Below are positions 1-64,000 of a stretch of DNA of 64,000 bases, piece after piece. Both the position numbers and the translations under genes were made by a program. The notes below the pieces were generated by a model. The model did not search any database. It was not told the origin of the DNA and worked only from the letters and a program-made list of their open reading frames with translations. Every line of letters starts with the position of its first letter. Within the stretch, counting starts at the first letter, position 1. This stretch comes from Methanomassiliicoccaceae archaeon (GTDB taxonomy: Archaea > Thermoplasmatota > Thermoplasmata > Methanomassiliicoccales > Methanomethylophilaceae). The DNA lies in assembly GCA_003555025.1 (NCBI GenBank), contig PWHV01000011.1, positions 12,101 through 76,100 on the forward strand, in the 5' to 3' direction.

Positions 1-2
1 CC

Positions 3-176
3 CATTCTTTGAGCGACGGTCTGATAGACGAGGCCGACGTTGTCATATCCTCGGACCCCGACACAATCCTGGACCTCTTGGAGAAGAGGATCAGGCCGAT
101 GAAGGCCTTCGCCCAGCGGCGTTTCCGCGTCGCCGGGGAGATTGAGGACCTGCTGCGCCTGCGCAAGCTTTTCTGA
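3..176 (+). CDS. SCP2 sterol-carrier-like domain protein, C-terminal fragment (5' end outside window)
   Basis: Open frame from the window edge to TGA at 174-176. Translation ...DTILDLLEKRIRPMKAFAQRRFRVAGEIEDLLRLRKLF resembles the C-terminal helix region of SCP2 domains. Too short for the ORF track. Confidence 0.5.
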   Translation, partial: HSLSDGLIDEADVVISSDPDTILDLLEKRIRPMKAFAQRRFRVAGEIEDLLRLRKLF

Positions 177-199
177 AGCGTCCGCGGCGCATGCAAACC

Positions 200-207
200 T
201 TTTTAGA
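200..207 (+). promoter_or_regulatory. TATA-like box upstream of tRNA-iMet
   Basis: T/A stretch ctttttaga about 27-34 nt upstream of tRNA position 1, which is typical archaeal TATA spacing. Confidence 0.35.
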
Positions 208-233
208 TGAGTTAGAGATTAGGTCGCAGATAG

Positions 234-311
234 AGCGGGGTGGGGTAGCCAGGATATCCCGTCGGGCTCATAACCCGGAGATCGGTCGTTCAAATCGACC
301 CCCCGCTACCA
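234..311 (+). tRNA. initiator tRNA-Met (anticodon CAT) with genomically encoded CCA
   Basis: Hand-folded cloverleaf. Acceptor AGCGGGG (234-240) pairs with CCCCGCT (301-307), with an A1:U72 pair. Anticodon stem carries GGG/CCC and the loop CTCATAA has CAT at 269-271. T arm is GGTCG-TTCAAAT-CGACC. Discriminator is A308 and CCA lies at 309-311. Confidence 0.9.
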
Positions 312-394
312 AACCCTTCCCCCCCTCCTTCTTCTCAATCAATATCATAGGAAGAATATTTCTATCTGCTTCGAGTTTACCCACAAGGGGAGAG

Positions 395-1585
395 ATGCAA
401 GCTATAATTTTGGCGGCGGGGCATGGTACCCGGCTGTGGCCGTTGTCAGAGGCCAGGCCTAAAGTTATGATGCCCATCGGGAACAAGCCCATCCTGGAGC
501 ACATAGTCCAATCGCTGGTGAGCAACGGGGTCACCGAGATGGCGATGGTCGTTGGGCACCGGCGCGGCATGATACAGTCCCATTTCGGCGACGGCTCCGA
601 ATTCGGCGCCCTCATCAGCTATTACGAGCAGTCCAAGCCGCTGGGCACCGCGCATGCGCTTCTCTGCGCCAAGGATTTCCCCCGCGGGGACTTCCTGGTG
701 CTGCCAGGGGACAACGTGATCAGCCCCGAGGGGATCAAGGAACTCCTCGCGGCCGAGGAGACGAACTGCGCCCTTCTGGCCCGCAGCCCCATGCCCTCCA
801 AGTACGGGGTGGTGGAGATGAGCGACCTCATTGTCTCCAGCATGGATGAGAAGCCGAGCCGGGCCGATACAAGCATAATCAGCACGGGCGTGTACCGTCT
901 CGGCAGGGAAGTGCTGAAGAGCATGGAGGGGCCGGTCTCCGATGGGAGCACCGGGCTGACGGACGTCCTCTCGTCATTGCTGCCCGAGCTTTCGATGAGG
1001 GGGATAATAACCAGGGGCACGTGGTGCGACGCCGTGTATCCTTGGGACGTGATAGACATGAGCTCCCGTTTCGTATCCTTGGACGGGCAGAGCGTAGCTG
1101 GAAGGGTCGAGTCCGGGGTGGTCATGAAAGGGGCGGTGGAGATTGGCGAGGGGACCCGCATCAGGGCGGGATGCTACATCGAGGGCCCGGTCATAATCGG
1201 CAAGGGCTGCGACATCGGACCTCACGTGGCCCTTTCCCCGGTAAGCATAATCGGCGACAACGTTTCAATTTCATCATTCAGCCATATATCGGGGTCGGTG
1301 TTGTTGTCCGGCTCCAGCATAGACAGCCACTGCCATATCAGCCGCTCGCTCATCGACTCCAACGTGCAGGTGGGCCCCCACTTCTGCAGCGCCAGCCGGA
1401 ACGCCTACGGGAGGGTCAAGGAGGACCTGATACCGCTCAACGACATCGGCTGCGTCATCGGGTCCAACACCGAGGTCGGAGGGGGGGTCAGCGTATCGCC
1501 GGGGGCGGTGGTGGGGACCCACTGCCGCTTGCGCGACGGCACCACGGTGAGAGAGAACATAACCGACCGTTCGGAGGTGTACTGA
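395..1585 (+). CDS. glmU: bifunctional sugar-1-phosphate nucleotidylyltransferase / acetyltransferase (archaeal GlmU-type)
   Basis: N-terminus MQAIILAAGHGTRLWPLSEARPKVMMPIGNKPIL is a nucleotidyltransferase G-loop. The C-terminal half is a left-handed beta-helix hexapeptide repeat. The stop overlaps the glmS start. The upstream 68 codons of the track ORF cover the tRNA and were rejected. Confidence 0.8.
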   Translation: MQAIILAAGHGTRLWPLSEARPKVMMPIGNKPILEHIVQSLVSNGVTEMAMVVGHRRGMIQSHFGDGSEFGALISYYEQSKPLGTAHALLCAKDFPRGDFLVLPGDNVISPEGIKELLAAEETNCALLARSPMPSKYGVVEMSDLIVSSMDEKPSRADTSIISTGVYRLGREVLKSMEGPVSDGSTGLTDVLSSLLPELSMRGIITRGTWCDAVYPWDVIDMSSRFVSLDGQSVAGRVESGVVMKGAVEIGEGTRIRAGCYIEGPVIIGKGCDIGPHVALSPVSIIGDNVSISSFSHISGSVLLSGSSIDSHCHISRSLIDSNVQVGPHFCSASRNAYGRVKEDLIPLNDIGCVIGSNTEVGGGVSVSPGAVVGTHCRLRDGTTVRENITDRSEVY

Positions 1586-3378
1586 TGTGCGGGCTTATAG
1601 GATACTCAGGACCGAGGGACGTCTCTGAAGTGCTGTTGGATTCACTGAAGAAACTCGAGTACCGGGGCTATGACTCCGCCGGCATGGCGACGGTCAACGG
1701 CCATCTCGAGGTCCATAAGGAGAAGGGCGAGATATCGGTGATGGAGAAGAGCATGCCCTGGATGGAGGGCAACACCGGCATCGGGCACACCCGCTGGGCC
1801 ACCTGCGGGGCGCCGTCATGGAAGAACGCCCACCCCTTCCTCAGCCAGGACCGCAGGATCGCCCTGGTGCACAACGGCATCATAGAGAACCATAACCAGA
1901 TACGTAAAGGACTGCTCGAGAACGGGACGGTTTTCGACTCCCAGACCGACACCGAGGTGCTGGTGCACCTCATATCGCAGTATCACAACGGCGACCTCCA
2001 TGCCGCCGTCCGCCGGGCGCTCGAGGATGTGAGGGGGACCTACTCCATCGCGGTGGTGGAGGAGTTCTCCGACGAGGTGGTGGTGGCCAGGAAGGAGAGC
2101 CCGCTGGTGCTGGGCCTGGGCTTGAACGAGAACTTCGCCGCCTCGGACGTCACCGCGCTGCTGGAATACACATCTGACGTGGTGTACATGGAGGACGGCG
2201 AGAGCGCCGTCATATCGCCGCGCGGCATATCATTGCACGGCGCCGACGGCTCCGTCATCGACCGTCCGTCCTCCAAGGTTGAGTGGAGCATGGAGGAGGC
2301 TCGCAAGGGCGGCTTCGAGCATTACATGCTGAAGGAGATCTTCGAGCAGCCGCGCAGCATCAGCGAGACCATAATCAGCTATATAGATGAGCTCGAGACG
2401 CTGGAGATACTCCCCTCAAGAAGGAAGGTGGACTCGGTCAAGATATTGGCCTGCGGAACGTCCTACAACGCCGGCCTGGTGGGGAAGTACGTGATCGAGG
2501 AGCTGTCCGGGATACCGGTCCAGGTGGAGATCGCCTCCGAGTACCGGTACACCACTAAGACCAACCGCTGCTCCTTGGTGGTGCTGATAACCCAGAGCGG
2601 CGAGACCGCCGACACGCTGGCCGCCTGCCGCGAGGCCAAAGAGAGGGGCTCCTACACCCTGGCGATAACCAATGTGGTGGGCTCGAGCATAACCCGCGAG
2701 GCCGATGCGGTACTGTTCACCAAGGCCGGCCCGGAGATCAGCGTGGCCGCCACCAAGACCTACACCGCCCAGCTCATAGCCGTATACCTGCTGGGGGCGA
2801 GGCTGGCTTACACGAGCAGGGCCATGGGTGAAGAGGAGATGCGCATAATCAAGGCCTCGCTGCGGGCCCTGCCCAACAAGGTGTCGGAGGTCCTGGACCG
2901 CGCGCAGAGCCTCCAGGCGGCCGCGGGGATATTCCGAGACGCGACCTCGGCCTTCTTCATCGGGCGCAACCGCAACTTCCCTTCGATGCTGGAGGGGGCC
3001 CTCAAGCTCAAGGAGATATCCTACGTCCACGCGGAGGGCTACGCCGCCGGCGAACTGAAGCACGGGCCGTTGGCCCTCCTCGATGAGAGCACCCCTCTGG
3101 TGGCGGCATGCTTGGATGACCACACCTACGACAAGATGGTGTCCAACGTGTCCGAGGTCGCCGCCCGGGGGAGCCCCATACTGATCATCGCCACCGACGA
3201 CAACGAGGAATGCGAGACCCTGGCGGACCACATAGTGAGGGTCCCCCCCATAGAACCGCTCTTCAGCCCGGTGACTCTGGCGGTGGCGCTGCAGCTGCTC
3301 TCTTATTATGTGGCCAAGGAGCGTGGCATGCCCATAGACAAGCCCCGCAACCTGGCGAAGAGCGTGACCGTGGAGTGA
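1585..3378 (+). CDS. glmS: glutamine--fructose-6-phosphate aminotransferase (isomerizing)
   Basis: Starts MCGLIGY (catalytic Cys2), followed by a class II amidotransferase domain and two SIS domains, and ends ...NLAKSVTVE. ATG overlaps the upstream TGA (ATGA-type coupling). Confidence 0.95.
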   Translation: MCGLIGYSGPRDVSEVLLDSLKKLEYRGYDSAGMATVNGHLEVHKEKGEISVMEKSMPWMEGNTGIGHTRWATCGAPSWKNAHPFLSQDRRIALVHNGIIENHNQIRKGLLENGTVFDSQTDTEVLVHLISQYHNGDLHAAVRRALEDVRGTYSIAVVEEFSDEVVVARKESPLVLGLGLNENFAASDVTALLEYTSDVVYMEDGESAVISPRGISLHGADGSVIDRPSSKVEWSMEEARKGGFEHYMLKEIFEQPRSISETIISYIDELETLEILPSRRKVDSVKILACGTSYNAGLVGKYVIEELSGIPVQVEIASEYRYTTKTNRCSLVVLITQSGETADTLAACREAKERGSYTLAITNVVGSSITREADAVLFTKAGPEISVAATKTYTAQLIAVYLLGARLAYTSRAMGEEEMRIIKASLRALPNKVSEVLDRAQSLQAAAGIFRDATSAFFIGRNRNFPSMLEGALKLKEISYVHAEGYAAGELKHGPLALLDESTPLVAACLDDHTYDKMVSNVSEVAARGSPILIIATDDNEECETLADHIVRVPPIEPLFSPVTLAVALQLLSYYVAKERGMPIDKPRNLAKSVTVE

Positions 3379-4368
3379 TCAGGCCAAGGACTCGGGGCAG
3401 ACGGCCCGCCGCGAGCAGCCGCGGCATTTGCCTGGCCGGTTGTGGTTGCGGTGGGCCTCGCCGCTCTCGCGCAGACGGCGCATCTCCTTCAATTTGAGGA
3501 CCACCAACTCCTCCAGGGACTCGTCGAACTCGATCTCGAACTCCTTCCATCCGTAGCGCAGGACCCCCTTCTCCAGCCTTTGGCCCTCCAGCTCCCCGAC
3601 GATGACGCAATAGGCGCCCAGCTGCAGTATGTGCGAGAACAGAGGCCCCCGTGGCACCCGGCCGGTCTTGATCTCCACTGGCACCAGGTCGTTGTCGCGG
3701 CGCAGCAGGATGTCCGGCCGTCCCGTCAGGCCGTGCCTCTCGGAGACAAGAAGCTCTGACGGGCCCTCGCCGACGTAGACCACTTCCCCTTCCAGGGAGC
3801 TTCTCGTCCGCAGGCCGAGCAGGTCGCCGGTCAGCAGATGGTGCAGCGCGAGTATGACCACGGTTATGATGAACCAGAAGATGGCCAGCAGCAGGTACAA
3901 CGTCCCGTCCACCGCGCCCATCTGTATGAAAGCAATGGTGTTCAGCGCCACCATCATCATCAGTATGCTGATGGCGACAATCGCCATCTCTTGGAAGGTG
4001 TAGCGGTACCAGCGGCCATGCAGGTAGGCGCGGTGCAGAAGGAGAAGGCCGATGGCCAGCCAAACCAACGATATCGCGAAAAGCCACCCGGCCTGCACCC
4101 CCTCCTCAGTGTCCAGGATGCCGATGGTGAAGAGGGCGAGGAGGTTGCCGACCATGGCCACCGAGACGATGTAGGAGAAACGGAGCTCCCATCCTCCCTG
4201 CTCTTTCGTTTTTACGCTCAGGAGGGAGCCCGATATCCGCCGATGCTCATCCGACCCGGCAACGAGCTCATCGTTCTGTGTATCCCCGTCGATGGCCATC
4301 CACCAAGAGAGAGGGCAGTACCCGTACCTCTCCAACTCGCTGGCCGATATCATGTCATTCTTCGACAT
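3379..4368 (-). CDS. Cas4/DUF83-like PD-(D/E)xK Fe-S nuclease with four inserted transmembrane helices
   Basis: ELERYGYCPLSWW (N-terminal Cys), GRPD, VEIK, QLGAY and C-terminal CRGCSRRAVC match Cas4 landmarks. Four hydrophobic segments of about 22 aa lie between the N-terminal Cys helix and the nuclease core. Confidence 0.75.
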   Translation of the reverse strand: MSKNDMISASELERYGYCPLSWWMAIDGDTQNDELVAGSDEHRRISGSLLSVKTKEQGGWELRFSYIVSVAMVGNLLALFTIGILDTEEGVQAGWLFAISLVWLAIGLLLLHRAYLHGRWYRYTFQEMAIVAISILMMMVALNTIAFIQMGAVDGTLYLLLAIFWFIITVVILALHHLLTGDLLGLRTRSSLEGEVVYVGEGPSELLVSERHGLTGRPDILLRRDNDLVPVEIKTGRVPRGPLFSHILQLGAYCVIVGELEGQRLEKGVLRYGWKEFEIEFDESLEELVVLKLKEMRRLRESGEAHRNHNRPGKCRGCSRRAVCPESLA

Positions 4369-5107
4369 TCATATCTAGCAACGACATATCTGTTATAAAG
4401 ACGTCCTCCGGGGGCTCGAGGTCGTCCAAATATCCGAACCAATAGACAACCAGCCCCGGGCCGAAAAGCTCGGTGTAGGGGACCAGCTGCTTGCGGGCAT
4501 TGAAGCGGAACTCCGGGGTGTCGCCGAAGGTGGCCTTGCTCTCGATCCACATGACCTCCATCCCGTTGACCACGACCGGCTCCTCGAAAAGGGAGTCGGG
4601 CGTTTTGGCGTATATCCCGCGCAGGTCCTCCTCGGTGCGGTACTCGACGCCCTGCTCGTCCAGCCATTTCTCGAGGAGCACCTCGCCCCATTCCCCTCGC
4701 TTGCGCTGCTCCTCATTGGCCCAGGGCGAGTAGACGTAGTCGTTGCGGTTTATCTCCTCTATCTCCCGTTTTATGCGCTTGTCCTTGATGTCCTCCTCGC
4801 CGCGGATATGGGACCAGAACTTCTTTCTGTTCCAGCCCATCTCCTCGAAGACGAACATCGCCGTCAGTATGGGGGGGAAGCGCTGGCGCTGCGATATCTC
4901 CATCAGGGTGTGCCCTTGGCGCCAGTCCTTGAGCATCCTGCCGGTGTTGTTCTTGACCTTGTAGAAGCTCTTCTTCACATCCCTGGTCACCTTCTGGGTG
5001 TGGAGGACCATTAAAAGCTCGCGGTCATAGCCCTTTTTGGCCATGCGCTCGACCTCCTCCGGCTTGGAGAGCTTATGGTATATGTCCTTGTAATCTTGGT
5101 ATCTCAT
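4355..5107 (-). CDS. TPD-motif (C15orf41/CDIN1-like) PD-(D/E)xK nuclease family protein
   Basis: AKTPDSLFEEPVVVNGMEVMWIESKATFGD carries the TPD...ExK signature, preceded by a helical HTH-like N-terminal half. Start chosen at MRYQDYK (ATG 5107); the upstream track codons are R/P/S-rich. The stop overlaps the downstream gene by 14 nt. Confidence 0.65.
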   Translation of the reverse strand: MRYQDYKDIYHKLSKPEEVERMAKKGYDRELLMVLHTQKVTRDVKKSFYKVKNNTGRMLKDWRQGHTLMEISQRQRFPPILTAMFVFEEMGWNRKKFWSHIRGEEDIKDKRIKREIEEINRNDYVYSPWANEEQRKRGEWGEVLLEKWLDEQGVEYRTEEDLRGIYAKTPDSLFEEPVVVNGMEVMWIESKATFGDTPEFRFNARKQLVPYTELFGPGLVVYWFGYLDDLEPPEDVFITDMSLLDMNVEE

Positions 5108-5162
5108 CTTCAAACACTCTTTCGTGATAGTCACTAGTGATTTTCGACAATCAGTGCAAGGC

Positions 5163-6506
5163 TCATAATCCGGAGACCAGCTGCTCCACCGCTGCGAAGG
5201 CCACGTCCCTGACCATGGAGGTGGGCGGGCAGTAGGCGTTCTCGTAGCGGGAGAGGAAGTCCTTGGCCCCCACGCCCTCAAGTATGGCGGCGCTGAGCCA
5301 ATTTATCCTTCCGGTGGCATCTTCCCCGGATATTATCTGGGCACCGACCAGCCTGCCGGTGGACCTCTCCGCCAGCACTTTGACGGTCATCGGTTTCCCG
5401 CCCGGGTAGTAACGCGCCCGGGTGAGGCCGCTGGCCACGCCGCTGACAACCTCTATACCGTACCATCCCGCCAGCCCGCTGGATATGCCGGTGCCGGCGA
5501 CCTGCAGATCACCGATGACGCTCACCCAAGGGCTGGTGACGCCTTCATGGAGCGCGTTCCCTCCGGCGGCGTTGATGCCGGCCACACGTCCCTGCCTCAC
5601 CGCGCTCGATCCGAGCTGGCTCATGGTGGGGCCCGGCAGGACCGCCGACTCGCACTGGACCACATCGCCGCAGACGAAGACATTGGGCACCAAGCGGCCC
5701 TTGCGATAGGGCTGCATGGTCGGCGCGACCCTGACCGCGCCGAGGGCCCCGACGTCCAACCCCATCTGCGCTGGGAGCTCCAGGTTCGCCCGGACGCCAG
5801 TGCTGAAAACTGCCATCCCGCAGGGGATCCTCTCGCCGGAGACGGTCACCGACTCCACGCCCTCCTCGCCGTCGACGCTCTGTATGGGCGCCCCCATAAT
5901 GAAACGGACGCCCCGCTCCTCGAGATAGGCGCGCAGACGGTCGGCGAGGTCGGGGTCGAGAATGCGGGGCACCACCTGGTCCATCATCTCGATGACGACG
6001 ACCCCTTTCCCCGATTCCTTCATAGCCAGCGCCATCTCCAGACCGATGACGCCCGCCCCTATTATGGCGACATCGTCAACGGCCGCCATCCCCCTCTCGA
6101 TGGCCTTGCCGTCGTTTATTGTCCGCACCACGTGCACTCCAGGGAGATCGGTGCCCGGTATGGGAGGGATGAACACCTGGCCACCGGTGGCGAGTATCAG
6201 CCGGTCGAAGGACGACTCCTCGCCGCCCGCCCTAAGGACGCAGGACTCGAGGTCTACGGAGGATACCTTGGTGAGGGTCCTGACCTCGATACCCCGCTCC
6301 CGGCGGTAGTACTCCGGGTCATGCATCACGATGCTGTCCCAGTCGGTCCTGCCCTCCAGGACCCAAGGTATGACGCAGGGCGAGTAGGCGATATGCTCGT
6401 CCTCGGTGAAAAGAACTATCTCGGCGCCCGGGTCCTCCTTCCTGGCCGTCGAGGCGGCGGTCATCCCCGCCGCCCCTGAGCCTATGACCGCTATCTTCGC
6501 TGACAT
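5163..6506 (-). CDS. FAD-dependent pyridine nucleotide-disulfide oxidoreductase (NADH oxidase / CoA-disulfide reductase type)
   Basis: MSAKIAVIGSGAAGMTAA forms a dinucleotide fold. AYSPCVIPW is the single redox Cys motif of the Nox/CoADR family. A second GxGxxG (IIGAGVIGLE) is present. The AT-rich TATA-like stretch at 6521-6552 favours ATG 6506 over 6554. Confidence 0.85.
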   Translation of the reverse strand: MSAKIAVIGSGAAGMTAASTARKEDPGAEIVLFTEDEHIAYSPCVIPWVLEGRTDWDSIVMHDPEYYRRERGIEVRTLTKVSSVDLESCVLRAGGEESSFDRLILATGGQVFIPPIPGTDLPGVHVVRTINDGKAIERGMAAVDDVAIIGAGVIGLEMALAMKESGKGVVVIEMMDQVVPRILDPDLADRLRAYLEERGVRFIMGAPIQSVDGEEGVESVTVSGERIPCGMAVFSTGVRANLELPAQMGLDVGALGAVRVAPTMQPYRKGRLVPNVFVCGDVVQCESAVLPGPTMSQLGSSAVRQGRVAGINAAGGNALHEGVTSPWVSVIGDLQVAGTGISSGLAGWYGIEVVSGVASGLTRARYYPGGKPMTVKVLAERSTGRLVGAQIISGEDATGRINWLSAAILEGVGAKDFLSRYENAYCPPTSMVRDVAFAAVEQLVSGL

Positions 6507-6581
6507 GGATTCACCTTCGTCGATTATTGATAATAAAGATATTAAACTATCCATCTTATCGGACGGTCATGGAGGGCCGAT

Positions 6582-7580
6582 TTGGCGAGGAAGCGCGACC
6601 TTGACAGGCCAGAGGCTCTGTGGAAGGAGAAGGACATGGCCGACGGGCGGGAGGTGGACGCCATGGTGCTCATACTTCGCACCAGCGGCTGCGCCTGGTC
6701 CCGCAGCGGCGGCTGCACCATGTGCGGCTACAACAAGGCCAGCGACAGCGATGTCGCCGCTGAGAACCTGCTCGCCCAGCTGGAGGCGGCGTTGGAACGC
6801 TACGACGGCGAGCCGTTCGTGAAGATTTACACCTCAGGCAGCTTCCTCGACGAGAGGGAGGTCCCGGCGAAGGTGCGCGAAGAGGTCCTGCAGGGCTTCT
6901 CGGCCGCGAGGAGGCTGCTGGTGGAGAGCCGGCCCGGCTTCGTCGACGCCGACAGCCTCTCGTCCATGCCCAAGGGAAGCACGGTGGCGATAGGCCTGGA
7001 GAGCTCCGACGACGAGGTGCTGAGGCGCTCAGTGCGCAAAGGATTCTGCACCGAGGACTATCTGCGGGCGGCGGAGGCGATCAAGGAAGGCGGCCTGGGA
7101 CTGCGCAGCTACCTTCTGCTCAAGCCCCCATATCTAAGTGAGAGGGCGGCGCTGGAGGACGCCAAGAGCTCGGTGGCCTTCGCGTCCCGTCACGGCGACG
7201 AGGTCTCCCTCAACCCGGTCAACGTGCAGAGGGGGACTGTGGTGGACAGGCTGTGGCGCCGCGGCGACTACCGGCCTCCGTGGCTGTGGTCGTTGCTGGA
7301 GGTGCTACGGTCCGCTCCTGAAGGAGGGGCGAGGCTCATTTCATCGCCCAGCGGCGGCGGCACGCCCCGGGGCGTGCACAATTGCGGTTCCTGCGATGCA
7401 AAGATACTTGAATCGGTCCGGGACTTCTCCTTCAGCCAGGACCGGAGCCTTCTCGAGGGGCACGGCTGCGGCTGCCGCGACGGATGGCAGCGCTACCTGC
7501 GCGACGAGGCCTCGCTGCTGACCTCGGTGGACGTGGACAGGCATCTCGAGGACCGGGCGGCGATCAGTTGGAGGCGATGA
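6582..7580 (+). CDS. radical SAM protein, TIGR01210/RaSEA-like (archaeosine synthesis partner)
   Basis: LILRTSGCAWSRSGGCTMCGYN is the characteristic Cys cluster of this Elp3-related family. TTG start as given in the ORF track. Confidence 0.7.
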   Translation: MARKRDLDRPEALWKEKDMADGREVDAMVLILRTSGCAWSRSGGCTMCGYNKASDSDVAAENLLAQLEAALERYDGEPFVKIYTSGSFLDEREVPAKVREEVLQGFSAARRLLVESRPGFVDADSLSSMPKGSTVAIGLESSDDEVLRRSVRKGFCTEDYLRAAEAIKEGGLGLRSYLLLKPPYLSERAALEDAKSSVAFASRHGDEVSLNPVNVQRGTVVDRLWRRGDYRPPWLWSLLEVLRSAPEGGARLISSPSGGGTPRGVHNCGSCDAKILESVRDFSFSQDRSLLEGHGCGCRDGWQRYLRDEASLLTSVDVDRHLEDRAAISWRR

Positions 7581-7581
7581 G

Positions 7582-7905
7582 ATGGTTGAGTACGACATCA
7601 AGAAGGGATGGTATCCGAAGATAGAGGGAGACGGCCTCAAGGCCCTGATGAAGGAAACCTTCGGAGATGTGAAGGAGGAGGGAGACCTGCTAGTGAGCTC
7701 GTACGGCGCCATGAGCCGGGTGGAGGCCAAGGCCCTGAGCAGGACGATGCTGCATGTGGCCACCGAGGCCGATCCCCAGGCGGACGACGGCAGCATACTG
7801 GATAGCAAGAGGACCCTCAACCGTTTCGTGGAGGCCGCCACCGGCTTCGACGCCAAGGCACGGATGAAGCGCGCCCAGAAGAAGGCCAAGGAAGGGAAGC
7901 TCTGA
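7582..7905 (+). CDS. small conserved hypothetical protein, translationally adjacent to the RaSEA-like gene
   Basis: 107-aa ORF with a normal, non-GC-artefact composition and a basic C-terminal tail (KARMKRAQKKAKEGKL). ATG lies 1 nt after the upstream stop. I cannot verify any family assignment. Confidence 0.55.
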   Translation: MVEYDIKKGWYPKIEGDGLKALMKETFGDVKEEGDLLVSSYGAMSRVEAKALSRTMLHVATEADPQADDGSILDSKRTLNRFVEAATGFDAKARMKRAQKKAKEGKL

Positions 7906-7923
7906 GTCGCGGCCGACCGTACC

Positions 7924-7932
7924 TTATTTATA
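7924..7932 (+). promoter_or_regulatory. TATA box candidate for the large r-protein operon
   Basis: ttatttata lies in the lower-GC spacer about 210 nt upstream of the rpl3 ATG. Confidence 0.4.
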
Positions 7933-8141
7933 GTACCGCTCTATTGACAATCAAGCGCTGAACACGTTGAGGATATCCGACCAGACGCCCTGGGCAATGC
8001 TTGGCAACCCTCGTTCATACTCATGTCGGTTCTTATCGAGATGAATATGGCGTCACGGTCGGAAGCACCGGAAATGTGACAGTCTATCGATACGAAAGGC
8101 GAGATTAGCGAAGATACTCTCGTCTGGTATGAGGGAATATC

Positions 8142-9137
8142 ATGCCGCAAAAAAGACGTCCTAAACGAGGTTCGAGAGCCTATGGCCCACGCAAGAGGGC
8201 CTCCAGGCAGACACCAAGGCTAGACTCATGGCCCGATATCAGCGGAGCCCCTAAGGTACAGGGCTTCGCCGGTTACAAGGCCGGAATGACACACGCGTTC
8301 ATCACCGACAGCCGCCAGGCCAGCACCACCTCCGGGCAGGAGGTGCAGGTGCCGGTGACCGTGCTCGAGGTGCCGCCCATGAGGGTGGCGGCCGTCCGTT
8401 TCTACGAGGCGAGCGAGTACGGCCTCAAGACCCTGGGCGAGGTTTGGGCCAACGAGCTCGACCCGCTGCTCTCCCGCAGACTGAGCGTTCCTAAGAACCA
8501 CAACGACGCATCGTTCTCCAAGTACGAGGGCGCGGACATCGAGGACGTCCGCGTGCTCGCTTACACCCAGCCCCGGATGGTCAAAGGCATCCCCAAGAAG
8601 GTGCCTGACCTCATGGAGCTGAGGATCGGCGGCGGGACGATCGACGAGCGCGTCGAGCTCGCCAAGAGCGTCCTGGGTGCGGACATGGGAATCTCGGACT
8701 TCGCTGGCGAAGGCTCGCTGGTGGACGTCTCCGCGGTCACCAAGGGCAAGGGATTCCAGGGCGCGGTAAAGCGTTTCGGCGTTAAGCTGCTGGACCACAA
8801 GAACAGCAAGCACCGCCGCATGGGGGGCAACCTCGGCCCCAAGAGGCCCGGGTACGTCAGGCCCACCATCCCCATGGCTGGACAGATGGGCTATCACCAG
8901 CGTACTGAGTTCAACAAGCAGATAATCAAGATCGGCGCCGAGGGGGCGGAGATATCCCCCAGGGGCGGCTTCCTGCAGTACGGCGATGTGTCCAACCCCT
9001 ACGTGCTGGTGCACGGCTCCGTGCCGGGCCCGGTCAAAAGGCTGGTAAGGTTCAGGGATCCCGTGCGCGTGAGCAAGAAGTCGGCCGAGCCGGTCAGCAT
9101 AACCTACGTCTCCACAGAGTCCAAGCAGGGGGCCTGA
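8142..9137 (+). CDS. rpl3: 50S ribosomal protein uL3
   Basis: RGSRAYGPRKRA...GFAGYKAGMTH. First gene of the conserved L3-L4-L23-L2 block. Confidence 0.97.
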   Translation: MPQKRRPKRGSRAYGPRKRASRQTPRLDSWPDISGAPKVQGFAGYKAGMTHAFITDSRQASTTSGQEVQVPVTVLEVPPMRVAAVRFYEASEYGLKTLGEVWANELDPLLSRRLSVPKNHNDASFSKYEGADIEDVRVLAYTQPRMVKGIPKKVPDLMELRIGGGTIDERVELAKSVLGADMGISDFAGEGSLVDVSAVTKGKGFQGAVKRFGVKLLDHKNSKHRRMGGNLGPKRPGYVRPTIPMAGQMGYHQRTEFNKQIIKIGAEGAEISPRGGFLQYGDVSNPYVLVHGSVPGPVKRLVRFRDPVRVSKKSAEPVSITYVSTESKQGA

Positions 9138-9139
9138 AG

Positions 9140-9922
9140 ATGGCGAGCAAGGAGAGATCAACCAACGTTTACTCGGTCAGCGGTGACGTGGTCAAGAGCA
9201 TAGCCGTTCCCCCGGCGTTCGAGACCCCCTTCCGCCCCGACATGATAAAAAAGGCGGTAGTGGCCGCTGAGGCCAACCGGAGGCAGCCCTACGGGCCGTC
9301 CAAGGGGGCGGGCATGAGGCATGCGGTGAGCACCTGGGGCAAGGGCCGCGGCGTGGCACGTGTCCAGAGGCTTTCCCAGGGCCGCAGCGGCGCCGAATCC
9401 CCAAACAACGTCACCGGACGCCGCGGCCACCCGCCGGTCCCGGAGAAGGACTGGTCCAAGAAGATGAACAACAAGGAGCGCATCCTCGCCCGCTTGTCCG
9501 CCCTCGCCGCCGTCGGCGACGAGAGCGCCGTCAGGGCGCGCGGTCATCTTTTCGAAGGCGAACTGCGCTTCCCCTTGGTTATGGAGGACAACGTCCAGGA
9601 GCTCTCGGCCACCGCCGACGTCTACGAAGCGCTGTCATCCATCGGCCTCGAGGACGACCTCGTCAGGGCCAAAGAGGGGCGCAAGATCCGCGCCGGCAAG
9701 GGGACCATGCGCAACCGCAAGTACAAGACCCCGCGCAGCCTGCTGCTGGTGGTCTCTGACAGGGAAGCTCCGGTGTTCAAGGGCGCCGCCAACATCCTCG
9801 GCGTCGAGGTCGCTTCGGTGGACTCCCTCAACTCCAGCGTGCTCGCCCCCGGCGGCTCACCAGGAAGGCTGACGGTGTTCAGCGAGTCCGCCCTCAGGCA
9901 GATAGGAGAGTGGCGAGCATGA
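9140..9922 (+). CDS. rpl4: 50S ribosomal protein uL4
   Basis: RQPYGPSKGAGMRHAVSTWGKGRGVARVQRL, and position in the operon. Confidence 0.95.
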   Translation: MASKERSTNVYSVSGDVVKSIAVPPAFETPFRPDMIKKAVVAAEANRRQPYGPSKGAGMRHAVSTWGKGRGVARVQRLSQGRSGAESPNNVTGRRGHPPVPEKDWSKKMNNKERILARLSALAAVGDESAVRARGHLFEGELRFPLVMEDNVQELSATADVYEALSSIGLEDDLVRAKEGRKIRAGKGTMRNRKYKTPRSLLLVVSDREAPVFKGAANILGVEVASVDSLNSSVLAPGGSPGRLTVFSESALRQIGEWRA

Positions 9923-10200
9923 ATAAGGACAGCATCCTGATACACCCTTACGTGACCGAGAAAGCGATGAACCACCTCTCCGGCTCGCCCGTGCAGGACC
10001 ACCGCGACGGCAACCGTTTGGAGTTCATAGTGCACCGCGATGCCGACAAGGCCCAGATAAAGGAGGTCTTCGAGGAGCGCTTCGAGGTCAAGGTCGAGAA
10101 GGTCTGGACTAGGATCGAGAAGAACGGCAAGCACGCCATAATAAAACTTGCTGAAGGCTACTCCGCCGAGGAGGTCGGCTCCAGGATAGGAGTGTTCTGA
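9919..10200 (+). CDS. rpl23: 50S ribosomal protein uL23
   Basis: MNKDSILIHPYVTEKAMN... ATG 9919 overlaps the rpl4 stop (ATGA). The track GTG at 9910 is an alternative start. Confidence 0.93.
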   Translation: MNKDSILIHPYVTEKAMNHLSGSPVQDHRDGNRLEFIVHRDADKAQIKEVFEERFEVKVEKVWTRIEKNGKHAIIKLAEGYSAEEVGSRIGVF

Positions 10201-10212
10201 GGGGAGATATAC

Positions 10213-10911
10213 ATGGGAAAGAGACTTATCACACAGAGAAGGGGGCGAGGAGGCTCCCACTACCGTTCCCCCAGCCACAGGCACCTCTCCGAGGCGTCCC
10301 ATCCCCGCAACGATAGCGGGGTGGGGAAGATCATAGACCTGGTCCACGCCCCGGGAAGGACCAGCCCCATGGCGCTGGTGGATTTCGACGGCAACAAGGT
10401 CTACACCATAGCCGCCGAGGGGATGAAGGTCGGCCAGGACCTGCAGGTGGCTGACGCGGCCCATCTGCGTCCAGGCAACGTGATGCCCCTGGGCAGTATA
10501 ACCGAGGGCACACCGGTGCACAACCTGGAGGGGGCGCCCGGCGACGGAGGCAAGTTCATACGCACCGCCGGCACCAGTGGCACGGTCGTCAGCCGTGGTA
10601 ACAAGGTCACGATCATGATGCCATCCGGCGCCATGAAGGCCTTCGATCCCAAGTGCCGCGGCGCGGTCGGCATAGTGGCCGGAGGCGGCAGGACCGACAA
10701 GCCCATGGGCAAGTCGGGCAAGAAATTCCATACATACCGGTCCCGGAGCAAATCCCACATCAAGGTGAGCGGCGTGGCGATGAATCCCGTCGACCACCCC
10801 CACGGCGGCGGAAGCCATCAGCACGTGGGCGTGGCCAGCACCGTGAGCAGGAACGCTCCCCCGGGTAGGAAGGTGGGCCGCCTTTCGCCCAAGAAGAAGA
10901 GGAGGAAGTGA
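10213..10911 (+). CDS. rpl2: 50S ribosomal protein uL2
   Basis: MGKRLITQRRGRGG...HPHGGG signature. Confidence 0.97.
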   Translation: MGKRLITQRRGRGGSHYRSPSHRHLSEASHPRNDSGVGKIIDLVHAPGRTSPMALVDFDGNKVYTIAAEGMKVGQDLQVADAAHLRPGNVMPLGSITEGTPVHNLEGAPGDGGKFIRTAGTSGTVVSRGNKVTIMMPSGAMKAFDPKCRGAVGIVAGGGRTDKPMGKSGKKFHTYRSRSKSHIKVSGVAMNPVDHPHGGGSHQHVGVASTVSRNAPPGRKVGRLSPKKKRRK

Positions 10912-10916
10912 TCTAA

Positions 10917-11390
10917 ATGGCAAAAAGATCGAAGAAGATCATAGCCGGCTCGGCGAAGGCATCGAGGAGGAGGGCCCGTAAGAAGGCCAGCGCGATACAG
11001 GCGAGGAGGAAGAAGGAGTTCACCTATCGCGGTTACACCATGGAGGAGCTCCGGGAGATGCCCTTCGATGAGGTGTTGGAACTCCTCCCTTCACGGGCCA
11101 GGCGGACCTACGAGGTGGGCCTCAACCCTGAGCAGAAGGTCCTGGTGGACAAGTTGAAGGCCTCCGACGGCCAGACAATAAGGACCCACCGCCGCGACAT
11201 CCCCATCATACCGCAGTTCGTTGGCAAGTCCGTCGCCGTGTACACCGGAAAGGAATTCAAGGATATCGAGATCAAGCCGGAGATGATCGGCCACTTCCTG
11301 GGAGAGTTCGCGCTCACCCGGAGGAGCCCGCAGCACACCGGACCGGGCGTCGGCGCCACCAGGTCGTCGAAGTTCATGCCGTTGAAGTGA
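10917..11390 (+). CDS. rps19: 30S ribosomal protein uS19
   Basis: FTYRGYTMEEL...HTGPGVGATRSSKFMPLK. Operon position. Confidence 0.95.
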   Translation: MAKRSKKIIAGSAKASRRRARKKASAIQARRKKEFTYRGYTMEELREMPFDEVLELLPSRARRTYEVGLNPEQKVLVDKLKASDGQTIRTHRRDIPIIPQFVGKSVAVYTGKEFKDIEIKPEMIGHFLGEFALTRRSPQHTGPGVGATRSSKFMPLK

Positions 11391-11399
11391 GGTGATGGG

Positions 11400-11846
11400 A
11401 TGGCAGGATACACAGTACAGACCGATCCGGACATAACCGCCAAAGCCATCGGCAAGGAGCTTCCCATATCCCCGCGGCACTCCCGCGAGATATGCAAGAT
11501 GATCCGCGGCATGGACATCGATGAGGCCAAGGGCCTGCTCGGCGATGTCATCGAGATGAAGAAGGCGGTGCCGATGCGCCGTTTCAAGAAGCGCGTGTCC
11601 CACAAGTCCGGGGTCGGCCCCGGCAGGTACCCGCAGAAGGCCGCCAAGGCCATATTGAAGGTGGTGGAGAACGCCGCCGCCAATGCTGAGTACAAGGGCC
11701 TGGAGCCCGACGGCATGGTGCTGGCGGCGGTCTCTTCCTCGTTAGGGAGGACCATACCAGGCCACCGCCCCCGGGCCTACGGCCGCGCCACCCAGTGGAA
11801 TCAGCAGACGGTCAACGTGGAGATCGTGCTGGAGGAGGTAGAGTAA
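11400..11846 (+). CDS. rpl22: 50S ribosomal protein uL22
   Basis: AKAIGKELPISPRHSREICKMIRGM... Operon position. Confidence 0.95.
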   Translation: MAGYTVQTDPDITAKAIGKELPISPRHSREICKMIRGMDIDEAKGLLGDVIEMKKAVPMRRFKKRVSHKSGVGPGRYPQKAAKAILKVVENAAANAEYKGLEPDGMVLAAVSSSLGRTIPGHRPRAYGRATQWNQQTVNVEIVLEEVE

Positions 11847-11848
11847 TC

Positions 11849-12763
11849 ATGGCGTCAGAACGAAGATTCGTCGCCGAGAACGTCCGCAGGGTCCTTCTCA
11901 GGGAGTACCTCATGAAGGAGGTAAGCAGGGCGGGATTCGGCGGATTGGACATACAGAGGACACCCATGGGGACCCGCGTGGTCCTCACAACCGAGAGGCC
12001 CGGGCTGGTCATCGGCAGGCGCGGTCAGACCATCAAGAACCTGACCAGCGCCATCGAGAACAACTTCGGCTTCGACAACCCCCAGATAGAGGTCCAGGAG
12101 GTCGAGGACCCCAACCTCAACGCCCAGATAATGGCGGAGAAGCTGGCCTTCGCTCTCGAGCGTGGATGGCACTTCCGCCGCGCCGGACACTCCTCGGTGC
12201 GCCGCATAATGGAGTCCGGGGCGAGGGGCTGCCAGGTGGTGGTCTCCGGGAAGCTCACCGGACAGAGGCACCGTTGCGAGAAGTTCAAGGACGGCTACAT
12301 CAAGTTCTGCGGCGAGCCCAAGCTGCAGTTCATCGACACCGGCTACGCGGTCGCCAAGCTGAAGCAGGGCGTCATCGGTTGCACTGTGGAGATAATGAGG
12401 CCGGGCTCGACCCTGCCCTCGGACATAACTGTGATCTCCAAGACCGATGCGGCCGAGGCCCTCCCTGAGCTCTTCTCCGCCCCGGCGGAGGACGAAGAGG
12501 GGACGGAAGACGCCTCCCTGGATGTCGACGAGGCCGCGGCGGATGCCGCTATCGAGGCCGAGGAGCCCGCCGCTGAGACCGCCGCTGAGACCGCCGAGGA
12601 GCCCGCCGCTGAGACCGCCGCTGAGACCGCCGAGGAGCCCGCAGAGGGGCCCGATGCGGCCGCCGAGGAGCCTGAAGAAGCTCCCGCGGAGCCCTCCGTA
12701 AAGGCTGAAGAGCCCGCCGAAGGGTCCGATGAGAAGGCCGGGCAGGCGGAGGAGGATCAATGA
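11849..12763 (+). CDS. rps3: 30S ribosomal protein uS3 with acidic repetitive C-terminal tail
   Basis: MASERRFVAENVRRVLLREYL plus a KH domain. ATG 11849 lies 2 nt after the rpl22 TAA. The tail is EEPAAETAAETA repeats. Confidence 0.95.
   Translation: MASERRFVAENVRRVLLREYLMKEVSRAGFGGLDIQRTPMGTRVVLTTERPGLVIGRRGQTIKNLTSAIENNFGFDNPQIEVQEVEDPNLNAQIMAEKLAFALERGWHFRRAGHSSVRRIMESGARGCQVVVSGKLTGQRHRCEKFKDGYIKFCGEPKLQFIDTGYAVAKLKQGVIGCTVEIMRPGSTLPSDITVISKTDAAEALPELFSAPAEDEEGTEDASLDVDEAAADAAIEAEEPAAETAAETAEEPAAETAAETAEEPAEGPDAAAEEPEEAPAEPSVKAEEPAEGSDEKAGQAEEDQ
12560..12643 (+). repeat. 36-nt tandem repeat (2 full copies plus a partial) inside the rps3 3' end
   Basis: gaggagcccgccgctgagaccgccgctgagaccgcc occurs at 12560-12595 and again at 12596-12631, then gaggagcccgca. 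Each unit contains a 12-nt sub-repeat, gccgctgagacc. Confidence 0.9.
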
Positions 12764-12960
12764 CATCAATAAAGCCCTCTGAGGCAAGACAGATGAGCGC
12801 CGAGGAGCGCGAGCAGAAGCTCAAGGAGCTCAGGGACGAGCTCATGCACGAGAGGGGCACCGCCGCCATGGGCGGGGCGCCCGCCAACCCGGGCATGATA
12901 AGGGCCCTGAGGACCAACATCGCCCGCATCCTCACCGTCCAAAGGGAGGAAAAGAGGTAA
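12760..12960 (+). CDS. rpl29: 50S ribosomal protein uL29
   Basis: 66 aa, MSAEEREQKLKELRDELMHERG... Overlaps the rps3 stop. Confidence 0.93.
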   Translation: MTSIKPSEARQMSAEEREQKLKELRDELMHERGTAAMGGAPANPGMIRALRTNIARILTVQREEKR

Positions 12961-13259
12961 TGGCGGAGATCTGCCCCGTATGTGGACTGCCGAAAGAGCT
13001 CTGCATGTGCGAGGAGATAGCTCGCGAGCAGCAGAGCGTGAGGATCAGCACTGACAGCCGTAGATACGGCAAGACCGTCACCGTCATCGAAGGCATCGAT
13101 GAGAACGACATAGACATAGACGACCTGGCAAGACAGCTCAAGAACCGATGCGCCGCCGGCGGCACCGCCAAGGCCGGCCGCATCGAACTCCAAGGGAATC
13201 ACAAGAAGAAGGTGAAATCCGTGCTGGAGGATATGGGCTTCTCGGCCGAGGTCCGGTGA
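12960..13259 (+). CDS. translation initiation factor aSUI1 (eIF1 homolog)
   Basis: CPVCGLPKELCMC Zn knuckle followed by a SUI1 fold (YGKTVTVIEGI...RIELQGNH). Confidence 0.92.
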   Translation: MAEICPVCGLPKELCMCEEIAREQQSVRISTDSRRYGKTVTVIEGIDENDIDIDDLARQLKNRCAAGGTAKAGRIELQGNHKKKVKSVLEDMGFSAEVR

Positions 13260-13260
13260 C

Positions 13261-13518
13261 ATGAACAAGAAGGATTTGATGAGAATGGAACTCATAGGCA
13301 TGGATACGGAAGTGGTGTCGCGCGGCACGTTCCACGGTATGCGCGGAATGGTGGTCGACGAGACCCGCAACACATTGGTGCTCTCCACCCCCGAGGGTGA
13401 GAGGACGGTCCCCAAGAAAGCCAACGAGTTCCTCTTCACATACGATGAACAGGGCATAGCCATACAAGGTTCAGAGATACTGCACCGACCAGAGGACAGG
13501 ATAAAGAAGGTTAGGTGA
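13261..13518 (+). CDS. rnp1: RNase P protein component 1 (Rpp29/Pop4)
   Basis: ELIGMDTEVVSRGTFHGMRGMVVDETRNTLVL is typical Rpp29. Conserved position between SUI1 and S17. Confidence 0.88.
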   Translation: MNKKDLMRMELIGMDTEVVSRGTFHGMRGMVVDETRNTLVLSTPEGERTVPKKANEFLFTYDEQGIAIQGSEILHRPEDRIKKVR

Positions 13519-13522
13519 TCCC

Positions 13523-13852
13523 ATGGATAGCAAGATCAGAGACATAGGCATCGACGTCAACCCTCCCGCCTCCACCTGCGAAGACCCCCACTGCCCCTTC
13601 CACGGAACCATATCCGTGCGCGGCAGGATGATCGACGGCAAGGTGGTCTCCACCAAGATGGACAGGACAGCGGTGGTTGAGAAGACACACCTGAGATATC
13701 AGAACAAGTACGAGAGATACGAGAAGAGGACAGGCCGCTATTCGGTCCACGCCCCTCCCTGTATGGAGATCAGACCAGGGGACGAGGTCCGGATAATGGA
13801 GTGCCGCCCCATCAGCAAGACCGTCTCTTTCGTGGCCATTGACAAGAGGTGA
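13523..13852 (+). CDS. rps17: 30S ribosomal protein uS17
   Basis: CEDPHCPFHGTISVRGR...RIMECRPISKTVSF. Confidence 0.95.
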   Translation: MDSKIRDIGIDVNPPASTCEDPHCPFHGTISVRGRMIDGKVVSTKMDRTAVVEKTHLRYQNKYERYEKRTGRYSVHAPPCMEIRPGDEVRIMECRPISKTVSFVAIDKR

Positions 13853-14256
13853 AGGGCATGAAAGGATTGGCAGGCAATCAGACCAAAGGCATCCAGACCG
13901 GCACCAGGCTCGACGTGGTGGACAACACCGGAGCCAAGGTGATCGAGGTCATAGCGGTGCCTGGCTACAAAGGGGTGGCGCGACGATACCCCCGCGCCGC
14001 CGTGGGCGACATCGTGATCGGCTCGGTGAAGAAGGGCACCCCGGAGATGAGGCGGCAGATAGTGCATGCGGTCGTCGTAAGGCAGAGGAGGCCCTACCGC
14101 CGCGCCGACGGCACCATGGTCTTCTTCGAGGACAACGCCGCCGTGGTGACCACCGAGGATGGTGACACCAAGGGGACCGACATAAAAGGCCCGGTGTCCC
14201 GCGAGTCCGCCGAGAGGTGGCCCCGCGTATCGGCGACGGCGTCGATGATAGTGTGA
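13849..14256 (+). CDS. rpl14: 50S ribosomal protein uL14
   Basis: GTRLDVVDNTGAKVIEVI... GTG 13849 overlaps the rps17 stop. ATG 13858 is an alternative start. Confidence 0.95.
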   Translation: MKGMKGLAGNQTKGIQTGTRLDVVDNTGAKVIEVIAVPGYKGVARRYPRAAVGDIVIGSVKKGTPEMRRQIVHAVVVRQRRPYRRADGTMVFFEDNAAVVTTEDGDTKGTDIKGPVSRESAERWPRVSATASMIV

Positions 14257-14266
14257 GGTGGGCAAG

Positions 14267-14644
14267 ATGGTAAAGAGCAGCAAAGCCAGAAAGCAGAGGA
14301 AGGCGCATTACAACGCTCCCAACCATGCTCGCAGGAAGGCCTTGGCCTCTCCGCTCAGCCCCGAGCTGAGGGAGAAGTACGGCAAGAGGTCGATGCCCGT
14401 CGTCGCCGGGGACACCGTGATGGTGACCCGGGGCAACGAGGACGTGCGCGGCATCGAGGGCAAGGTCCTGGAGGTTAGGACCAGGACGGGCAGAGTAAGT
14501 GTCGAAGGCATCACCTCTGCCCAGGCGGACGGCACCGAGGTAAGCAACCCGGTGCATGCGTCCAACGTTATGATAACCAAGCTGGAGCTCTCCGACGAAT
14601 GGAGGAAGGACAAGCTCCTGAGGAAGAATGAGGTGGCAGAATGA
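14267..14644 (+). CDS. rpl24: 50S ribosomal protein uL24
   Basis: MVKSSKARKQRKAHYNAPNHARRK matches archaeal L24 N-termini. GAGGTG lies upstream of ATG 14267. The track start at 14258 is GTG. Confidence 0.93.
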   Translation: MVKSSKARKQRKAHYNAPNHARRKALASPLSPELREKYGKRSMPVVAGDTVMVTRGNEDVRGIEGKVLEVRTRTGRVSVEGITSAQADGTEVSNPVHASNVMITKLELSDEWRKDKLLRKNEVAE

Positions 14645-15348
14645 GCGGCTATATGAAGAGGCTCACCGCGCCCAGGACTTGGCCCATCAAGAGGAAGGTA
14701 AGCACCTGGGTGACGAAGCAGTACCCCGGCCCGCATTCGGTGGAGAACAGCATGCCCGCCCTGCTGCTTGTCAGGGATGTGCTAGGGCTCTGTGACACCG
14801 CCCGCGAGGCGGAGGGGATCATAGGCAGGAGAGAGATACTCGTCGACGGCAGGAAGGTGAAGAACGCCAAGTTGCCCATCGGCATCATGGATGTGGTCAC
14901 CGTCCCCAAGCTCGATGCGAGCTATCGCGTCCTGCTCAGCGACAAGGGCAAGATAATGCTGATGCCCATCGAGGCCGCCGACGCCGCCTGGAAGTTGGTG
15001 CGCGTTGAGGACAAGACCTCGATCAAAGGGGGCAAGACGCAGATCAACCTCCACGACGGGCGCAACATCGTCCTCGACGAGGACAAATACCGCACCGGGG
15101 ACGTGCTCAAGATGGCGGTCCCCGATCAGGAGATAGTCGACCACTATCCCTTGGACAAGGGAGGGGTGGCGCTGGTGATCCGCGGCAGCCTCGCCGGAGA
15201 GGTCGCCACCGTGGACGAGTACCAGGTCACCCGCAGGCCCACGCCCAACGTGGTCCGCTTTACCAACGGCCACGAGACCGTGAAGGACAATGTGTTCGTC
15301 ATCGGCAGCGGATCGCCGGAGATTAGCCTGCCGGGGGTGTCGGCATGA
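14641..15348 (+). CDS. rps4e: 30S ribosomal protein eS4
   Basis: MKRLTAPRTWPIKRKVSTWVTK... Confidence 0.95.
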   Translation: MSGYMKRLTAPRTWPIKRKVSTWVTKQYPGPHSVENSMPALLLVRDVLGLCDTAREAEGIIGRREILVDGRKVKNAKLPIGIMDVVTVPKLDASYRVLLSDKGKIMLMPIEAADAAWKLVRVEDKTSIKGGKTQINLHDGRNIVLDEDKYRTGDVLKMAVPDQEIVDHYPLDKGGVALVIRGSLAGEVATVDEYQVTRRPTPNVVRFTNGHETVKDNVFVIGSGSPEISLPGVSA

Positions 15349-15854
15349 GCAACATGCGCGAGCCTCGCATCGAGAAGGTGACCGTCAACATCGGCGTCGG
15401 CGAGGCCGGCGAAAGGCTGGTGAAGGCGCAGAAGGTCATCGAGATGGTCACCGGGCAGGACTCGGTCCAGACGATGTCCGGCACCATAAACCGCGACCTC
15501 GGCATCCGCAAGGGCATGCCCCTGGGATGCAAGGTCACCCTCCGTGGCGAGGATGCCAACGAGTTCCTCGTCAAGGCCTTGGAGATAAGGGACAGCCGCC
15601 TTCCGGTCTACTCGTTCGACCCGGAGGGGAACCTCTCATTCGGGATCGGCGACTACACTGACTTCGAGGGCATGAAGTACGACCCCGAGATAGGCATATT
15701 CGGAATGGACGTCAACGTGGTCCTGAAAAGACCAGGATACCGCGTGACCCAGAGGCGGGTGATGAGGCGCAAGCTACCGCGCGGTCACCGCGTCACGCCC
15801 GAGGAGGCGCAGTCTTACATGAAAGAGAACTACGACCTCGAGGTGGTGGAATGA
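15345..15854 (+). CDS. rpl5: 50S ribosomal protein uL5
   Basis: [22 protein letters not shown]... Confidence 0.95.
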
Positions 15855-15997
15855 AACCCAAGAAAGAATTCGGCAGGACCGAAGGGTGCAATCGCTGCGG
15901 CAGGAAGCGCGGCATAATCAGGAGATATGGTATGCACCTCTGCCGCCAGTGCTTCAGGGAGATCGCTCCCCAGCTGGGATTCAAGAAGTATTCGTGA
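15851..15997 (+). CDS. rps14: 30S ribosomal protein uS14 (type Z, zinc-binding)
   Basis: Hand-translated 48 aa: [48 protein letters not shown]. It has CxxC...CxxC and sits in the expected L5-S14-S8 slot. It falls below the ORF-track length cutoff. Confidence 0.92.
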
Positions 15998-16006
15998 GGT
16001 GATGAG

Positions 16007-16396
16007 ATGCAGAGTGATCCTTTGAACGACGCGATGTCGATCATGAAGAACGCCGCAGCGGTGGGAAAGAGCGAATGTTACATCAGACCGTCCTCCAAGC
16101 TCATCGGCCGCGTGCTGAAGGTCATGCAGGACCACGGATACATCAACCAGTTCGAGTACATCGAGGATGGCAGGGCAGGCGAGTTCCGTGTAATGATGAA
16201 GGGCGCCATAAACAACTGCGGCGTCATAAAGCCCCGCCACTCGGTGAAGAGAAGCGATCTGGAGAAATTCGAGGCCCGCTATCTGCCGGCGCAGGACTTC
16301 GGCGTCCTCATACTGACGACGACCGAAGGCGTAATAACCCAAGCCCAGGCCAAGGACCTGGGCATGGGCGGCAAGTTGCTGGCGTACGTCTACTGA
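16007..16396 (+). CDS. rps8: 30S ribosomal protein uS8
   Basis: [21 protein letters not shown]... Confidence 0.95.
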
Positions 16397-16406
16397 GGTG
16401 AAGGAG

Positions 16407-16958
16407 ATGGCAATTACCGGTATCATCGACAAGGAGATAGAGATACTAGAGGACGTCACCGTCACCAAGGAGGGCAACACGCTGACCGTGAAAGGCCCCA
16501 AGGGCGAGCTCTCGCGGGAGTTCAGGTTCCCGCGGGTGGAGGTTGTGGTGTCCGAGGACAAGGTCAACCTGCGCTCGGAGTTCCCCCGGGTGCGGGAGAA
16601 AGCCATCATTGGCACCTTCGAGTCGCACATCCGCAACATGATGTACGGCGTCAAGGAGGGGTACACCTACAACATGAAGGTGTTGTACTCCCACTTCCCC
16701 ATGAAGGTCAGCGTCAAGGACGACATGGTGATGATAGACAACTACATGGGCGGAAAGGCTAGGCGCTACGCCAAGATAGCCGACGAGGTCAAGGTCTCCG
16801 TCAAGGGGGCCGACGTGACACTGGAGAGCATCGACCGCGAAGCCTGCGGCCAGACCGCCGCCAACATCGAGAAGGCGACCCGTCGCCGCGGCTTCGACCG
16901 CCGCACATTCCAGGACGGGATATATATCGTCGACAAGGGCAAGAGGGTGAGCGAATGA
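16407..16958 (+). CDS. rpl6: 50S ribosomal protein uL6
   Basis: Two uL6 repeats (TVKGPKGELSREF...). ATG 16407 is preceded by GGTGAAGGAG. The track GTG at 16398 is an alternative start. Confidence 0.93.
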   Translation: MAITGIIDKEIEILEDVTVTKEGNTLTVKGPKGELSREFRFPRVEVVVSEDKVNLRSEFPRVREKAIIGTFESHIRNMMYGVKEGYTYNMKVLYSHFPMKVSVKDDMVMIDNYMGGKARRYAKIADEVKVSVKGADVTLESIDREACGQTAANIEKATRRRGFDRRTFQDGIYIVDKGKRVSE

Positions 16959-17641
16959 GCATAGAGAAGCTGAATGAGCTGCCCGGCCTCAAGGAGGAGC
17001 ACATCGAGCTCCTGGCGGACATGAACATCGAGTCATTGGCCGACATGAGCGAGGCCCTTGAGGACGAGGAGACCGTCAAGGACATAATGGGGATGCTCAA
17101 GGGAGTGGGCCCCAAGACCGTTGAGAAGTGGAAGGACGCCCTCGTCGACGCCGTCATCGTGGAAGAGGAGGAAGAGGACGAGGAGCCTGAGGACGTGGAG
17201 TTCGTGGACGAGGAGGACGCCGAGGAAGGCGTCCATGTGGCCAAGGCCAAGCCCGAGCTCGATGACTCTATCCGCGCGCGGCTGGCGCTGCGCTCGAGGG
17301 CGAACTCCCTCCGCCCCGCATTCAAGAGGCAGGAGTGGTTCCGCTACAGCAAGCTGGGCGACAAATGGCGCCGGCCCAAGGGCATACATTCCAAGATGAG
17401 GCGCGGCCTAAAGCGCCGCCCGCCATTGGTGAAGGTGGGATACCGCGGCCCCAAGGAGGTCCGCGGTCTGCATCCTTCGGGATTCGCCGAGGTGCTGGTG
17501 CACAACACCTCCCAGCTCGAGGGACTGGACCCCAAGGTGCAGGCGGTGCGCATCGCCTCCACCGTGGGAGTGAAGAAGAGGATCGACATAGAGGACATGG
17601 CCGAAGAGCTCGGCATAAGGGTCCTCAACAGGATGGGATGA
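16955..17641 (+). CDS. rpl32e: 50S ribosomal protein eL32 with N-terminal helix-hairpin-helix and acidic extension
   Basis: C-terminal core RQEWFRYSKLGDKWRRPKGIHSKMR...GIRVLN. The N-terminal roughly 110 aa are HhH-like (LKGVGPKTVEKW) followed by an E/D-rich linker. Confidence 0.92.
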   Translation: MSIEKLNELPGLKEEHIELLADMNIESLADMSEALEDEETVKDIMGMLKGVGPKTVEKWKDALVDAVIVEEEEEDEEPEDVEFVDEEDAEEGVHVAKAKPELDDSIRARLALRSRANSLRPAFKRQEWFRYSKLGDKWRRPKGIHSKMRRGLKRRPPLVKVGYRGPKEVRGLHPSGFAEVLVHNTSQLEGLDPKVQAVRIASTVGVKKRIDIEDMAEELGIRVLNRMG

Positions 17642-18099
17642 ACATGGACCTCAGCAACCAGAGGAGAATGGCGGCGGACGTCCTGAAATGCGGCGAGAAC
17701 CGCGTCTGGATCGACCCCAACAGCCTGGAGGAGGTCGCGGATTGCATAACCCGCGCCGACATCAGGACCGCCGTGGACTCCGGAATAATCAAAGCCCTTC
17801 CCCGGAAGGGCATATCGAAGGGCCGTGCCCGTCACGCCGCGGCGCAGAAGGCCAAGGGCCGCCGCAAAGGCCAAGGGAGCCGCAAGGGCACCAGCAACGC
17901 TCGGCTCTCCGACAAGGGCGTCTGGATGGGGACCATCCGCGCCCTGCGCGACGAGCTCAGGACCCTGCGCGACGAGGGCAGGATAACCCCCGCGGTGTAC
18001 CGCAAGTACTATCTACGCGCCAAGGGCGGGATGTACCGCAGCAGGAGGAACCTGGTATCCCACCTGGCATCCGAGGGACACCTGGAGGATGATAACTGA
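17638..18099 (+). CDS. rpl19e: 50S ribosomal protein eL19
   Basis: [27 protein letters not shown]. ATG overlaps the rpl32e stop. Confidence 0.94.
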   Translation: [153 protein letters not shown]

Positions 18100-18599
18100 T
18101 GGCCAGAGGACCCAGATACAAGGTGCCCTTCCGACGCAGGAGGGAGGGCAGGACCGACTACCGCTCCCGGCAGCGGCTGCTCAGAGGCAACGTGCCCCGG
18201 GCGGTGGTGAGGAGGTCCCTGAAGCACACCAGCGTGCAGCTGGTGGCTTTCGAAGCGGCCGGAGACCAGGTGCTGGCCTCCGCCAGGTCCAAGGAGCTGG
18301 AGGGGATGGGCTGGAAATACTCCGGCGCCAACCTCCCCGCCGCCTACCTCACCGGCTACATGGCCGGCAAGAGGGCCTTGGCGCAGGGCATAGAGTCCGC
18401 GGTGCTGGACATAGGGAGGCAGAAGCCGGTCAAAGGCTCCACCTGCTTCTCGGCTCTGGCAGGCATGGTCGACGCCGGGCTGGATATACCCCACGGCGAG
18501 GATGTGCGCCCCTCCGAGGAGCGCATCCGCGGCAAGCATATAGACGAGGGTATGGAGAAGGCTCTGGACGAGCTTATCGAGAAGATGGAGGCTGATTGA
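18099..18599 (+). CDS. rpl18: 50S ribosomal protein uL18
   Basis: GPRYKVPFRRRREGRTDYRSRQRLL. Confidence 0.95.
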   Translation: MARGPRYKVPFRRRREGRTDYRSRQRLLRGNVPRAVVRRSLKHTSVQLVAFEAAGDQVLASARSKELEGMGWKYSGANLPAAYLTGYMAGKRALAQGIESAVLDIGRQKPVKGSTCFSALAGMVDAGLDIPHGEDVRPSEERIRGKHIDEGMEKALDELIEKMEAD

Positions 18600-18600
18600 T

Positions 18601-19278
18601 TTGGATTGGGTTCCCAAGACCAGACTGGGAAGGATGGTATACGACGGCGAGGTGACCACGATGTCGGACGCCCTCGCCACCAAGCTCCCGCTCCGTGAAG
18701 CGGAGATAGTGGACATACTCCTGCCCGAGCTGCAGGACGAGGTCATCGACCTTAACATGGTGCAGAGGATGACCGACTCCGGCAGGAGGGTGAGGTTCGG
18801 CGTCACCTGCGCGGTGGGCAACGGCGACGGGTTCGTCGGCGTCGGCCGCGCCAAGGGCAAGGAGGTGGGCCCGACAATCAGGAAGGCCATCGACAACGCC
18901 AAGCTGAACATCATTGAGATCAAGAGGGGCTGCGGCTCCTGGGAGTGCGGCTGCGCCAACCCCCACACCCTGCCGTTCGAGGTGAGCGGCAACTCGGGGT
19001 CGGTGCGGGTGAATCTGAAGCCGTCCCCGCGGGGCATATCCCTGGCCACGGGCGACGTCGCCAAGAGCCTGCTGACCCTCGCTGGTGTAAAGGACGCCTG
19101 GGGATTCGCCAAGGGCCACACCAAGACCAAGGTGAACTACGCCCTGGCGACCTTCGAGGCGCTGAAGTTGACCTCGGAGATGAGGATCTCCGAGCAGCAG
19201 CAGCAGCGTCTGCGCATCAGCTCAGGGCCGGTGACCGTCCACGTCCATGAGACCGAAGTGGACCAGATGGAGGAGTGA
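18601..19278 (+). CDS. rps5: 30S ribosomal protein uS5
   Basis: RFGVTCAVGNGDGFVGVGRAKGKEV. TTG start as in the track. Confidence 0.94.
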   Translation: MDWVPKTRLGRMVYDGEVTTMSDALATKLPLREAEIVDILLPELQDEVIDLNMVQRMTDSGRRVRFGVTCAVGNGDGFVGVGRAKGKEVGPTIRKAIDNAKLNIIEIKRGCGSWECGCANPHTLPFEVSGNSGSVRVNLKPSPRGISLATGDVAKSLLTLAGVKDAWGFAKGHTKTKVNYALATFEALKLTSEMRISEQQQQRLRISSGPVTVHVHETEVDQMEE

Positions 19279-19280
19279 GA

Positions 19281-19739
19281 ATGGCCTACGCTGTCATCAG
19301 GGTAAGAGGCCAGGCCGACGTCACCTATGACGTCTCCCGCAACATGGAGCTCCTCAACCTCACCAAAGTGAACCATTGTGTCATCGTCCCCGAGGACGAT
19401 GTCACCAAGGGCATGCTGCAGAAGGCCAAGGACCACATCACATGGGGGGAGGTTTCCCCCGCGACGGTGGTGGAGATGCTGCGCTCCCGCGGCAAACTCC
19501 CGGGCGACAAGGCCATGGACGAGGAGTTCCTGAAGGAGTCCGGTTTCTCGGACCTGGAGGAGCTCGCCGCCGCTTTGGCAGAGAGCAGGTCGAGGCTGTC
19601 GAACATGGGCGCCAAGCCGGTGTTCAGGCTGCACCCTCCGGCGAAGGGGTACGAGGGCGTAAAGCGCTCCTACCGCACCGGTGGGGCGCTGGGATACCGC
19701 GGCGAGGCCATCAACGACCTCATAATGAGGATGATCTAG
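19281..19739 (+). CDS. rpl30: 50S ribosomal protein uL30
   Basis: MAYAVIRVRGQADV... Ends with TAG, then AGG TGA. Confidence 0.93.
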   Translation: MAYAVIRVRGQADVTYDVSRNMELLNLTKVNHCVIVPEDDVTKGMLQKAKDHITWGEVSPATVVEMLRSRGKLPGDKAMDEEFLKESGFSDLEELAAALAESRSRLSNMGAKPVFRLHPPAKGYEGVKRSYRTGGALGYRGEAINDLIMRMI

Positions 19740-19750
19740 AGGTGAACTGA

Positions 19751-20176
19751 ATGCCAAGCAGGACCAAGAAACTCAGGGGATCCCGCACCCACGGCCGCGG
19801 GATGAAGGCCGGCCGCGGAGCGGGCCTCATCGGCGGCCACGGTAACGCTGGCCTATTGAAGCACAAGCGGTTGCGCATGTTGAAATACGACCGCGACCAT
19901 TTCGGCAGGAGGGGATTCAAGAGGCCCCAGAGCATGGTGCGGGCCAACAGCACCATCAACGTGGGCGAGCTCCAGGAGGGGCTGCCGCGCCTGCTGGAGG
20001 GCGGCTTCGCCCGCCAGGAGGGCGACCGCTATGTGGTAGACCTCAGCGGCATGGGCATCGACAAGCTACTGGGCGAGGGCAGGGTGAGCGTCCCCATGGA
20101 CGTCACCGTGGCGGCGATCTCCTCCATCGCCAAGGAGAAGATAGAGGCCCAGGGCGGCTCGGTCGCCGAAGAGTGA
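19751..20176 (+). CDS. rpl15: 50S ribosomal protein uL15
   Basis: RTKKLRGSRTHGRGMKAGRGAG. Confidence 0.95.
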   Translation: MPSRTKKLRGSRTHGRGMKAGRGAGLIGGHGNAGLLKHKRLRMLKYDRDHFGRRGFKRPQSMVRANSTINVGELQEGLPRLLEGGFARQEGDRYVVDLSGMGIDKLLGEGRVSVPMDVTVAAISSIAKEKIEAQGGSVAEE

Positions 20177-20193
20177 TGCTATAAGAGCAAGGG

Positions 20194-21735
20194 ATGGGAA
20201 TGTCCGAGCAGCAGAGCCTACTCTACAAGATCAAGCCCATCGCCGACCGCCTCCCGGCGGTCACGCGCCCGGAAGGCCACGTGCACTTCCGGACCAAGCT
20301 TATCTGGGTAGCGGTCATACTGATAATGTACTTCATCATGACCAACGTCTACCTCTACGGCCTCGATGCCGAGGAGACGCTGGACATGTTCGCCCAGTAC
20401 AGGACCATCATGGCCGGGGCCTCCGGGACCCTGATGCAGCTGGGCATCGGCCCCATCGTCACCGCATCCATCATACTGCAGCTCTTCGTGGGAGCGAAGA
20501 TAATAAACCTAGACCTCACCAAGTCCGCCGACAAGGCGGTCTACCAGTCCTTCCAGAAGCTGCTGGTCATCGTGATGATAATATTCACCGCGGTTCCCCA
20601 GGTCTTCGGTTTCCTGGTGCCGTCGGACGAGTTCGTGGGTGCCGTGGGGATGAACATGGCGCGCTTCGTCATAGTGTTGCAGCTCTGCCTCGGAGCCTAT
20701 CTGTTGTTCCTCATGGACGAGGTGGTCTCCAAATGGGGCATCGGAAGCGGCGTCTCCCTGTTCATCGCCGCCGGGGTCTCGGAGGCTATATTCACCGGCA
20801 CCATAAACTGGTACCCGATGGACTCAGCGGCGGCGGTGGGCGCGGGCAACCCGCCCTCGGGCACCATCCCCAAGACGCTCTATATAATCGGCTCGCAGTC
20901 GGTGTCGGAGCTCTCGCAAGGGGGCTACGAGCAGATACTGATGGCCGAGCCCAACCCGTTGATAGCGCTGGTGGGCACCATCATAATATTCTTCTTCGTG
21001 GCGTACGTGGAGTCGTCGCGCATCGAACTGCCGTTGGCGCACGGCTCCGCCCGTGGCGCCCGTGGCCGCTATCCCATCAAACTGATCTACGCCAGCGTGA
21101 TACCGGTCATACTCATCGCCGCCCTGTTGGCGAACATCAGCATGTTCGGGCTGCTGTTCTACACCAGCGAGACCTTGAGTCAGGTGCCCATACTGGGCGG
21201 CAATCCGGCCCTGGGTCATTTCGAGCCTGGGGCAACGCAGGCCTCCGGAGGGCTGGTGTGGTATCTCTCCGCGCCGATGGGCTTGAGCGACTGGCTGCTG
21301 CCCATCTTCGATCCTGGCACCTACGGCAACGGCCACTCGCCGCTGCAGAACATCCTCAGGGTGCTGATATACTTCTCATTCATGGTCCTGGGGGCCATAC
21401 TGTTCGCCAAGTTCTGGGTCAACACCACTAACCTCGGCCCGGAGGCCGTCGCCCGGCAGATACAGAGCAGCGGCATGCAGATACCCGGCTTCCGCCGCGA
21501 CCCGCGGGTGCTCAAAAGGGTCTTGGAGCGCTACATACCGGTGGTCACGGTCATATCGGGGGCGCTGGTGGGCGGCCTCGCCGCCGGCGCAGACCTCATC
21601 GGCACCACCGGCAACGCCACCGGAACCGGCGTGCTGCTCGCCGTGGGCATACTCATACAGTTCTATGAGGCCATGGGCCGCGAGCAGATGATGGAGATGC
21701 ACCCCGTGATGCGGGGATTCTTCGGAGGTGAATGA
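20194..21735 (+). CDS. secY: preprotein translocase subunit SecY
   Basis: 10-TM protein following rpl15. LMQLGIGPIVTASIILQL is the TM2 plug region. Confidence 0.95.
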   Translation: MGMSEQQSLLYKIKPIADRLPAVTRPEGHVHFRTKLIWVAVILIMYFIMTNVYLYGLDAEETLDMFAQYRTIMAGASGTLMQLGIGPIVTASIILQLFVGAKIINLDLTKSADKAVYQSFQKLLVIVMIIFTAVPQVFGFLVPSDEFVGAVGMNMARFVIVLQLCLGAYLLFLMDEVVSKWGIGSGVSLFIAAGVSEAIFTGTINWYPMDSAAAVGAGNPPSGTIPKTLYIIGSQSVSELSQGGYEQILMAEPNPLIALVGTIIIFFFVAYVESSRIELPLAHGSARGARGRYPIKLIYASVIPVILIAALLANISMFGLLFYTSETLSQVPILGGNPALGHFEPGATQASGGLVWYLSAPMGLSDWLLPIFDPGTYGNGHSPLQNILRVLIYFSFMVLGAILFAKFWVNTTNLGPEAVARQIQSSGMQIPGFRRDPRVLKRVLERYIPVVTVISGALVGGLAAGADLIGTTGNATGTGVLLAVGILIQFYEAMGREQMMEMHPVMRGFFGGE

Positions 21736-22394
21736 TAATGGCAGATAGCAAATCCGCCAACCAGCCGCGTCTGACCACGATGCTCATATTCGTCCTGGCG
21801 ATGTTCATACTGTTCGACCAGAACATCAGGAACGCGCTGGGCCGCATTGTTGGAATGGGCTTCGAGCCGATTATAGGGTTCGATTACCAGTATCCTTTGA
21901 TAACGCTGCTGCTGGCGGGCACAATCATGGTCGGTCTGAGCACGGTGGTCCGTTCCCTCTTCACCGACTATGTGGAGATGGCCCGTTCGCAGAAGATCAT
22001 GAGCGCCTTCAACCAGGAGCTGCGCCAGGCCAGGTTGGACAACAACCTCTACAAGATAAAGAAGCTCACCGATCACCAGCAGGAGATCATGGCCAAGTCC
22101 ATGGAGATGAGCACAAAGCAGCTCAAGCTTCTGCCGGCAACCCTGCTGTTCATCATACCCATATTCTCCTGGATATCCGTCTTTGTCGTCGACCTTCCGT
22201 CGTCGATAATATCTGTGCCCTGGGCGTGGGAGGTGGATCTCAACAAAACCAACGTACTTCCGAACTGGATATTGGTGTACACTGTGGTGAGCATACCCTT
22301 CGGCCACACGCTCACGCGGTTGATACGCTTCTTCCAGTTCAGGAAGAAGCTCGAGGAGATGGACGCCGCCCAGGCCGGGGCGGAAGAGACATGA
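21732..22394 (+). CDS. DUF106 / EMC3-TMCO1-like membrane protein (archaeal YidC/Oxa1-like insertase)
   Basis: Three-TM architecture with a coiled-coil loop (QELRQARLDNNLYKIKKLTDHQQEIM). Conserved position between secY and cmk. Confidence 0.75.
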   Translation: MIMADSKSANQPRLTTMLIFVLAMFILFDQNIRNALGRIVGMGFEPIIGFDYQYPLITLLLAGTIMVGLSTVVRSLFTDYVEMARSQKIMSAFNQELRQARLDNNLYKIKKLTDHQQEIMAKSMEMSTKQLKLLPATLLFIIPIFSWISVFVVDLPSSIISVPWAWEVDLNKTNVLPNWILVYTVVSIPFGHTLTRLIRFFQFRKKLEEMDAAQAGAEET

Positions 22395-22921
22395 GGATCA
22401 CCATCAGCGGGCCTCCGGGCTCGGGCAAGACCACCGTTTGCGGCATGCTCGCCGAGAGGACGGGAAACCCGGCGGTGGTCTTCGGCCGCCTCTTCCGGGA
22501 CATGGCCGCCGAGCGGGGCCTGACCCTGGCGGAGCTGGGGGCGTTGGCGGAGAAGGAGCCCTCCATCGACCATGAGATCGACCAGCGCATACTGAAGATG
22601 GCCGCTGCCGGCGAGGACATGATCCTGGAGTCCCGGCTTTCGGCGCAGATGCTGGAACGGAACGGCATACCCGCTTTCAAGGTCTACCTCGACGCCGACC
22701 CCCTGGTGCGGGCGGAGAGGGTGGGCCGCCGCGAGGGCGAGAACCTGGAGCAGGCGGCGGAGGACATGGTCCGCCGCCAGGAATCGGAGGCCAAACGCTA
22801 CCTCCAGTACTACGGGATAGACCTATTCGACCTCAGCGTCTACGACCTGGTGATCGACACCGGCGCGATGTCGCCGGGGGAGGTCGTGGAGACGATAGCT
22901 AGAAACATGGACGGTGATTGA
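22391..22921 (+). CDS. cmk: cytidylate kinase, archaeal type
   Basis: MRITISGPPGSGKTT P-loop, about 176 aa. Conserved position after DUF106. Confidence 0.85.
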   Translation: MRITISGPPGSGKTTVCGMLAERTGNPAVVFGRLFRDMAAERGLTLAELGALAEKEPSIDHEIDQRILKMAAAGEDMILESRLSAQMLERNGIPAFKVYLDADPLVRAERVGRREGENLEQAAEDMVRRQESEAKRYLQYYGIDLFDLSVYDLVIDTGAMSPGEVVETIARNMDGD

Positions 22922-23896
22922 ATGATAATAAAGTCGGAGGACCCCGTGCCCAACCGCTGGGGCAAGAGGCCCACCGACCGTAGCCTGGGGGAGAGGCTAC
23001 GCAACGGCGTACTGGTCCTGGACAAGCCCATGGGCCCCACGTCTCATCAGGTGGCCTCCTGGGCGCGTGACGCCATCAAGGTGGAACGGATAGCCCACGG
23101 CGGCACCCTGGACCCCAATGTCAGCGGCGTGCTGCCGATATGCGTGGGGAAGGCGGTAAGGCTCACCGACCTCATGCTCGGGGCCGACAAGGAGTACGTC
23201 TGCGTGATGCGCCTGCACCGCAACCGCGGACCCGAAGCGGTCAAGAGGGTGATGGCGGAATTCATCGGGCGTATCTACCAGTTCCCGCCGCTGCGCTCGG
23301 CGGTGAGGAGGCAGTTGCGCATCAGGACGGTGCATGGGATCGATATCCTCGACATCAGCGGCCGCGATGTCCTGTTCCGCGTGGCCTGTGACGCCGGGAC
23401 CTACATACGCACCCTATGCATCGACATAGGCGAGGCGCTGGGCGTGGGCGCGAACATGGTGGAGCTGCGACGCACCCGCTCCGGGGGCATGTCCGAGGAG
23501 GAGGCGGTGACGCTGCAGCAGCTCAAGGACGCCTACGAGCTTTGGCAGGAACGAGGGCGGGCGGACCTTCTCAACGACATCATCCGGCCGGCCGAGTCGC
23601 TGGTCTCCCACCTTCCGCGGGCGGTCCTCAAGACAGCGGCGGTGGACGCTGTCTGCCATGGCGCCGACCTCGCCGTGCCCGGCATCGCCGCTTACGACGA
23701 AACCCTGCGTAAAGGCTCCCCGGCGGCGATGATGAGCTCCCGGGGGGAGCTGGTGGCGATAGGCGACCCTCTGCTTTCAGCGGAGAGGCTCGCCGAGCTC
23801 GAGAAAGGCATCGCGCTGCGCCCCCGCCGGGTGTTCATGGAACGGGGCACATATCCGCGGATGTGGAGATTCTCCACCGACCTCGATTATGAGTGA
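22922..23896 (+). CDS. cbf5: H/ACA RNP pseudouridine synthase Cbf5 (TruB family, PUA domain)
   Basis: VLDKPMGPTSHQV...HGGTLDPNVSGVLPICVG contains the catalytic Asp motif. A C-terminal PUA domain is present. Confidence 0.93.
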   Translation: MIIKSEDPVPNRWGKRPTDRSLGERLRNGVLVLDKPMGPTSHQVASWARDAIKVERIAHGGTLDPNVSGVLPICVGKAVRLTDLMLGADKEYVCVMRLHRNRGPEAVKRVMAEFIGRIYQFPPLRSAVRRQLRIRTVHGIDILDISGRDVLFRVACDAGTYIRTLCIDIGEALGVGANMVELRRTRSGGMSEEEAVTLQQLKDAYELWQERGRADLLNDIIRPAESLVSHLPRAVLKTAAVDAVCHGADLAVPGIAAYDETLRKGSPAAMMSSRGELVAIGDPLLSAERLAELEKGIALRPRRVFMERGTYPRMWRFSTDLDYE

Positions 23897-23912
23897 AATA
23901 TTATTCACAACC

Positions 23913-23920
23913 TTTATCTT
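23913..23920 (+). promoter_or_regulatory. TATA-like box for sensor kinase 1
   Basis: cctttatctt about 25-30 nt upstream of ATG 23944, implying a short or leaderless mRNA. The motif resembles the one before the paralog. Confidence 0.4.
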
Positions 23921-23943
23921 CCTAACAACGTTGCTACTCACGG

Positions 23944-25872
23944 ATGGTCAAAGCCCGCTTACTGCTCGTGGACCCCGACCCCTCCTTCTTGGACCGCGCC
24001 GCTTCGGAGCTGTCCGCCCTGGAGGGCGTCGAGGCATCAGCGGCAGCGGACGCAACCGCGGCCTTGGACATCGTTAGAGATGGGAAGATCGATGCGGTGG
24101 TCAGCGGCCACGAGGGCCGCCTTGACGCCCTGTCATTGATGGCCGAGCTGCGCCGCATCGACCCCGAACTCTCATTCATGGTCGTGGCGGACGAAGGGTC
24201 CGAGGATCTGGCCATAGAGGCGCTGGAGAAGGGGGCCGACCATTACTGCTCCAAAAAGAAGGACCCGCTCCCTTCTCTAATGAACAAGGCGGTCCAGATC
24301 GCCGAGCGTTGCCGTCGCTACCGCGATAACGAGCTGGACAGGTACCGCCTGCAGACGCTGGTGGACCTGGCGGAGAAAAGGTCGGCGCCCTTCCACGAGA
24401 TGGCCCATTTCATGCTGGAGAGCATGGTGGAGATAACCGGAAGCAAGATGGGATACATCGCCACGGTCGACACGGATGAGGGGACCTTGAACATGTTCGC
24501 CTGGTCCCAGGGCGGTTTGACCCGATGCCGCATGAAGGACCGCCCCGTCTTCTACCGGTTGGAGGAGACCGGTCTGTGGGGGGAGCCGGTGCGCCAGGGC
24601 AGGTCCGTCATGATAAACGACTACAGCAACGAGACCGAGCTGCAGAAGGGCTCCCCCAAAGGCCACGTGAGCATATCCCGCTACATGGCGATACCCGTCT
24701 ACAACAAAGGAAGGATAGTCGCCACCTGCGGCGTCGCCAACAAGGCCGAGCCTTATGACGACGACGACCTGCGCCAGCTCACAATGATGATGCATGGCAT
24801 GGAGCACCTCTACGACATAAACGCCCGGGACGCGGTCCTTTACGAGACGGAGAAGCGTTACGAGGGCATACTCCGCGCCATCCCGGTGGCGGTGGCGGTG
24901 CTCGATGCCGACGGCAGGCTGATGGACGCCAACGACCTCTTCATCAACATCGATGGTGGCCACCTGCACCGGGACGATAACATCCTCCATAAGAACGAAG
25001 GGGTGATCGCCGAGATACGCCGGCTGTTCGAGGAGTGCCGCAGGAAAGGGAGGAAGGTCAAGGACCAGATAAGCCATAGGTACTCGGTCGACCGGGATGC
25101 CCACTGGCGATGCTATGTCTCCCCCAGGTGGGACCAGAGCTACCGTTTCAATGGAGCGGTGCTGGTCATGGAGGACGCCACCGAGGAGACGGAGGCGATG
25201 AACGCCCTGGAGCAGAGCGCCAACCGCATCAAGACCATAGACCAGATCACCCGGCACGACGTGACCAACCATCTCCAGGTCCTCCATGGGTACCTGGAGA
25301 TGCTGAAGGACATGGTCGTCAGCGACAACAAGGTCGATATACTGTCCCGCATGGAGCGCAGCCTGATGTCCGTCGAGGACCACATGGATTTCGCCCGCAC
25401 CTATCAATCGCTGGGCGTGCAGAGGCCGCAGTGGCTGCTGCTGCGGCGCGAGGCGGAGTCCGCGCTCCGGCACGGCACACCTCTCGACGTGGACATAAAC
25501 CTGGACGGCCATGAGGTATGGGCGGACCCCTCTTTCAACCGCGCCCTCTACAACCTCGTGGAGAACACCATCAGGCACTCCGGCCATGCCCGCAGGGTGT
25601 GGCTTCACAGCCATATCGACGAGGACGGCTCGCTCATCATAGTCTATGAGGACGATGGGGCGGGCATCCCCGCCGGGAAGAAGGAATCCATCTTCCGCAA
25701 GGGCGTTGGTGCCAACACCGGACTGGGAATGTTCCTCGTCAAGGAGATACTGCGGCTCACCGGCATGGACATCCAGGAATGTGGAAGGGAGGGAGTGGGC
25801 GTCCGTTTCGAGATAAAGGTGCCCTCTGAGGCCCACCGCTCCGCGCAGGGGGATCGGGCCGGTCCAGCATGA
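23944..25872 (+). CDS. REC(pseudo-receiver)-GAF-PAS sensor histidine kinase
   Basis: N-terminal CheY-like fold, a GAF domain (IATVDTDEGTLNMFAWSQ...GVANK), a PAS domain, an H-box ITRHDVTNHLQVLHGYLEML, an N-box NLVENTIRH, G1 DDGAGIP and G2 GLGMFLV. Confidence 0.85.
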   Translation: MVKARLLLVDPDPSFLDRAASELSALEGVEASAAADATAALDIVRDGKIDAVVSGHEGRLDALSLMAELRRIDPELSFMVVADEGSEDLAIEALEKGADHYCSKKKDPLPSLMNKAVQIAERCRRYRDNELDRYRLQTLVDLAEKRSAPFHEMAHFMLESMVEITGSKMGYIATVDTDEGTLNMFAWSQGGLTRCRMKDRPVFYRLEETGLWGEPVRQGRSVMINDYSNETELQKGSPKGHVSISRYMAIPVYNKGRIVATCGVANKAEPYDDDDLRQLTMMMHGMEHLYDINARDAVLYETEKRYEGILRAIPVAVAVLDADGRLMDANDLFINIDGGHLHRDDNILHKNEGVIAEIRRLFEECRRKGRKVKDQISHRYSVDRDAHWRCYVSPRWDQSYRFNGAVLVMEDATEETEAMNALEQSANRIKTIDQITRHDVTNHLQVLHGYLEMLKDMVVSDNKVDILSRMERSLMSVEDHMDFARTYQSLGVQRPQWLLLRREAESALRHGTPLDVDINLDGHEVWADPSFNRALYNLVENTIRHSGHARRVWLHSHIDEDGSLIIVYEDDGAGIPAGKKESIFRKGVGANTGLGMFLVKEILRLTGMDIQECGREGVGVRFEIKVPSEAHRSAQGDRAGPA

Positions 25873-25873
25873 C

Positions 25874-25881
25874 TTTATATT
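25874..25881 (+). promoter_or_regulatory. TATA box for sensor kinase paralog 2
   Basis: tttatatt lies 23-30 nt upstream of ATG 25904, immediately after the upstream stop. Confidence 0.45.
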
Positions 25882-25903
25882 CACTCGCCGATACGTTTGA
25901 CGG

Positions 25904-27823
25904 ATGTACAGGGCGCTTCTCGTTGAGAAGGACCAGGCCTTCATGGAAAAGGCCGTTACCTTTCTCACCAGGATCAACCGCGACCTCAGGGTGATTCCGT
26001 GCCCGGAACCCGACGATATGCCTGAGCTCATAGACAAATACCATCCTGACATCGTGGTCTCCGGCCACGACCCCACCGCGGGGATGGACGGCTTCACCCT
26101 CTTCAAATCGTTGCTGCGCCGAAGCGACAACTTCCCCTTCATAATCATGGTCTCCAACGGCTCCCAGGAGCTGGCGGTGGAAGCCATGAACCTGGGCATC
26201 GACTTCTACCTCATCAAGGACCGTCCCCCTCGGGAGCTCTTCAACGACCTGACCGACAAGATAATCCTGGCGGTGGAGAAGAGGCGCATAGACGAGGAGC
26301 GGTCCCTAAGCGAGCGGCGCCTCAAGGCCCTGGTGAGGCTGGCGAAGATGCACAGCTACGGGTTCTCGGAGGTGGCGCACTTCGTCCTCGAGGAGATGGT
26401 GAAATTGACGCGCAGCGAGATGGGTTATTTCGCCCTCTATGACGAGAAGCGCGACCTGCTCACCATGTACTCATGGTCACAGGCGGGCATGAAACAGTGC
26501 CGCGTGGAGGATAAGCCCATAGAGTACCCCATGGAGACGGTGGGCATATGGGGTGAGCCGGTGCGGCAGAAGCGGGCCATAATCGTGAACGACTACTCCG
26601 CTCCCAGCCCCCTCATAAAGGGCATACCCAAGGGGCACGTGGCTCTGGACAGGCTGCTGATGGTGCCTCTGATGCACAACGGCAAAGTAATCGGCACCGC
26701 CGGGGTCGCCAACAAGGCCCAGCCTTACGACGGCTCCGACATCAACCAGATGGCCCTGCTGATGGACGGCATGGCCAGCATATACATGGGCCGCATGTCG
26801 GGAGAGGCGCGGTACGAGACCGAGAGACGCTACGAGGACATGCTACACTTCGCCCCGGTGGGCATAATGGTGGTGGACAACCAAGGGCTGATAGTGGAGT
26901 GCAACCTAAAGGCGAGGAACCTCCTCGACCAACTCTCTGACGAGGGCCACATCGGCAAGTCGCTCATCGATTACAAGGATGATTTCACCGTGCAGCTGTA
27001 CTCGGCGGTTATGGAGTCGTTGCGCTCGCGCAGCCCCAGCAGCGCCAAGATCAGATTCAAGACGCCGCAGACCAACATCTCCATCCAGGTGTCCATACAG
27101 CCCCGCATGAATGGCCAGGACCCCAAGGGGGCGATAATAACCCTGGAGGACATGAGCGAGATCGAGACCTCGCTGGAGAAGCTGGAGAGGGCCTCCTTCC
27201 AGCTGAACGTGGTGGACCGAATGACATTCTTGGAGGTCTCCAACCAGCTGCAGATAATCAACGGCTACGTCAACTTCGTCAGTTCCATGAGCGACGACGA
27301 GGTCCTGGAAGAGCACATGGAACGCATACTTGACGCATCCGGCCGCATACAGGAGAGGATGCGCTTCTCCCGCGACTTCCGCAACGTGGGAATAATGAAC
27401 TCCGAGTGGCAGAGCGTCACCGATGCCGTGGCGCAGGCATCGCTGGCGGCCGATGTCCCGGAGGGGATGCTGCAGATCAACACCGGGAACCTGGAGGTCC
27501 TCGCCGACCCACAGCTCCCCAAGGTCTTCGAGAACCTCATGGCGATGAGCCTGCAAGAAGAAGGCGTGACCGCCATCAAGGTGGGGTTCAACATAATCGA
27601 TGGCCGCATGCGTATCGTCTACCAGGACGACGGCAAGGGCGTGGCCGAGGAGCACAAGGACCAGGTCTTCGATGCCAGCGCCTCGTGGGCGGCGAACGGA
27701 ATGTATCTGGTCAAGGAGGTGCTCTCCGTGTCCAAGATCACCGTGATGGAGAATGGCGTCCCCGGCGAGGGCACCCGCTTCGAGTTGATAGTCCCCAACA
27801 ACAGCTACCGGCTGCGCTCCTGA
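25904..27823 (+). CDS. REC(pseudo-receiver)-GAF-PAS kinase-like protein (paralog, apparently degenerate catalytic motifs)
   Basis: Same architecture as the upstream gene and alignable throughout. The H-box position reads MTFLEVSNQLQIINGYVNFV (no His). The N-box reads ENLMAMS. G1 DDGKGVA is retained. Confidence 0.8.
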   Translation: MYRALLVEKDQAFMEKAVTFLTRINRDLRVIPCPEPDDMPELIDKYHPDIVVSGHDPTAGMDGFTLFKSLLRRSDNFPFIIMVSNGSQELAVEAMNLGIDFYLIKDRPPRELFNDLTDKIILAVEKRRIDEERSLSERRLKALVRLAKMHSYGFSEVAHFVLEEMVKLTRSEMGYFALYDEKRDLLTMYSWSQAGMKQCRVEDKPIEYPMETVGIWGEPVRQKRAIIVNDYSAPSPLIKGIPKGHVALDRLLMVPLMHNGKVIGTAGVANKAQPYDGSDINQMALLMDGMASIYMGRMSGEARYETERRYEDMLHFAPVGIMVVDNQGLIVECNLKARNLLDQLSDEGHIGKSLIDYKDDFTVQLYSAVMESLRSRSPSSAKIRFKTPQTNISIQVSIQPRMNGQDPKGAIITLEDMSEIETSLEKLERASFQLNVVDRMTFLEVSNQLQIINGYVNFVSSMSDDEVLEEHMERILDASGRIQERMRFSRDFRNVGIMNSEWQSVTDAVAQASLAADVPEGMLQINTGNLEVLADPQLPKVFENLMAMSLQEEGVTAIKVGFNIIDGRMRIVYQDDGKGVAEEHKDQVFDASASWAANGMYLVKEVLSVSKITVMENGVPGEGTRFELIVPNNSYRLRS

Positions 27824-28440
27824 CCGCCGTTATCCCTCGCCATCCGTTTGACCTTCTCCAACGCCTCGGCCAGCAGCCCATAGCCGCCCACGGTCTCCTC
27901 GTGGCTGAGGTCCATCTCGGCGGCGAACTGCTGGGATCGTTGCCGCAGGGACTCCACATCCCCCACGCCCGTGTCGATGAACAGGCAGCGGGAGTAGCTT
28001 TCGAACATCATCCGCAGCAGGTCCATGGGGTCCACGCCCTCCACGGTGTCCAGGTGCAGCTCCTTTATCGAGCCCTCGATGCCCAGATTGGTCCAGCCTG
28101 GAGAGTTGTACCAGGTGCCGGCGCATCTGCGCCGCTCCTCGGCGTACCCGGACGGGGTGAGGAAGACGCCGATGCAGTCATCGGTGTGCACCATCTCCGC
28201 CGGTATGCTGACGTCCTTGGTCACGCCCATGAGGCTCTGGCAGTAGCAGTATCCCAGCAGCAGGGCGTCGACCTTGCCCTTTAGGGCGTTGGCCCTCTCC
28301 ACCACCTCCGTCCTCATCCGCTCCGGCTCTATATGGAGGCCGAATTCCAGGAATTCCACGTGGACGATGTCCTCGTCCCCCGCGACCAGCGCCTCGACCT
28401 CCTCCTTGAATATGTCGCAGGCGATGACACCCAATTTCAT
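27805..28440 (-). CDS. DUF1638 domain protein
   Basis: MKLGVIACDIFKEEVEAL...LLLGYCYCQSL...CLFIDTG resembles the DUF1638 family. ATG 28440 overlaps the upstream TGA (ATGA). Ends in TAG. Confidence 0.65.
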   Translation of the reverse strand: MKLGVIACDIFKEEVEALVAGDEDIVHVEFLEFGLHIEPERMRTEVVERANALKGKVDALLLGYCYCQSLMGVTKDVSIPAEMVHTDDCIGVFLTPSGYAEERRRCAGTWYNSPGWTNLGIEGSIKELHLDTVEGVDPMDLLRMMFESYSRCLFIDTGVGDVESLRQRSQQFAAEMDLSHEETVGGYGLLAEALEKVKRMARDNGGQERSR

Positions 28441-30452
28441 CGGCACGCCCCTCCGGCGTAGAACTGCCGCGGCTTGCCGACGGCGGTCACCATTATTTGC
28501 TTCTCCAGGAGAACCTCGCCGTCGTACTCCTGCCCGAATCCGAACTTGCGGTCGTGGTTCTCCACCTTGATCTCCACCGAGTCCGCCCCCGCCACCCGGG
28601 CCATGCGGTCGACGTGCTCCGAGCCGATCTTTCGGGCGTACTCCGCCGCCTCGCTCACGGAGTCGAAATCCCTCTTCTCTAGGGTGGAGAACAGGGTACA
28701 GGGCGGGTCCTCGGCGGTCCCCATGCCCGTCTTGGGCTTGATCAGGATGTTCATCTTCTCCACCACGCTGCCGGTTATGGCCCCTACGGCGTTGCCCACC
28801 TCGGCGTGCTCCGGCAGCAGCAGTCCAGTGGAGAAACGCTCCGCGATCATCGGGAAATAGGCCCCGATGGGGGCGCCGATGCCGATTATGGGCTTGTTCA
28901 GGCTCAGCCGGCAGGAGAAGTCCTTGCCCATGGCGCCGGTTATGGACTTGTCCAGAAGGTCGTAGGCCACTGTTCCCTCGCTCTCCTTTCCGGTCTCCTC
29001 GTAGACCAGCTTCCGGAGGAGCTCCATGGAGAGCTTCTCCACCACCATGGTCTTGGCGATGGAGAGGAAGTCCTCGCTGGACACGCCCATGCGCTTGGCC
29101 TGCTGCTCGAGGGCGATGCGCGAGGCCTCGGCGCAGTACTCGACGTAGGACCCCTCGACATGGAGCAGGTCAGTGGGCGTCAGCCCCATGCGGGTTATGA
29201 TGCCCATCTCCTCCATCTTCTTCACGTTGAAGGAGAACTGGTGTATGCCCAATGCCTCTTTGGCCTCCAAGAGGGAGTGCGGGCCCTCTTGGAGGAGGCG
29301 TAGGAACACCTTGTCGTTTTCGGACAGGGACCCGTCCCCGTCGTCCTTGAGCAGCACGAAGAATTCCACGTCCTGTATGACGTTGTCGATGTCCATGCTC
29401 TCCGGCGTGAAACGGGAGGCTCTGGCCGCGGCCTTCTTGAGCCTCTCCGTCACGTCGGGGCGCTGAGAGGCGCCGATGCACAGCGGTATCACCCGCAACG
29501 GTGTTAGCATGAGCTTGTTGCCGTTGACCACGAAGCGGCTATCGCCCCCGATGCCGGAGGTGGATATGTCCGCCGCCAGCACCCTGGTGCGGCGACCTCC
29601 GATCAGGGCGCCCTCCGGGTCCAGGCGCGGATGGCCGTTGCGGAGTATGCCGATGTCGGTGGTGGTCCCTCCCATGTCCACAACGATCGCTTCCTCCTCG
29701 CCGGTGAGCATCTTCGCCCCGGTGAGGCTGGAGGCGGGGCCGGAGAGTATGGTCTCCACCGGCCTCTGCAGCGCCACCCCCTCGTCCATCATCGAGCCGT
29801 CGCCCTTGACGATCATCATGGGCGCCTCGATGCCCAGCTCGCCGAGGACCTTCCTGACCGAATCCATGAGGTCGGCGATGATGGGTATCAGGCGGGCGTT
29901 CATCACCGTGGTGAGGGTCCTCTCGTTGAATCCCAGGCTCGACGATAGCTCATGCCCGCAGACCACCGGCTTCGAGCATACATCCTTGACCATCCTCTTG
30001 ATGCGGTCCTCGTGCTCGGGGTTGCGGACGCTGAGGAAAGAGGACACGGCGAAAGCGTCCACCGCGCCAGCGTACTGACGGATGAATCTCTCCGCCGCCT
30101 CCTCGTCCAAGGGCTCCGCCTCCTCCCCTGATAGCATGTGGCCGCCGGAGACCCTGCCGATCACGTCCACCGGTATTGACCGGTCGTAGTCCCTGCCCAC
30201 CACCAGCAGGGCGACGCGACAGCCTTTGCCCTCCACGATGGAGTTGGTCGCCAAGGTGGAGGAGACTGAAACCAGCTCCACCTCGGACAAACGACCGCTC
30301 CCCATATGGGATATGGCCTTGGAGATGCCGATGGAGAGGTCGTCCCTGGTGGTGAGTGACTTGGCCTTGCCGAGAACCTCCAGGCATCCGAAGTCGTACA
30401 ACGCCGCGTCGGTGTAGGTGCCACCCGTGTCTATTCCCAGGCCCAGGGCCAT
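28437..30452 (-). CDS. hydantoinase A / oxoprolinase-family ASKHA ATPase
   Basis: MALGLGIDTGGTYTDAAL is the phosphate-1 motif, and VVDMGGTTTDIG is the second ASKHA motif. 671 aa. A strong AGGAGGTGA RBS is present. No HyuB-like partner lies nearby. Confidence 0.8.
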   Translation of the reverse strand: MALGLGIDTGGTYTDAALYDFGCLEVLGKAKSLTTRDDLSIGISKAISHMGSGRLSEVELVSVSSTLATNSIVEGKGCRVALLVVGRDYDRSIPVDVIGRVSGGHMLSGEEAEPLDEEAAERFIRQYAGAVDAFAVSSFLSVRNPEHEDRIKRMVKDVCSKPVVCGHELSSSLGFNERTLTTVMNARLIPIIADLMDSVRKVLGELGIEAPMMIVKGDGSMMDEGVALQRPVETILSGPASSLTGAKMLTGEEEAIVVDMGGTTTDIGILRNGHPRLDPEGALIGGRRTRVLAADISTSGIGGDSRFVVNGNKLMLTPLRVIPLCIGASQRPDVTERLKKAAARASRFTPESMDIDNVIQDVEFFVLLKDDGDGSLSENDKVFLRLLQEGPHSLLEAKEALGIHQFSFNVKKMEEMGIITRMGLTPTDLLHVEGSYVEYCAEASRIALEQQAKRMGVSSEDFLSIAKTMVVEKLSMELLRKLVYEETGKESEGTVAYDLLDKSITGAMGKDFSCRLSLNKPIIGIGAPIGAYFPMIAERFSTGLLLPEHAEVGNAVGAITGSVVEKMNILIKPKTGMGTAEDPPCTLFSTLEKRDFDSVSEAAEYARKIGSEHVDRMARVAGADSVEIKVENHDRKFGFGQEYDGEVLLEKQIMVTAVGKPRQFYAGGACR

Positions 30453-30456
30453 GCAA

Positions 30457-30777
30457 TCACCTCCTGCCGCTCCATCCCATGTCCTTGTTGTACTTGTTAA
30501 CGACCTGCGATATATGGTCGGCCATCAGCCTCTCGTGGTTCTTCCCGAACACCTCGGGCGTGTCCCGGATGTAGAACTCGGCGTCGCACTTGGCGCAGCG
30601 CACCTTCGGACAATCCCTCATCGCCTCTGAACAGCCTTGGCAGGCTATGGTGCGCGCGTACATCATCGAGAACTCGAAGCCGCAGAACGGGCACTCGAAC
30701 TTCCGCAAGGACCTCACCGTCTGCGGCGAGAAGCCCTTGCTCCTCATGGCATCATAGTATCCTTTACTACCTAGCAT
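30457..30777 (-). CDS. Cys-rich small protein (zinc-ribbon or metal-binding)
   Basis: FECPFCGFEF...IACQGCSEAMRDCPKVRCAKCDAEF contains 8 Cys including three CxxC. ATG 30777 is preceded by GAGGTG. The track GTG at 30786 is an alternative start. Confidence 0.55.
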   Translation of the reverse strand: MLGSKGYYDAMRSKGFSPQTVRSLRKFECPFCGFEFSMMYARTIACQGCSEAMRDCPKVRCAKCDAEFYIRDTPEVFGKNHERLMADHISQVVNKYNKDMGWSGRR

Positions 30778-30787
30778 CAACAACACC

Positions 30788-31258
30788 TCAGTGATGGTCT
30801 ATCCCCTTCTCCACCTCATAATGATCATCTACTATCTCGAAGTCCATGTCGTAATCGGCGAAGACCTCGTCCAGTATGGAGCGGGTGAGGTCCCTGACCA
30901 CATCGTCCCATATCCCGTGGACGATGACGTGCATGGTGAATTCGAACTCCCTCAACGATTCCACCGGCAGCGAGTCCTTGAACGCCGCCTTCTCTTGGGC
31001 GGCATCGACGATGCTCCCCATGATGTTGCCCTCCGAGCTCCACACGAAGGACTTCACATGGCCGACGATGTCCGCGCCGTTCTCCATGCATATTTGGACG
31101 GAACGCTTCATAATGTGGTCGACGAACCTCAGTATCTCTTCCTTGCTCACTCCGCTCTCGGACCGGACCTTTATCACTATGGCGTACTTCCCCAGCTCAT
31201 CGACCGCCCGGTGCAGGTCGAGATGCAGGTCGTCGTGGTCGTCTCCAGACATGGTCAT
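30788..31258 (-). CDS. acidic, His-rich-termini hypothetical protein
   Basis: 156-aa ORF, MTMSGDDHDDLHLDLH...DDHYEVEKGIDHH. The start overlaps the CobW-like stop (ATGA). No family recognised. Confidence 0.55.
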   Translation of the reverse strand: MTMSGDDHDDLHLDLHRAVDELGKYAIVIKVRSESGVSKEEILRFVDHIMKRSVQICMENGADIVGHVKSFVWSSEGNIMGSIVDAAQEKAAFKDSLPVESLREFEFTMHVIVHGIWDDVVRDLTRSILDEVFADYDMDFEIVDDHYEVEKGIDHH

Positions 31259-31926
31259 TCCCTCTTGGCGTACTGCTTGCGGAGCAGCTCCTCCTCCACC
31301 GCATCGTCGTAGCGCGGCGATATCCTGTCGACTATCGTGTCGTAAACCAGATCAAGCCCCTCCCCGGTCACGGATGAAAGGTGGGCGATCTCCGCCCGCG
31401 GGTTGATGCTGGCTATGAACTCCTCGGTCTTGGCCACGGCCTCGGGCGAAGCGGCATCGACCTTGTTCACGAAGCAGACGTCGCTCTCGCGTATCTGGGT
31501 CTCGACCAGTCGGCGCACGGCCTTCAGCAGCATGTCGATGCGCGTGGCATCGACCAATGTTATGACGGGCGCATGCTCGATGATCATCTCCGCCTTGGCC
31601 TCGGAGTACTCGGCGGCCCTTTTCAGGCCCCAAGGTATGGCAACCCCGGAAGGCTCGACGATGACTATCTGGGGGTCGAAGACCTCGTGGAGCTTGACCA
31701 GCGTCTCGGCGAAAGAGCCGGCTATCTGGCAACAGATGCAGCCGCCGGCTATCTCCCGGGCCTCGAGCCCGTTGGCCTCCACGAACTTGGAGTCGATGCT
31801 GATCTCACCCACGTCGTTGACCACTATGGCTATGCGGCAGCCTTTGTTGACCAGCCCCTCCGCTATCTTCATGAGGGCGGTTGTCTTCCCGCTGCCGAGG
31901 AATCCTGCAATCTGCGAGACCTTCAT
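31255..31926 (-). CDS. CobW/HypB/UreG-family (G3E) P-loop GTPase
   Basis: GFLGSGKTT Walker A, the GGCICCQ (GCxCC) metal-binding motif, and NKVD G4. ATG 31926 (MKVSQIAGF). Confidence 0.85.
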   Translation of the reverse strand: MKVSQIAGFLGSGKTTALMKIAEGLVNKGCRIAIVVNDVGEISIDSKFVEANGLEAREIAGGCICCQIAGSFAETLVKLHEVFDPQIVIVEPSGVAIPWGLKRAAEYSEAKAEMIIEHAPVITLVDATRIDMLLKAVRRLVETQIRESDVCFVNKVDAASPEAVAKTEEFIASINPRAEIAHLSSVTGEGLDLVYDTIVDRISPRYDDAVEEELLRKQYAKRE

Positions 31927-31999
31927 TTTTATCACATTCTACGGTAAAGTGTTTGGGAAAGGGTTTGCCGCATAAAGTCGGTTGTGGAAGTTTCCCCGG

Positions 32000-33109
32000 T
32001 CAGCAATCGACCTTGCCGTTCTCCTTGGTCACGTCGACCACGGCCTTGATGTTCTCCATCTTGGTGGCGATGTCAGGCGGCACCTCGCAACCGCTGGATA
32101 TGCAGTAGCGGGAATTCAACCCCCTCTTGCAAAGGGAGGTCTTGACCTCTTGGCAGAGATCCTCCGTCACCTTGGAGATCTTCTCCGGGGTGGCGCGGAT
32201 GAACATCTGCGGGTCAATGTTCCCCGCCAGCAGGCAGTTGTCCGCATAGCCCTGGTCGATGACCTCGCCCGCGGTGGGCGACCCGGGGATCAGGGGGTAG
32301 TAGGCCATGCTGAAGATCACTGGCTTGAACTCCGTCACCTGGGTGTCCATATGGGGGAGGTCGGAGCAGTTGTGCACGCAGAAAGCCATGCCGCTGTCCG
32401 TGGTGAGCTTGTTCAGCATGCCAGCGTACTTGCTCTGCCCCTCGAACTCGTGGTACTCCGAATCACCGAGGCAGGAGTAGTTCGCCCACAGATAGTCCCA
32501 GACCAGGCCGTTGCAGCCCGTCTCGCCGAAGGCCTCGACCATCTGCCTGTCGAACTCCACCATAGTCTCCATGCCCTTGTGGACCACCGATGGGTCGGTG
32601 AACATGTCCATGAAGACCCTCTCAGCTCCAGCGGTCTGTGTCAAGGCCAGCAGCGGACCCTCCAGGAAACCGGCGGTGATTACCTCGCCCGCCAATTTCT
32701 CGGAGAAGATCTTGGTCCCCTCGACTAGGACGTTGGTTCTCCCCTTCTTGATGTCTGGGACCTCTAACTTCTCATAGTCCTCGGGGCTGTGGATGATGTG
32801 CTTGTCCACGAACGGGGTGTTCTCATCATCCATGCGGACGTTGGCTCCGAGGTCGCCAGCCAAGACGGAGAGGTCCATCAGGCCGATGGCGAAGTCGAAG
32901 TCGAAGTACTTGTGCCCAGCGATGAAACTCTCGGCGAAGAGCTTGGGATCCCGGCACCATTCGGCATAGGTGACGCCGTTGCCGCCGTTCAGCAGCTTGC
33001 GGTTGATGCCGCACGCTATTGGATAGGCGGGCAGGCGGTCGACCTCTTCATTCCCGAGCGCGGCCATTCCCCTCTCGAGATGGTTCAAAACAAGGCCTCC
33101 TTCAGCCAT
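32000..33109 (-). CDS. URO-D superfamily MT2-type methyltransferase (methylcobamide:CoM methyltransferase-like, MtaA/MtbA/MtsA family)
   Basis: 369 aa. VHNC (the HxC Zn ligands of MtaA-type enzymes) plus a distal SSGCEV Cys. N-terminus LERGMAALGNEEVDRLP is typical of the family. Confidence 0.8.
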   Translation of the reverse strand: MAEGGLVLNHLERGMAALGNEEVDRLPAYPIACGINRKLLNGGNGVTYAEWCRDPKLFAESFIAGHKYFDFDFAIGLMDLSVLAGDLGANVRMDDENTPFVDKHIIHSPEDYEKLEVPDIKKGRTNVLVEGTKIFSEKLAGEVITAGFLEGPLLALTQTAGAERVFMDMFTDPSVVHKGMETMVEFDRQMVEAFGETGCNGLVWDYLWANYSCLGDSEYHEFEGQSKYAGMLNKLTTDSGMAFCVHNCSDLPHMDTQVTEFKPVIFSMAYYPLIPGSPTAGEVIDQGYADNCLLAGNIDPQMFIRATPEKISKVTEDLCQEVKTSLCKRGLNSRYCISSGCEVPPDIATKMENIKAVVDVTKENGKVDC

Positions 33110-33726
33110 GCCACGGAGTCCTGGGCGTTCGCGTCGCGGTGGTCGGCGCCGATCTCCTCGGCGAAGTCCGGCGATGTCGGCGGGCCGCCGATGACCACTT
33201 TGGCCTTGGAGCGGTAGCCGCTCTCCACCAGCCCGTCGATGACGTCCTTCATGCCGTCCATTGTGGGCGTCATCAAGGTGCTCATGGCCACCACGTTGGT
33301 CTTGATGCTCTCCGCGGTGTCAATGAACGTGGTTATGGGCACGTCCTTGCCGAGGTCCTTGACCTCAAGGCCGCCGGCGGTCATCATGGTCTTGACGATG
33401 TTCTTGCCGATGTCGTGCACATCACCCTCGACAACGCCGATGACCACCTTCTTCTTGTCCGCAAGATCCTCGGTGGGGATCATGGGGAGAAGCATGTCCA
33501 GTCCAGCGTACATGGTGTTCGCCGACATCAATACTTGGGGAAGGTACACCTCGCGGGCGGCGTACCTGTCGCCAACGACCGACATCCCCTTCACGAGGCC
33601 ATCATTGATGGCGTCGAGGGGGCTGACCTTCTCGTCAATGGCCCTCTGGGCGTATGACTTGGCCTGGTCAGGCTTCCCTAGGACCACTCCCTCGCTCAAT
33701 CCGTTCAATATCTCATCTTTGCTCAT
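33085..33726 (-). CDS. corrinoid (cobalamin-binding) methyltransferase protein, MtaC/MtbC/MtsB family
   Basis: N-terminal B12-binding-2 helical cap followed by a Rossmann B12 domain with the DxHxxG motif (GDVHDIGKN). Confidence 0.9.
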   Translation of the reverse strand: MSKDEILNGLSEGVVLGKPDQAKSYAQRAIDEKVSPLDAINDGLVKGMSVVGDRYAAREVYLPQVLMSANTMYAGLDMLLPMIPTEDLADKKKVVIGVVEGDVHDIGKNIVKTMMTAGGLEVKDLGKDVPITTFIDTAESIKTNVVAMSTLMTPTMDGMKDVIDGLVESGYRSKAKVVIGGPPTSPDFAEEIGADHRDANAQDSVAWLKEALF

Positions 33727-34157
33727 TGGGTTCCTCCTCGGACGGAATGTTCGCCGTCTCGTGAAGAAAATCCGCTATATCTTTATTAAATAATACAGTA
33801 TGGATGGATGATAGAACCATGTTGAACAGGTATACATACAATCAAAATAGTTTTTCCTTTTAAATACTGAACGAGTGATAACAGTTATTTACAACAGAGA
33901 TGGTAGATGATAGGCCTATAAACGAAAAACGCATATATACATCATATAAATAATTTATCTTAGGCGCAAACAATAGTTAACATGACCCTCCCGACTATAA
34001 GCCGTTAATAACAAAACACTTGGTAAACATATATATAAAATAAATATAATATTATCAGAACTCCCCTATTATTAATACCCTCATGCAGAATCCTCTGTCC
34101 GGTGAGGGTGCGGCCAAAGGAGCGACCATCGACCGCAACACGGGAAAAGGTGAGCAA
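33727..34157. other. AT-rich intergenic island with divergent promoters
   Basis: Strikingly A/T-dominated sequence in a GC-rich genome. It contains several TATA-like runs (tttaataaagatata on the minus strand near 33775-33795; atatataaaataaatataatatt near 34030-34055). No credible ORF is present. Confidence 0.7.
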
Positions 34158-34457
34158 ATGGACCTTGAACAGTTCGAGATAGACCTGAACGCCAGGTGCG
34201 TCTGCGGATGCATGGAGGGCGGCAGGTTCCACAAGATCTACCGCTTCGACAACGGCTACGGGGCGTCAGTTGTCGGCAATCCTCGCATGGAGGGCTTCGA
34301 CTCCGACGGCTACCAGGTGATGTTCCTAAAATTCACGGGTGACGAGTACAGCGTGGAGGAGCCTCCCGGCATGGGATCGAAGACAGTGAACGTGGGTTCA
34401 TGGGAGGATGCCCTGCGGCTCCTTATGCGCCTCTCCGAGCTGGACGAACAAACATGA
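34158..34457 (+). CDS. hypothetical protein
   Basis: 99-aa ORF, MDLEQFEIDLNARCVCGC..., with a GGAAAAGGTGAG RBS. The upstream track codons lie in the AT-rich/G-rich leader. No family recognised. Confidence 0.5.
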   Translation: MDLEQFEIDLNARCVCGCMEGGRFHKIYRFDNGYGASVVGNPRMEGFDSDGYQVMFLKFTGDEYSVEEPPGMGSKTVNVGSWEDALRLLMRLSELDEQT

Positions 34458-34484
34458 AATAACCGTCTGCGCCATTAATGGTCG

Positions 34485-35543
34485 ATGGCGGAGAGGCACG
34501 ACGTCCTGGTGGTGGGGGCCGGCCCCGCCGGTCTCTCGGCGACCCTTTTCCTCAGGCTGTCGGGGCGGGATCTGGACGTGCTCGCCCTCGACCGCCTCCA
34601 GGGAGAGCGCAGGTCGAGATACCATCGGATATGCGGTGGAGGCGTCAGCCGCCGGGCCTTCCGGGGTCTGGACCCCATCGAGCCATGGGGCGCCATGGAG
34701 GAGATATCGCGCGCTCTGCTGCGCTGGCCCGGCGGTGTGGAGACTGAACAGACGATCGACGGCCATATCATCGACCGCCCCCGTTTCCTCGATGAGCTAG
34801 CCGTCCGCTGTCGCGAGGAGGGCGCTATGTTGGAGAGGGGGTCGGTGGTCTCCGTGGTTCCGGACGGTGACGGCTATCGCGCCCGTCTCTACGACGGCAG
34901 CGAGCTCCGCGCCCGCCACATAATCGGCGCTGACGGGGCCCTCTCCGTGGTGCGGCGCGACCTCTTCGGCACCCGGCCTTGGCGGATCATGGCCGCGGAG
35001 AGGTATCTGGTGGAGGGAGACGCGGAGCCGGGCACCCTCGTTTTCCATATGGAGCAGCGCTACCGCGGCGGGTATCGCTGGGAGTTCCCCTGCGGCGGAC
35101 TGGTAAACACCGGTTTCCCCCGAGGGACGGACAGCGTTGAGGAGTACCTGGACCGTGGATGCCGTCACATCCCCTTCGGCGGTGTGGGGCCGGTGGTAGA
35201 AGGCGATGCCCTCCTCGTCGGCGACGCCGCCGCCCAGGCCAACCCTGTCAGCTACGGGGGCATAAGGGCGGCGCTGCAGGCGGGCCGCCAGGCGGCTTCC
35301 GCGGTGGCCGCCGGAAAGCCGGACCTTTACCGGAGATGGTGGGAGAGGTCGCGACTCTCCTCGCCGTGGTACCTAAAGGCCCATGAGGCCATGTCCTCAT
35401 GGAGCGATGAGGACATGCGGGCCGCCGCCGCGCCCTTCCAAGGGAGGTCCAGGGCGCTGCCCCTCCTGCGCCGCCTCATCGAGGCGCCGCGGGATTACCA
35501 TATGTACGTGGCCTACGGCATGGCCCTCCGCGACAGCTGGTGA
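34485..35543 (+). CDS. FAD-dependent oxidoreductase, geranylgeranyl-reductase-like
   Basis: HDVLVVGAGPAGLSA dinucleotide fold and LVGDAAAQANPVSYGGI (GD motif), about 350 aa. Confidence 0.75.
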   Translation: MAERHDVLVVGAGPAGLSATLFLRLSGRDLDVLALDRLQGERRSRYHRICGGGVSRRAFRGLDPIEPWGAMEEISRALLRWPGGVETEQTIDGHIIDRPRFLDELAVRCREEGAMLERGSVVSVVPDGDGYRARLYDGSELRARHIIGADGALSVVRRDLFGTRPWRIMAAERYLVEGDAEPGTLVFHMEQRYRGGYRWEFPCGGLVNTGFPRGTDSVEEYLDRGCRHIPFGGVGPVVEGDALLVGDAAAQANPVSYGGIRAALQAGRQAASAVAAGKPDLYRRWWERSRLSSPWYLKAHEAMSSWSDEDMRAAAAPFQGRSRALPLLRRLIEAPRDYHMYVAYGMALRDSW

Positions 35544-35583
35544 CCTCTGCAAAACACAAATACCCCCCGGGGCATCACCAAGC

Positions 35584-35916
35584 ATGCCCATCCTGCGAAA
35601 GCGCTCGCCGGTGCTGTCCAAACAGACGGTAAGAATCGGGGAGCTGGACCTATCCCTCCCCGGCGGCTACGACAACGTCAAGACCTTCCCTCTCAAGGTG
35701 CGCAAGGGCCGCGGCCTCACCGTCAAGGTGGAATCCGACGCCCCGGTGGACATGGCGGTCTCCGGCCCCGACGGACGGGTCCTGGATTTCAAGGAGGGCA
35801 TCAGCGACGGGATACTGGGTCCCATACCATTCACCGAGACCTGCACCGCAGCCCTCCTTCTGGGGGTCTACCGCGGCGACAGGGCGGAGTTGGAGATCGA
35901 GGCCTGGCAGGAATGA
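35584..35916 (+). CDS. hypothetical small protein (predicted all-beta)
   Basis: 110-aa ORF, MPILRKRSPVLSKQTVRIGELDLSLPGGYDNVKTFPL..., with normal composition. No family recognised. Confidence 0.45.
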   Translation: MPILRKRSPVLSKQTVRIGELDLSLPGGYDNVKTFPLKVRKGRGLTVKVESDAPVDMAVSGPDGRVLDFKEGISDGILGPIPFTETCTAALLLGVYRGDRAELEIEAWQE

Positions 35917-35957
35917 GTGAAAATATTGTATAGTCACGGCGTGGATGTGGATTACGG

Positions 35958-37052
35958 ATGAGATTGGAGGCGTTGGCCGGCAGGAGGAGAAGGCGCAAAC
36001 TGGACCTGAGCAGCGATTACGACACAGCCCTGCTGCGGCTCTTCGTGCTGTCATTGCTGGTCTGTGTGGTGGCATCGGTGATCACCCTGGTCGCCGGCTT
36101 GGTGGAAAGCTTCGTGCTCACCATGCCCATAATCTCGTTCGCCCTGGTGGTCGTGGGGCTGGTATCGTTTGCCGACCGTTTCAGATGGTACTACGCGCTG
36201 CTGCTGCTGGCCGTGGTCGCGGCCCTCTACGTCTACGGCGCCCCCTTGATCCTCATCCTCTTCATAGTATACGCGGTCCTGGGCGGCTTCGGGGTGGTGG
36301 CGGTGATCGTCACGCTGCAGAGGAGGATGTTCTACCGCACCCTGGCCCGGATAGAGGGCATAAGCCTGAGGGAGGAGCTGGATCCCAAGGACAAGATCCT
36401 GATGTTCATCTTCAACATACCGGACGACCTCAACACTGCCGATCTGGTTATGGAACACAACATGAGCCGCGACCACGTCCCCCTGGACGAGACCCTGCGC
36501 ACCATGGGATTGGGATTCTTCCTGGGCATCGCCCTGTGGATATTCATAAGCCTCAACCCCTCCCTGGTGCAGGCCTACCCGCTGGAGTATATCCTGTTGC
36601 TGATGTTCCTCATAACCCTCTACATCCCGTTCATGGTGCTGCCGTGGTCCATCTTCCGCTCCTTGGACGTGAGGATCAAAGGCCCTTACCAAGACATGCG
36701 CCTGTACAAGGGCGCGGTGGCCACATTCAAGAAGATCGCCATGCCCATCATCCCCATATCACTGTACACCGTGGGCGCGGCGAGGATGATGGGCTTGGAG
36801 ACCCTGGCGGGATTCATCGGCATGGCGGTCCTCTTCAACATCGCCATAATGGCCAGCACGTCCATAGTCTATTTCGCCCTCTATGAGCGGGACCTCATCG
36901 AGGACGTCGTGTCGCGGTGGAGGGACTTCCGCCCCACCCCTCTGCTGGTGGAGGTGATGCAACAGGAGGGGGAGGAGGTCAAGAAGGTGCCGGCGACGCC
37001 CCAGAGGCGATACGAGCTCGACGACCTGCCCGAGGTCAACCAGATCCGCTGA
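35958..37052 (+). CDS. multi-pass membrane protein, unknown function
   Basis: 364 aa with at least 7 hydrophobic segments and a soluble acidic C-terminus. Confidence 0.6.
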   Translation: MRLEALAGRRRRRKLDLSSDYDTALLRLFVLSLLVCVVASVITLVAGLVESFVLTMPIISFALVVVGLVSFADRFRWYYALLLLAVVAALYVYGAPLILILFIVYAVLGGFGVVAVIVTLQRRMFYRTLARIEGISLREELDPKDKILMFIFNIPDDLNTADLVMEHNMSRDHVPLDETLRTMGLGFFLGIALWIFISLNPSLVQAYPLEYILLLMFLITLYIPFMVLPWSIFRSLDVRIKGPYQDMRLYKGAVATFKKIAMPIIPISLYTVGAARMMGLETLAGFIGMAVLFNIAIMASTSIVYFALYERDLIEDVVSRWRDFRPTPLLVEVMQQEGEEVKKVPATPQRRYELDDLPEVNQIR

Positions 37053-37488
37053 TCCTTCGCAGCATCCGCGGCTCGCCGATGCCCCATTCGTCCTTCTTCA
37101 GGGCCAGCACGGTCAGCAGACCGCTGGAGAAGAACAGCACCGACGCCCCCACGGCCATGTTGTCGATGAACACGTAACCGCCCATGTAGAGGGCCGCCGC
37201 GCATCCCGCCATGGTGGCGTAGTACTGGTGCACCTGCGGCATCCATAGGCCGAAACGGTCGCCGTAGTAGTAGACGATGAAAACCGCTATGGCGGAGACT
37301 AAAAGAGATGGAACGAAGAACGTAGAGCCCAGCACCTCCATCATGGCATGGTACCTCTCGCCGGAGGGGTCCCGAATCATACGCGAGAACACCCCGGACA
37401 TTATGACGGAGAAAGAGGCCCCCATCCATTTCTCCACTGAGGGGTAGGACCTCCTCAGCTCCGCCAAAGGCTTGTCCTCCATGTGCAT
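37036..37488 (-). CDS. membrane protein, unknown function
   Basis: 150 aa with four hydrophobic segments. Convergent with the previous gene and overlapping it by 17 nt. Confidence 0.5.
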   Translation of the reverse strand: MHMEDKPLAELRRSYPSVEKWMGASFSVIMSGVFSRMIRDPSGERYHAMMEVLGSTFFVPSLLVSAIAVFIVYYYGDRFGLWMPQVHQYYATMAGCAAALYMGGYVFIDNMAVGASVLFFSSGLLTVLALKKDEWGIGEPRMLRRISGSG

Positions 37489-37560
37489 CCCGCGATATCA
37501 TCCGTTACAGGCGATATAACGTTTCTCCCTCAACTTTCGGGACGCCCTCCCCCACTCGCG

Positions 37561-37568
37561 TTATAATA
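37561..37568 (+). promoter_or_regulatory. TATA box for the PolB2-type operon
   Basis: ttataata lies 30-37 nt upstream of ATG 37598, suggesting a leaderless or very short leader. Confidence 0.45.
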
Positions 37569-37597
37569 CCACGCAGACGAACTGCCCTTCTCCGGAC

Positions 37598-38206
37598 ATG
37601 AGAGCGAGAAGGCGAGCACGAGCATCCGCGAACCCCCTGCGCGGGACGACGGCGGCGGAGGCCCTCCAGGCCGAAGGATTCCGGCCTGGTGAGCTGACGC
37701 TCCTGCTGGGGCCCCGCTCGGAGTCCTCGGCGGTGCTGCACGCTTGCTGCGCCGAGGCCGCCTGCCGGGGGCAGGGGGCGGTGTGGGTGGACGGGGGCAA
37801 CGCCCTCGATACACTGGCGCTCTCGCGCCGCTGCCGCGCCCTGCGCTGCGGCACCCGCGAGGCCCTGGACCGCGTCAACGTGGCACGGGCGTTCACCGCC
37901 TACCAGCTGCAGGCCATCATCGGAGAGAGGCTGGAGGCCAAGGTCCTCGAGGCCTCCCCGTCCCTGGTGCTGGTGGCGTCTCTGGACGAGCTGTTCGGGG
38001 ACCAGGACGTCGACCGCCGCGAGGCCCGCCACCTGATGCGGGCGTCGCTGGAGGACCTGAGGTCTATGGCGGTAAGGACGGGCGCAGCGGTGCTGGTGTC
38101 CGCCTCTGCAGAGGGCGTTCCGCCCTCTGAGGCCGCCCTCGCCCACCGGGTGCTGAGCGCTGGCAAGCTCGCCGGGCCCGCTTCGGTCCGGCGCGGGGGT
38201 GTCTGA
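37598..38206 (+). CDS. RadA/RadB-like RecA-superfamily protein with degenerate Walker A (predicted inactive)
   Basis: RadB-like layout. GELTLLLGPRSESSAVL sits where GPPGSGKT is expected, and LVLVASLDELF at the Walker B position. About 200 aa. Confidence 0.65.
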   Translation: MRARRRARASANPLRGTTAAEALQAEGFRPGELTLLLGPRSESSAVLHACCAEAACRGQGAVWVDGGNALDTLALSRRCRALRCGTREALDRVNVARAFTAYQLQAIIGERLEAKVLEASPSLVLVASLDELFGDQDVDRREARHLMRASLEDLRSMAVRTGAAVLVSASAEGVPPSEAALAHRVLSAGKLAGPASVRRGGV

Positions 38207-38207
38207 G

Positions 38208-38450
38208 ATGGGCCGCACCTCGCCCACCTACCGCCGCGCGTCGGAGCGCGTCATCCAGGAATGGAGGGGGTTCCGCCGCGCCCTCGGCCCGGAGGACCGG
38301 GAAGCCTTCGACCGCCTGCTGGAGCACGTGCGCGACCACGCCGCCGCCGGCAGCAGCTGCGACTCCCCCGACCCGGTGGAGAGCATGCTGATATCGATGC
38401 TGCTGGAGCACGAGAAGGAGCTTAGACGGCTGAGGCGGGATGAGGGGTGA
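38208..38450 (+). CDS. small alpha-helical hypothetical protein of the PolB2-type operon
   Basis: 80 aa (83 from GTG 38199), wedged between the RadA-like and polB genes. The stop overlaps the polB GTG start. Confidence 0.55.
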   Translation: MGRTSPTYRRASERVIQEWRGFRRALGPEDREAFDRLLEHVRDHAAAGSSCDSPDPVESMLISMLLEHEKELRRLRRDEG

Positions 38451-40627
38451 GGGGATGGATCACCGACTGCCACCCCAGCGACGACGGCCGCGGTGTGGTG
38501 GTATGGATACGTGGCTCCGAGGGGCACCTGCGCCTCGGCTTCCCGCTCCGGCCCTCGTTCTTCGTCTCCGGCGAGGGCCTGGCGTCTCTGTCCCGCGACC
38601 TGGAGGGCTGCGGGGCGACGACCGAGATGCGCCAGGCCCGAACCCGGCTTGGCGGCCCGCGGGAGGACGTCCTCATGGTCAGCGTGGAAGGCTTCCAGAC
38701 CATGGCCCGCCTGGCGAGGGCGGTGGACCGTTGGGGCGGACACCGCGCCTACGAGCTCTACAACGTGGACCTCTCCCCGGCTCAGCGTTTCATGCTCCCG
38801 CGCGGCCTCTTCCCCTTCGGCCTGGTGGAGCATGACGGCCCCCTCCGTGCCATTGATTCGCCGCAGCGCATCAACTACCCGGTCCCGCCGTTGCTCTCCC
38901 TTCGCCTGGAGATCTCCACGGGAACCCCCTTCGACCCGTTGCCTGGAGAGGAGATACGCTCCCTGTCGTTGGACGGCGAGGCCCTGGAGGGCGACGAGGA
39001 GGGGATGCTCCGTCGTCTCTCCGAAGAGCTGGAGCGGAGGGACCCCGACGTGCTGCTGGTGGACAGGGGGGACAAAGGCAGGACCGCCCACCTCCTCGAG
39101 CGCGCCGAGCATCTAGGTCTGGGCCTGGCGCTGGGCAGGGACCGGGGCGTGAGGGCCGGAGGGTCCAAGAGCTACCACAGCTACGGGACGACGGTTTACA
39201 AGCCCCCCGCCCTCAAGCTCAACGGCAGGATCCATCTCGACACCTCCTCGTTCATGCACTCCGAGGGCGGACTGCCGGGGCTGATCGAGCTGTCGCGCCT
39301 CAGCGGCATACCCTTGCAGGACCTCTCTCGCCTGTCGCCCGGAAGCGCCATAAGCGCCATGCAGTCGGACCATGCCCTGAAAGGGGGCCACCTGCTGCGC
39401 TGGAAGAAGAACATGCCCGAGGACTTCAAGACCCTGTCCCACCTGGTGGCCTGCGACCGCGGCGGCATGATACACCAGCCCCGGCCGGGGGTGCACGAGG
39501 ATGTGGTCGGCATGGACTTCTCCTCCATGTACCCTTCCATAATCTCCCGGTTCAACATATCCCCTGAGACCCTGGAGTGCGCCTGTTGCCCGCGGTCAGA
39601 GGCGATCGTCCCCGGTATCGGCCACCGCATATGCCAGAGCCGCCGCGGGCTGTTGCCGGAGGTCATCGGCCCGGTGGTGGAGAGACGGAGGGCCCTGAAG
39701 GCCATGGCCCGCCGCGACCCCCTGCGGGCGGAGTCCTGCCGCCAGCGCTCATCGCTTCTCAAATGGATACTGGTGACCTGCTTCGGTTACACCGGCTACC
39801 GCAACGCCCGCTTCGGCCGCATAGAGTGCCACGAGGCCATAACCGCCTACGGCCGGGAGATAATGTTGCGGGCCTCGGAGATGGCGGCTGCCATGGGCTT
39901 CAAGGTGCTGCACGGGATAGTGGACTCGCTCTGGCTGCAGGGCGGAGGCGATCCGGACAGCTTCGCGGCGGCGGTGATGGAAGAGCACGGCATCCCTCTG
40001 GAGACTGAGGGACGCTACCGCTGGATCGTGTTCCTGCCCAACCTGCACAACGGCGCCGGGGCCCTCAACCGTTATTACGGTCTTTTCGAGGACGGGGAGA
40101 TCAAGATGAGAGGCATCGCCGCCCGCAAGCGGGACTGCGTTCCCATGGTTCGCGATTTCCAGGTCGATGCCTTGGAGATCCTCTCCGAAGCCGACGGCCG
40201 CGAGGGGATGGAGGGGCGGCTGCCGCAGGTCATATCCCTGCTGAACGAGAAGGTCGAGGATCTGCGCCATGGCGCCGCCGGCGCCGAGGACCTCACCGTG
40301 CTGCGCCGCATCTCCCGTCCGCTGGGAGCTTACAGGCAGTTCAACGACGGCCGCGCCGCCGCCGAGCTGATGGCCGCGCACGGCCACGAGCCGCGGCCGG
40401 GGCAGTCGGTGGCCTACATCGTCAGGGACTCGTCGGCCAAGGCCGCCGCCGAGAGGGTGGCGATACCATGGCTGTGGGACGGCGTCTACGATGCCGAAAG
40501 GTACGCCGAGATGCTGCTGCGCGCCGCCGAGGAGATACTGGTCCCGCTGGGGTGGGACCGTGAGCGCCTGCGGCGGGTCACAGGAGGCCAGTCAGGAAGG
40601 GCTGCGCACCAGTGTAGAATAGCATGA
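38447..40627 (+). CDS. polB: family B DNA polymerase, divergent (PolB2-like), exonuclease motifs degenerate
   Basis: Motif A DFSSMYPSII, motif B KWILVTCFGYTGY, motif C region HGIVDSLWL (DTD replaced by IVD). The Exo I position reads LRLEIS instead of FDIET. 726 aa. Confidence 0.85.
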   Translation: MRGWITDCHPSDDGRGVVVWIRGSEGHLRLGFPLRPSFFVSGEGLASLSRDLEGCGATTEMRQARTRLGGPREDVLMVSVEGFQTMARLARAVDRWGGHRAYELYNVDLSPAQRFMLPRGLFPFGLVEHDGPLRAIDSPQRINYPVPPLLSLRLEISTGTPFDPLPGEEIRSLSLDGEALEGDEEGMLRRLSEELERRDPDVLLVDRGDKGRTAHLLERAEHLGLGLALGRDRGVRAGGSKSYHSYGTTVYKPPALKLNGRIHLDTSSFMHSEGGLPGLIELSRLSGIPLQDLSRLSPGSAISAMQSDHALKGGHLLRWKKNMPEDFKTLSHLVACDRGGMIHQPRPGVHEDVVGMDFSSMYPSIISRFNISPETLECACCPRSEAIVPGIGHRICQSRRGLLPEVIGPVVERRRALKAMARRDPLRAESCRQRSSLLKWILVTCFGYTGYRNARFGRIECHEAITAYGREIMLRASEMAAAMGFKVLHGIVDSLWLQGGGDPDSFAAAVMEEHGIPLETEGRYRWIVFLPNLHNGAGALNRYYGLFEDGEIKMRGIAARKRDCVPMVRDFQVDALEILSEADGREGMEGRLPQVISLLNEKVEDLRHGAAGAEDLTVLRRISRPLGAYRQFNDGRAAAELMAAHGHEPRPGQSVAYIVRDSSAKAAAERVAIPWLWDGVYDAERYAEMLLRAAEEILVPLGWDRERLRRVTGGQSGRAAHQCRIA

Positions 40628-41885
40628 CCGGCAGCAGCAGCGACCCGGTCAGATGGACGCGGCCCACCCCCGCCGCCGAGGGCAGGAGGCCGAGGCAGGT
40701 CCCCGCCACCAGCATCAGCAGCCCCCCCGGCCCGCTGACCGCCAGCACCAGTACGCAGAGGAACAGGGCGATGGCCAGGTTCAATCGCCATAGGTCCCTT
40801 CCCTGGAGGGCGCGGGCGAAGAACGCCCCCGCCCTGACGGTGAGGAGATAACCGAGCACCGCAGATGCCAGCACGCAGAGCAGCAGCAGGGCGAAATGTG
40901 GGTTGTCCAGGCCTCGCAGGCCATCGCCCATCACGTCCGAGACCACCAGCATTGTCCCCGTCCTCCCCCGTCCGGCCACTGACAGGGTGACCAGAGCGAA
41001 GACCGTGGCCGCGGTCCCCACCGATGATACCATGGCGATGAACCTCTCCGGGGTCCTCTCCGGGGACCCCAAAGAGGCCACCACCGTTCCGGCGGTCGAG
41101 GTCACACCCGGCAACCATCCCACCGCCAGACCGGCCACCAGGCCCCGTAGCGCCGGGCCGCTGTCCACCGTCGGCAGCGCGGAGCCGGTCTGCACCGGCA
41201 CCCCTCCGGCGCCCAATGATATGAGCAGGGCAGGCATGCCGAAGAGGCCGGCGAGCATCGGCAGCATCAGGCCCCCGGCCTGCACCATGCCGGCGGAGGC
41301 GGGCATGGACCCGAACATCGTCACCGTCCCCAGGACCCCCGAGGCGAGACAGAGTGAAACGGCCCACGCCCTCTTGCGCGGGGCGGAGTCCCCACGCTCG
41401 GAGAGGATCATGAGCAGGAGGCAGGCGGGAAGCATGAAAGGTATGTGCCTCTGCAGCGTCTCCCAGCCCCCTGACTCCATCGCCAGGTGCACGGGTAGCG
41501 CCAGGACCACCGCCGCCGCCGCCCCCACCAGGCTTCCTTGGGCTGAGCACGCCACCGCCTCCGCGCCCTTCCCTCCCATCAGCATCCTGTGCCCTGGAAG
41601 GACGCTCAGGACGTCCTCCTCGCCGGGCGACCCGAGGAAGACCGAGGGCACGAAGTCCATGAAAGAGTGCACCACCGAGGCCGATACCACCGCCGCCGCC
41701 ACCATGACTGGCAGCATGGAAGGGCATACGGCGGAGGACAGCAACGACGCGAGAACGGGATAGCCAGCGAGGAGCAGCGCTGCCAAGGTGTTGACGTGTA
41801 TCCCGGGGACGAGGCCGCTCACGCTGCCTATCAGCGAGCCGAAGAGCATCATGTAGGCGACGAGGAGCAGGGATCCGGGGTCCAC
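40578..41885 (-). CDS. TctA-family (DUF112) tripartite tricarboxylate transporter-like permease
   Basis: 435-aa polytopic membrane protein. GLVPGIHVNT near the N-terminus is typical of DUF112/TctA. Confidence 0.7.
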   Translation of the reverse strand: MDPGSLLLVAYMMLFGSLIGSVSGLVPGIHVNTLAALLLAGYPVLASLLSSAVCPSMLPVMVAAAVVSASVVHSFMDFVPSVFLGSPGEEDVLSVLPGHRMLMGGKGAEAVACSAQGSLVGAAAAVVLALPVHLAMESGGWETLQRHIPFMLPACLLLMILSERGDSAPRKRAWAVSLCLASGVLGTVTMFGSMPASAGMVQAGGLMLPMLAGLFGMPALLISLGAGGVPVQTGSALPTVDSGPALRGLVAGLAVGWLPGVTSTAGTVVASLGSPERTPERFIAMVSSVGTAATVFALVTLSVAGRGRTGTMLVVSDVMGDGLRGLDNPHFALLLLCVLASAVLGYLLTVRAGAFFARALQGRDLWRLNLAIALFLCVLVLAVSGPGGLLMLVAGTCLGLLPSAAGVGRVHLTGSLLLPVMLFYTGAQPFLTGLL

Positions 41886-41938
41886 CTGGCTGCATCGCGC
41901 CGGCGGAGAAAAACGGGGACCGCTGCATCCAGTCTAAT

Positions 41939-42499
41939 TCATTCGTAGTAGACCGTGCGCCCTTCGACCACGTCCACCTTGAGAAGCGTCTTTATGTCGA
42001 CGCCGATGTCCTCCTCGATCTCCTTCTTCTTGTCGGTCTTCTCGAAGACCATGACGATGTCGGCCACCTCCGCCCCCACCTTGTGCTTCAGGGCATGCAC
42101 CAGCGCCCTCAGGGTGCCGCCGGTGCTGAGCACATCGTCCACTATGACCACCCTCTCTCCCTGCTTGATTCCGTTGATGTACATGTCGGAGCTGGAGTAT
42201 CCGGTGGCCTGGGCGATGTTCACCTCCCCGTCCAGGCCGTAGCCTCTCTTGCGCACGATGCTGTAAGGTATGCCCAGCTGCAGGGATATGGGAACGGCAA
42301 GGTGTATGCCCATCGCCTCGGGGGCGATGATGCGGTCGCAGCGGAAGTCCCCTACCTCCAGCATCCGGGCCACGACCTCCAGGAGCAGGTCGGGGTCCAT
42401 CTCCGGTATGCCGTCCGTGATGGGATGGACGAAGTACTGATAGTCTCCGATGCCCACCACCGGGCATTCCTCTACGCTCCTCTTCAACCTGTCCAGCAT
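41939..42499 (-). CDS. hpt: hypoxanthine/guanine phosphoribosyltransferase (archaeal type)
   Basis: VVIVDDVLSTGGTL PRPP-binding motif, 186 aa. Adjacent to adenine deaminase. Confidence 0.85.
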   Translation of the reverse strand: MLDRLKRSVEECPVVGIGDYQYFVHPITDGIPEMDPDLLLEVVARMLEVGDFRCDRIIAPEAMGIHLAVPISLQLGIPYSIVRKRGYGLDGEVNIAQATGYSSSDMYINGIKQGERVVIVDDVLSTGGTLRALVHALKHKVGAEVADIVMVFEKTDKKKEIEEDIGVDIKTLLKVDVVEGRTVYYE

Positions 42500-42534
42500 G
42501 CACTGGTTAAGGTGATGTTACGGATAAAAGGTTT

Positions 42535-44163
42535 TCATTCCCCCACCATGAGGTCCACGAAGCGGAACTCCCGCGAGTCGAAGAGCCCGCGGTCCCCTAT
42601 CTTGAGGCTGGGGAGCACGAGCAGGCTCTGGAACCCCATGGTCATGAACGGGGCGTGCAGCTTGCAGCCCAGGTCGTGGACGAAACCGCTCAGCTCTCTC
42701 TCCTTGGCGGCCACCTCCGCGGCGGTGGCGGTGCTCATAAGACCTGCGACAGGCAGCGGCAGGGACGCGTGCCGATCCCCGTCGGTGGCGTAGTACCCCC
42801 CGTTAACGGAGACGCCGTTGATGACCCTCGCCAAGGATTCCAGGTCGACGGCCACGGCGATGATGTTGTGCGAGTCGTGGGCTATGCTCGAGGCCATGCC
42901 CCCTCTCTCGAGGCCGAATCCGGTCACCAGCCCCACAACGGGAGGGGAGTCGTCGTAGCGGCTCGCCACCGCTATGTAGCTCAGGTCCCTGGAGGGGTCG
43001 GCGCGCACATGGCCGTCGGCAACGTCGACATCCACGATCTCCTCTCCGCTGACTATCTGGTCAGGGTAGACCCTTATGGCCCTCGCCCGCCGCAGCCCGT
43101 TGGAGGGAACGCGGAGATCTTCGCCCCTCAGCCCCCTCGGCCTGATGTTGGTGGCGGCCTCCGATGGCTCGGCCTCGAAGAGGGCCCTTCCTCCTTCGGC
43201 GACGAGGTCGCCCCCTATGTAGACCTCGAGGACGTCGAAGTCCTTGAGGTCGGAGACGACGACCATGTCGGCGGGCATGTCCAGGTCTATGTATCCTCCA
43301 TCCAGGCGGTAGTGGCGCGCAGGCCAGAGGCTCGCCGCCTTCACTGCGTTCAAAGGCGAGGCCCCCAACGATACCGCTTTGCGGAGAAGCCGGTCCATGT
43401 ATCCTTCCAGGATGTCATCGGCGTGCATGTCGTCAGTGGCGAGCAGGAACTCATGCTCGTCGGCGACGGCGATGAGCTCCTCCATGTTCTTGCTGGCGCT
43501 CCCCTCACGGACCTGCACCATCATGCCCTTGTCCGCCTTCTCCAGCGCCTCCTCGGTGCTGGTGCACTCATGGTCGGTGCTGATGCCCGCCGCTATGTAT
43601 CTCTCCAGGTCTTCGCCGGTCAATCCCGGGGCGTGGCCGTCGACTGGCTTGCCGCGGGAGAGGGCGGACTCTATCTTGGCCATGACCTCCGGGTCCTCGT
43701 TGAGCACGCCGGGGAAGTTCATCATCTCCGCCAGCGCCACGACCTCTCCGCGTTCCATGAGCCGGTCGACCTCCTCCGGGCCCAGTACGGCGCCTGAGCT
43801 CTCCCACGGAGTGGAGGGCACGCAGGAGGGGGCGGCGAAGTGGAAACGCAACGGCACCCGGGCGCCGTCATCGATCATGAACTCCACACCATCGACGCCG
43901 AGGACGTTGGCTATCTCGTGCGGGTCGGCTATGACGGCGGTGACCCCGCGGGGGACCGCCGCCTCGGCGAACCGGGAGGGGACGAGGAGGGACGACTCCA
44001 CGTGCACGTGGGAGTCGATCAGCCCTGGCAGTATGTAACGATCCATCCCCTCGTCGGTCTCTTCGATGGCAGTGACCCTGCCGTCCTGGACGGTGACGCG
44101 GGCGGGGATTATCCGGTCTCCGACAACGTCAACGAGCTTGCCTTCGACGGTGAGGCTATTCAT
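42535..44163 (-). CDS. ade: adenine deaminase
   Basis: ILPGLIDSHVHVESS metal-binding motif of amidohydrolases, about 540 aa with the adenine deaminase C-terminal domain. ATG 44163 (MNSLTVEGKLVDV) is preferred over 44199. Confidence 0.88.
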   Translation of the reverse strand: MNSLTVEGKLVDVVGDRIIPARVTVQDGRVTAIEETDEGMDRYILPGLIDSHVHVESSLLVPSRFAEAAVPRGVTAVIADPHEIANVLGVDGVEFMIDDGARVPLRFHFAAPSCVPSTPWESSGAVLGPEEVDRLMERGEVVALAEMMNFPGVLNEDPEVMAKIESALSRGKPVDGHAPGLTGEDLERYIAAGISTDHECTSTEEALEKADKGMMVQVREGSASKNMEELIAVADEHEFLLATDDMHADDILEGYMDRLLRKAVSLGASPLNAVKAASLWPARHYRLDGGYIDLDMPADMVVVSDLKDFDVLEVYIGGDLVAEGGRALFEAEPSEAATNIRPRGLRGEDLRVPSNGLRRARAIRVYPDQIVSGEEIVDVDVADGHVRADPSRDLSYIAVASRYDDSPPVVGLVTGFGLERGGMASSIAHDSHNIIAVAVDLESLARVINGVSVNGGYYATDGDRHASLPLPVAGLMSTATAAEVAAKERELSGFVHDLGCKLHAPFMTMGFQSLLVLPSLKIGDRGLFDSREFRFVDLMVGE

Positions 44164-44213
44164 GGGTGTCGATGAGGGATAGAAGGATAAATAGTTCATG
44201 ACAATGGCATGCC

Positions 44214-44444
44214 ATGCGCTTTCCGCGGCAGGTGCTGAACGAGGTCAAATGGCGGGAGGACATGGAACTCTCCCGTTGCCGGGTCAGTTATGTGCACCGC
44301 GGCGCCGAGGGCGACACCAGGACCATATCCGGGGATGAGATAGAGCATCTGGGTCGGTCGTTCTTCCGCGCCGGCGGATCGATGATACCGTACCACCGCA
44401 TCAGATCGATCACTTACGAAGGGCGCACCTTGTTCGAAGGGTGA
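44214..44444 (+). CDS. DUF504 (UPF0248) family small protein
   Basis: VLNEVKWRED...VSYVHRGA...IPYHRIRSI pattern is typical of DUF504. Confidence 0.65.
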   Translation: MRFPRQVLNEVKWREDMELSRCRVSYVHRGAEGDTRTISGDEIEHLGRSFFRAGGSMIPYHRIRSITYEGRTLFEG

Positions 44445-44460
44445 TGAGGATGCAGCGGAT

Positions 44461-45171
44461 ATGTATTTAACCGGCCTGCAGGATGCGGTGGCGATGTCCG
44501 AAGGCGCCGCCAGGATGCCGTTGATAGACCCCGTCCCAGGGATCAGGAGCCTGCTCAGCAGCCTGCGCTGGTTCCCCCGCCGGTTCTGGAGGTTCCCGTT
44601 GCTGCGCAATTACCCTCTCAAGGTCCATCGCGGCCGCGGGTCCGTGTTCGAAGTGGACGGACGGGCGCTGTTCGTCTCCCTTCCTCATCTGGTGGAATCG
44701 TACTCCGCCAAGCTGGCGGGGGACCGCGCCGTCATCATGCTCCAGGACGCCGCCGCCCTTCGCATCGGGGACCGCTCCGTGGTGAGCCCGGGGGCAAGGT
44801 TCAACATCGGCGAGGGTGCCAGCGTGACGGTGGGGAGCAGGACGCTCATCAACGAGAACTGCATCATCTACAGCCGGGATAGCGTGAGCATCGGCGATGA
44901 CTGCGCCATATCCTGGGGGGTGCGCATAATGGATACTGACTTCCACGTGCTGGTTAAGGAGGGGGAGAGGCTCCCCATGGAGGCGCCCGTCCGCATCGGG
45001 GACCATGTGTGGATAGGGTCCAACGCCACCGTGCTCAAGGGGGTGAGCATCGGCGACGACGCGGTGGTGGGCGCGGGGGCGGTGGTCACCCGCGACGTCC
45101 CTCCCCGGACGGTGGTGGCCGGGAACCCCGCCCGGCCCATCCATGAGGGGATGGGCTGGCACTGGATGTGA
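44461..45171 (+). CDS. hexapeptide-repeat (LbH) acyl/acetyltransferase
   Basis: IGDHVWIGSNATVLKGVSIGDDAVVGAGAVVTRDVPPRTVVAGNPARPI. The exact start is uncertain. Confidence 0.8.
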   Translation: MYLTGLQDAVAMSEGAARMPLIDPVPGIRSLLSSLRWFPRRFWRFPLLRNYPLKVHRGRGSVFEVDGRALFVSLPHLVESYSAKLAGDRAVIMLQDAAALRIGDRSVVSPGARFNIGEGASVTVGSRTLINENCIIYSRDSVSIGDDCAISWGVRIMDTDFHVLVKEGERLPMEAPVRIGDHVWIGSNATVLKGVSIGDDAVVGAGAVVTRDVPPRTVVAGNPARPIHEGMGWHWM

Positions 45172-45190
45172 GCCCCGCCGCTCAATATCA

Positions 45191-45198
45191 TTTTATAA
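45191..45198 (+). promoter_or_regulatory. TATA box for tyrS
   Basis: ttttataa lies 29-36 nt upstream of ATG 45227. Confidence 0.45.
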
Positions 45199-45226
45199 GC
45201 GACCGGGGATTGAGGGGGCGATAGAA

Positions 45227-46288
45227 ATGGACCTGGAAGAGAGGCTGCATCTGGTCACCAGGAACTTGGAGGAACTGGTTACCGAGGAAGAGCTGAAAGA
45301 GGCGATGGCATCAGACAGGGAGCTGCGGGCTTACATAGGATTCGAGCCCTCTGGCCTGGTGCACATAGGCTGGCTCATCTGCGCCTCCAAGATACGGGAC
45401 CTGGCCGACGCCGGTTTCAAGGTCACCGTCTTCTGGGCCGATTGGCACGCCTACATCAACGACAAGCTGGGCGGCGACATCGATAAAATACGCACCTGCG
45501 CCCGCTACATGGAGGACTGCTTCGAGGCCCTGGGAGTCCCCCGCGACAAGGTGGATTACCGCTATGCCAGCGAGATACTGGATGATATCGACTACTGGGA
45601 GGGGGTGATCAAGGTCGCCAAGGCCACATCGCTGTCGCGGGTGAAGAGGGCGATGACCATCATGGGCCGTGGCGAGGACGATGCGGAGCTGGACTCGTCC
45701 AAGCTCTTCTATCCCATACTGCAGGCTACCGACATGTTCGCCATGGACATCGACCTGGCCTACTCGGGCATGGACCAGAGGAGGGCGCACATGCTCGCCC
45801 GCGACGCCGCGGAGAAGCTGGGATGGAAGAAACCGATCGCCATCCACACACCGTTGCTGCCCGGCCTCAAGGGCGGGGAGAGGATGGACCCCATCGCCGC
45901 CAAGATGTCCAAGAGGGACCCCGACAGCGGCATAATGATCCACGACGGCATCGAGGACCTGCAGCGCAAGCTGAAGAAGGCCTACTGCCCGCCGGAGGTC
46001 GAGGAGGAGGGTCGCAACCCCGTGCTGATGCTCTGCAGCCTGGTGCTCTTCCCTCGCTTGGGGGCGGTCAGCATCGACCGCCCCGAGAAGTTCGGCGGAC
46101 CGTTGCGCTATGAGGACTACGGGTCGCTGCGGGACGATTATCTCTCGGGAGCGTTGCATCCCGTGGACCTCAAGAAGGGGGCGGCCGTGGCATTGGCCGA
46201 GGTGTTGGCCCCGGTGGCGGAATATTTCGAGCGCCGGCCGGAGAACTACGAGGCCATAAAGGCGACCTTAGAGGCCTTGGGGCGCTGA
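45227..46288 (+). CDS. tyrS: tyrosine--tRNA ligase (archaeal type)
   Basis: Collinear with my recollection of archaeal TyrRS: AYIGFEPSGLVHIGW (HIGH region), YPILQATD, and KMSKR (KMSKS loop). Confidence 0.9.
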   Translation: MDLEERLHLVTRNLEELVTEEELKEAMASDRELRAYIGFEPSGLVHIGWLICASKIRDLADAGFKVTVFWADWHAYINDKLGGDIDKIRTCARYMEDCFEALGVPRDKVDYRYASEILDDIDYWEGVIKVAKATSLSRVKRAMTIMGRGEDDAELDSSKLFYPILQATDMFAMDIDLAYSGMDQRRAHMLARDAAEKLGWKKPIAIHTPLLPGLKGGERMDPIAAKMSKRDPDSGIMIHDGIEDLQRKLKKAYCPPEVEEEGRNPVLMLCSLVLFPRLGAVSIDRPEKFGGPLRYEDYGSLRDDYLSGALHPVDLKKGAAVALAEVLAPVAEYFERRPENYEAIKATLEALGR

Positions 46289-47233
46289 GTCACGCATCTC
46301 GCGGAACAGGTCCATGGCCTTGCTCATGCACATGTGCAGCACGGCCTCCACATCGCCCTCGCCGGTCATACCGGCGGCGCCCCCGTGGCCGCCGCCCTCG
46401 CTGAGCGTCTCCCCGCCCAGCTCGTCGAGGGATCGACCGAGGTGCAAACCCTTGCGCACCATCTTCTGGGAGCAGCGGGCGCTGACGCGGAAACGCTCGT
46501 CCCGCTGCGAGCCCACGAAGGCCACGTCCGCGCCCGAGTTCAGCAGGGCGCGGCAGATGGATGCCTCGTAGGTGCTCCCGTAGGCGACGGCAACCACGTG
46601 CTCTCCGACACGGTCGAAACGGGACCTCTGCAGCCCTTTGAGGACCGCCACCCTCTCTGATATGCCGGTCTCGGCGCGGGTGACGGCCATAACCTCGTCC
46701 ACCGCGATGCTGTGCCCCTCCATCATGGATGCGAAACGGCGCATCAGCGCGGGGTTCCCGTGCTGGAAGTGCCCGCTGTCGGTGAGCATGCCCACCATCA
46801 TCGCCAGGGCGGCGTCCCGTGGGAGGGTCATGCCCGCATCGTCCAATATGTCGGCCACCACCTCGGCGCAGGAGGCCTTGCCCTCGTCGCAATGGAACAT
46901 CATGCCCTCCCAACGGCCGTTGGGCAGATGGTGGTCTATGACCACCGAGCCCGGGGGTATCTCCCCAACGGGGAGGACCTGCTCCGGAGAGGAGGTGTCC
47001 ACCAGCACCACGCGGTCGTAGCGTGACAGGTCGCAGTCCTCCACCAGCTCTATGCCCAGGGCCTGCTGCAGCGCCTTCCCGGAACGGTCAAGGCCCTCAG
47101 GGGCATGGATGTCGGCAGGCGGGAAGCAGCTGGCGATGGCGAAGGCCGACCCCAGGGCGTCGGGGTCGGCGTTGCTGTGCACCACGACGATCTTGCTACC
47201 GGAGCGCAAGGCGTCCACAAGCTCGCTGCTCAT
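46268..47233 (-). CDS. DHH/DHHA1 family phosphoesterase (NrnA-like)
   Basis: HSNADPDALGSA, DHH (VIDHH), and GGGHGGAAG in DHHA1. ATG 47233 is preferred; 47272 is possible. Confidence 0.82.
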   Translation of the reverse strand: MSSELVDALRSGSKIVVVHSNADPDALGSAFAIASCFPPADIHAPEGLDRSGKALQQALGIELVEDCDLSRYDRVVLVDTSSPEQVLPVGEIPPGSVVIDHHLPNGRWEGMMFHCDEGKASCAEVVADILDDAGMTLPRDAALAMMVGMLTDSGHFQHGNPALMRRFASMMEGHSIAVDEVMAVTRAETGISERVAVLKGLQRSRFDRVGEHVVAVAYGSTYEASICRALLNSGADVAFVGSQRDERFRVSARCSQKMVRKGLHLGRSLDELGGETLSEGGGHGGAAGMTGEGDVEAVLHMCMSKAMDLFREMRDSAPQGL

Positions 47234-47279
47234 GCTGCTCTGATGACCGTGGGGTATTTTGTTGTTTCGCATCGCGCAT

Positions 47280-48590
47280 TCAGCGCAGGCGCAGCAACTT
47301 CCCCAGAGGCCCGCTTCTCAGGGTGGTGCCCAGGCCGGTGAGCAGTATGTCCGATTTGTACAGGCGTACGGTGACCATGATGGTCGCCAGGGTGAACAGG
47401 GCTTGATAGGCCATCCCCGAGAAGATCAGGCCCATGTGCCCCATCATCAGGTTGTCCATCGCTATCATGGGGTGGGTGAAGGGGATGATGAACAGCACCG
47501 CCTGCACCAGCGCTGGCAGGCTCTTGAAGTCGGCGAACATCACCACGAAGAACGGGATGACGGCGAGGAAGCTTATCGGTATCGTAAGGCTCTGGGCGAC
47601 CTTGTAGTTCTTGGCGAAGGCCCCGAATATCATGCAGAGGCCGAGTGCGCACAGTATCGCCAGGACCATCATCGCGCCCACGATCGCCAAGTCCAGGGTG
47701 CCGAGCTCCATGCCGTACTCGCTCATATCCACCGGGGCGGTGGCGGTGAGGCCATCCATGTAGTAGCTCATGCCCATCATGTAGATGCCTGCGAACAACA
47801 GGCCGACGATGGCGGAGCCCAGAAGCTTGCCGCTGACGATGGTGGTTCGGTTCACCGGGAGGGTGAGCAAGGTCTCCAACGTCTTGTTCTCCTTCTCCTG
47901 GCCCATGGACGATATGATTATGCCGCCGAGCATGACGATCACTATCATTATCAACAGGGGCATGAGGAAGTTCTGGGTCATCATGAAGGACGAGACCTGT
48001 TCAGGTCTTATGTCCTCCATCACCATGTCCCCCAGCAGGGTGTTGGACGAGTAGGATATGGGGGCGGTTATGTTCCCGGGCTCCCTGTCGTCAAGCTGGC
48101 CGTCATCTATCATCGACTGTATCAGGGCATGGGTCGTCTCCCTCTCCACAACGGCCAGCAGCAGTTCCACCGGGGCGGTGGACACCGAGTTCATAAGTCC
48201 GGTGCCCTTCATGTTCCAGTAGACGGTGATGTTGCCGTGCTCGCCCTTCTCGATGGATGACGAGTGGTCCGGCCCTATCACCAGGGCCGCCATCGACCCG
48301 TTGTCCTTGACCGCGGCGACGGCGTCGCCAACGTCATCGCTCTGGTTGCCATAGAGCACCACGGTGGCGTTCGCCTGCTGCACCACCTCCATGAACAGCG
48401 CCGAGTAGTTCCCGCCCTCGTCCAGGTTGACTATGGCCACTTCGGGCTCGGCGGCGACGGACTCCTCCAGGTTGCCGGTGAGGCCGCCCATGGAGGCGAA
48501 GATCAGGGCCAGCAGCACGATGGGCAGGACGGTGGCGGGGGTTAGCAGCTCGCGCAGCTCCTTCTTGATGAGGGTGAAGAGGTGGCTCAT
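47280..48590 (-). CDS. ABC-2 type transporter permease
   Basis: 436 aa with an N-terminal TM, a large extracytoplasmic loop and five C-terminal TMs. The start overlaps the ATPase gene stop. Confidence 0.8.
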   Translation of the reverse strand: MSHLFTLIKKELRELLTPATVLPIVLLALIFASMGGLTGNLEESVAAEPEVAIVNLDEGGNYSALFMEVVQQANATVVLYGNQSDDVGDAVAAVKDNGSMAALVIGPDHSSSIEKGEHGNITVYWNMKGTGLMNSVSTAPVELLLAVVERETTHALIQSMIDDGQLDDREPGNITAPISYSSNTLLGDMVMEDIRPEQVSSFMMTQNFLMPLLIMIVIVMLGGIIISSMGQEKENKTLETLLTLPVNRTTIVSGKLLGSAIVGLLFAGIYMMGMSYYMDGLTATAPVDMSEYGMELGTLDLAIVGAMMVLAILCALGLCMIFGAFAKNYKVAQSLTIPISFLAVIPFFVVMFADFKSLPALVQAVLFIIPFTHPMIAMDNLMMGHMGLIFSGMAYQALFTLATIMVTVRLYKSDILLTGLGTTLRSGPLGKLLRLR

Positions 48591-49306
48591 GACGCCACCG
48601 CCCTGGTGAACACCTCTTCGATGTTCGCCGCGCCGTAGCGCCTCTTCAGCTCCTCCGGGGTGCCCTCCGCCACTATCCTCCCCTCGTCTATGAGGGCGAG
48701 GCGGTCGCAGAGGTACTCCACCTCGAACATGTTGTGCGAGGAGAGGAGTATGGTGACCCCCTCCCTGGCCATGTCCTTGATTATGTTCCTTATCTCGGCG
48801 GCGTTTATGACGTCAAGGCCGGAAGTCACCTCGTCCAGTATGGCGAATTTGGGCCGGGTCATTATCGCCCGGGCGATCAGCAGGCGCCGGGTCATGCCCT
48901 TGGAGTAGGTGTCGACCTTGCTGTCGATGCGCTCGCCGAGGTCGGCGATGGCCATGCCGCGCTCGACCATGCGCTCGCGGTCGTCGCCGGTGGTGAAGAA
49001 CTTGGAGATGAATTCCAGGTACTGCCGGCCGCTGAGGTGCTTGTAGGCGCCGGCATCCTCCGGCAGGTAGCTGATGATCTTGCGCACCTCTTTAGGCTCG
49101 TCGACCACGCTCCTCCCGTAGACCAGCATGTCGCCGGAGCTCACCGACAGCAGGGTCGACAGCACCCGGAGGGTGGTGGTCTTGCCGGCGCCGTTGGGCC
49201 CGATGAGGCCGAAGACCTCGCCGTGCTTGACCGTGAAGCTGATGCCGTCGACGCCGACGTGCTTACCGTAGGACTTGTGGAAGTCCTTTACCACCAACGC
49301 GTCCAT
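48587..49306 (-). CDS. ABC transporter ATP-binding protein
   Basis: Walker A GPNGAGKTT, signature YSKGMTRRL, Walker B FAILDEVTSGLD. Confidence 0.92.
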   Translation of the reverse strand: MDALVVKDFHKSYGKHVGVDGISFTVKHGEVFGLIGPNGAGKTTTLRVLSTLLSVSSGDMLVYGRSVVDEPKEVRKIISYLPEDAGAYKHLSGRQYLEFISKFFTTGDDRERMVERGMAIADLGERIDSKVDTYSKGMTRRLLIARAIMTRPKFAILDEVTSGLDVINAAEIRNIIKDMAREGVTILLSSHNMFEVEYLCDRLALIDEGRIVAEGTPEELKRRYGAANIEEVFTRAVAS

Positions 49307-49411
49307 ATGATCACCTGGAGAGGCCTCGATGCCAACTCAAAGGTAAATCGAACGGCTATATATAAATGACAGATGAAAAGACGGGAAGGTGGTTGGTAAG
49401 CGGTTTGCGGC

Positions 49412-49783
49412 TCAGTTGCCCTGGGGTTTCCCCTGGGAACTGTTGCTGAGGGCCTTGTTCAAGGTCTCCTGCAGGTTCTGGAACTTCTCGCGCAGGGTCT
49501 TCTCCTGGCGCTCCAAGGCCTTGATGCGGACCTCGAGGGTCTCTTTGGAGTCCTCCAGGTCCTTCTTGACCTTCTCCTTGTCCTGGACCTTGATGAGCAG
49601 GGAGCCGACGCTGCGGTAGACGTCGGAGTCCTCAGGCGTGGCCGCCAGCTCCTCCAGGGTCCTCTCCATCTCCTTCATCTGCGCGTCCATCTGGTTTTTC
49701 TGGCCGCTCACCGACTGGAGCTGCTGTTGGACCTGCTGGAACTGGGTAATCTGGTTTTGCAGCTGGGGGCTCATGTCCTTCAT
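49412..49783 (-). CDS. pfdB: prefoldin beta subunit
   Basis: Coiled-coil/beta-hairpin/coiled-coil pattern (QQVQQQLQS...VYRSVGSLLIKV...LERQEKTLREK). Terminal gene of the exosome superoperon. Confidence 0.88.
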   Translation of the reverse strand: MKDMSPQLQNQITQFQQVQQQLQSVSGQKNQMDAQMKEMERTLEELAATPEDSDVYRSVGSLLIKVQDKEKVKKDLEDSKETLEVRIKALERQEKTLREKFQNLQETLNKALSNSSQGKPQGN

Positions 49784-50019
49784 TTTTCTTCACCTGTCAA
49801 TCCGTTTATGTCTTCATTGATCCTTATCCAACCCAGGTATGAGTTGAGGGCGGCCCGGAGGGCGGAGACGTCCTCCGCCTCGAACTCCAGGACCATGGCG
49901 CCGCCGTCCACGCGGCCGCGGACGCGGCTGCGGGGGACCTCCCGGCCCATCTCGGGGCTCAGGGTCGCCAGCAACTCGGCGGCATCGGCGGAGTCCATCC
50001 TCAGGGTCGCCGTCAGCAT
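49780..50019 (-). CDS. pcc1: KEOPS complex subunit Pcc1
   Basis: 79 aa, ...AMVLEFEAEDVSALRAALNSYLGWIRI... is typical Pcc1/CTAG. Conserved position beside rpoP and prefoldin. Confidence 0.75.
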   Translation of the reverse strand: MLTATLRMDSADAAELLATLSPEMGREVPRSRVRGRVDGGAMVLEFEAEDVSALRAALNSYLGWIRINEDINGLTGEEK

Positions 50020-50026
50020 GATCGCA

Positions 50027-50158
50027 CTAGCGGCCCCTCAGGACCTTCTTCACGTTGGGCCTGTCCTTGTAGAAGATCTTCGATCCGCACTTCTCGCACT
50101 GCAGGCCCAAGGCGTTGACGTTCCTTATGGGCTCGTTGCATTTACCGCATCTGTACAA
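50027..50158 (-). CDS. rpoP: DNA-directed RNA polymerase subunit P (Rpo12)
   Basis: Hand-translated 43 aa: (TTG)YRCGKCNEPIRNVNALGLQCEKCGSKIFYKDRPNVKKVLRGR. It has the CxxC...CxxC zinc ribbon and the KIFYKxRP motif. GAGGTGA lies 5 nt upstream. Ends in TAG. Below the ORF-track cutoff. Confidence 0.8.
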   Translation of the reverse strand: MYRCGKCNEPIRNVNALGLQCEKCGSKIFYKDRPNVKKVLRGR

Positions 50159-50177
50159 TCACATCACCTCAGCAGGC

Positions 50178-50429
50178 TCATTTCTCGGGCACCTTGGATA
50201 TCAGCTTGCGCGGCGCTGGGGTGTAGGCGGATGCGGCGAACTTCGTGTCGCAGCGCCTGCATGCCCATATGCCTGACCCCGCGCGCTTGACGCTCTCATG
50301 GTGGCAGGAGGGGCACTCGTGCTTGCCATTCTGTCTCCTCTCCATGTCGCGCACCCTCTTGCGGACTTTGACGCCGTAACGGGTGCCGAACCTTCCCGCG
50401 CTCCCTGCCTTAGTTGTCCTTTTGGCCAT
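50178..50429 (-). CDS. rpl37ae: 50S ribosomal protein eL43 (L37Ae)
   Basis: MAKRTTKAGSAGRFGTRYG...CPSCHHESVKRAGSGIWACRRC zinc ribbon. Confidence 0.93.
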   Translation of the reverse strand: MAKRTTKAGSAGRFGTRYGVKVRKRVRDMERRQNGKHECPSCHHESVKRAGSGIWACRRCDTKFAASAYTPAPRKLISKVPEK

Positions 50430-50434
50430 GTGAA

Positions 50435-51208
50435 TCACCCGATGATCTTCCTGATCTCCTCGCCCTTCTCGCGGGCGAGGTCTACGATTTCGCTAATCTC
50501 ATCCACGGTGAAGGATCCGCTCTTCCCCTTCTGCATGGCCCGTATGTCGCCGTTCTCGTCAGTGGTCACAGTGAGCCGGGCCGAGGAGACCATATCCTCG
50601 TCGAAAGTTGGGTCTACTATTAAAGTATTTTCTATCTTGGCCACGGTCACGGTCACGGGCAGGCAGCTGATCGGCAGCGGGAAGTCCTCGCCCTTGTCGA
50701 AGTTCGAAGCGGGCGCCATTGCGGTCTTGAGGGCCGACACCAGGGCCAGGGCGGCGGCGTCGAAGAGGTTGCCGTCGTAATTGAGAGCGTATATGTCCAG
50801 GAAGCACATCCATACCTCCTCGCCGGCGCTGATGCACAGTTTTTCCACGTCCACCATGCCGCTCTCGCGTATGCCGCGGTCCACCACTCGGGCGAGCTCT
50901 ATGGCGTCGCCTCCAGGGGGCCCGGACTCGAAGTCGGGGTGGGCCATGGGTATGAGCTCCATGCTGGTGGTGAGGACGCCCTTGTCGGGGGTGTCCGGGA
51001 ACGGTGTGCCGATCGCCATCTTGACGCCCGCCATCACCTCGGTGTCGCCGTAGCGCACCCTCGCCGAGCCCTCGGCGGTGTCGATGACGCCGGTCTCCAC
51101 GCTTATGTCCCTGAGCTCCAGGGGTCCGCGCCCGTCCATGCGGGCGCCCTTCCTCAGCAGTTCGTTTATGTGGTTCCTTCTTATCTCTGAGACGACCGAC
51201 CTGCTCAT
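50435..51208 (-). CDS. rrp42: exosome complex protein Rrp42
   Basis: Inactive-type RNase PH-like domain. LRKGARMDGRGPLELRDISVETGV. Confidence 0.9.
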   Translation of the reverse strand: MSRSVVSEIRRNHINELLRKGARMDGRGPLELRDISVETGVIDTAEGSARVRYGDTEVMAGVKMAIGTPFPDTPDKGVLTTSMELIPMAHPDFESGPPGGDAIELARVVDRGIRESGMVDVEKLCISAGEEVWMCFLDIYALNYDGNLFDAAALALVSALKTAMAPASNFDKGEDFPLPISCLPVTVTVAKIENTLIVDPTFDEDMVSSARLTVTTDENGDIRAMQKGKSGSFTVDEISEIVDLAREKGEEIRKIIG

Positions 51209-51942
51209 TCTTCCACCTCCTCCTCCTCGCCGACGGAGTACCGGCGGCGCAGCGCGTCCTTCTGCATCTCGTATATCTCGTGGCAGGCGGCCACGCCCGT
51301 CTTCATGGCGGAGTCGAACTCCTCCTTGGTCATGTGGCCGTCCATCTGCAACAGGACCACCTCATCGGTCTTGGGTATGATGGCCAGCGGCAGGTCGGCC
51401 TCGCCGAAGTTGTCCTCCTCCTTGTTGAGGTCGAGGAGCAGCTTGCCGTCGGCCTTGCCCACCGCCACCGAGGGCACCAGGTCCCGCATTGGCATTCCGG
51501 CGTCGGCCAGGGCGACGGAGGCGGCGGTGAGGCCGGCGCAGCGGGTGCCGGCGTTGGCCTGCATTATCTCGATGTACACGTCGATGGAGGCCCGCGGGAA
51601 GAGCTCGGTCAATATCACCGACTCCAGGGCCTCGGATATTATCTTCGATATCTCCGCCGAGCGGCGGTCCGGTCCCGGCCTCTTGCGGTCGCTGACCGAG
51701 TACGACTGCATGTTGTACTTACACTGCACGATGGCCTTGGTGGGGTCCTGCAGGTGCCGGGGGTGGCACTCCCGCGGCCCGTAGACCGCCGCCAGGACCT
51801 TGTTCTTTCCTATCTCCAGATAAGCGGAGCCGTCCGCGTTGGGAAGGACCCCCGCCTCGATCTTCATGGGGCGGAGATCGTTGGCCTCCCGGCCGTCGAC
51901 CCTCTTGCCCTTGTCGTCTACCATAACGATGTCTGAATCCAT
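51205..51942 (-). CDS. rrp41: exosome complex exonuclease Rrp41
   Basis: RNase PH domain. RVDGREANDLRPMKIEAGVL...GTRCAGLTAAS. Confidence 0.92.
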   Translation of the reverse strand: MDSDIVMVDDKGKRVDGREANDLRPMKIEAGVLPNADGSAYLEIGKNKVLAAVYGPRECHPRHLQDPTKAIVQCKYNMQSYSVSDRKRPGPDRRSAEISKIISEALESVILTELFPRASIDVYIEIMQANAGTRCAGLTAASVALADAGMPMRDLVPSVAVGKADGKLLLDLNKEEDNFGEADLPLAIIPKTDEVVLLQMDGHMTKEEFDSAMKTGVAACHEIYEMQKDALRRRYSVGEEEEVEE

Positions 51943-51958
51943 AGAATCACATCCCGGG

Positions 51959-52651
51959 TCACTGCCCCTCGGCAGGGGCGTTCCTCTCCAGGTATTCCTT
52001 CACCCTATCGGTGAGGTTGGAGGCCTGGGCCTCTTCGTCTATCATCTCGATGGCCTTGCTGGCAACCAGTATGTTGTCCAGCTCGCCCTCTATCCATATC
52101 ATCCCGTTCTGTCCCACGAACACCCGGCAATCGGTCATGTTCTTGATCATCTGGATCATGGAACCGCCCTTGCCGATGACCCGGGGCACCTTGGAATAGG
52201 ACACCTGAATCACATGACCGCCCTGGAGCTTGCGCATCCCGGACTCGTTCATGGTCACCTGTATCTTGTTGGTCTCGTCCATCATCAGTATCTTGGCCAT
52301 GATGACGTCCCCGACGTTGAGGAACCGGGCGGTGTCGCCGAACTCCACCCTCCACGGCACCTCGTTGACGTGCAGGGGCGCGGGGTAGGGGGCGTTGATG
52401 TCAACCAGCCAGTTGGACGGCCCGATGTCGATTATCTTTCCCACCACGGTGTCCGCGGTCTGCGGCAGGTACCTGCCGGAGAGGGGGATGACGTTGACGT
52501 AGTTCGATCTTATGCTCTTCACGCCCAGCAAGGAGGAGTATAACTTCCCGTCCTGCACATATGTGCCGCTTCCCGGGCGAAGCTCCTTGTCGTCGAGGAG
52601 GTCTCCCGGAACCACTACCTCCCTCTTGGGCTTGGCGTTTGTATTTTCCAT
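51959..52651 (-). CDS. rrp4: exosome complex RNA-binding protein Rrp4 (S1 + KH)
   Basis: N-terminal domain, S1 domain and KH domain (VIGKGGSMIQMIKNMTDCRVFVGQNG). Confidence 0.9.
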   Translation of the reverse strand: MENTNAKPKREVVVPGDLLDDKELRPGSGTYVQDGKLYSSLLGVKSIRSNYVNVIPLSGRYLPQTADTVVGKIIDIGPSNWLVDINAPYPAPLHVNEVPWRVEFGDTARFLNVGDVIMAKILMMDETNKIQVTMNESGMRKLQGGHVIQVSYSKVPRVIGKGGSMIQMIKNMTDCRVFVGQNGMIWIEGELDNILVASKAIEMIDEEAQASNLTDRVKEYLERNAPAEGQ

Positions 52652-52686
52652 GTTATCACTTCACGACCTTGATGGTCGGTGAGGGT

Positions 52687-53388
52687 CTAGAGGGGCCTCA
52701 TCTCGGCCTCCCCTTTGGTCTTGGATTTGATCCTCGAGAACAGCTCGTCCTTGACGCCGGCGGGTATCTCCACGACACCTATCCAGCTCCCGTCCTCCTG
52801 CCACTCGTCCTGCACCACTTCCCCTAGGGCGCGGAGGTCGTCGTAGCACCGCCCGTAGTCCTCACCCTTCATCCGCACCGCGATCCTGTTGCGGGCGAAC
52901 TTGATGGGCATCATCGGCCGCAACAGGTCCATGGCCCTCTTGACCTGCTGGTCAAGGGGCTTGAACGGATCCACATGGAACTTGGCCTCGTCCAGCGCCA
53001 GCTCGATCCGCGTCGGCGGATGGGGGGAGTTGGTCTGGGGATTGATGGCGTTCTTGGCGATCTCGCCGATCACCCTTCTCCGTTTCCCCTCCATTATCTC
53101 GCGGCGCTGCTCGATGGTGAGCTGCACCTCGCCTTTGAGGATGATACGGCGGGCGATCTCCACGATGTCATCGGTCCCGAAAACCTCCTGGATCTTCTCG
53201 TCGGCGGGGCGGGTGCCTTTGCGGGCGTCCTTGAAGACCTCATCGATGACCATCCGATCCAGCAGTTCGACTTCCTTACCGTCCCTGACCTCTTTTGCAA
53301 CGTCAGGGTCGATCAGTATCTCGAAAGTCTCCCCATGGGATTCGAGTCTGGCCACGATAGCGTCCTCGAGATTTACCATATAGACCAC
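52687..53388 (-). CDS. SBDS-family ribosome maturation protein (Sdo1)
   Basis: AIVARLESHGETFEILIDPDVA... FYSH domain, 233 aa. Conserved superoperon position. Confidence 0.88.
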   Translation of the reverse strand: MVYMVNLEDAIVARLESHGETFEILIDPDVAKEVRDGKEVELLDRMVIDEVFKDARKGTRPADEKIQEVFGTDDIVEIARRIILKGEVQLTIEQRREIMEGKRRRVIGEIAKNAINPQTNSPHPPTRIELALDEAKFHVDPFKPLDQQVKRAMDLLRPMMPIKFARNRIAVRMKGEDYGRCYDDLRALGEVVQDEWQEDGSWIGVVEIPAGVKDELFSRIKSKTKGEAEMRPL

Positions 53389-53396
53389 TCAGACCT

Positions 53397-54110
53397 TCAC
53401 TCGATCTTCTTGATGTATTTCTCGACTTCCTTGTCGTCGAGCTTCTTGAAGTCCTCGCCCTTCCTGACCACTCCGACCTCCAAGGCCTGGGCCTTGAGGC
53501 CCTCCTCGGTGGCCGAGGACAATGCCTTCAGGCCCAGCTGCAGGGCGTCCTCGAACTTCATGCCCTCCTCGTATTCGGACTCGAAGACCTCGTTGACGGC
53601 GGACCTGCCCGCCCCGATGCTCCCTGCCTTGTAGGAGACGAGGGCGCCGCTGGGGTCGGTCTCGTAGAGGTGGCTGCCCATCTCGTCGATGCCGGCCGCC
53701 AACAGAGCGGTGCCGAACGGCCTCAGGCCGCCGTACTGGGTGAAGTTCTGCTTGTAGTCGCAGATCCTCTTGACCAGCCCCTCCACCCCGATCCTTTCAT
53801 CGTAGGTGACCTTGTGAATCTGGGCCAGCTGACGGGCCTGGTCCACCAGGATGCGGGCGTCCGCCACCAGTCCGGAGGTGGCGCAGCCTATGTGCTCGTC
53901 GATGTTAAATATCTTCTCGATTGACTTCGGTTCCATCAGCCTACTGGAGATGCGTTTGTCCACTATCAGTAGGACCCCGTCCTTGAACTTGAGCCCGATG
54001 GTAGTGGTGCCTCTCTTAACGGCCTCCCTGGCATACTCCACCTGGAACAGCCTCCCATCGGGTGAGAAAACGGTGATTCCCCTGTCATATGCCATTTGTC
54101 CTGGTTGCAT
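53397..54110 (-). CDS. psmA: proteasome subunit alpha
   Basis: MQPGQMAYDRGITVFSPDGRLFQVEYAREAV. The upstream track codons were rejected (Cys/Pro/Arg-rich, crossing a TATA-like atatatatctatatt region). Confidence 0.95.
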   Translation of the reverse strand: MQPGQMAYDRGITVFSPDGRLFQVEYAREAVKRGTTTIGLKFKDGVLLIVDKRISSRLMEPKSIEKIFNIDEHIGCATSGLVADARILVDQARQLAQIHKVTYDERIGVEGLVKRICDYKQNFTQYGGLRPFGTALLAAGIDEMGSHLYETDPSGALVSYKAGSIGAGRSAVNEVFESEYEEGMKFEDALQLGLKALSSATEEGLKAQALEVGVVRKGEDFKKLDDKEVEKYIKKIE

Positions 54111-54234
54111 ATAAACTACCTCTGTTCGATTCCTCTCTGTTATTGAGAGCACATATATATCTATATTCCTAAAACGCGAGGCTGGAACAGCCCTACCAGG
54201 AAAGTGGCCGACGGCGCTGGCCCTTTCCAATGCC

Positions 54235-54504
54235 CTATAAAAAGGAGCGGAGCTTGCGCAGAGTGCCCGAGGTCCGCAGGGGCAGCAGCCCCGGGCGGGA
54301 TGCGGAGAGCTCCGCAACCACAGCGCTCCGGTCCTCTGGTGAGCAGCGGACGATGAGGTGCCCGCCCGCCTCGATCACATGCGGCGGCCGCAGGCCGCGG
54401 AAGACACTGTTCACGTGCTCGATGGCCTCCGCCCGGTCGCGGAAAGGGGGCTCCGCCGAGAACAGCACGTACCTCCTCCTGCCGCGGCGCTCCTTCACCA
54501 CCAT
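54235..54504 (-). CDS. rnp2: RNase P protein component 2 (Rpp14/Pop5-like), short form
   Basis: KERRGRRRYVLFSAE...HLIVRCSPEDRSAVVAEL pattern, at the canonical position upstream of psmA. Only 89 aa. Confidence 0.6.
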   Translation of the reverse strand: MVVKERRGRRRYVLFSAEPPFRDRAEAIEHVNSVFRGLRPPHVIEAGGHLIVRCSPEDRSAVVAELSASRPGLLPLRTSGTLRKLRSFL

Positions 54505-54505
54505 A

Positions 54506-55195
54506 TCAGTCCCTCACGAACTCGAACATCAGGCCGCATATGGGGCAGAGCTCCTCATGTTTCCCCAACGAGCAGCCGCAGTCAGGGCAGTCGTCTCCCA
54601 ATAGAGTGCCGCAGTCGCAGACCGTCTCCCCGTCCGGGGCCAGGGAGCGGCAGCGAGGGCAGTGCGCCGCATGGTACTCGCGGAACCTCTCCTCGCATGC
54701 GGGGCAGCGGTCCATGTCCCCCTCCACACGTTGGCCGCAGGAGGGGCAGGAGAAGGACCCGTCCTTGTCGAGGAAGACGGCGCCGCAATCGCAGACCGTG
54801 GCCTCCCGCGGTATGAAATCGCCGCAGACCGGGCATCTCCGCAATGTCACCTTGGCGTCATCGGGGAGGTTGTAGCGCCTCCTGAAGGCCTTGCGGCTGT
54901 ATTCCTGGTCGCAGTAGGGGCAGTAACCCGTCCTCTCCACGCAGGGGCGGTGGAATCCCATGCCGCAAGGGCAGACCACGAAGCCCTGGCCGACCTTGAT
55001 CCTTCCCAGGCATATCTGGCAGAAGACCGATCTCTCCCGGGGGGCGTGTATGCTCAGCGAGGGGGCCGCCGGGACGGGCTTCTCGTCGCCACGCCCCTTC
55101 GGTGGCGGAGGAGGCCGCCGCCGGCGCAAAAATCCGATGGCCACCGCCGCCGTCAGCGACAGGCCCTTGCTGCTGTTGACCGGGGTTCCGTTCAT
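54506..55195 (-). CDS. multi-zinc-ribbon protein with basic/Pro-rich N-terminal region
   Basis: At least 6 CxxC/CxC pairs (CQIC, CPYC, CPVC, CPSC, CPAC, CPRC, CPDC, CPIC). Start taken at MNGTPV (ATG 55195). The stop lies 1 nt before the rnp2 start. Confidence 0.65.
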   Translation of the reverse strand: MNGTPVNSSKGLSLTAAVAIGFLRRRRPPPPPKGRGDEKPVPAAPSLSIHAPRERSVFCQICLGRIKVGQGFVVCPCGMGFHRPCVERTGYCPYCDQEYSRKAFRRRYNLPDDAKVTLRRCPVCGDFIPREATVCDCGAVFLDKDGSFSCPSCGQRVEGDMDRCPACEERFREYHAAHCPRCRSLAPDGETVCDCGTLLGDDCPDCGCSLGKHEELCPICGLMFEFVRD

Positions 55196-55597
55196 TTTAC
55201 ATAAGGCAATCGGGGCACTCGATATATAACATTCTTGCACATAATAATTAGTGAGCGAAAAGGTAATTAGCATCCGCCAGCATTAACTTTGTTGGTATCA
55301 TCGGTATATCATTCGTGAATATACGAATAGAATCGTCGCTGAGCCGCGGACGCCCCCCTCTCACAAGGGCTTCGACACCCCTGTGTTTCCGATGGAAAAA
55401 AGCATGACGCAACATTGCTGGCAAGGGGGAAGAGATGAGGTCGGCGCCTGTTAAAACGCCGTTAAAGGCGGTACGTTTTTTCAAGACCCTTCACTTAAAT
55501 GCAACATGGAATATGAAGGTTTTGGAGAAAGCATTAAAGAACTGATATGTTATTCCGAATGTAATCCAAACACTGTCGAAATAACGGAGGCATTGAT

Positions 55598-58597
55598 TTG
55601 ACAAAATCGGCATTAGTTATCGGCGGAGGGATTGCAGGCATCCAAGCATCGTTGGATCTTGCGGACCGTGACATCCACGTCTACCTGGTGGAGAAGGAAC
55701 CCACCATAGGAGGCAGGATGAGCCGGCTCGACAAGACGTTCCCGACGAACGACTGTTCCGCCTGTATTCTTTCGCCCAAGATGGCTGACTGTTTCGGTCA
55801 CCCGAACATAGACGTATTGAGCTATTCTGAGGTCAAGAACGTCGACGGTCAGCCCGGGGACTTCAAGGTGAAGGTCGTCAAGAAGGCCAGGTATGTGGAC
55901 GAGGAGAAGTGCACCGGTTGCGGCGACTGTCTCCAGAAGTGCCCTCAGAAGAACATACCCGACCAGTTCGAGTACGGACTGACGACCAGGAGAGCGATCT
56001 ACATTCCCCATGCGCAGGCCGTGCCGCGTGTGGCCCTCATCGACCCCGAGCACTGCAAGAAGTTCTTGGAGGACAAGTGCGGCGTGTGCAAAAAGGTCTG
56101 CACCCGCGGCGCCGTGGACTACGAGATGAAGGACGAGGAGATGGCCCTAGACGTCGGGTCAATCATCTGCGCCACCGGGTACCAGACCTGGGACGCCAGC
56201 ATCTCCACGGAGTACGGCTACGGGCGCTTCGCCAACGTGGTGAGCGCCATGGAGTTCGAGAGGATGATGTGCGCATCCGGCCCTGACCATGGGCACCTGA
56301 GGATGCCCTCGTCCGGAGAGGACCCCAAGAAGATAGCGTTCATCCAGTGCTGCGGGTCACGCAGCGAGAAAGAGGGATGGAAGAAGTACTGCTCGTCGGT
56401 GTGCTGCATGTACGCCACCAAGCAGGCCATGATCACCAAGGAGCACGCCGACGTTGATGAGGACATATTCTTCATGGACATCCGCTCCTACGGCAAGGAG
56501 TTCGAGGACTACATACACCGCGCCGAGGGAGAGTACGGCATCAATCTGCACAGGAACGCCCGCGTCGCTTCGGTGGAGGAGGACCCTGAGACCAAGAAGC
56601 TCACCCTCCGCTACGCCGATTCCGAGGGTAGCCCTCAGGCCACGGAGTACGACCTCGTCGTGCTGTCGGTGGGCATGAATCCCCAGTCCGACGCCGAGGA
56701 TTTCGCCAAGACGCTGGGCATCGAGCTCAACGAGCACGGTTACTGCAAGACCGATATATTCAACCCCCTGGAGACGAGCAGGGAGGGTGTGTTCGTGACC
56801 GGGGCCCTCGCGGCACCCAAGGACATACCCACCTCCGTCGCCGAGGCCTGCGGATCGTCAGCCAAGGCCGGCTCGTTCATAGTGGACGAGAACTTCAAGC
56901 CTTGCGAGCCCAAGGAGTACCCCCCTGAGCGCGATGTCTCCGAAGAGGAGCCCCGCGTGGGCGTTTGGGTCTGTGAGTGCGGCATCAACATCGGTGCCAC
57001 CGTTAACGTCCCCACCGTCGCCGAGTACGCCGCCGAGCTGCCGGGAGTGGTGCACTCCAGCAATAGCATGTACGCTTGTGCCCAGGACTGCCTGGAGGAC
57101 ATAACAGCCACTATCAAGGAGAAGGAGCTGAACCGCGTGGTCGTCGCCTCGTGCACACCGAGGACCCACGAGCCGCTGTTCCGCAACGCTTGCCGTGAGG
57201 GAGGTCTTAACCAGTACCTCTTCAACATGGCGAACATCCGCGACCAGTGCTCTTGGATACACATGCACGAGCCGGAGAAGGCCACCACCAAGGCCAAGGA
57301 CCTGGTGCGCATGGCCATCGCCAAGTCGCTGCTGCTGGAGCCGTTGCAGGGCTCGAAGCTGCCTGTCACCAACTCCGCCGCCGTCATCGGCTGCGGCGTG
57401 ACCGGCATGACCGCCGCCCTCGACCTTGCCGCCCAGGGCTTCGAGGTGCACATCATCGAGAAGACCGACAGCATGGGAGGCAACGCCAAGAACTTCTATC
57501 ACAAGGAGGACGGCAAGGACGTGAGCGAGCATCTCGCCGAGATGATCGCCAAGGTGGAGTCCAACCCGCTGATAAAGGTCCATCTCGGCACCGAGGTCAT
57601 GGACATGCCAGGATACGTGGGCAACTTCACCGTCAAGACCAGCGCCGGAGACCTGGAGGTCGGATCGGTGATACTTGCAGTGGGCGCCAGCCCATACAAG
57701 CCCACCGAGTACGGCTACGGCAAGGATGAAAAGGTCGCCACCGCGCTGGAGGTGGAGAAGATGGTCCACGACGGCTCCTTCAACGCCAAGGACGTGGCGT
57801 TCATCCAGTGCGTCGGGTCCAGGAACGACGAGGTCAAGTACTGCTCCCGCGTGTGCTGCACCACCGCCCTGCGGAATGCCATCGCCATCAAGGAGGCCGA
57901 CCCATCCGCCAACGTCAGCGTGTTCCACAAGGACATCAGGACCTACGGCTACCGCGAGGAGCTGTACCGCCGCGCCTCCGAGCTAGGCGTGATGTTCCTG
58001 CGCTTCCCTGAGGGCAAGATGCCGGAGTACGACGGCTCCAGCGTCAAGGCCTATGACACCATCCTCAACATGGACGTGTCGGTGCCCGTGGACTGCCTGG
58101 TGCTAAGCGCCGGCATATCCCCTGACCAGGAGGAGAAGGAGGAGCTCGCCAAGATGCTCAAGATACCCATCAGCAAGGACGGGTTCTACTTCGAGGCGCA
58201 CCAGAAGCTGCGGCCGGTCGACTTCGCCACCGAGGGCGTCTTCGTCGCCGGACTTGCGCACTGGCCCAAGCACATCGACGAATGCGTCGCCCAGGCATCC
58301 GGAGCCGCCTCCAGGGCGCTCACCGTGATATCCAAGGAGGAGATCATCTCCGAGGGCATAATCGCCAGCGTCAACGACGACCTGTGCGACGGATGCGGCG
58401 TCTGCGAAGGCTGCTGCCCGTACAGCGCCATCGAGATCGTCGACGTGGGCGACGGGAAGCTCCGCAGCCAGGTCAACGACGCTCTCTGCAAGGGATGCGG
58501 CAGCTGCGTCGCCGCCTGCCCCTCCGCGGCCATGGAGCAGAAAGGCTTCAAGAACGTCCAGATACAGGCGGAGATCGATGCCGCCCTGGAGGAGTGA
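55598..58597 (+). CDS. hdrA: heterodisulfide reductase subunit A-like flavoprotein, enlarged two-module form (999 aa)
   Basis: Module 1: ALVIGGGIAGIQASLDLA...GGRMSRLDKTFPTNDCSACIL plus an inserted 2x4Fe-4S ferredoxin (CTGCGDCLQKCP, CGVCKKVC). Module 2: the canonical HdrA N-domain (VWVCECGINIG...ASCTPRTHEPLF...ANIRDQCSWIH), a second GCGVTGMTAALDLA fold, and a C-terminal ferredoxin (CDGCGVCEGCCP, CKGCGSCVAACP). TTG start after GGAGG. Confidence 0.88.
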   Translation: MTKSALVIGGGIAGIQASLDLADRDIHVYLVEKEPTIGGRMSRLDKTFPTNDCSACILSPKMADCFGHPNIDVLSYSEVKNVDGQPGDFKVKVVKKARYVDEEKCTGCGDCLQKCPQKNIPDQFEYGLTTRRAIYIPHAQAVPRVALIDPEHCKKFLEDKCGVCKKVCTRGAVDYEMKDEEMALDVGSIICATGYQTWDASISTEYGYGRFANVVSAMEFERMMCASGPDHGHLRMPSSGEDPKKIAFIQCCGSRSEKEGWKKYCSSVCCMYATKQAMITKEHADVDEDIFFMDIRSYGKEFEDYIHRAEGEYGINLHRNARVASVEEDPETKKLTLRYADSEGSPQATEYDLVVLSVGMNPQSDAEDFAKTLGIELNEHGYCKTDIFNPLETSREGVFVTGALAAPKDIPTSVAEACGSSAKAGSFIVDENFKPCEPKEYPPERDVSEEEPRVGVWVCECGINIGATVNVPTVAEYAAELPGVVHSSNSMYACAQDCLEDITATIKEKELNRVVVASCTPRTHEPLFRNACREGGLNQYLFNMANIRDQCSWIHMHEPEKATTKAKDLVRMAIAKSLLLEPLQGSKLPVTNSAAVIGCGVTGMTAALDLAAQGFEVHIIEKTDSMGGNAKNFYHKEDGKDVSEHLAEMIAKVESNPLIKVHLGTEVMDMPGYVGNFTVKTSAGDLEVGSVILAVGASPYKPTEYGYGKDEKVATALEVEKMVHDGSFNAKDVAFIQCVGSRNDEVKYCSRVCCTTALRNAIAIKEADPSANVSVFHKDIRTYGYREELYRRASELGVMFLRFPEGKMPEYDGSSVKAYDTILNMDVSVPVDCLVLSAGISPDQEEKEELAKMLKIPISKDGFYFEAHQKLRPVDFATEGVFVAGLAHWPKHIDECVAQASGAASRALTVISKEEIISEGIIASVNDDLCDGCGVCEGCCPYSAIEIVDVGDGKLRSQVNDALCKGCGSCVAACPSAAMEQKGFKNVQIQAEIDAALEE

Positions 58598-58602
58598 TAC
58601 AA

Positions 58603-59022
58603 ATGAGCGAAGAGTTCGATCCGAAAGTGATAGCCTTCTGCTGCAACTGGTGTTCGTACGCCGGCGCCGACGGCGCCGGTGTGGCCAGGCTGCAGATGCC
58701 TACCAACTTCCGCATCATCCGCACGATGTGCTCCGCGAGGGTAGACCCCGAGCACATCCTCAGCGCACTTGCCAAGGGCGCTGACGGCGTGATCGTGCTG
58801 GGATGCCACCCCGCGGACTGCCACTATATCGGCGGCAACTACCGGGCCCGAAGGAGGATGGCCCTTCTCCGCTTCGTGCTGGAGGAGTACGGCTTCGACC
58901 CCAAGAGGCTGAGGCTGGAATGGGTCTCCGCTTCCGAGGGGGATAAGTTCCAGACCACCATGAGCGAGTTCATAGACGATATCAAGGGCCTCGGCCCCAA
59001 CCCGCTGAAGGAGGTGGCCTGA
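58603..59022 (+). CDS. mvhD: F420-non-reducing hydrogenase subunit MvhD
   Basis: KVIAFCCNWCSYAGADGAG...VIVLGCHPADCHY is typical MvhD/FlpD, 139 aa. Confidence 0.92.
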   Translation: MSEEFDPKVIAFCCNWCSYAGADGAGVARLQMPTNFRIIRTMCSARVDPEHILSALAKGADGVIVLGCHPADCHYIGGNYRARRRMALLRFVLEEYGFDPKRLRLEWVSASEGDKFQTTMSEFIDDIKGLGPNPLKEVA

Positions 59023-60242
59023 TGGGTCTGAAGGACAAGATAATGGGCTTCTTCAAGAAGGCGGGCGAGAAGATGGAGGAGGCCGCCATCCCCGCAAAGA
59101 ATGAGAAGCCCGCCGCCGAGAAGGCCGAAGAGTCCATGGACGACACTCCCATCGCACAGGAGGTCTCGCCCAAGGCCGAGCTGCCTCCGGAGCTCAAGGC
59201 GCTCCTTCCCGGACCACCTCCGGGCGGAAAGATAAAGTTCGCCCACTACTGGGGAGCCGGCTGCGGAGGCTGCGACGTCTCCTTACTGGACATCAACGAG
59301 AAGATCCTCACCGTCAACGACATGGCGGACGTGGTCTTCTGGCCCATAGCCGTGGACGGCAAGACCAAGGATGTGGAGGCCATGGAGGACGGGGAGATCA
59401 CCGTGACCCTTTTCAACGGCGCGGTGCGCAACTCCGAGAACGAGCACATGCTGAAGCTGCTACGCCAGAAGTCCACAATTCTGGTTTCCTACGGCGCCTG
59501 CGCCATGTGGGGCGGCATGCCCGGCCTGGCCAACCTGCACAACACCAAGGAGATAATGGACTACGTGTACACCAAGACGCCCACCATGAAGGCGTTCCAG
59601 GACACACAGTCCGAACCGGTGTTCCCCCAGACCACATACCAGGCCCCCGAGGGCGAGCTGCACATCCCGGTGCTCTATGACACCGTGAGGGCGGCCGACG
59701 ACATCGTCGACGTGGACTATTACGTCCCCGGATGCCCGCCCATGCAGACCAGCATCGACGTGCTGCTCGGCGCGCTCATCGGCCATGTGTACCATGGATC
59801 CGATCTGCCTCCCAAGGGCACCCTCATCGGCGCCTCGGAGAAGACCCTCTGCGAGGAGTGTCCTCGCAAGAAGGAGAACCGCAGAATCGAGAAGGTCGTG
59901 GAGCCGCACGAGATCGACGTCGACCCCGATCTCTGCCTCATGGACCAGGGCATAATATGCATAGGCCCGGCGACCCGGGCCGGCTGTGGCTCGCCCTGCA
60001 CCATCGCTGCACAGCCCTGCCGTGGCTGCTACGGCCCCACCGGAGCGGTCTCCGAGCAGGGTGCGAGCATGCTTACGGCCGTCGCTTCCCTGTTCCCGGT
60101 GCTGGATAACGACCCCAATATCGATGAGGATGAGATAATGAAAATAATGAGCCAGATAAAGGACCCCTTAGGGTACTTCTATCAGTTCAGCTTGGCCAAG
60201 TCCTTAATCAACAGGGCCGTCAAGGAAAAGGGGGGTAAGTGA
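59022..60242 (+). CDS. mvhG: [NiFe] hydrogenase small subunit MvhG with roughly 75-aa N-terminal extension
   Basis: The core starts at KIKFAHYWGAGCGGCDVSLLD (proximal cluster Cys). Distal and medial cluster Cys lie in the C-terminal part. ATG overlaps the mvhD stop, with a GGAGGTG RBS. Confidence 0.88.
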   Translation: MGLKDKIMGFFKKAGEKMEEAAIPAKNEKPAAEKAEESMDDTPIAQEVSPKAELPPELKALLPGPPPGGKIKFAHYWGAGCGGCDVSLLDINEKILTVNDMADVVFWPIAVDGKTKDVEAMEDGEITVTLFNGAVRNSENEHMLKLLRQKSTILVSYGACAMWGGMPGLANLHNTKEIMDYVYTKTPTMKAFQDTQSEPVFPQTTYQAPEGELHIPVLYDTVRAADDIVDVDYYVPGCPPMQTSIDVLLGALIGHVYHGSDLPPKGTLIGASEKTLCEECPRKKENRRIEKVVEPHEIDVDPDLCLMDQGIICIGPATRAGCGSPCTIAAQPCRGCYGPTGAVSEQGASMLTAVASLFPVLDNDPNIDEDEIMKIMSQIKDPLGYFYQFSLAKSLINRAVKEKGGK

Positions 60243-60243
60243 A

Positions 60244-61761
60244 ATGACAGCCCCGATAATATGGGATGAGACAACCAAGAGCGAGTCCAACCGGATAACC
60301 ATCGACCCGATAACCCGTCTCGAGGGCCACGGGATGATAGAGATATTCCTGGACGAGAACGGCAACGTCGCGAACGCCTATTGGCAGACACCGGAGCTGC
60401 GCGGCTTCGAGAGGTTCTGCATCGGTCGCAGGGTGACCGAGATGAACCAGCTCACCGCCCGCCTCTGCGGCGTCTGCCCCGGAGCTCACCACATGGCCTC
60501 CACCAAGGCCGCCGACATGTGCTACAACACCAAGCCGACCGACACTGCGTTCATGATAAGGGACCTGTTCTACGGGGCCCATTTCGTGCACAGCCACATC
60601 GCTCACTTCTATGCGCTGGCCTCGGCAGACTTCGTGCTCGGCCCCTCGTCACCCGCCGCCACCAGGAACGTCCTGGGAGTGGTGGGCGCGGTGGGCCTGG
60701 AGCTCGGCTCGGCGGTGCTCAAGGCGCGTGCCTACGCGCAGAGGATACAGGCGATAATCGGCGGCAAGGCCACCCACCCCGTGATGGGCGTCCCCGGCGG
60801 CGTCTCCAAGCCCATAAGCAAGGAGGAGCAGGCGGAGATCCTGTCCATGAGCGAGTACATGGTGGACTTCGCCAAGACCACGCAGCAGGTGTTCGCCGAT
60901 GTGGTGCTCGCCAACCAGGACTACGTGGACATAATCGCCAACCCGGACATCTTCTACCATGAGACCTACTACATGGGGATGGTGAACAAGGACAACAAGG
61001 TCGAGTTCCACGACGGTCCCATAAGGGTTGTGGACCAGAAGGGCGCCGAGTTCGCCAAGTACGACCCGGTCGATTACCTGGACAACATCGCTGAGGCGGT
61101 GGAGCCCTGGTCCTACCAGAAGTTCCCCTACTTGAAGAAGATCGGGTACAAGGGACTGGTCGACGGCCCGGACAGCGGCATCTACCGTGCCATACCGCTC
61201 AGCAGGCTCAACGCCGCCGACGGCATGAAGACCCCGCTGGCGCAGGAGGAGTACGAGAAGTTCTACGCCACCTTCCGCGACCTGGGCGTCGAGGGCCCGG
61301 TGCACAACACCCTGGCAATACACTGGGCGAGGGTCATCGAGATGCTCTACGCCGCTGAGCTGGTGAACGAGCTCGCGCAGAACCCCGACCTGACCACCGG
61401 CGACATCAAGCAGCACGACATCTCGCCCGGAGGCGAGGGCATCGGTTGCGTCGAGGCGCCGCGGGGCACGCTGACCCACCACTACGTCAGCGACGAGAAC
61501 GGCATCGTCACCGACTGCAACATGGTGGTCGGCACCACCAACAACAACGGCCCGATGAACATGAGCGTGGCCAAGGCCGCCAAGGCGCTCATCAAGGACT
61601 ACCAGGTCTCGCCGGGTCTGCTGAACATGGTGGAGATGGCCTTCCGCGCCTACGACCCCTGCAACTCCTGTGCCACGCACAGCCTGCCGGGGCAGATGCC
61701 GCTGAAGGCGGTCATCAAGGACGCCGACGGCGAGGTCTTCAAGACCTTCTCGCGCAACTGA
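60244..61761 (+). CDS. mvhA: [NiFe] hydrogenase large subunit MvhA
   Basis: RLEGHG, N-terminal RLCGVCPGAH (RxCGxC) and C-terminal DPCNSCATH (DPCxxCxxH) Ni-Fe ligands. Confidence 0.93.
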   Translation: MTAPIIWDETTKSESNRITIDPITRLEGHGMIEIFLDENGNVANAYWQTPELRGFERFCIGRRVTEMNQLTARLCGVCPGAHHMASTKAADMCYNTKPTDTAFMIRDLFYGAHFVHSHIAHFYALASADFVLGPSSPAATRNVLGVVGAVGLELGSAVLKARAYAQRIQAIIGGKATHPVMGVPGGVSKPISKEEQAEILSMSEYMVDFAKTTQQVFADVVLANQDYVDIIANPDIFYHETYYMGMVNKDNKVEFHDGPIRVVDQKGAEFAKYDPVDYLDNIAEAVEPWSYQKFPYLKKIGYKGLVDGPDSGIYRAIPLSRLNAADGMKTPLAQEEYEKFYATFRDLGVEGPVHNTLAIHWARVIEMLYAAELVNELAQNPDLTTGDIKQHDISPGGEGIGCVEAPRGTLTHHYVSDENGIVTDCNMVVGTTNNNGPMNMSVAKAAKALIKDYQVSPGLLNMVEMAFRAYDPCNSCATHSLPGQMPLKAVIKDADGEVFKTFSRN

Positions 61762-61779
61762 GCGCGTCCCAAACCCCTT

Positions 61780-62541
61780 TCACAAAACCTTTCTTTTTCT
61801 GCATCTTCTGCCAGGCACCGACAGGTCCGGCAATCTTCCCAGCGCCGCCCCGTCCATCAGGTACACCCGGGCATCCTCCAGCGCCAGCAGCTCGCTGTTG
61901 AGCACCGGCCCCAGCAACCCTTCGCCCTCCACGTTGACGGGGGACCCTCCCAGGTTGGGGTTGAAGGCCGGCAGCACCAGCAGCTCGTCGGGATAGCCAT
62001 CGCCCTCCTGGAAGGGTATGCGCAGCCAGCAGGGCTCGGTGGGGCCGGAGCCCCTCGCGCCGGCGAAGGAGACGCGGGAGTGGTTGTGGGCGCTCAGCAG
62101 AACCCGGCAACCCAGCGTCCTCACTGAGGGCAAGGTGTGGCCGTGCACCATGCCCACGTCGTCCTGCAGGGCGCCTGACGCCGGCAGCAGCTCCACCCCG
62201 GGAGGGAGGAACCCGTCCAGGCCCGCGTCGTGGTTCCCCCTCACCACGCGCACCCGCGGATAGGCCTGCAACAGGCTCTCGAAGAATCGGGGTATCTCGC
62301 GGTGCTCCTGGCGGGTGCTACCCGGAACGCGATGCTTGACATCGCCCAGTATGATCAGCGTGTCCACGCCCTCGGCGGCGTTGAGCAGCTCCGCCTCCAT
62401 CTTCACGGTCTGCGAGGGGATGTGGAACCCCTTCCAGGACAGATGCGCCTCCAGGCCGATGTGCAGGTCGGCGACCACCAGCAGCTCCTCTTCGCCGGAG
62501 ACCCGCAGCATGGGCTTGTCGGGCACGGGGAGTACCTTCAT
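61780..62541 (-). CDS. calcineurin-like metallophosphoesterase
   Basis: VVADLHIG, ILGDVKH, VRGNHD and MVHGH motifs. ATG 62541 overlaps the nnr stop. The upstream 108 track codons are an R/G-rich artefact overlapping nnr. Confidence 0.82.
   Translation of the reverse strand: MKVLPVPDKPMLRVSGEEELLVVADLHIGLEAHLSWKGFHIPSQTVKMEAELLNAAEGVDTLIILGDVKHRVPGSTRQEHREIPRFFESLLQAYPRVRVVRGNHDAGLDGFLPPGVELLPASGALQDDVGMVHGHTLPSVRTLGCRVLLSAHNHSRVSFAGARGSGPTEPCWLRIPFQEGDGYPDELLVLPAFNPNLGGSPVNVEGEGLLGPVLNSELLALEDARVYLMDGAALGRLPDLSVPGRRCRKRKVL
61790..61800 (+). terminator. oligo-T tract after mvhA (candidate archaeal terminator)
   Basis: tttctttttct about 30 nt after the mvhA stop. It overlaps the 3' end of the convergent gene. 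Confidence 0.35.
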
Positions 62542-63968
62542 ATTCCCCTGCCGAAATCCAACGCAGCCATGAGCGAGGGGCCGATATGGTCGAGCATGTC
62601 GGTCGCCATCATCCCGTGGCCGTGCAAGGCCTCCGCCCTCTCGCCGGCGTTCCCGCCGATGTATGCCCCTAGGCGGGAGGCGTCGAAGGCCCCCATCCCC
62701 TTGGCGGCCAATCCGGCGCATATGCCCGCCAGCACATCGCCGGTGCCGCCGACTGTCATAGCGGGGCAGCCGCTGCGGTTCAGCTTGCATCTGTCGCCGT
62801 CGCTGATCACGTCCACCGGCCCTTTGAGTAGGATAGTGGCCCCCAAGGCGGAGGCGGCGCTGCACACGTAATCCGTCCTATCTTCGATGTCGGAAGGGCA
62901 GGTGCTGCCGACCAGCCTTTCCAGCTCTTTGCTGTGGGGTGTGATCAGGATGTCGCCCTCCGTCCTGGCGGCCTGGCCGAGGGCGGATACCGCGTCAGCG
63001 TCCAGGATCATGGGCAGGTTGCATTCCTCTATGATCGCCCGCACCGCGGCAAGGGTCCCCCCGCCGTCCCCTAGGCCCGGGCCCATCAGGAGCGCGTCAG
63101 CGCCCTTGGCCAATTCCAGCACCTCCGGTACATCGCTCTCCTGCAGGCTATCGCCGCTCAGGCAATGGGTGATGAACATCGGCGAATACGAGGCCACCGT
63201 GGTGAAGCTCCGCCAGGGGGTTGCGATGTGCACCAGGTCGCTGCCGATGCGATAGGCGGCGAGGGCGGCGAGGGCGGGCGCCCCGGTGTAAGGGCCTCCG
63301 CCCAGCACCAGGACGCGTCCGTTCTGGCCCTTGTGTGACGAAGTGGGGGGGAGCGGGTACAGCAGCGCCTCCCCCGGGCCGGTGAACGTCGCCGCCTCCG
63401 TGGGGATGCCGATGTCCGCAACCACGACCTCTCCGCAACCATCCTCGTCCATGCCCTCTTTGAGGTCATGGAAGGTGACGGTTATGTCAGGTATTATCGG
63501 CTGCGCGGTGCCGAAACCGGAAGGGCAGTCCACCGACACGATGGAGGAGGCGGACGAGATCATGTTTAGGGCGGAGGCGTGCGGCTCCCGCAGCTCGCCG
63601 CTGACTCCCAAGCCGAGGACGGCATCAACGACCAGGTCGTAATCGTCGATGTCCGCCTCGGCCAGCATCATCGAGCTATCCTCCACCATCTTGTAGTTGC
63701 GCCTCGCAACGTCCGTTCTGATGGACGACTCGTGCTTGACGAGCAGCACCTCCACTTCACGGTAGGGGAGCAGGTGCCTCGCCGCCACGAAGCCGTCGCC
63801 GCCGTTGTTGCCGCTGCCGCAGACGACCGCTATCCTCTCCTTGTCGGGGAATCGCTCGAGCACCAGGTCGGAGACGGCGCAGCCCGCCTGCTCCATGAGC
63901 ATCTCCACCGGCACGCCCCAATGGGCGGAGTTCACATCGAGGACGCGGAACTCGGACACGGGCAACAT
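62538..63968 (-). CDS. nnr: bifunctional NAD(P)H-hydrate repair enzyme (epimerase / ADP-dependent dehydratase)
   Basis: YjeF-N (VVCGSGNNGGDGFVAARHL) fused to a YjeF-C carbohydrate-kinase-like domain (GGPYTGAPALAA...GTGDVLAG). Confidence 0.9.
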   Translation of the reverse strand: MLPVSEFRVLDVNSAHWGVPVEMLMEQAGCAVSDLVLERFPDKERIAVVCGSGNNGGDGFVAARHLLPYREVEVLLVKHESSIRTDVARRNYKMVEDSSMMLAEADIDDYDLVVDAVLGLGVSGELREPHASALNMISSASSIVSVDCPSGFGTAQPIIPDITVTFHDLKEGMDEDGCGEVVVADIGIPTEAATFTGPGEALLYPLPPTSSHKGQNGRVLVLGGGPYTGAPALAALAAYRIGSDLVHIATPWRSFTTVASYSPMFITHCLSGDSLQESDVPEVLELAKGADALLMGPGLGDGGGTLAAVRAIIEECNLPMILDADAVSALGQAARTEGDILITPHSKELERLVGSTCPSDIEDRTDYVCSAASALGATILLKGPVDVISDGDRCKLNRSGCPAMTVGGTGDVLAGICAGLAAKGMGAFDASRLGAYIGGNAGERAEALHGHGMMATDMLDHIGPSLMAALDFGRGI

Positions 63969-64000
63969 GCTCTTTATAAGGACGCATGATTTGATAAGCC

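Follow-up and report, generated by a model that had tools for sequence, protein, structure and literature searches.

Mts-type methyl-transfer systems pair a corrinoid protein, consisting of a cap and a DxHxxG-containing Rossmann domain, with a zinc-dependent methyltransferase of the URO-D/MtaA fold, and MtsA is described as catalyzing both half-reactions (Tallant et al. 2001, as cited in PMC4153887). Pairs of this type have been annotated as mtsAB in Methanomassiliicoccales (PMC3814188, PMC4153887, PMC5011839, PMC10673518). Dimethylsulfide is not used by M. alvi despite its mtsAB homologues (PMC10673518), so calling such pairs "methylthiol" systems may be incorrect. B12-dependent methionine synthesis in Phaeobacter requires both a DUF1638 protein and a RamA-like protein, which links DUF1638 to B12 reactivation (PMC5764234), and a DUF1638 protein is induced along with RamA in Ruegeria on N-osmolytes (PMC12478193). 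In strain DCMF, a HyuA-type protein encoded in a methyltransferase cluster is among the most abundant proteins induced by glycine betaine (PMC9768040).

Here, we analyzed a cluster of seven minus-strand genes (g1 to g7) from an uncultured Methanomassiliicoccales archaeon, located in a 64-kb stretch of DNA (the window). The original prediction viewed the cluster as a self-contained methyl-transfer module and noted that it lacks a recognizable substrate-specific MT1 methyltransferase. Our findings support a gene cluster of the corrinoid methyltransferase type with an unusual accessory set, for which we found no earlier description in the literature searched, but neither the self-contained nature of the module nor a reading of the missing MT1 as an anomaly.

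Gene arrangement and the g1-g2 pair

All seven ORFs were confirmed where the original prediction had placed them, and Pfam and NCBIfam searches upheld its family assignments. The dense packing that it described holds with corrected start codons, but the pattern of 4-nt overlaps requires starts other than those of the longest ORFs. With corrected starts, the junctions from g1 to g7 are -4, +64, -4, +1, +4, and -4 nt. The sole long AT-rich intergenic region lies upstream of g1 (33727-34157; 431 bp with 37% GC versus 61% in the operon) and is probably the divergent promoter region of the operon and g0, so that the seven genes fit a single transcription unit. No Rfam family was found in this region, and the only match between positions 27000 and 35000 was a subthreshold antisense one (30661-30745).

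Divergent from g1, g0 (34158-34457, plus strand) encodes a conserved small protein with the motif DLNAxCxCGCM..RFHKIYRF.N.YGASVV and no Pfam match. Homologues of g0 lie beside the cluster in loci L001, L004-L007, L011, L013, and L015, and L084 has a gene at the equivalent position. In other lineages, g0 is the first gene of a nearby CobN-ChlD-ChlI chelatase operon, with small unannotated genes in this position in L086 and L087. At the other end of the cluster, two tandem genes for receiver-GAF-PAS-HATPase_c sensor proteins identified by Pfam (23944-27823, plus strand) converge on g7 with a 19-nt overlap and are candidate regulators. The sensor family is also encoded downstream of the cluster in L003, L004, L005, L016, L018, L019, L084, and L086.

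The product of g1 (33085-33726, minus strand) is an MtsB-like cognate corrinoid protein with a B12-binding_2 cap (PF02607, 9e-21) and a B12-binding Rossmann domain (PF02310, 1e-23), a DVHDIG motif at residue 102, and an NCBIfam match to methyltransferase cognate corrinoid proteins (9.5e-59). That of g2 (32000-33088, minus strand; the longest ORF extends to 33109) is an MtsA-like zinc-dependent methyltransferase of the URO-D family (PF01208, 6.5e-45), whose probable start is the TTG codon at 33088, preceded by GGAGG, giving a protein of 362 amino acids (360-369 in homologues). A g2 family profile aligned over its full length with MtaA (4ay7; E 9e-71), including the HxC and GC zinc ligands, and H239, C241, and C334 are invariant. 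Sequence identity reaches 36% with the methyltransferase domain found in fused corrinoid/URO-D proteins of Methanosarcina (MtsD/F/H architecture) but only 21-22% with MtaA/MtbA-like proteins.

By homology, g1 and g2 appear to encode a corrinoid protein and zinc URO-D methyltransferase pair of the MtsB/MtsA type. Although separate, g1 and g2 follow the order in which the corresponding domains occur in the fused proteins. Other differences from Mts-type systems are a Cys-containing insertion in g2 beside the third zinc ligand, the presence of g5, and the embedding of accessory genes in the operon. As originally reported, MtaB, MtmB, MtbB, and MttB genes are absent, and none was found in the entire window. 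Since g1 and g2 resemble the pairs annotated as mtsAB (PMC3814188, PMC4153887) and MtsA performs both half-reactions, the lack of a separate MT1, a feature shared with Mts-type systems, would not be an anomaly.

Accessory genes

The accessory genes form three modules: g5, g3 with g4, and g6 and g7. The small protein gene g5 (30457-30786, minus strand) was confirmed, but its basic product contains seven Cys residues rather than the eight originally counted, all of which are invariant together with one His in 20 homologues (CxxC-x13-CxxC-x6-C-x4-CxxC ... H). It had no match in Pfam. With an HMM built from the g5 alignment, we detected g5 in 21 Methanomassiliicoccales loci, after g2 in most, but not in the mtb-type locus L020, and the sole bacterial match was weak and partial (E 3e-4, in L024). 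Thus distributed, g5 is a constant companion of g1-g2 and appears specific to clusters of this type in Methanomassiliicoccales.

Only the nucleotide-binding domain of a CobW-type G3E GTPase is encoded by g3 (31255-31935, minus strand; PF02492, 1.9e-37), which has a GFLGSGKT P-loop and a CICC motif and aligns with residues 5-184 of the 318-residue YjiA. The adjacent g4 (30788-31258, minus strand) encodes an acidic protein of 156 amino acids (pI 4.65, 10 His; AF2 model pLDDT 89) without a match in Pfam, in which an N-terminal His/Asp-rich tract is variable and a C-terminal HH is conserved (alignment A3). The A3 profile matched the C-terminal ~110-145 residues of proteins of 321-365 residues whose N terminus is the cobW domain (PF02492), and the family has at least 150 matches at E<=1e-3, mostly stand-alone proteins of ~130-150 residues. 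Wherever a homologue of either gene was found in a locus with readable flanks, the two were adjacent, with g4 following g3, and fusions of the two exist in other archaea, including a form of 358 residues in Methermicoccus shengliensis. Rather than separate uncharacterized components, as originally proposed, g3 and g4 therefore appear to be two halves of one CobW-type GTPase, with g4 as the His-rich C-terminal domain. Read jointly, they share the two-domain organization of COG0523/CobW/YjiA/ZigA metallochaperones along with the P-loop, the CxCC motif, the cobW domain, a His-rich segment, and, in some lineages, an association with a CobN-type chelatase; a likeness to MeaB of B12 mutases is by analogy. 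Unlike these metallochaperones, g3 and g4 are split over two genes inside a methyltransferase operon, and g4, with no Pfam CobW_C match and a weak fold match to YjiA, constitutes its own family.

The ASKHA ATPase encoded by g6 (28437-30452, minus strand) has the architecture of hydantoinase A and the acetone carboxylase beta subunit. Its Pfam matches (Hydant_A_N and Hydantoinase_A) cover residues 1-316 only, leaving the C-terminal half unmatched, but in Foldseek the AF2 model (pLDDT 84) aligned over its full length with NMHase, acetone carboxylase beta, and caprolactamase alpha (TM 0.53-0.60). Conservation across 78 family members extends to the ATP-site motifs DTGGTYTD and D259-G-G-T..D266 but to no Cys. 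In fold, Pfam domains, and phosphate-binding motifs, g6 thus resembles the HyuA subunits of hydantoinase, 5-oxoprolinase, caprolactamase, and acetone/acetophenone carboxylases, but it is only 15-19% identical to them, its genomic partners are corrinoid proteins rather than genes of lactam or ketone catabolism, and no HyuB-type partner was present in any locus examined. Every relative of g6 with a solved structure phosphorylates a substrate as the partner subunit of HyuB rather than serving as a protein chaperone. As an ASKHA ATPase encoded beside a B12 protein, g6 also recalls the GlmL/MutL, EutA, and DdrA-type reactivases or chaperones of adenosylcobalamin enzymes, but it would serve a methyl-transfer corrinoid protein rather than a radical mutase or lyase. 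Its matches to MutL/GlmL models (PF13941, 1e-8; NCBIfam GlmL, 9e-8) are weak, being confined to roughly the first 60 residues and scoring well under the NCBIfam cutoff, and we propose a functional analogy, not membership.

The last gene, g7 (27805-28440, minus strand), encodes a DUF1638 protein (PF07796, 7.5e-32) with a probable ATG start at 28440 (the longest ORF begins at 28446). The residues C8, H36, C67, D88, and C89 form a Cys3-His-Asp set invariant in archaeal and bacterial members. Rhodobacterales DUF1638 proteins of split MetH and MtgC systems have the same PF07796 domain and Cys3-His-Asp set and likewise keep company with a corrinoid protein and a RamA-like activase (PMC5764234, PMC12478193), whereas g7 is archaeal and comes directly after the gene for a HyuA-like ATPase, which it overlaps by 4 nt.

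Neighborhoods in other genomes

Colocalization of the seven families recurs across Methanomassiliicoccales, so the cluster is conserved as a neighborhood order-wide, but the exact seven-gene order is confined to close relatives (L004, L005, and L084). In other lineages, blocks of g1-g2(-g5), g3-g4, and g6(-g7) are shuffled, with the same families present in other arrangements in L007, L011, L013, L015, L021, L080, and L085-L087. Among 23 g6 loci in Methanomassiliicoccales, g1 is present in 20, g2 in 18, and g5 in 19; g7 is absent from many loci retaining g1, g2, g5, and g6. L012, L017, L029, and L085 each contain a pair of corrinoid genes and a pair of g6 paralogues. That the seven genes are functionally unrelated and merely packed together is a chance we consider negligible: the restriction of the exact order to close relatives speaks for such a view, but the families colocalize in these varied orders and across domains of life, and the synteny data refute it for practical purposes.

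Relatives of g6 and g7 also accompany other methyltransferases. The MAG containing L004 has paralogues of g6 (46% identity) and g7 (63% identity) in L020, arranged as mtbC-mtbB(Pyl)-hydA-URO-D-DUF1638 / ramA-pylD-pylC. In a Methanosarcina sp. (L069), the genes on either side of a g6 homologue are of the fused Mts type, and RamA is encoded at a distance of 7 kb. Bacterial g6 homologues are 35-42% identical over their full length and have as neighbors genes for MttB, corrinoid proteins, pterin-binding MT2, BCCT/OpuAC, DUF1638, RACE, and MetH-activation-domain-like proteins; in five bacterial MttB loci with g6 relatives, DUF1638 is also present. At least 46 of 83 g6-family loci have a corrinoid marker within up to 10 kb on each side. 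These neighborhoods suggest that g6 and g7 generally accompany corrinoid methyltransferase operons. Since roughly 40% of the g6-family loci have no corrinoid gene nearby, the family may not be limited to a single function.

Possible functions of the accessory set

The original prediction assigned reactivation to uncharacterized components of a self-contained module, in which case g6 and g7 and/or g5, possibly an Fe-S protein, could form a split, noncanonical reductive activase replacing RamA. A RamA/RACo gene is indeed absent from the whole window, g6 shares its ASKHA fold class with RACE (RACo 4c1n ranks 45th in the g6 Foldseek list), Cys3His in g7 and seven Cys plus His in g5 are invariant, and DUF1638 is genetically tied to B12 reactivation (PMC5764234). 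We nevertheless regard such an activase as unlikely. Canonical RamA shares L020 with the g6 and g7 paralogues of a close relative, no more than about 5.5 kb separates a RACE gene from a g6 homologue in five bacterial loci, and the g6 homologue hydA, the fused cobW, and ramA are consecutive and codirectional in Methermicoccus with gaps of 12-48 nt. Phaeobacter needs the RamA-like protein as well as DUF1638 (PMC5764234). Moreover, g6 has the HyuA architecture without RACo_middle, RACo_C_ter, or Fe-S domains, its family has no universally conserved Cys, and no g5 is present where g6 occurs with methyltransferases of other types. Because relatives of g6 and g7 colocate with RamA or RACE, the module does not appear to be self-contained; the accessory proteins seem to accompany RamA rather than replace it and most likely cooperate with it to mature or reactivate the corrinoid protein.

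Two further readings concern single modules. Given its whole-length fold match to ATP-dependent NMHase, acetone/acetophenone carboxylase, and caprolactamase subunits, its intact nucleotide-site motifs, and the many family loci without corrinoid genes, g6 could be a genuine small-molecule enzyme, an ATP-dependent activator of the kinase or carboxylase type that works upstream of the methyltransferase to make the methyl donor ready or set it free, or else to recycle a side product. This is quite improbable in our view, considering the missing HyuB partner and the Methermicoccus homologue beside cobW and ramA, where no catalytic methyltransferase is encoded. The family accompanies the dimethylamine enzyme MtbB (L020), bacterial MttB-family quaternary-amine enzymes, and a URO-D Mts-type enzyme here, and since these act on chemically unrelated donors, a common small-molecule substrate is unlikely. 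Alternatively, g3 and g4 (and g0) could function in cobamide biosynthesis, where they would chaperone cobalt to a CobN-type chelatase and not act on g1, g2, or g5; their place beside methyltransferase genes would then simply reflect the involvement of both in corrinoid metabolism. CobW has an established role in supplying Co(II) to CobNST, the His/Asp-rich tracts of g4 are typical of metal handling, and in the Methanomethylophilaceae loci L001, L086, and L087 the g3-g4 pair abuts and converges on the g0-ChlI-ChlD-CobN operon, a placement suggestive of cobalt insertion during cofactor synthesis and not of action on the methyltransferase. However, g3 and g4 remain within the methyltransferase operon in the window and in close relatives, with no chelatase within 64 kb, the Methermicoccus fusion lies between hydA and ramA rather than beside biosynthesis genes, and zinc, needed by g2 and probably g5, is an equally plausible cargo. 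We give this proposal little credence.

We favor, as reasonably probable, a locus that combines an MtsB/MtsA-type corrinoid methyl-transfer pair with a tool kit for maturing and maintaining the corrinoid protein. In such a system, g2 would transfer a methyl group from a probably thiol-linked donor to Co(I) of g1 and then from methyl-Co(III)-g1 to coenzyme M, making a separate MT1 unnecessary. An extra lineage-specific subunit or partner of g1-g2, g5 would probably hold two zinc sites or an Fe-S site. The His-rich C-terminal domain suggests that g3 and g4 would mediate GTP-driven delivery of a metal (cobalt or zinc) or a metallated cofactor. The ATP-using g6, without HyuB, and g7, with its Cys3His site, would act on the corrinoid protein itself, with loading, conformational gating, or rescue of the oxidized Co(II) protein as likely roles. 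Like RamA and RACo, g6 would thereby help keep a corrinoid protein active, but both g6 and g7 would work beside a RamA activase necessarily encoded outside the window. These helper genes, which also occur beside B12 methyltransferases in distant archaea and bacteria, probably load or repair the B12 cofactor.

Composition of the operon and its surroundings

Consistent with the original prediction, seven co-directional ORFs occupy positions 27805 to 33726 on the minus strand, and Pfam and NCBIfam searches upheld their family assignments. By Pfam, g1 is a corrinoid protein with B12-binding_2 (PF02607) and B12-binding (PF02310) domains, g2 is a URO-D methyltransferase, g3 is a cobW GTPase domain, g6 is a HyuA-like ATPase with Hydant_A_N and Hydantoinase_A domains, and g7 is a DUF1638 protein; the His-rich g4 and the small, Cys-rich g5 had no family in either database. 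The motifs DVHDIG in g1, HNC in g2, and both the P-loop GFLGSGKT and CICC in g3 were likewise observed. In g5, for which eight cysteines had been reported, we counted seven; these 7 Cys and 1 His are invariant in an alignment of homologues, making the His the candidate for an eighth invariant ligand.

The predicted 4-nt overlaps between genes are present, but only if g2 starts at a TTG at 33088 and g7 at an ATG at 28440. The TTG is preceded by GGAGG and yields a protein of 362 amino acids, a length in line with its homologues. With these revised starts, the junctions from g1 through g7 are -4, +64, -4, +1, +4, and -4 nt, the first being the 4-nt overlap of g1 and g2. The sole long noncoding stretch is an AT-rich segment of 431 bp upstream of g1 (37% GC versus 61% in the operon), in which an Rfam search detected no RNA element or riboswitch and repeats were limited to AT-rich low-complexity matches.

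When all seven proteins were searched against the window by tblastn, we recovered only self-matches and no paralogues. The same approach with RACo, MttB, a pterin-binding MT2, CobN, ChlD, ChlI, RamA, MtbB, and MtbA-like proteins produced no match in the window. The predicted lack of a recognizable RamA-type activase in the operon thus holds for the window as a whole.

Two tandem receiver-GAF-PAS-HATPase_c proteins (23944-25872 and 25904-27823, plus strand) converge on g7, with the second overlapping g7 by 19 nt. At least eight related loci have members of this family on the downstream side of the cluster, which makes these proteins candidate regulators. Farther away, the plus strand at 55598-61761 encodes a 999-amino-acid HdrA-like protein in which the FAD and Fe-S modules are duplicated. 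Next come genes for MvhG-like (Oxidored_q6) and MvhA-like ([NiFe] hydrogenase large subunit) proteins, and the set would fit an H2-dependent methyl-reducing methanogen.

A putative MtsB/MtsA-type methyl-transfer pair and its Cys-rich companion

g2 matched PF01208 with an E value of 6.5e-45, and a g2-family profile aligned end-to-end with the solved MtaA structure 4ay7 (1-357, E 9e-71), with the HnC/HiC and GC zinc ligands in register. Residues H239, C241, and C334 are invariant in an alignment of relatives. The fold of g2 is that of MtaA/URO-D, with zinc ligands in the His-x-Cys ... Cys pattern, and its adjacent cognate corrinoid protein, g1, carries a B12-binding_2 cap and a DxHxxG loop of the base-off/His-on kind. 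In pairwise comparisons with proteins from L020 and the Methanosarcina locus L069, g2 shared 36% identity with the methyltransferase domain of fused corrinoid/URO-D proteins of Methanosarcina versus 21-22% with MtaA/MtbA-like proteins, and the NCBIfam MtaA and MtbA models scored far under their cutoffs on g2. These Methanosarcina fusions of 634-646 amino acids join B12-binding_2, B12-binding, and URO-D domains in the architecture of MtsD, MtsF, and MtsH, and their domain order, corrinoid then methyltransferase, is the gene order of g1 and g2. The simplest model suggested by these comparisons is that g1 and g2 form an MtsB/MtsA-type methyl-transfer pair.

The mtsAB label has been used for pairs of this type in Methanomassiliicoccales since 2013 (PMC3814188, PMC4153887, and PMC5011839), and MtsA is described as a single enzyme for both half-reactions (Tallant et al. 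2001, as cited in PMC4153887). The original prediction was right that the operon has no recognizable MT1, and the MttB and MtbB searches of the window were empty; the missing separate MT1 is therefore expected rather than anomalous for an mtsAB-type pair. M. alvi has mtsAB homologues, yet it produces no methane from DMS (PMC10673518).

As a separate observation, g2 proteins of Methanomassiliicoccales contain an insertion relative to MtaA (residues ~305-330 of g2, which is encoded at 32000-33088). This insertion lies immediately N-terminal to the third zinc ligand and contributes two to three extra conserved Cys residues (LCQEVKTALCKRGLNSxYC), in contrast to the Methanosarcina fused forms, which lack it.

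g5 is confined to Mts-type clusters of Methanomassiliicoccales, in most of which it follows g2. When all loci were translated in six frames and searched with an HMM built from the alignment of g5 homologues, one weak bacterial match was the only one outside archaeal Mts-type loci. From this distribution, g5 seems to behave as a specific partner of g1 and g2 and not of g6, and in the simplest model it would be a lineage-specific metal-binding subunit of the methyl-transfer pair.

Conservation and genomic company of the accessory genes

We sampled synteny in 80 genome loci fetched with g6 as the anchor, plus metagenome contexts. Homologues of g6 at 56-90% identity belong to Methanomassiliicoccales by taxonomy label, in keeping with an uncultured archaeon of that order as the host. 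Because greedy ORF calling on GC-rich loci dropped real genes, our synteny counts rest on tblastn. Among 23 Methanomassiliicoccales loci, each longer than 12 kb, we detected g1 in 20, g5 in 19, g2 in 18, g4 in 12, g3 in 11, g7 in 7, and the receiver-GAF-PAS-HATPase sensor in 6; a small gene divergent from g1, g0, was found in 8. The exact g1-to-g7 order occurs only in L004, L005, and L084 (68-88% identity). In L007, L011, L013, and L015, every family is present but arranged differently, and most of this set is likewise found together in L021, L080, and L085-L087. The stable blocks are g1-g2, with or without g5, and g3-g4, with g5 and g6 usually adjacent, and several loci have a second corrinoid gene along with a second g6 paralogue. 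Conservation as a unit, the synteny check proposed with the original prediction, therefore applies to the neighborhood, which is kept across the order, but not to the seven-gene arrangement.

Two further features of these loci were noted. In one Methanomassiliicoccus-type lineage, small DGC-domain (PF08859) proteins directly follow tandem g6 paralogues (L085, 14695-15428; L012, 12021-12725; L029, 12192-12728). Also, L021 (CAVABN010000012.1), labeled Bifidobacteriaceae, and L016 (CALAVG010000029.1), labeled Methanomicrobiales, each contain a typical Methanomassiliicoccales cluster at 47-71% identity, and these labels probably reflect mis-binning in public MAGs.

In Foldseek, the full length of the g6 model (pLDDT 84) matched HyuA-type subunits of NMHase, acetone/acetophenone carboxylase, and caprolactamase (TM 0.53-0.60). 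Its nucleotide motifs are invariant across 78 relatives, and it has the double ASKHA architecture of HyuA. No HyuB-type partner (Hydantoinase_B) appeared in any Pfam-annotated context or among recurrent neighbors. Unlike RamA/RACo-type reductive activases (RACE), which combine RACo_middle and RACo_C_ter ASKHA domains with an Fe-S domain of 2Fe-2S or 2x4Fe-4S type and of which L020, L066, and L088 encode genuine members by Pfam, g6 has none of these domains. g6 also differs from GlmL/MutL, since PF13941 covers only residues 6-65 and the NCBIfam GlmL model scored 31 bits against a cutoff of 475. We considered an Fe-S site in g6 and rejected it, as no Cys is conserved family-wide. Our literature search found no functional study of the g6 family; a member is mentioned only in a cluster of strain DCMF and near mtsF in M. 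acetivorans. A HyuA-type protein was among the most induced in a glycine-betaine methyltransferase cluster of strain DCMF (PMC9768040).

g7 matched PF07796 with 110.9 bits (gathering cutoff of 27) and had no match among PDB sequences. Residues C8, H36, C67, D88, and C89 of DUF1638 are kept from archaea to bacteria. In Phaeobacter, DUF1638 and a RamA-like protein are both genetically required for B12-dependent methionine synthesis (PMC5764234), and in Ruegeria, DUF1638 is co-induced with RamA (PMC12478193).

Both g6 and g7 also accompany other corrinoid methyltransferases. L020 (1558-12041), from the same MAG as L004, is a canonical dimethylamine locus in which mtbC-mtbB-hydA-URO-D (MtbA-like)-DUF1638, with an in-frame amber stop (Pyl) in mtbB, converges on ramA-pylD-pylC; its paralogues are 46% (g6) and 63% (g7) identical to ours. 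In Methanosarcina, a fused Mts-type gene lies on either side of a g6 homologue, and RamA is encoded 7 kb away. Full-length bacterial g6 homologues (35-42% identity) occur in Sporomusa, Desulfosporosinus, Chloroflexota, Clostridia, Desulfobacterales, and Oceanospirillaceae, where their neighbors include genes for MttB-family and corrinoid proteins, pterin-binding MT2, BCCT/OpuAC transporters, DUF1638, RACE, and MetH-activation-domain-like proteins. A corrinoid-methyltransferase marker lies nearby in at least 46 of the 83 g6-family loci, a lower bound owing to greedy ORF calling. By these contexts, g6 and g7 are apparently general companions of corrinoid methyltransferases.

g3 matched PF02492 (E 1.9e-37) and contains the P-loop and CxCC motif. 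Its match to YjiA is confined to the GTPase domain (residues 5-184 of 318), after which g3 ends without a CobW_C domain (PF07683). g4 was considered as a canonical CobW_C domain and ruled out: Pfam searches at E<=1 detected nothing, CobW_C included, a profile search of PDB sequences was also empty, and Foldseek of its AF2 model (pLDDT 89) against the PDB gave no convincing neighbor, with YjiA at rank 25 (TM 0.31). In g4 homologues, an (H/D)n tract is hypervariable, certain His residues are conserved, and the sequence ends in HH. Against 1.8 billion representatives, the g4 profile matched the last 110-145 residues of 321- to 365-amino-acid proteins whose N termini are cobW domains by Pfam, such as a 358-amino-acid "GTP-binding protein" of Methermicoccus shengliensis. 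Because the g4-like domain is fused to cobW in other archaea, g3 and g4 together represent a CobW-type G3E GTPase that is split between two genes and whose C-terminal domain has no Pfam family. In M. shengliensis (L088, 6171-10781), the fused GTPase lies in a tight co-directional trio with a HyuA-like ATPase (593 amino acids) and RamA (563 amino acids), with no methyltransferase gene adjacent. Elsewhere, a g4-like domain occupies residues 168-277 of P0355, a 428-amino-acid predicted permease of the ArsP_1 family, an insertion hinting that the domain may be a portable metal-binding module.

In Methanomethylophilaceae-type relatives, a class I chelatase operon encoding CobN (1236 amino acids), a ChlD-like protein with a VWA domain, and a ChlI-like protein has been inserted into this neighborhood and converges on cobW and g4 (L001, 719-7621; L086, 9508-16374; L087, 9573-16493). 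A homologue of g0 heads this ChlI-ChlD-CobN operon in L001, and small unannotated genes hold that position in L086 and L087. In our window, g0 (34158-34457, plus strand; longest ORF from 34083) is divergent from g1 and encodes ~100 amino acids with the motif DLNAxCxCGCM..RFHKIYRF.N.YGASVV; it had no Pfam match, and homologues 36-71% identical lie beside the cluster in eight loci. The abutting g0-ChlI-ChlD-CobN operon in L001, L086, and L087 suggests a possible role for the cobW and g4 pair in cobalt insertion.

A possible layer of corrinoid-protein care

The simplest model for the locus, judged from sequence comparisons, is an MtsB/MtsA-type pair joined to factors for corrinoid-protein maturation and maintenance. 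From co-localization, g6 may provide ATP-driven chaperoning, g3 and g4 may deliver a metal or cofactor in a GTP-driven manner, and g7 may have a redox or metal role. Three observations temper this model: the structural relatives of g6 work on small molecules, corrinoid genes are missing from about 40% of the loci with a g6-family member, and the cobW and g4 pair abuts the chelatase operon in the Methanomethylophilaceae loci. The maintenance factors would act alongside RamA encoded elsewhere and not in its place, so the earlier description of a self-contained module is only partly right; the accessory genes also accompany RamA or RACE in relatives (L020, L088, and bacteria).

MeaB/ATR and DdrA/EutA/GlmL systems serve adenosylcobalamin enzymes. 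We tentatively propose, with our own expectation leaning somewhat against it, that g6, the split CobW g3 and g4, and g7 are a previously unrecognized, nucleotide-driven, cross-domain machinery. It would work with RamA/RACE and act on methyl-transfer corrinoid proteins by loading, gating, or repairing their cofactor. Such a machinery would be the methyltransferase counterpart of those systems, with paralogues dedicated to individual corrinoid proteins.

The locus, putatively of the MtsAB type, is real, conserved, and only partly explained, and its accessory set points to what may be an undescribed layer of corrinoid-protein care common to archaea and bacteria. Corrinoid methyltransferases drive methylotrophic methanogenesis in guts, the rumen, and wetlands, as well as bacterial osmolyte demethylation; the steps beyond RamA by which their corrinoid proteins receive the cofactor and stay active have, to our knowledge, been described only in small part. 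With "mtsAB" genes widespread in Methanomassiliicoccales, the accompanying Cys-rich subunit may help pinpoint the real methyl donor, and three conserved candidate factors, the HyuA-like ATPase, the split CobW GTPase, and DUF1638, are now directly testable.
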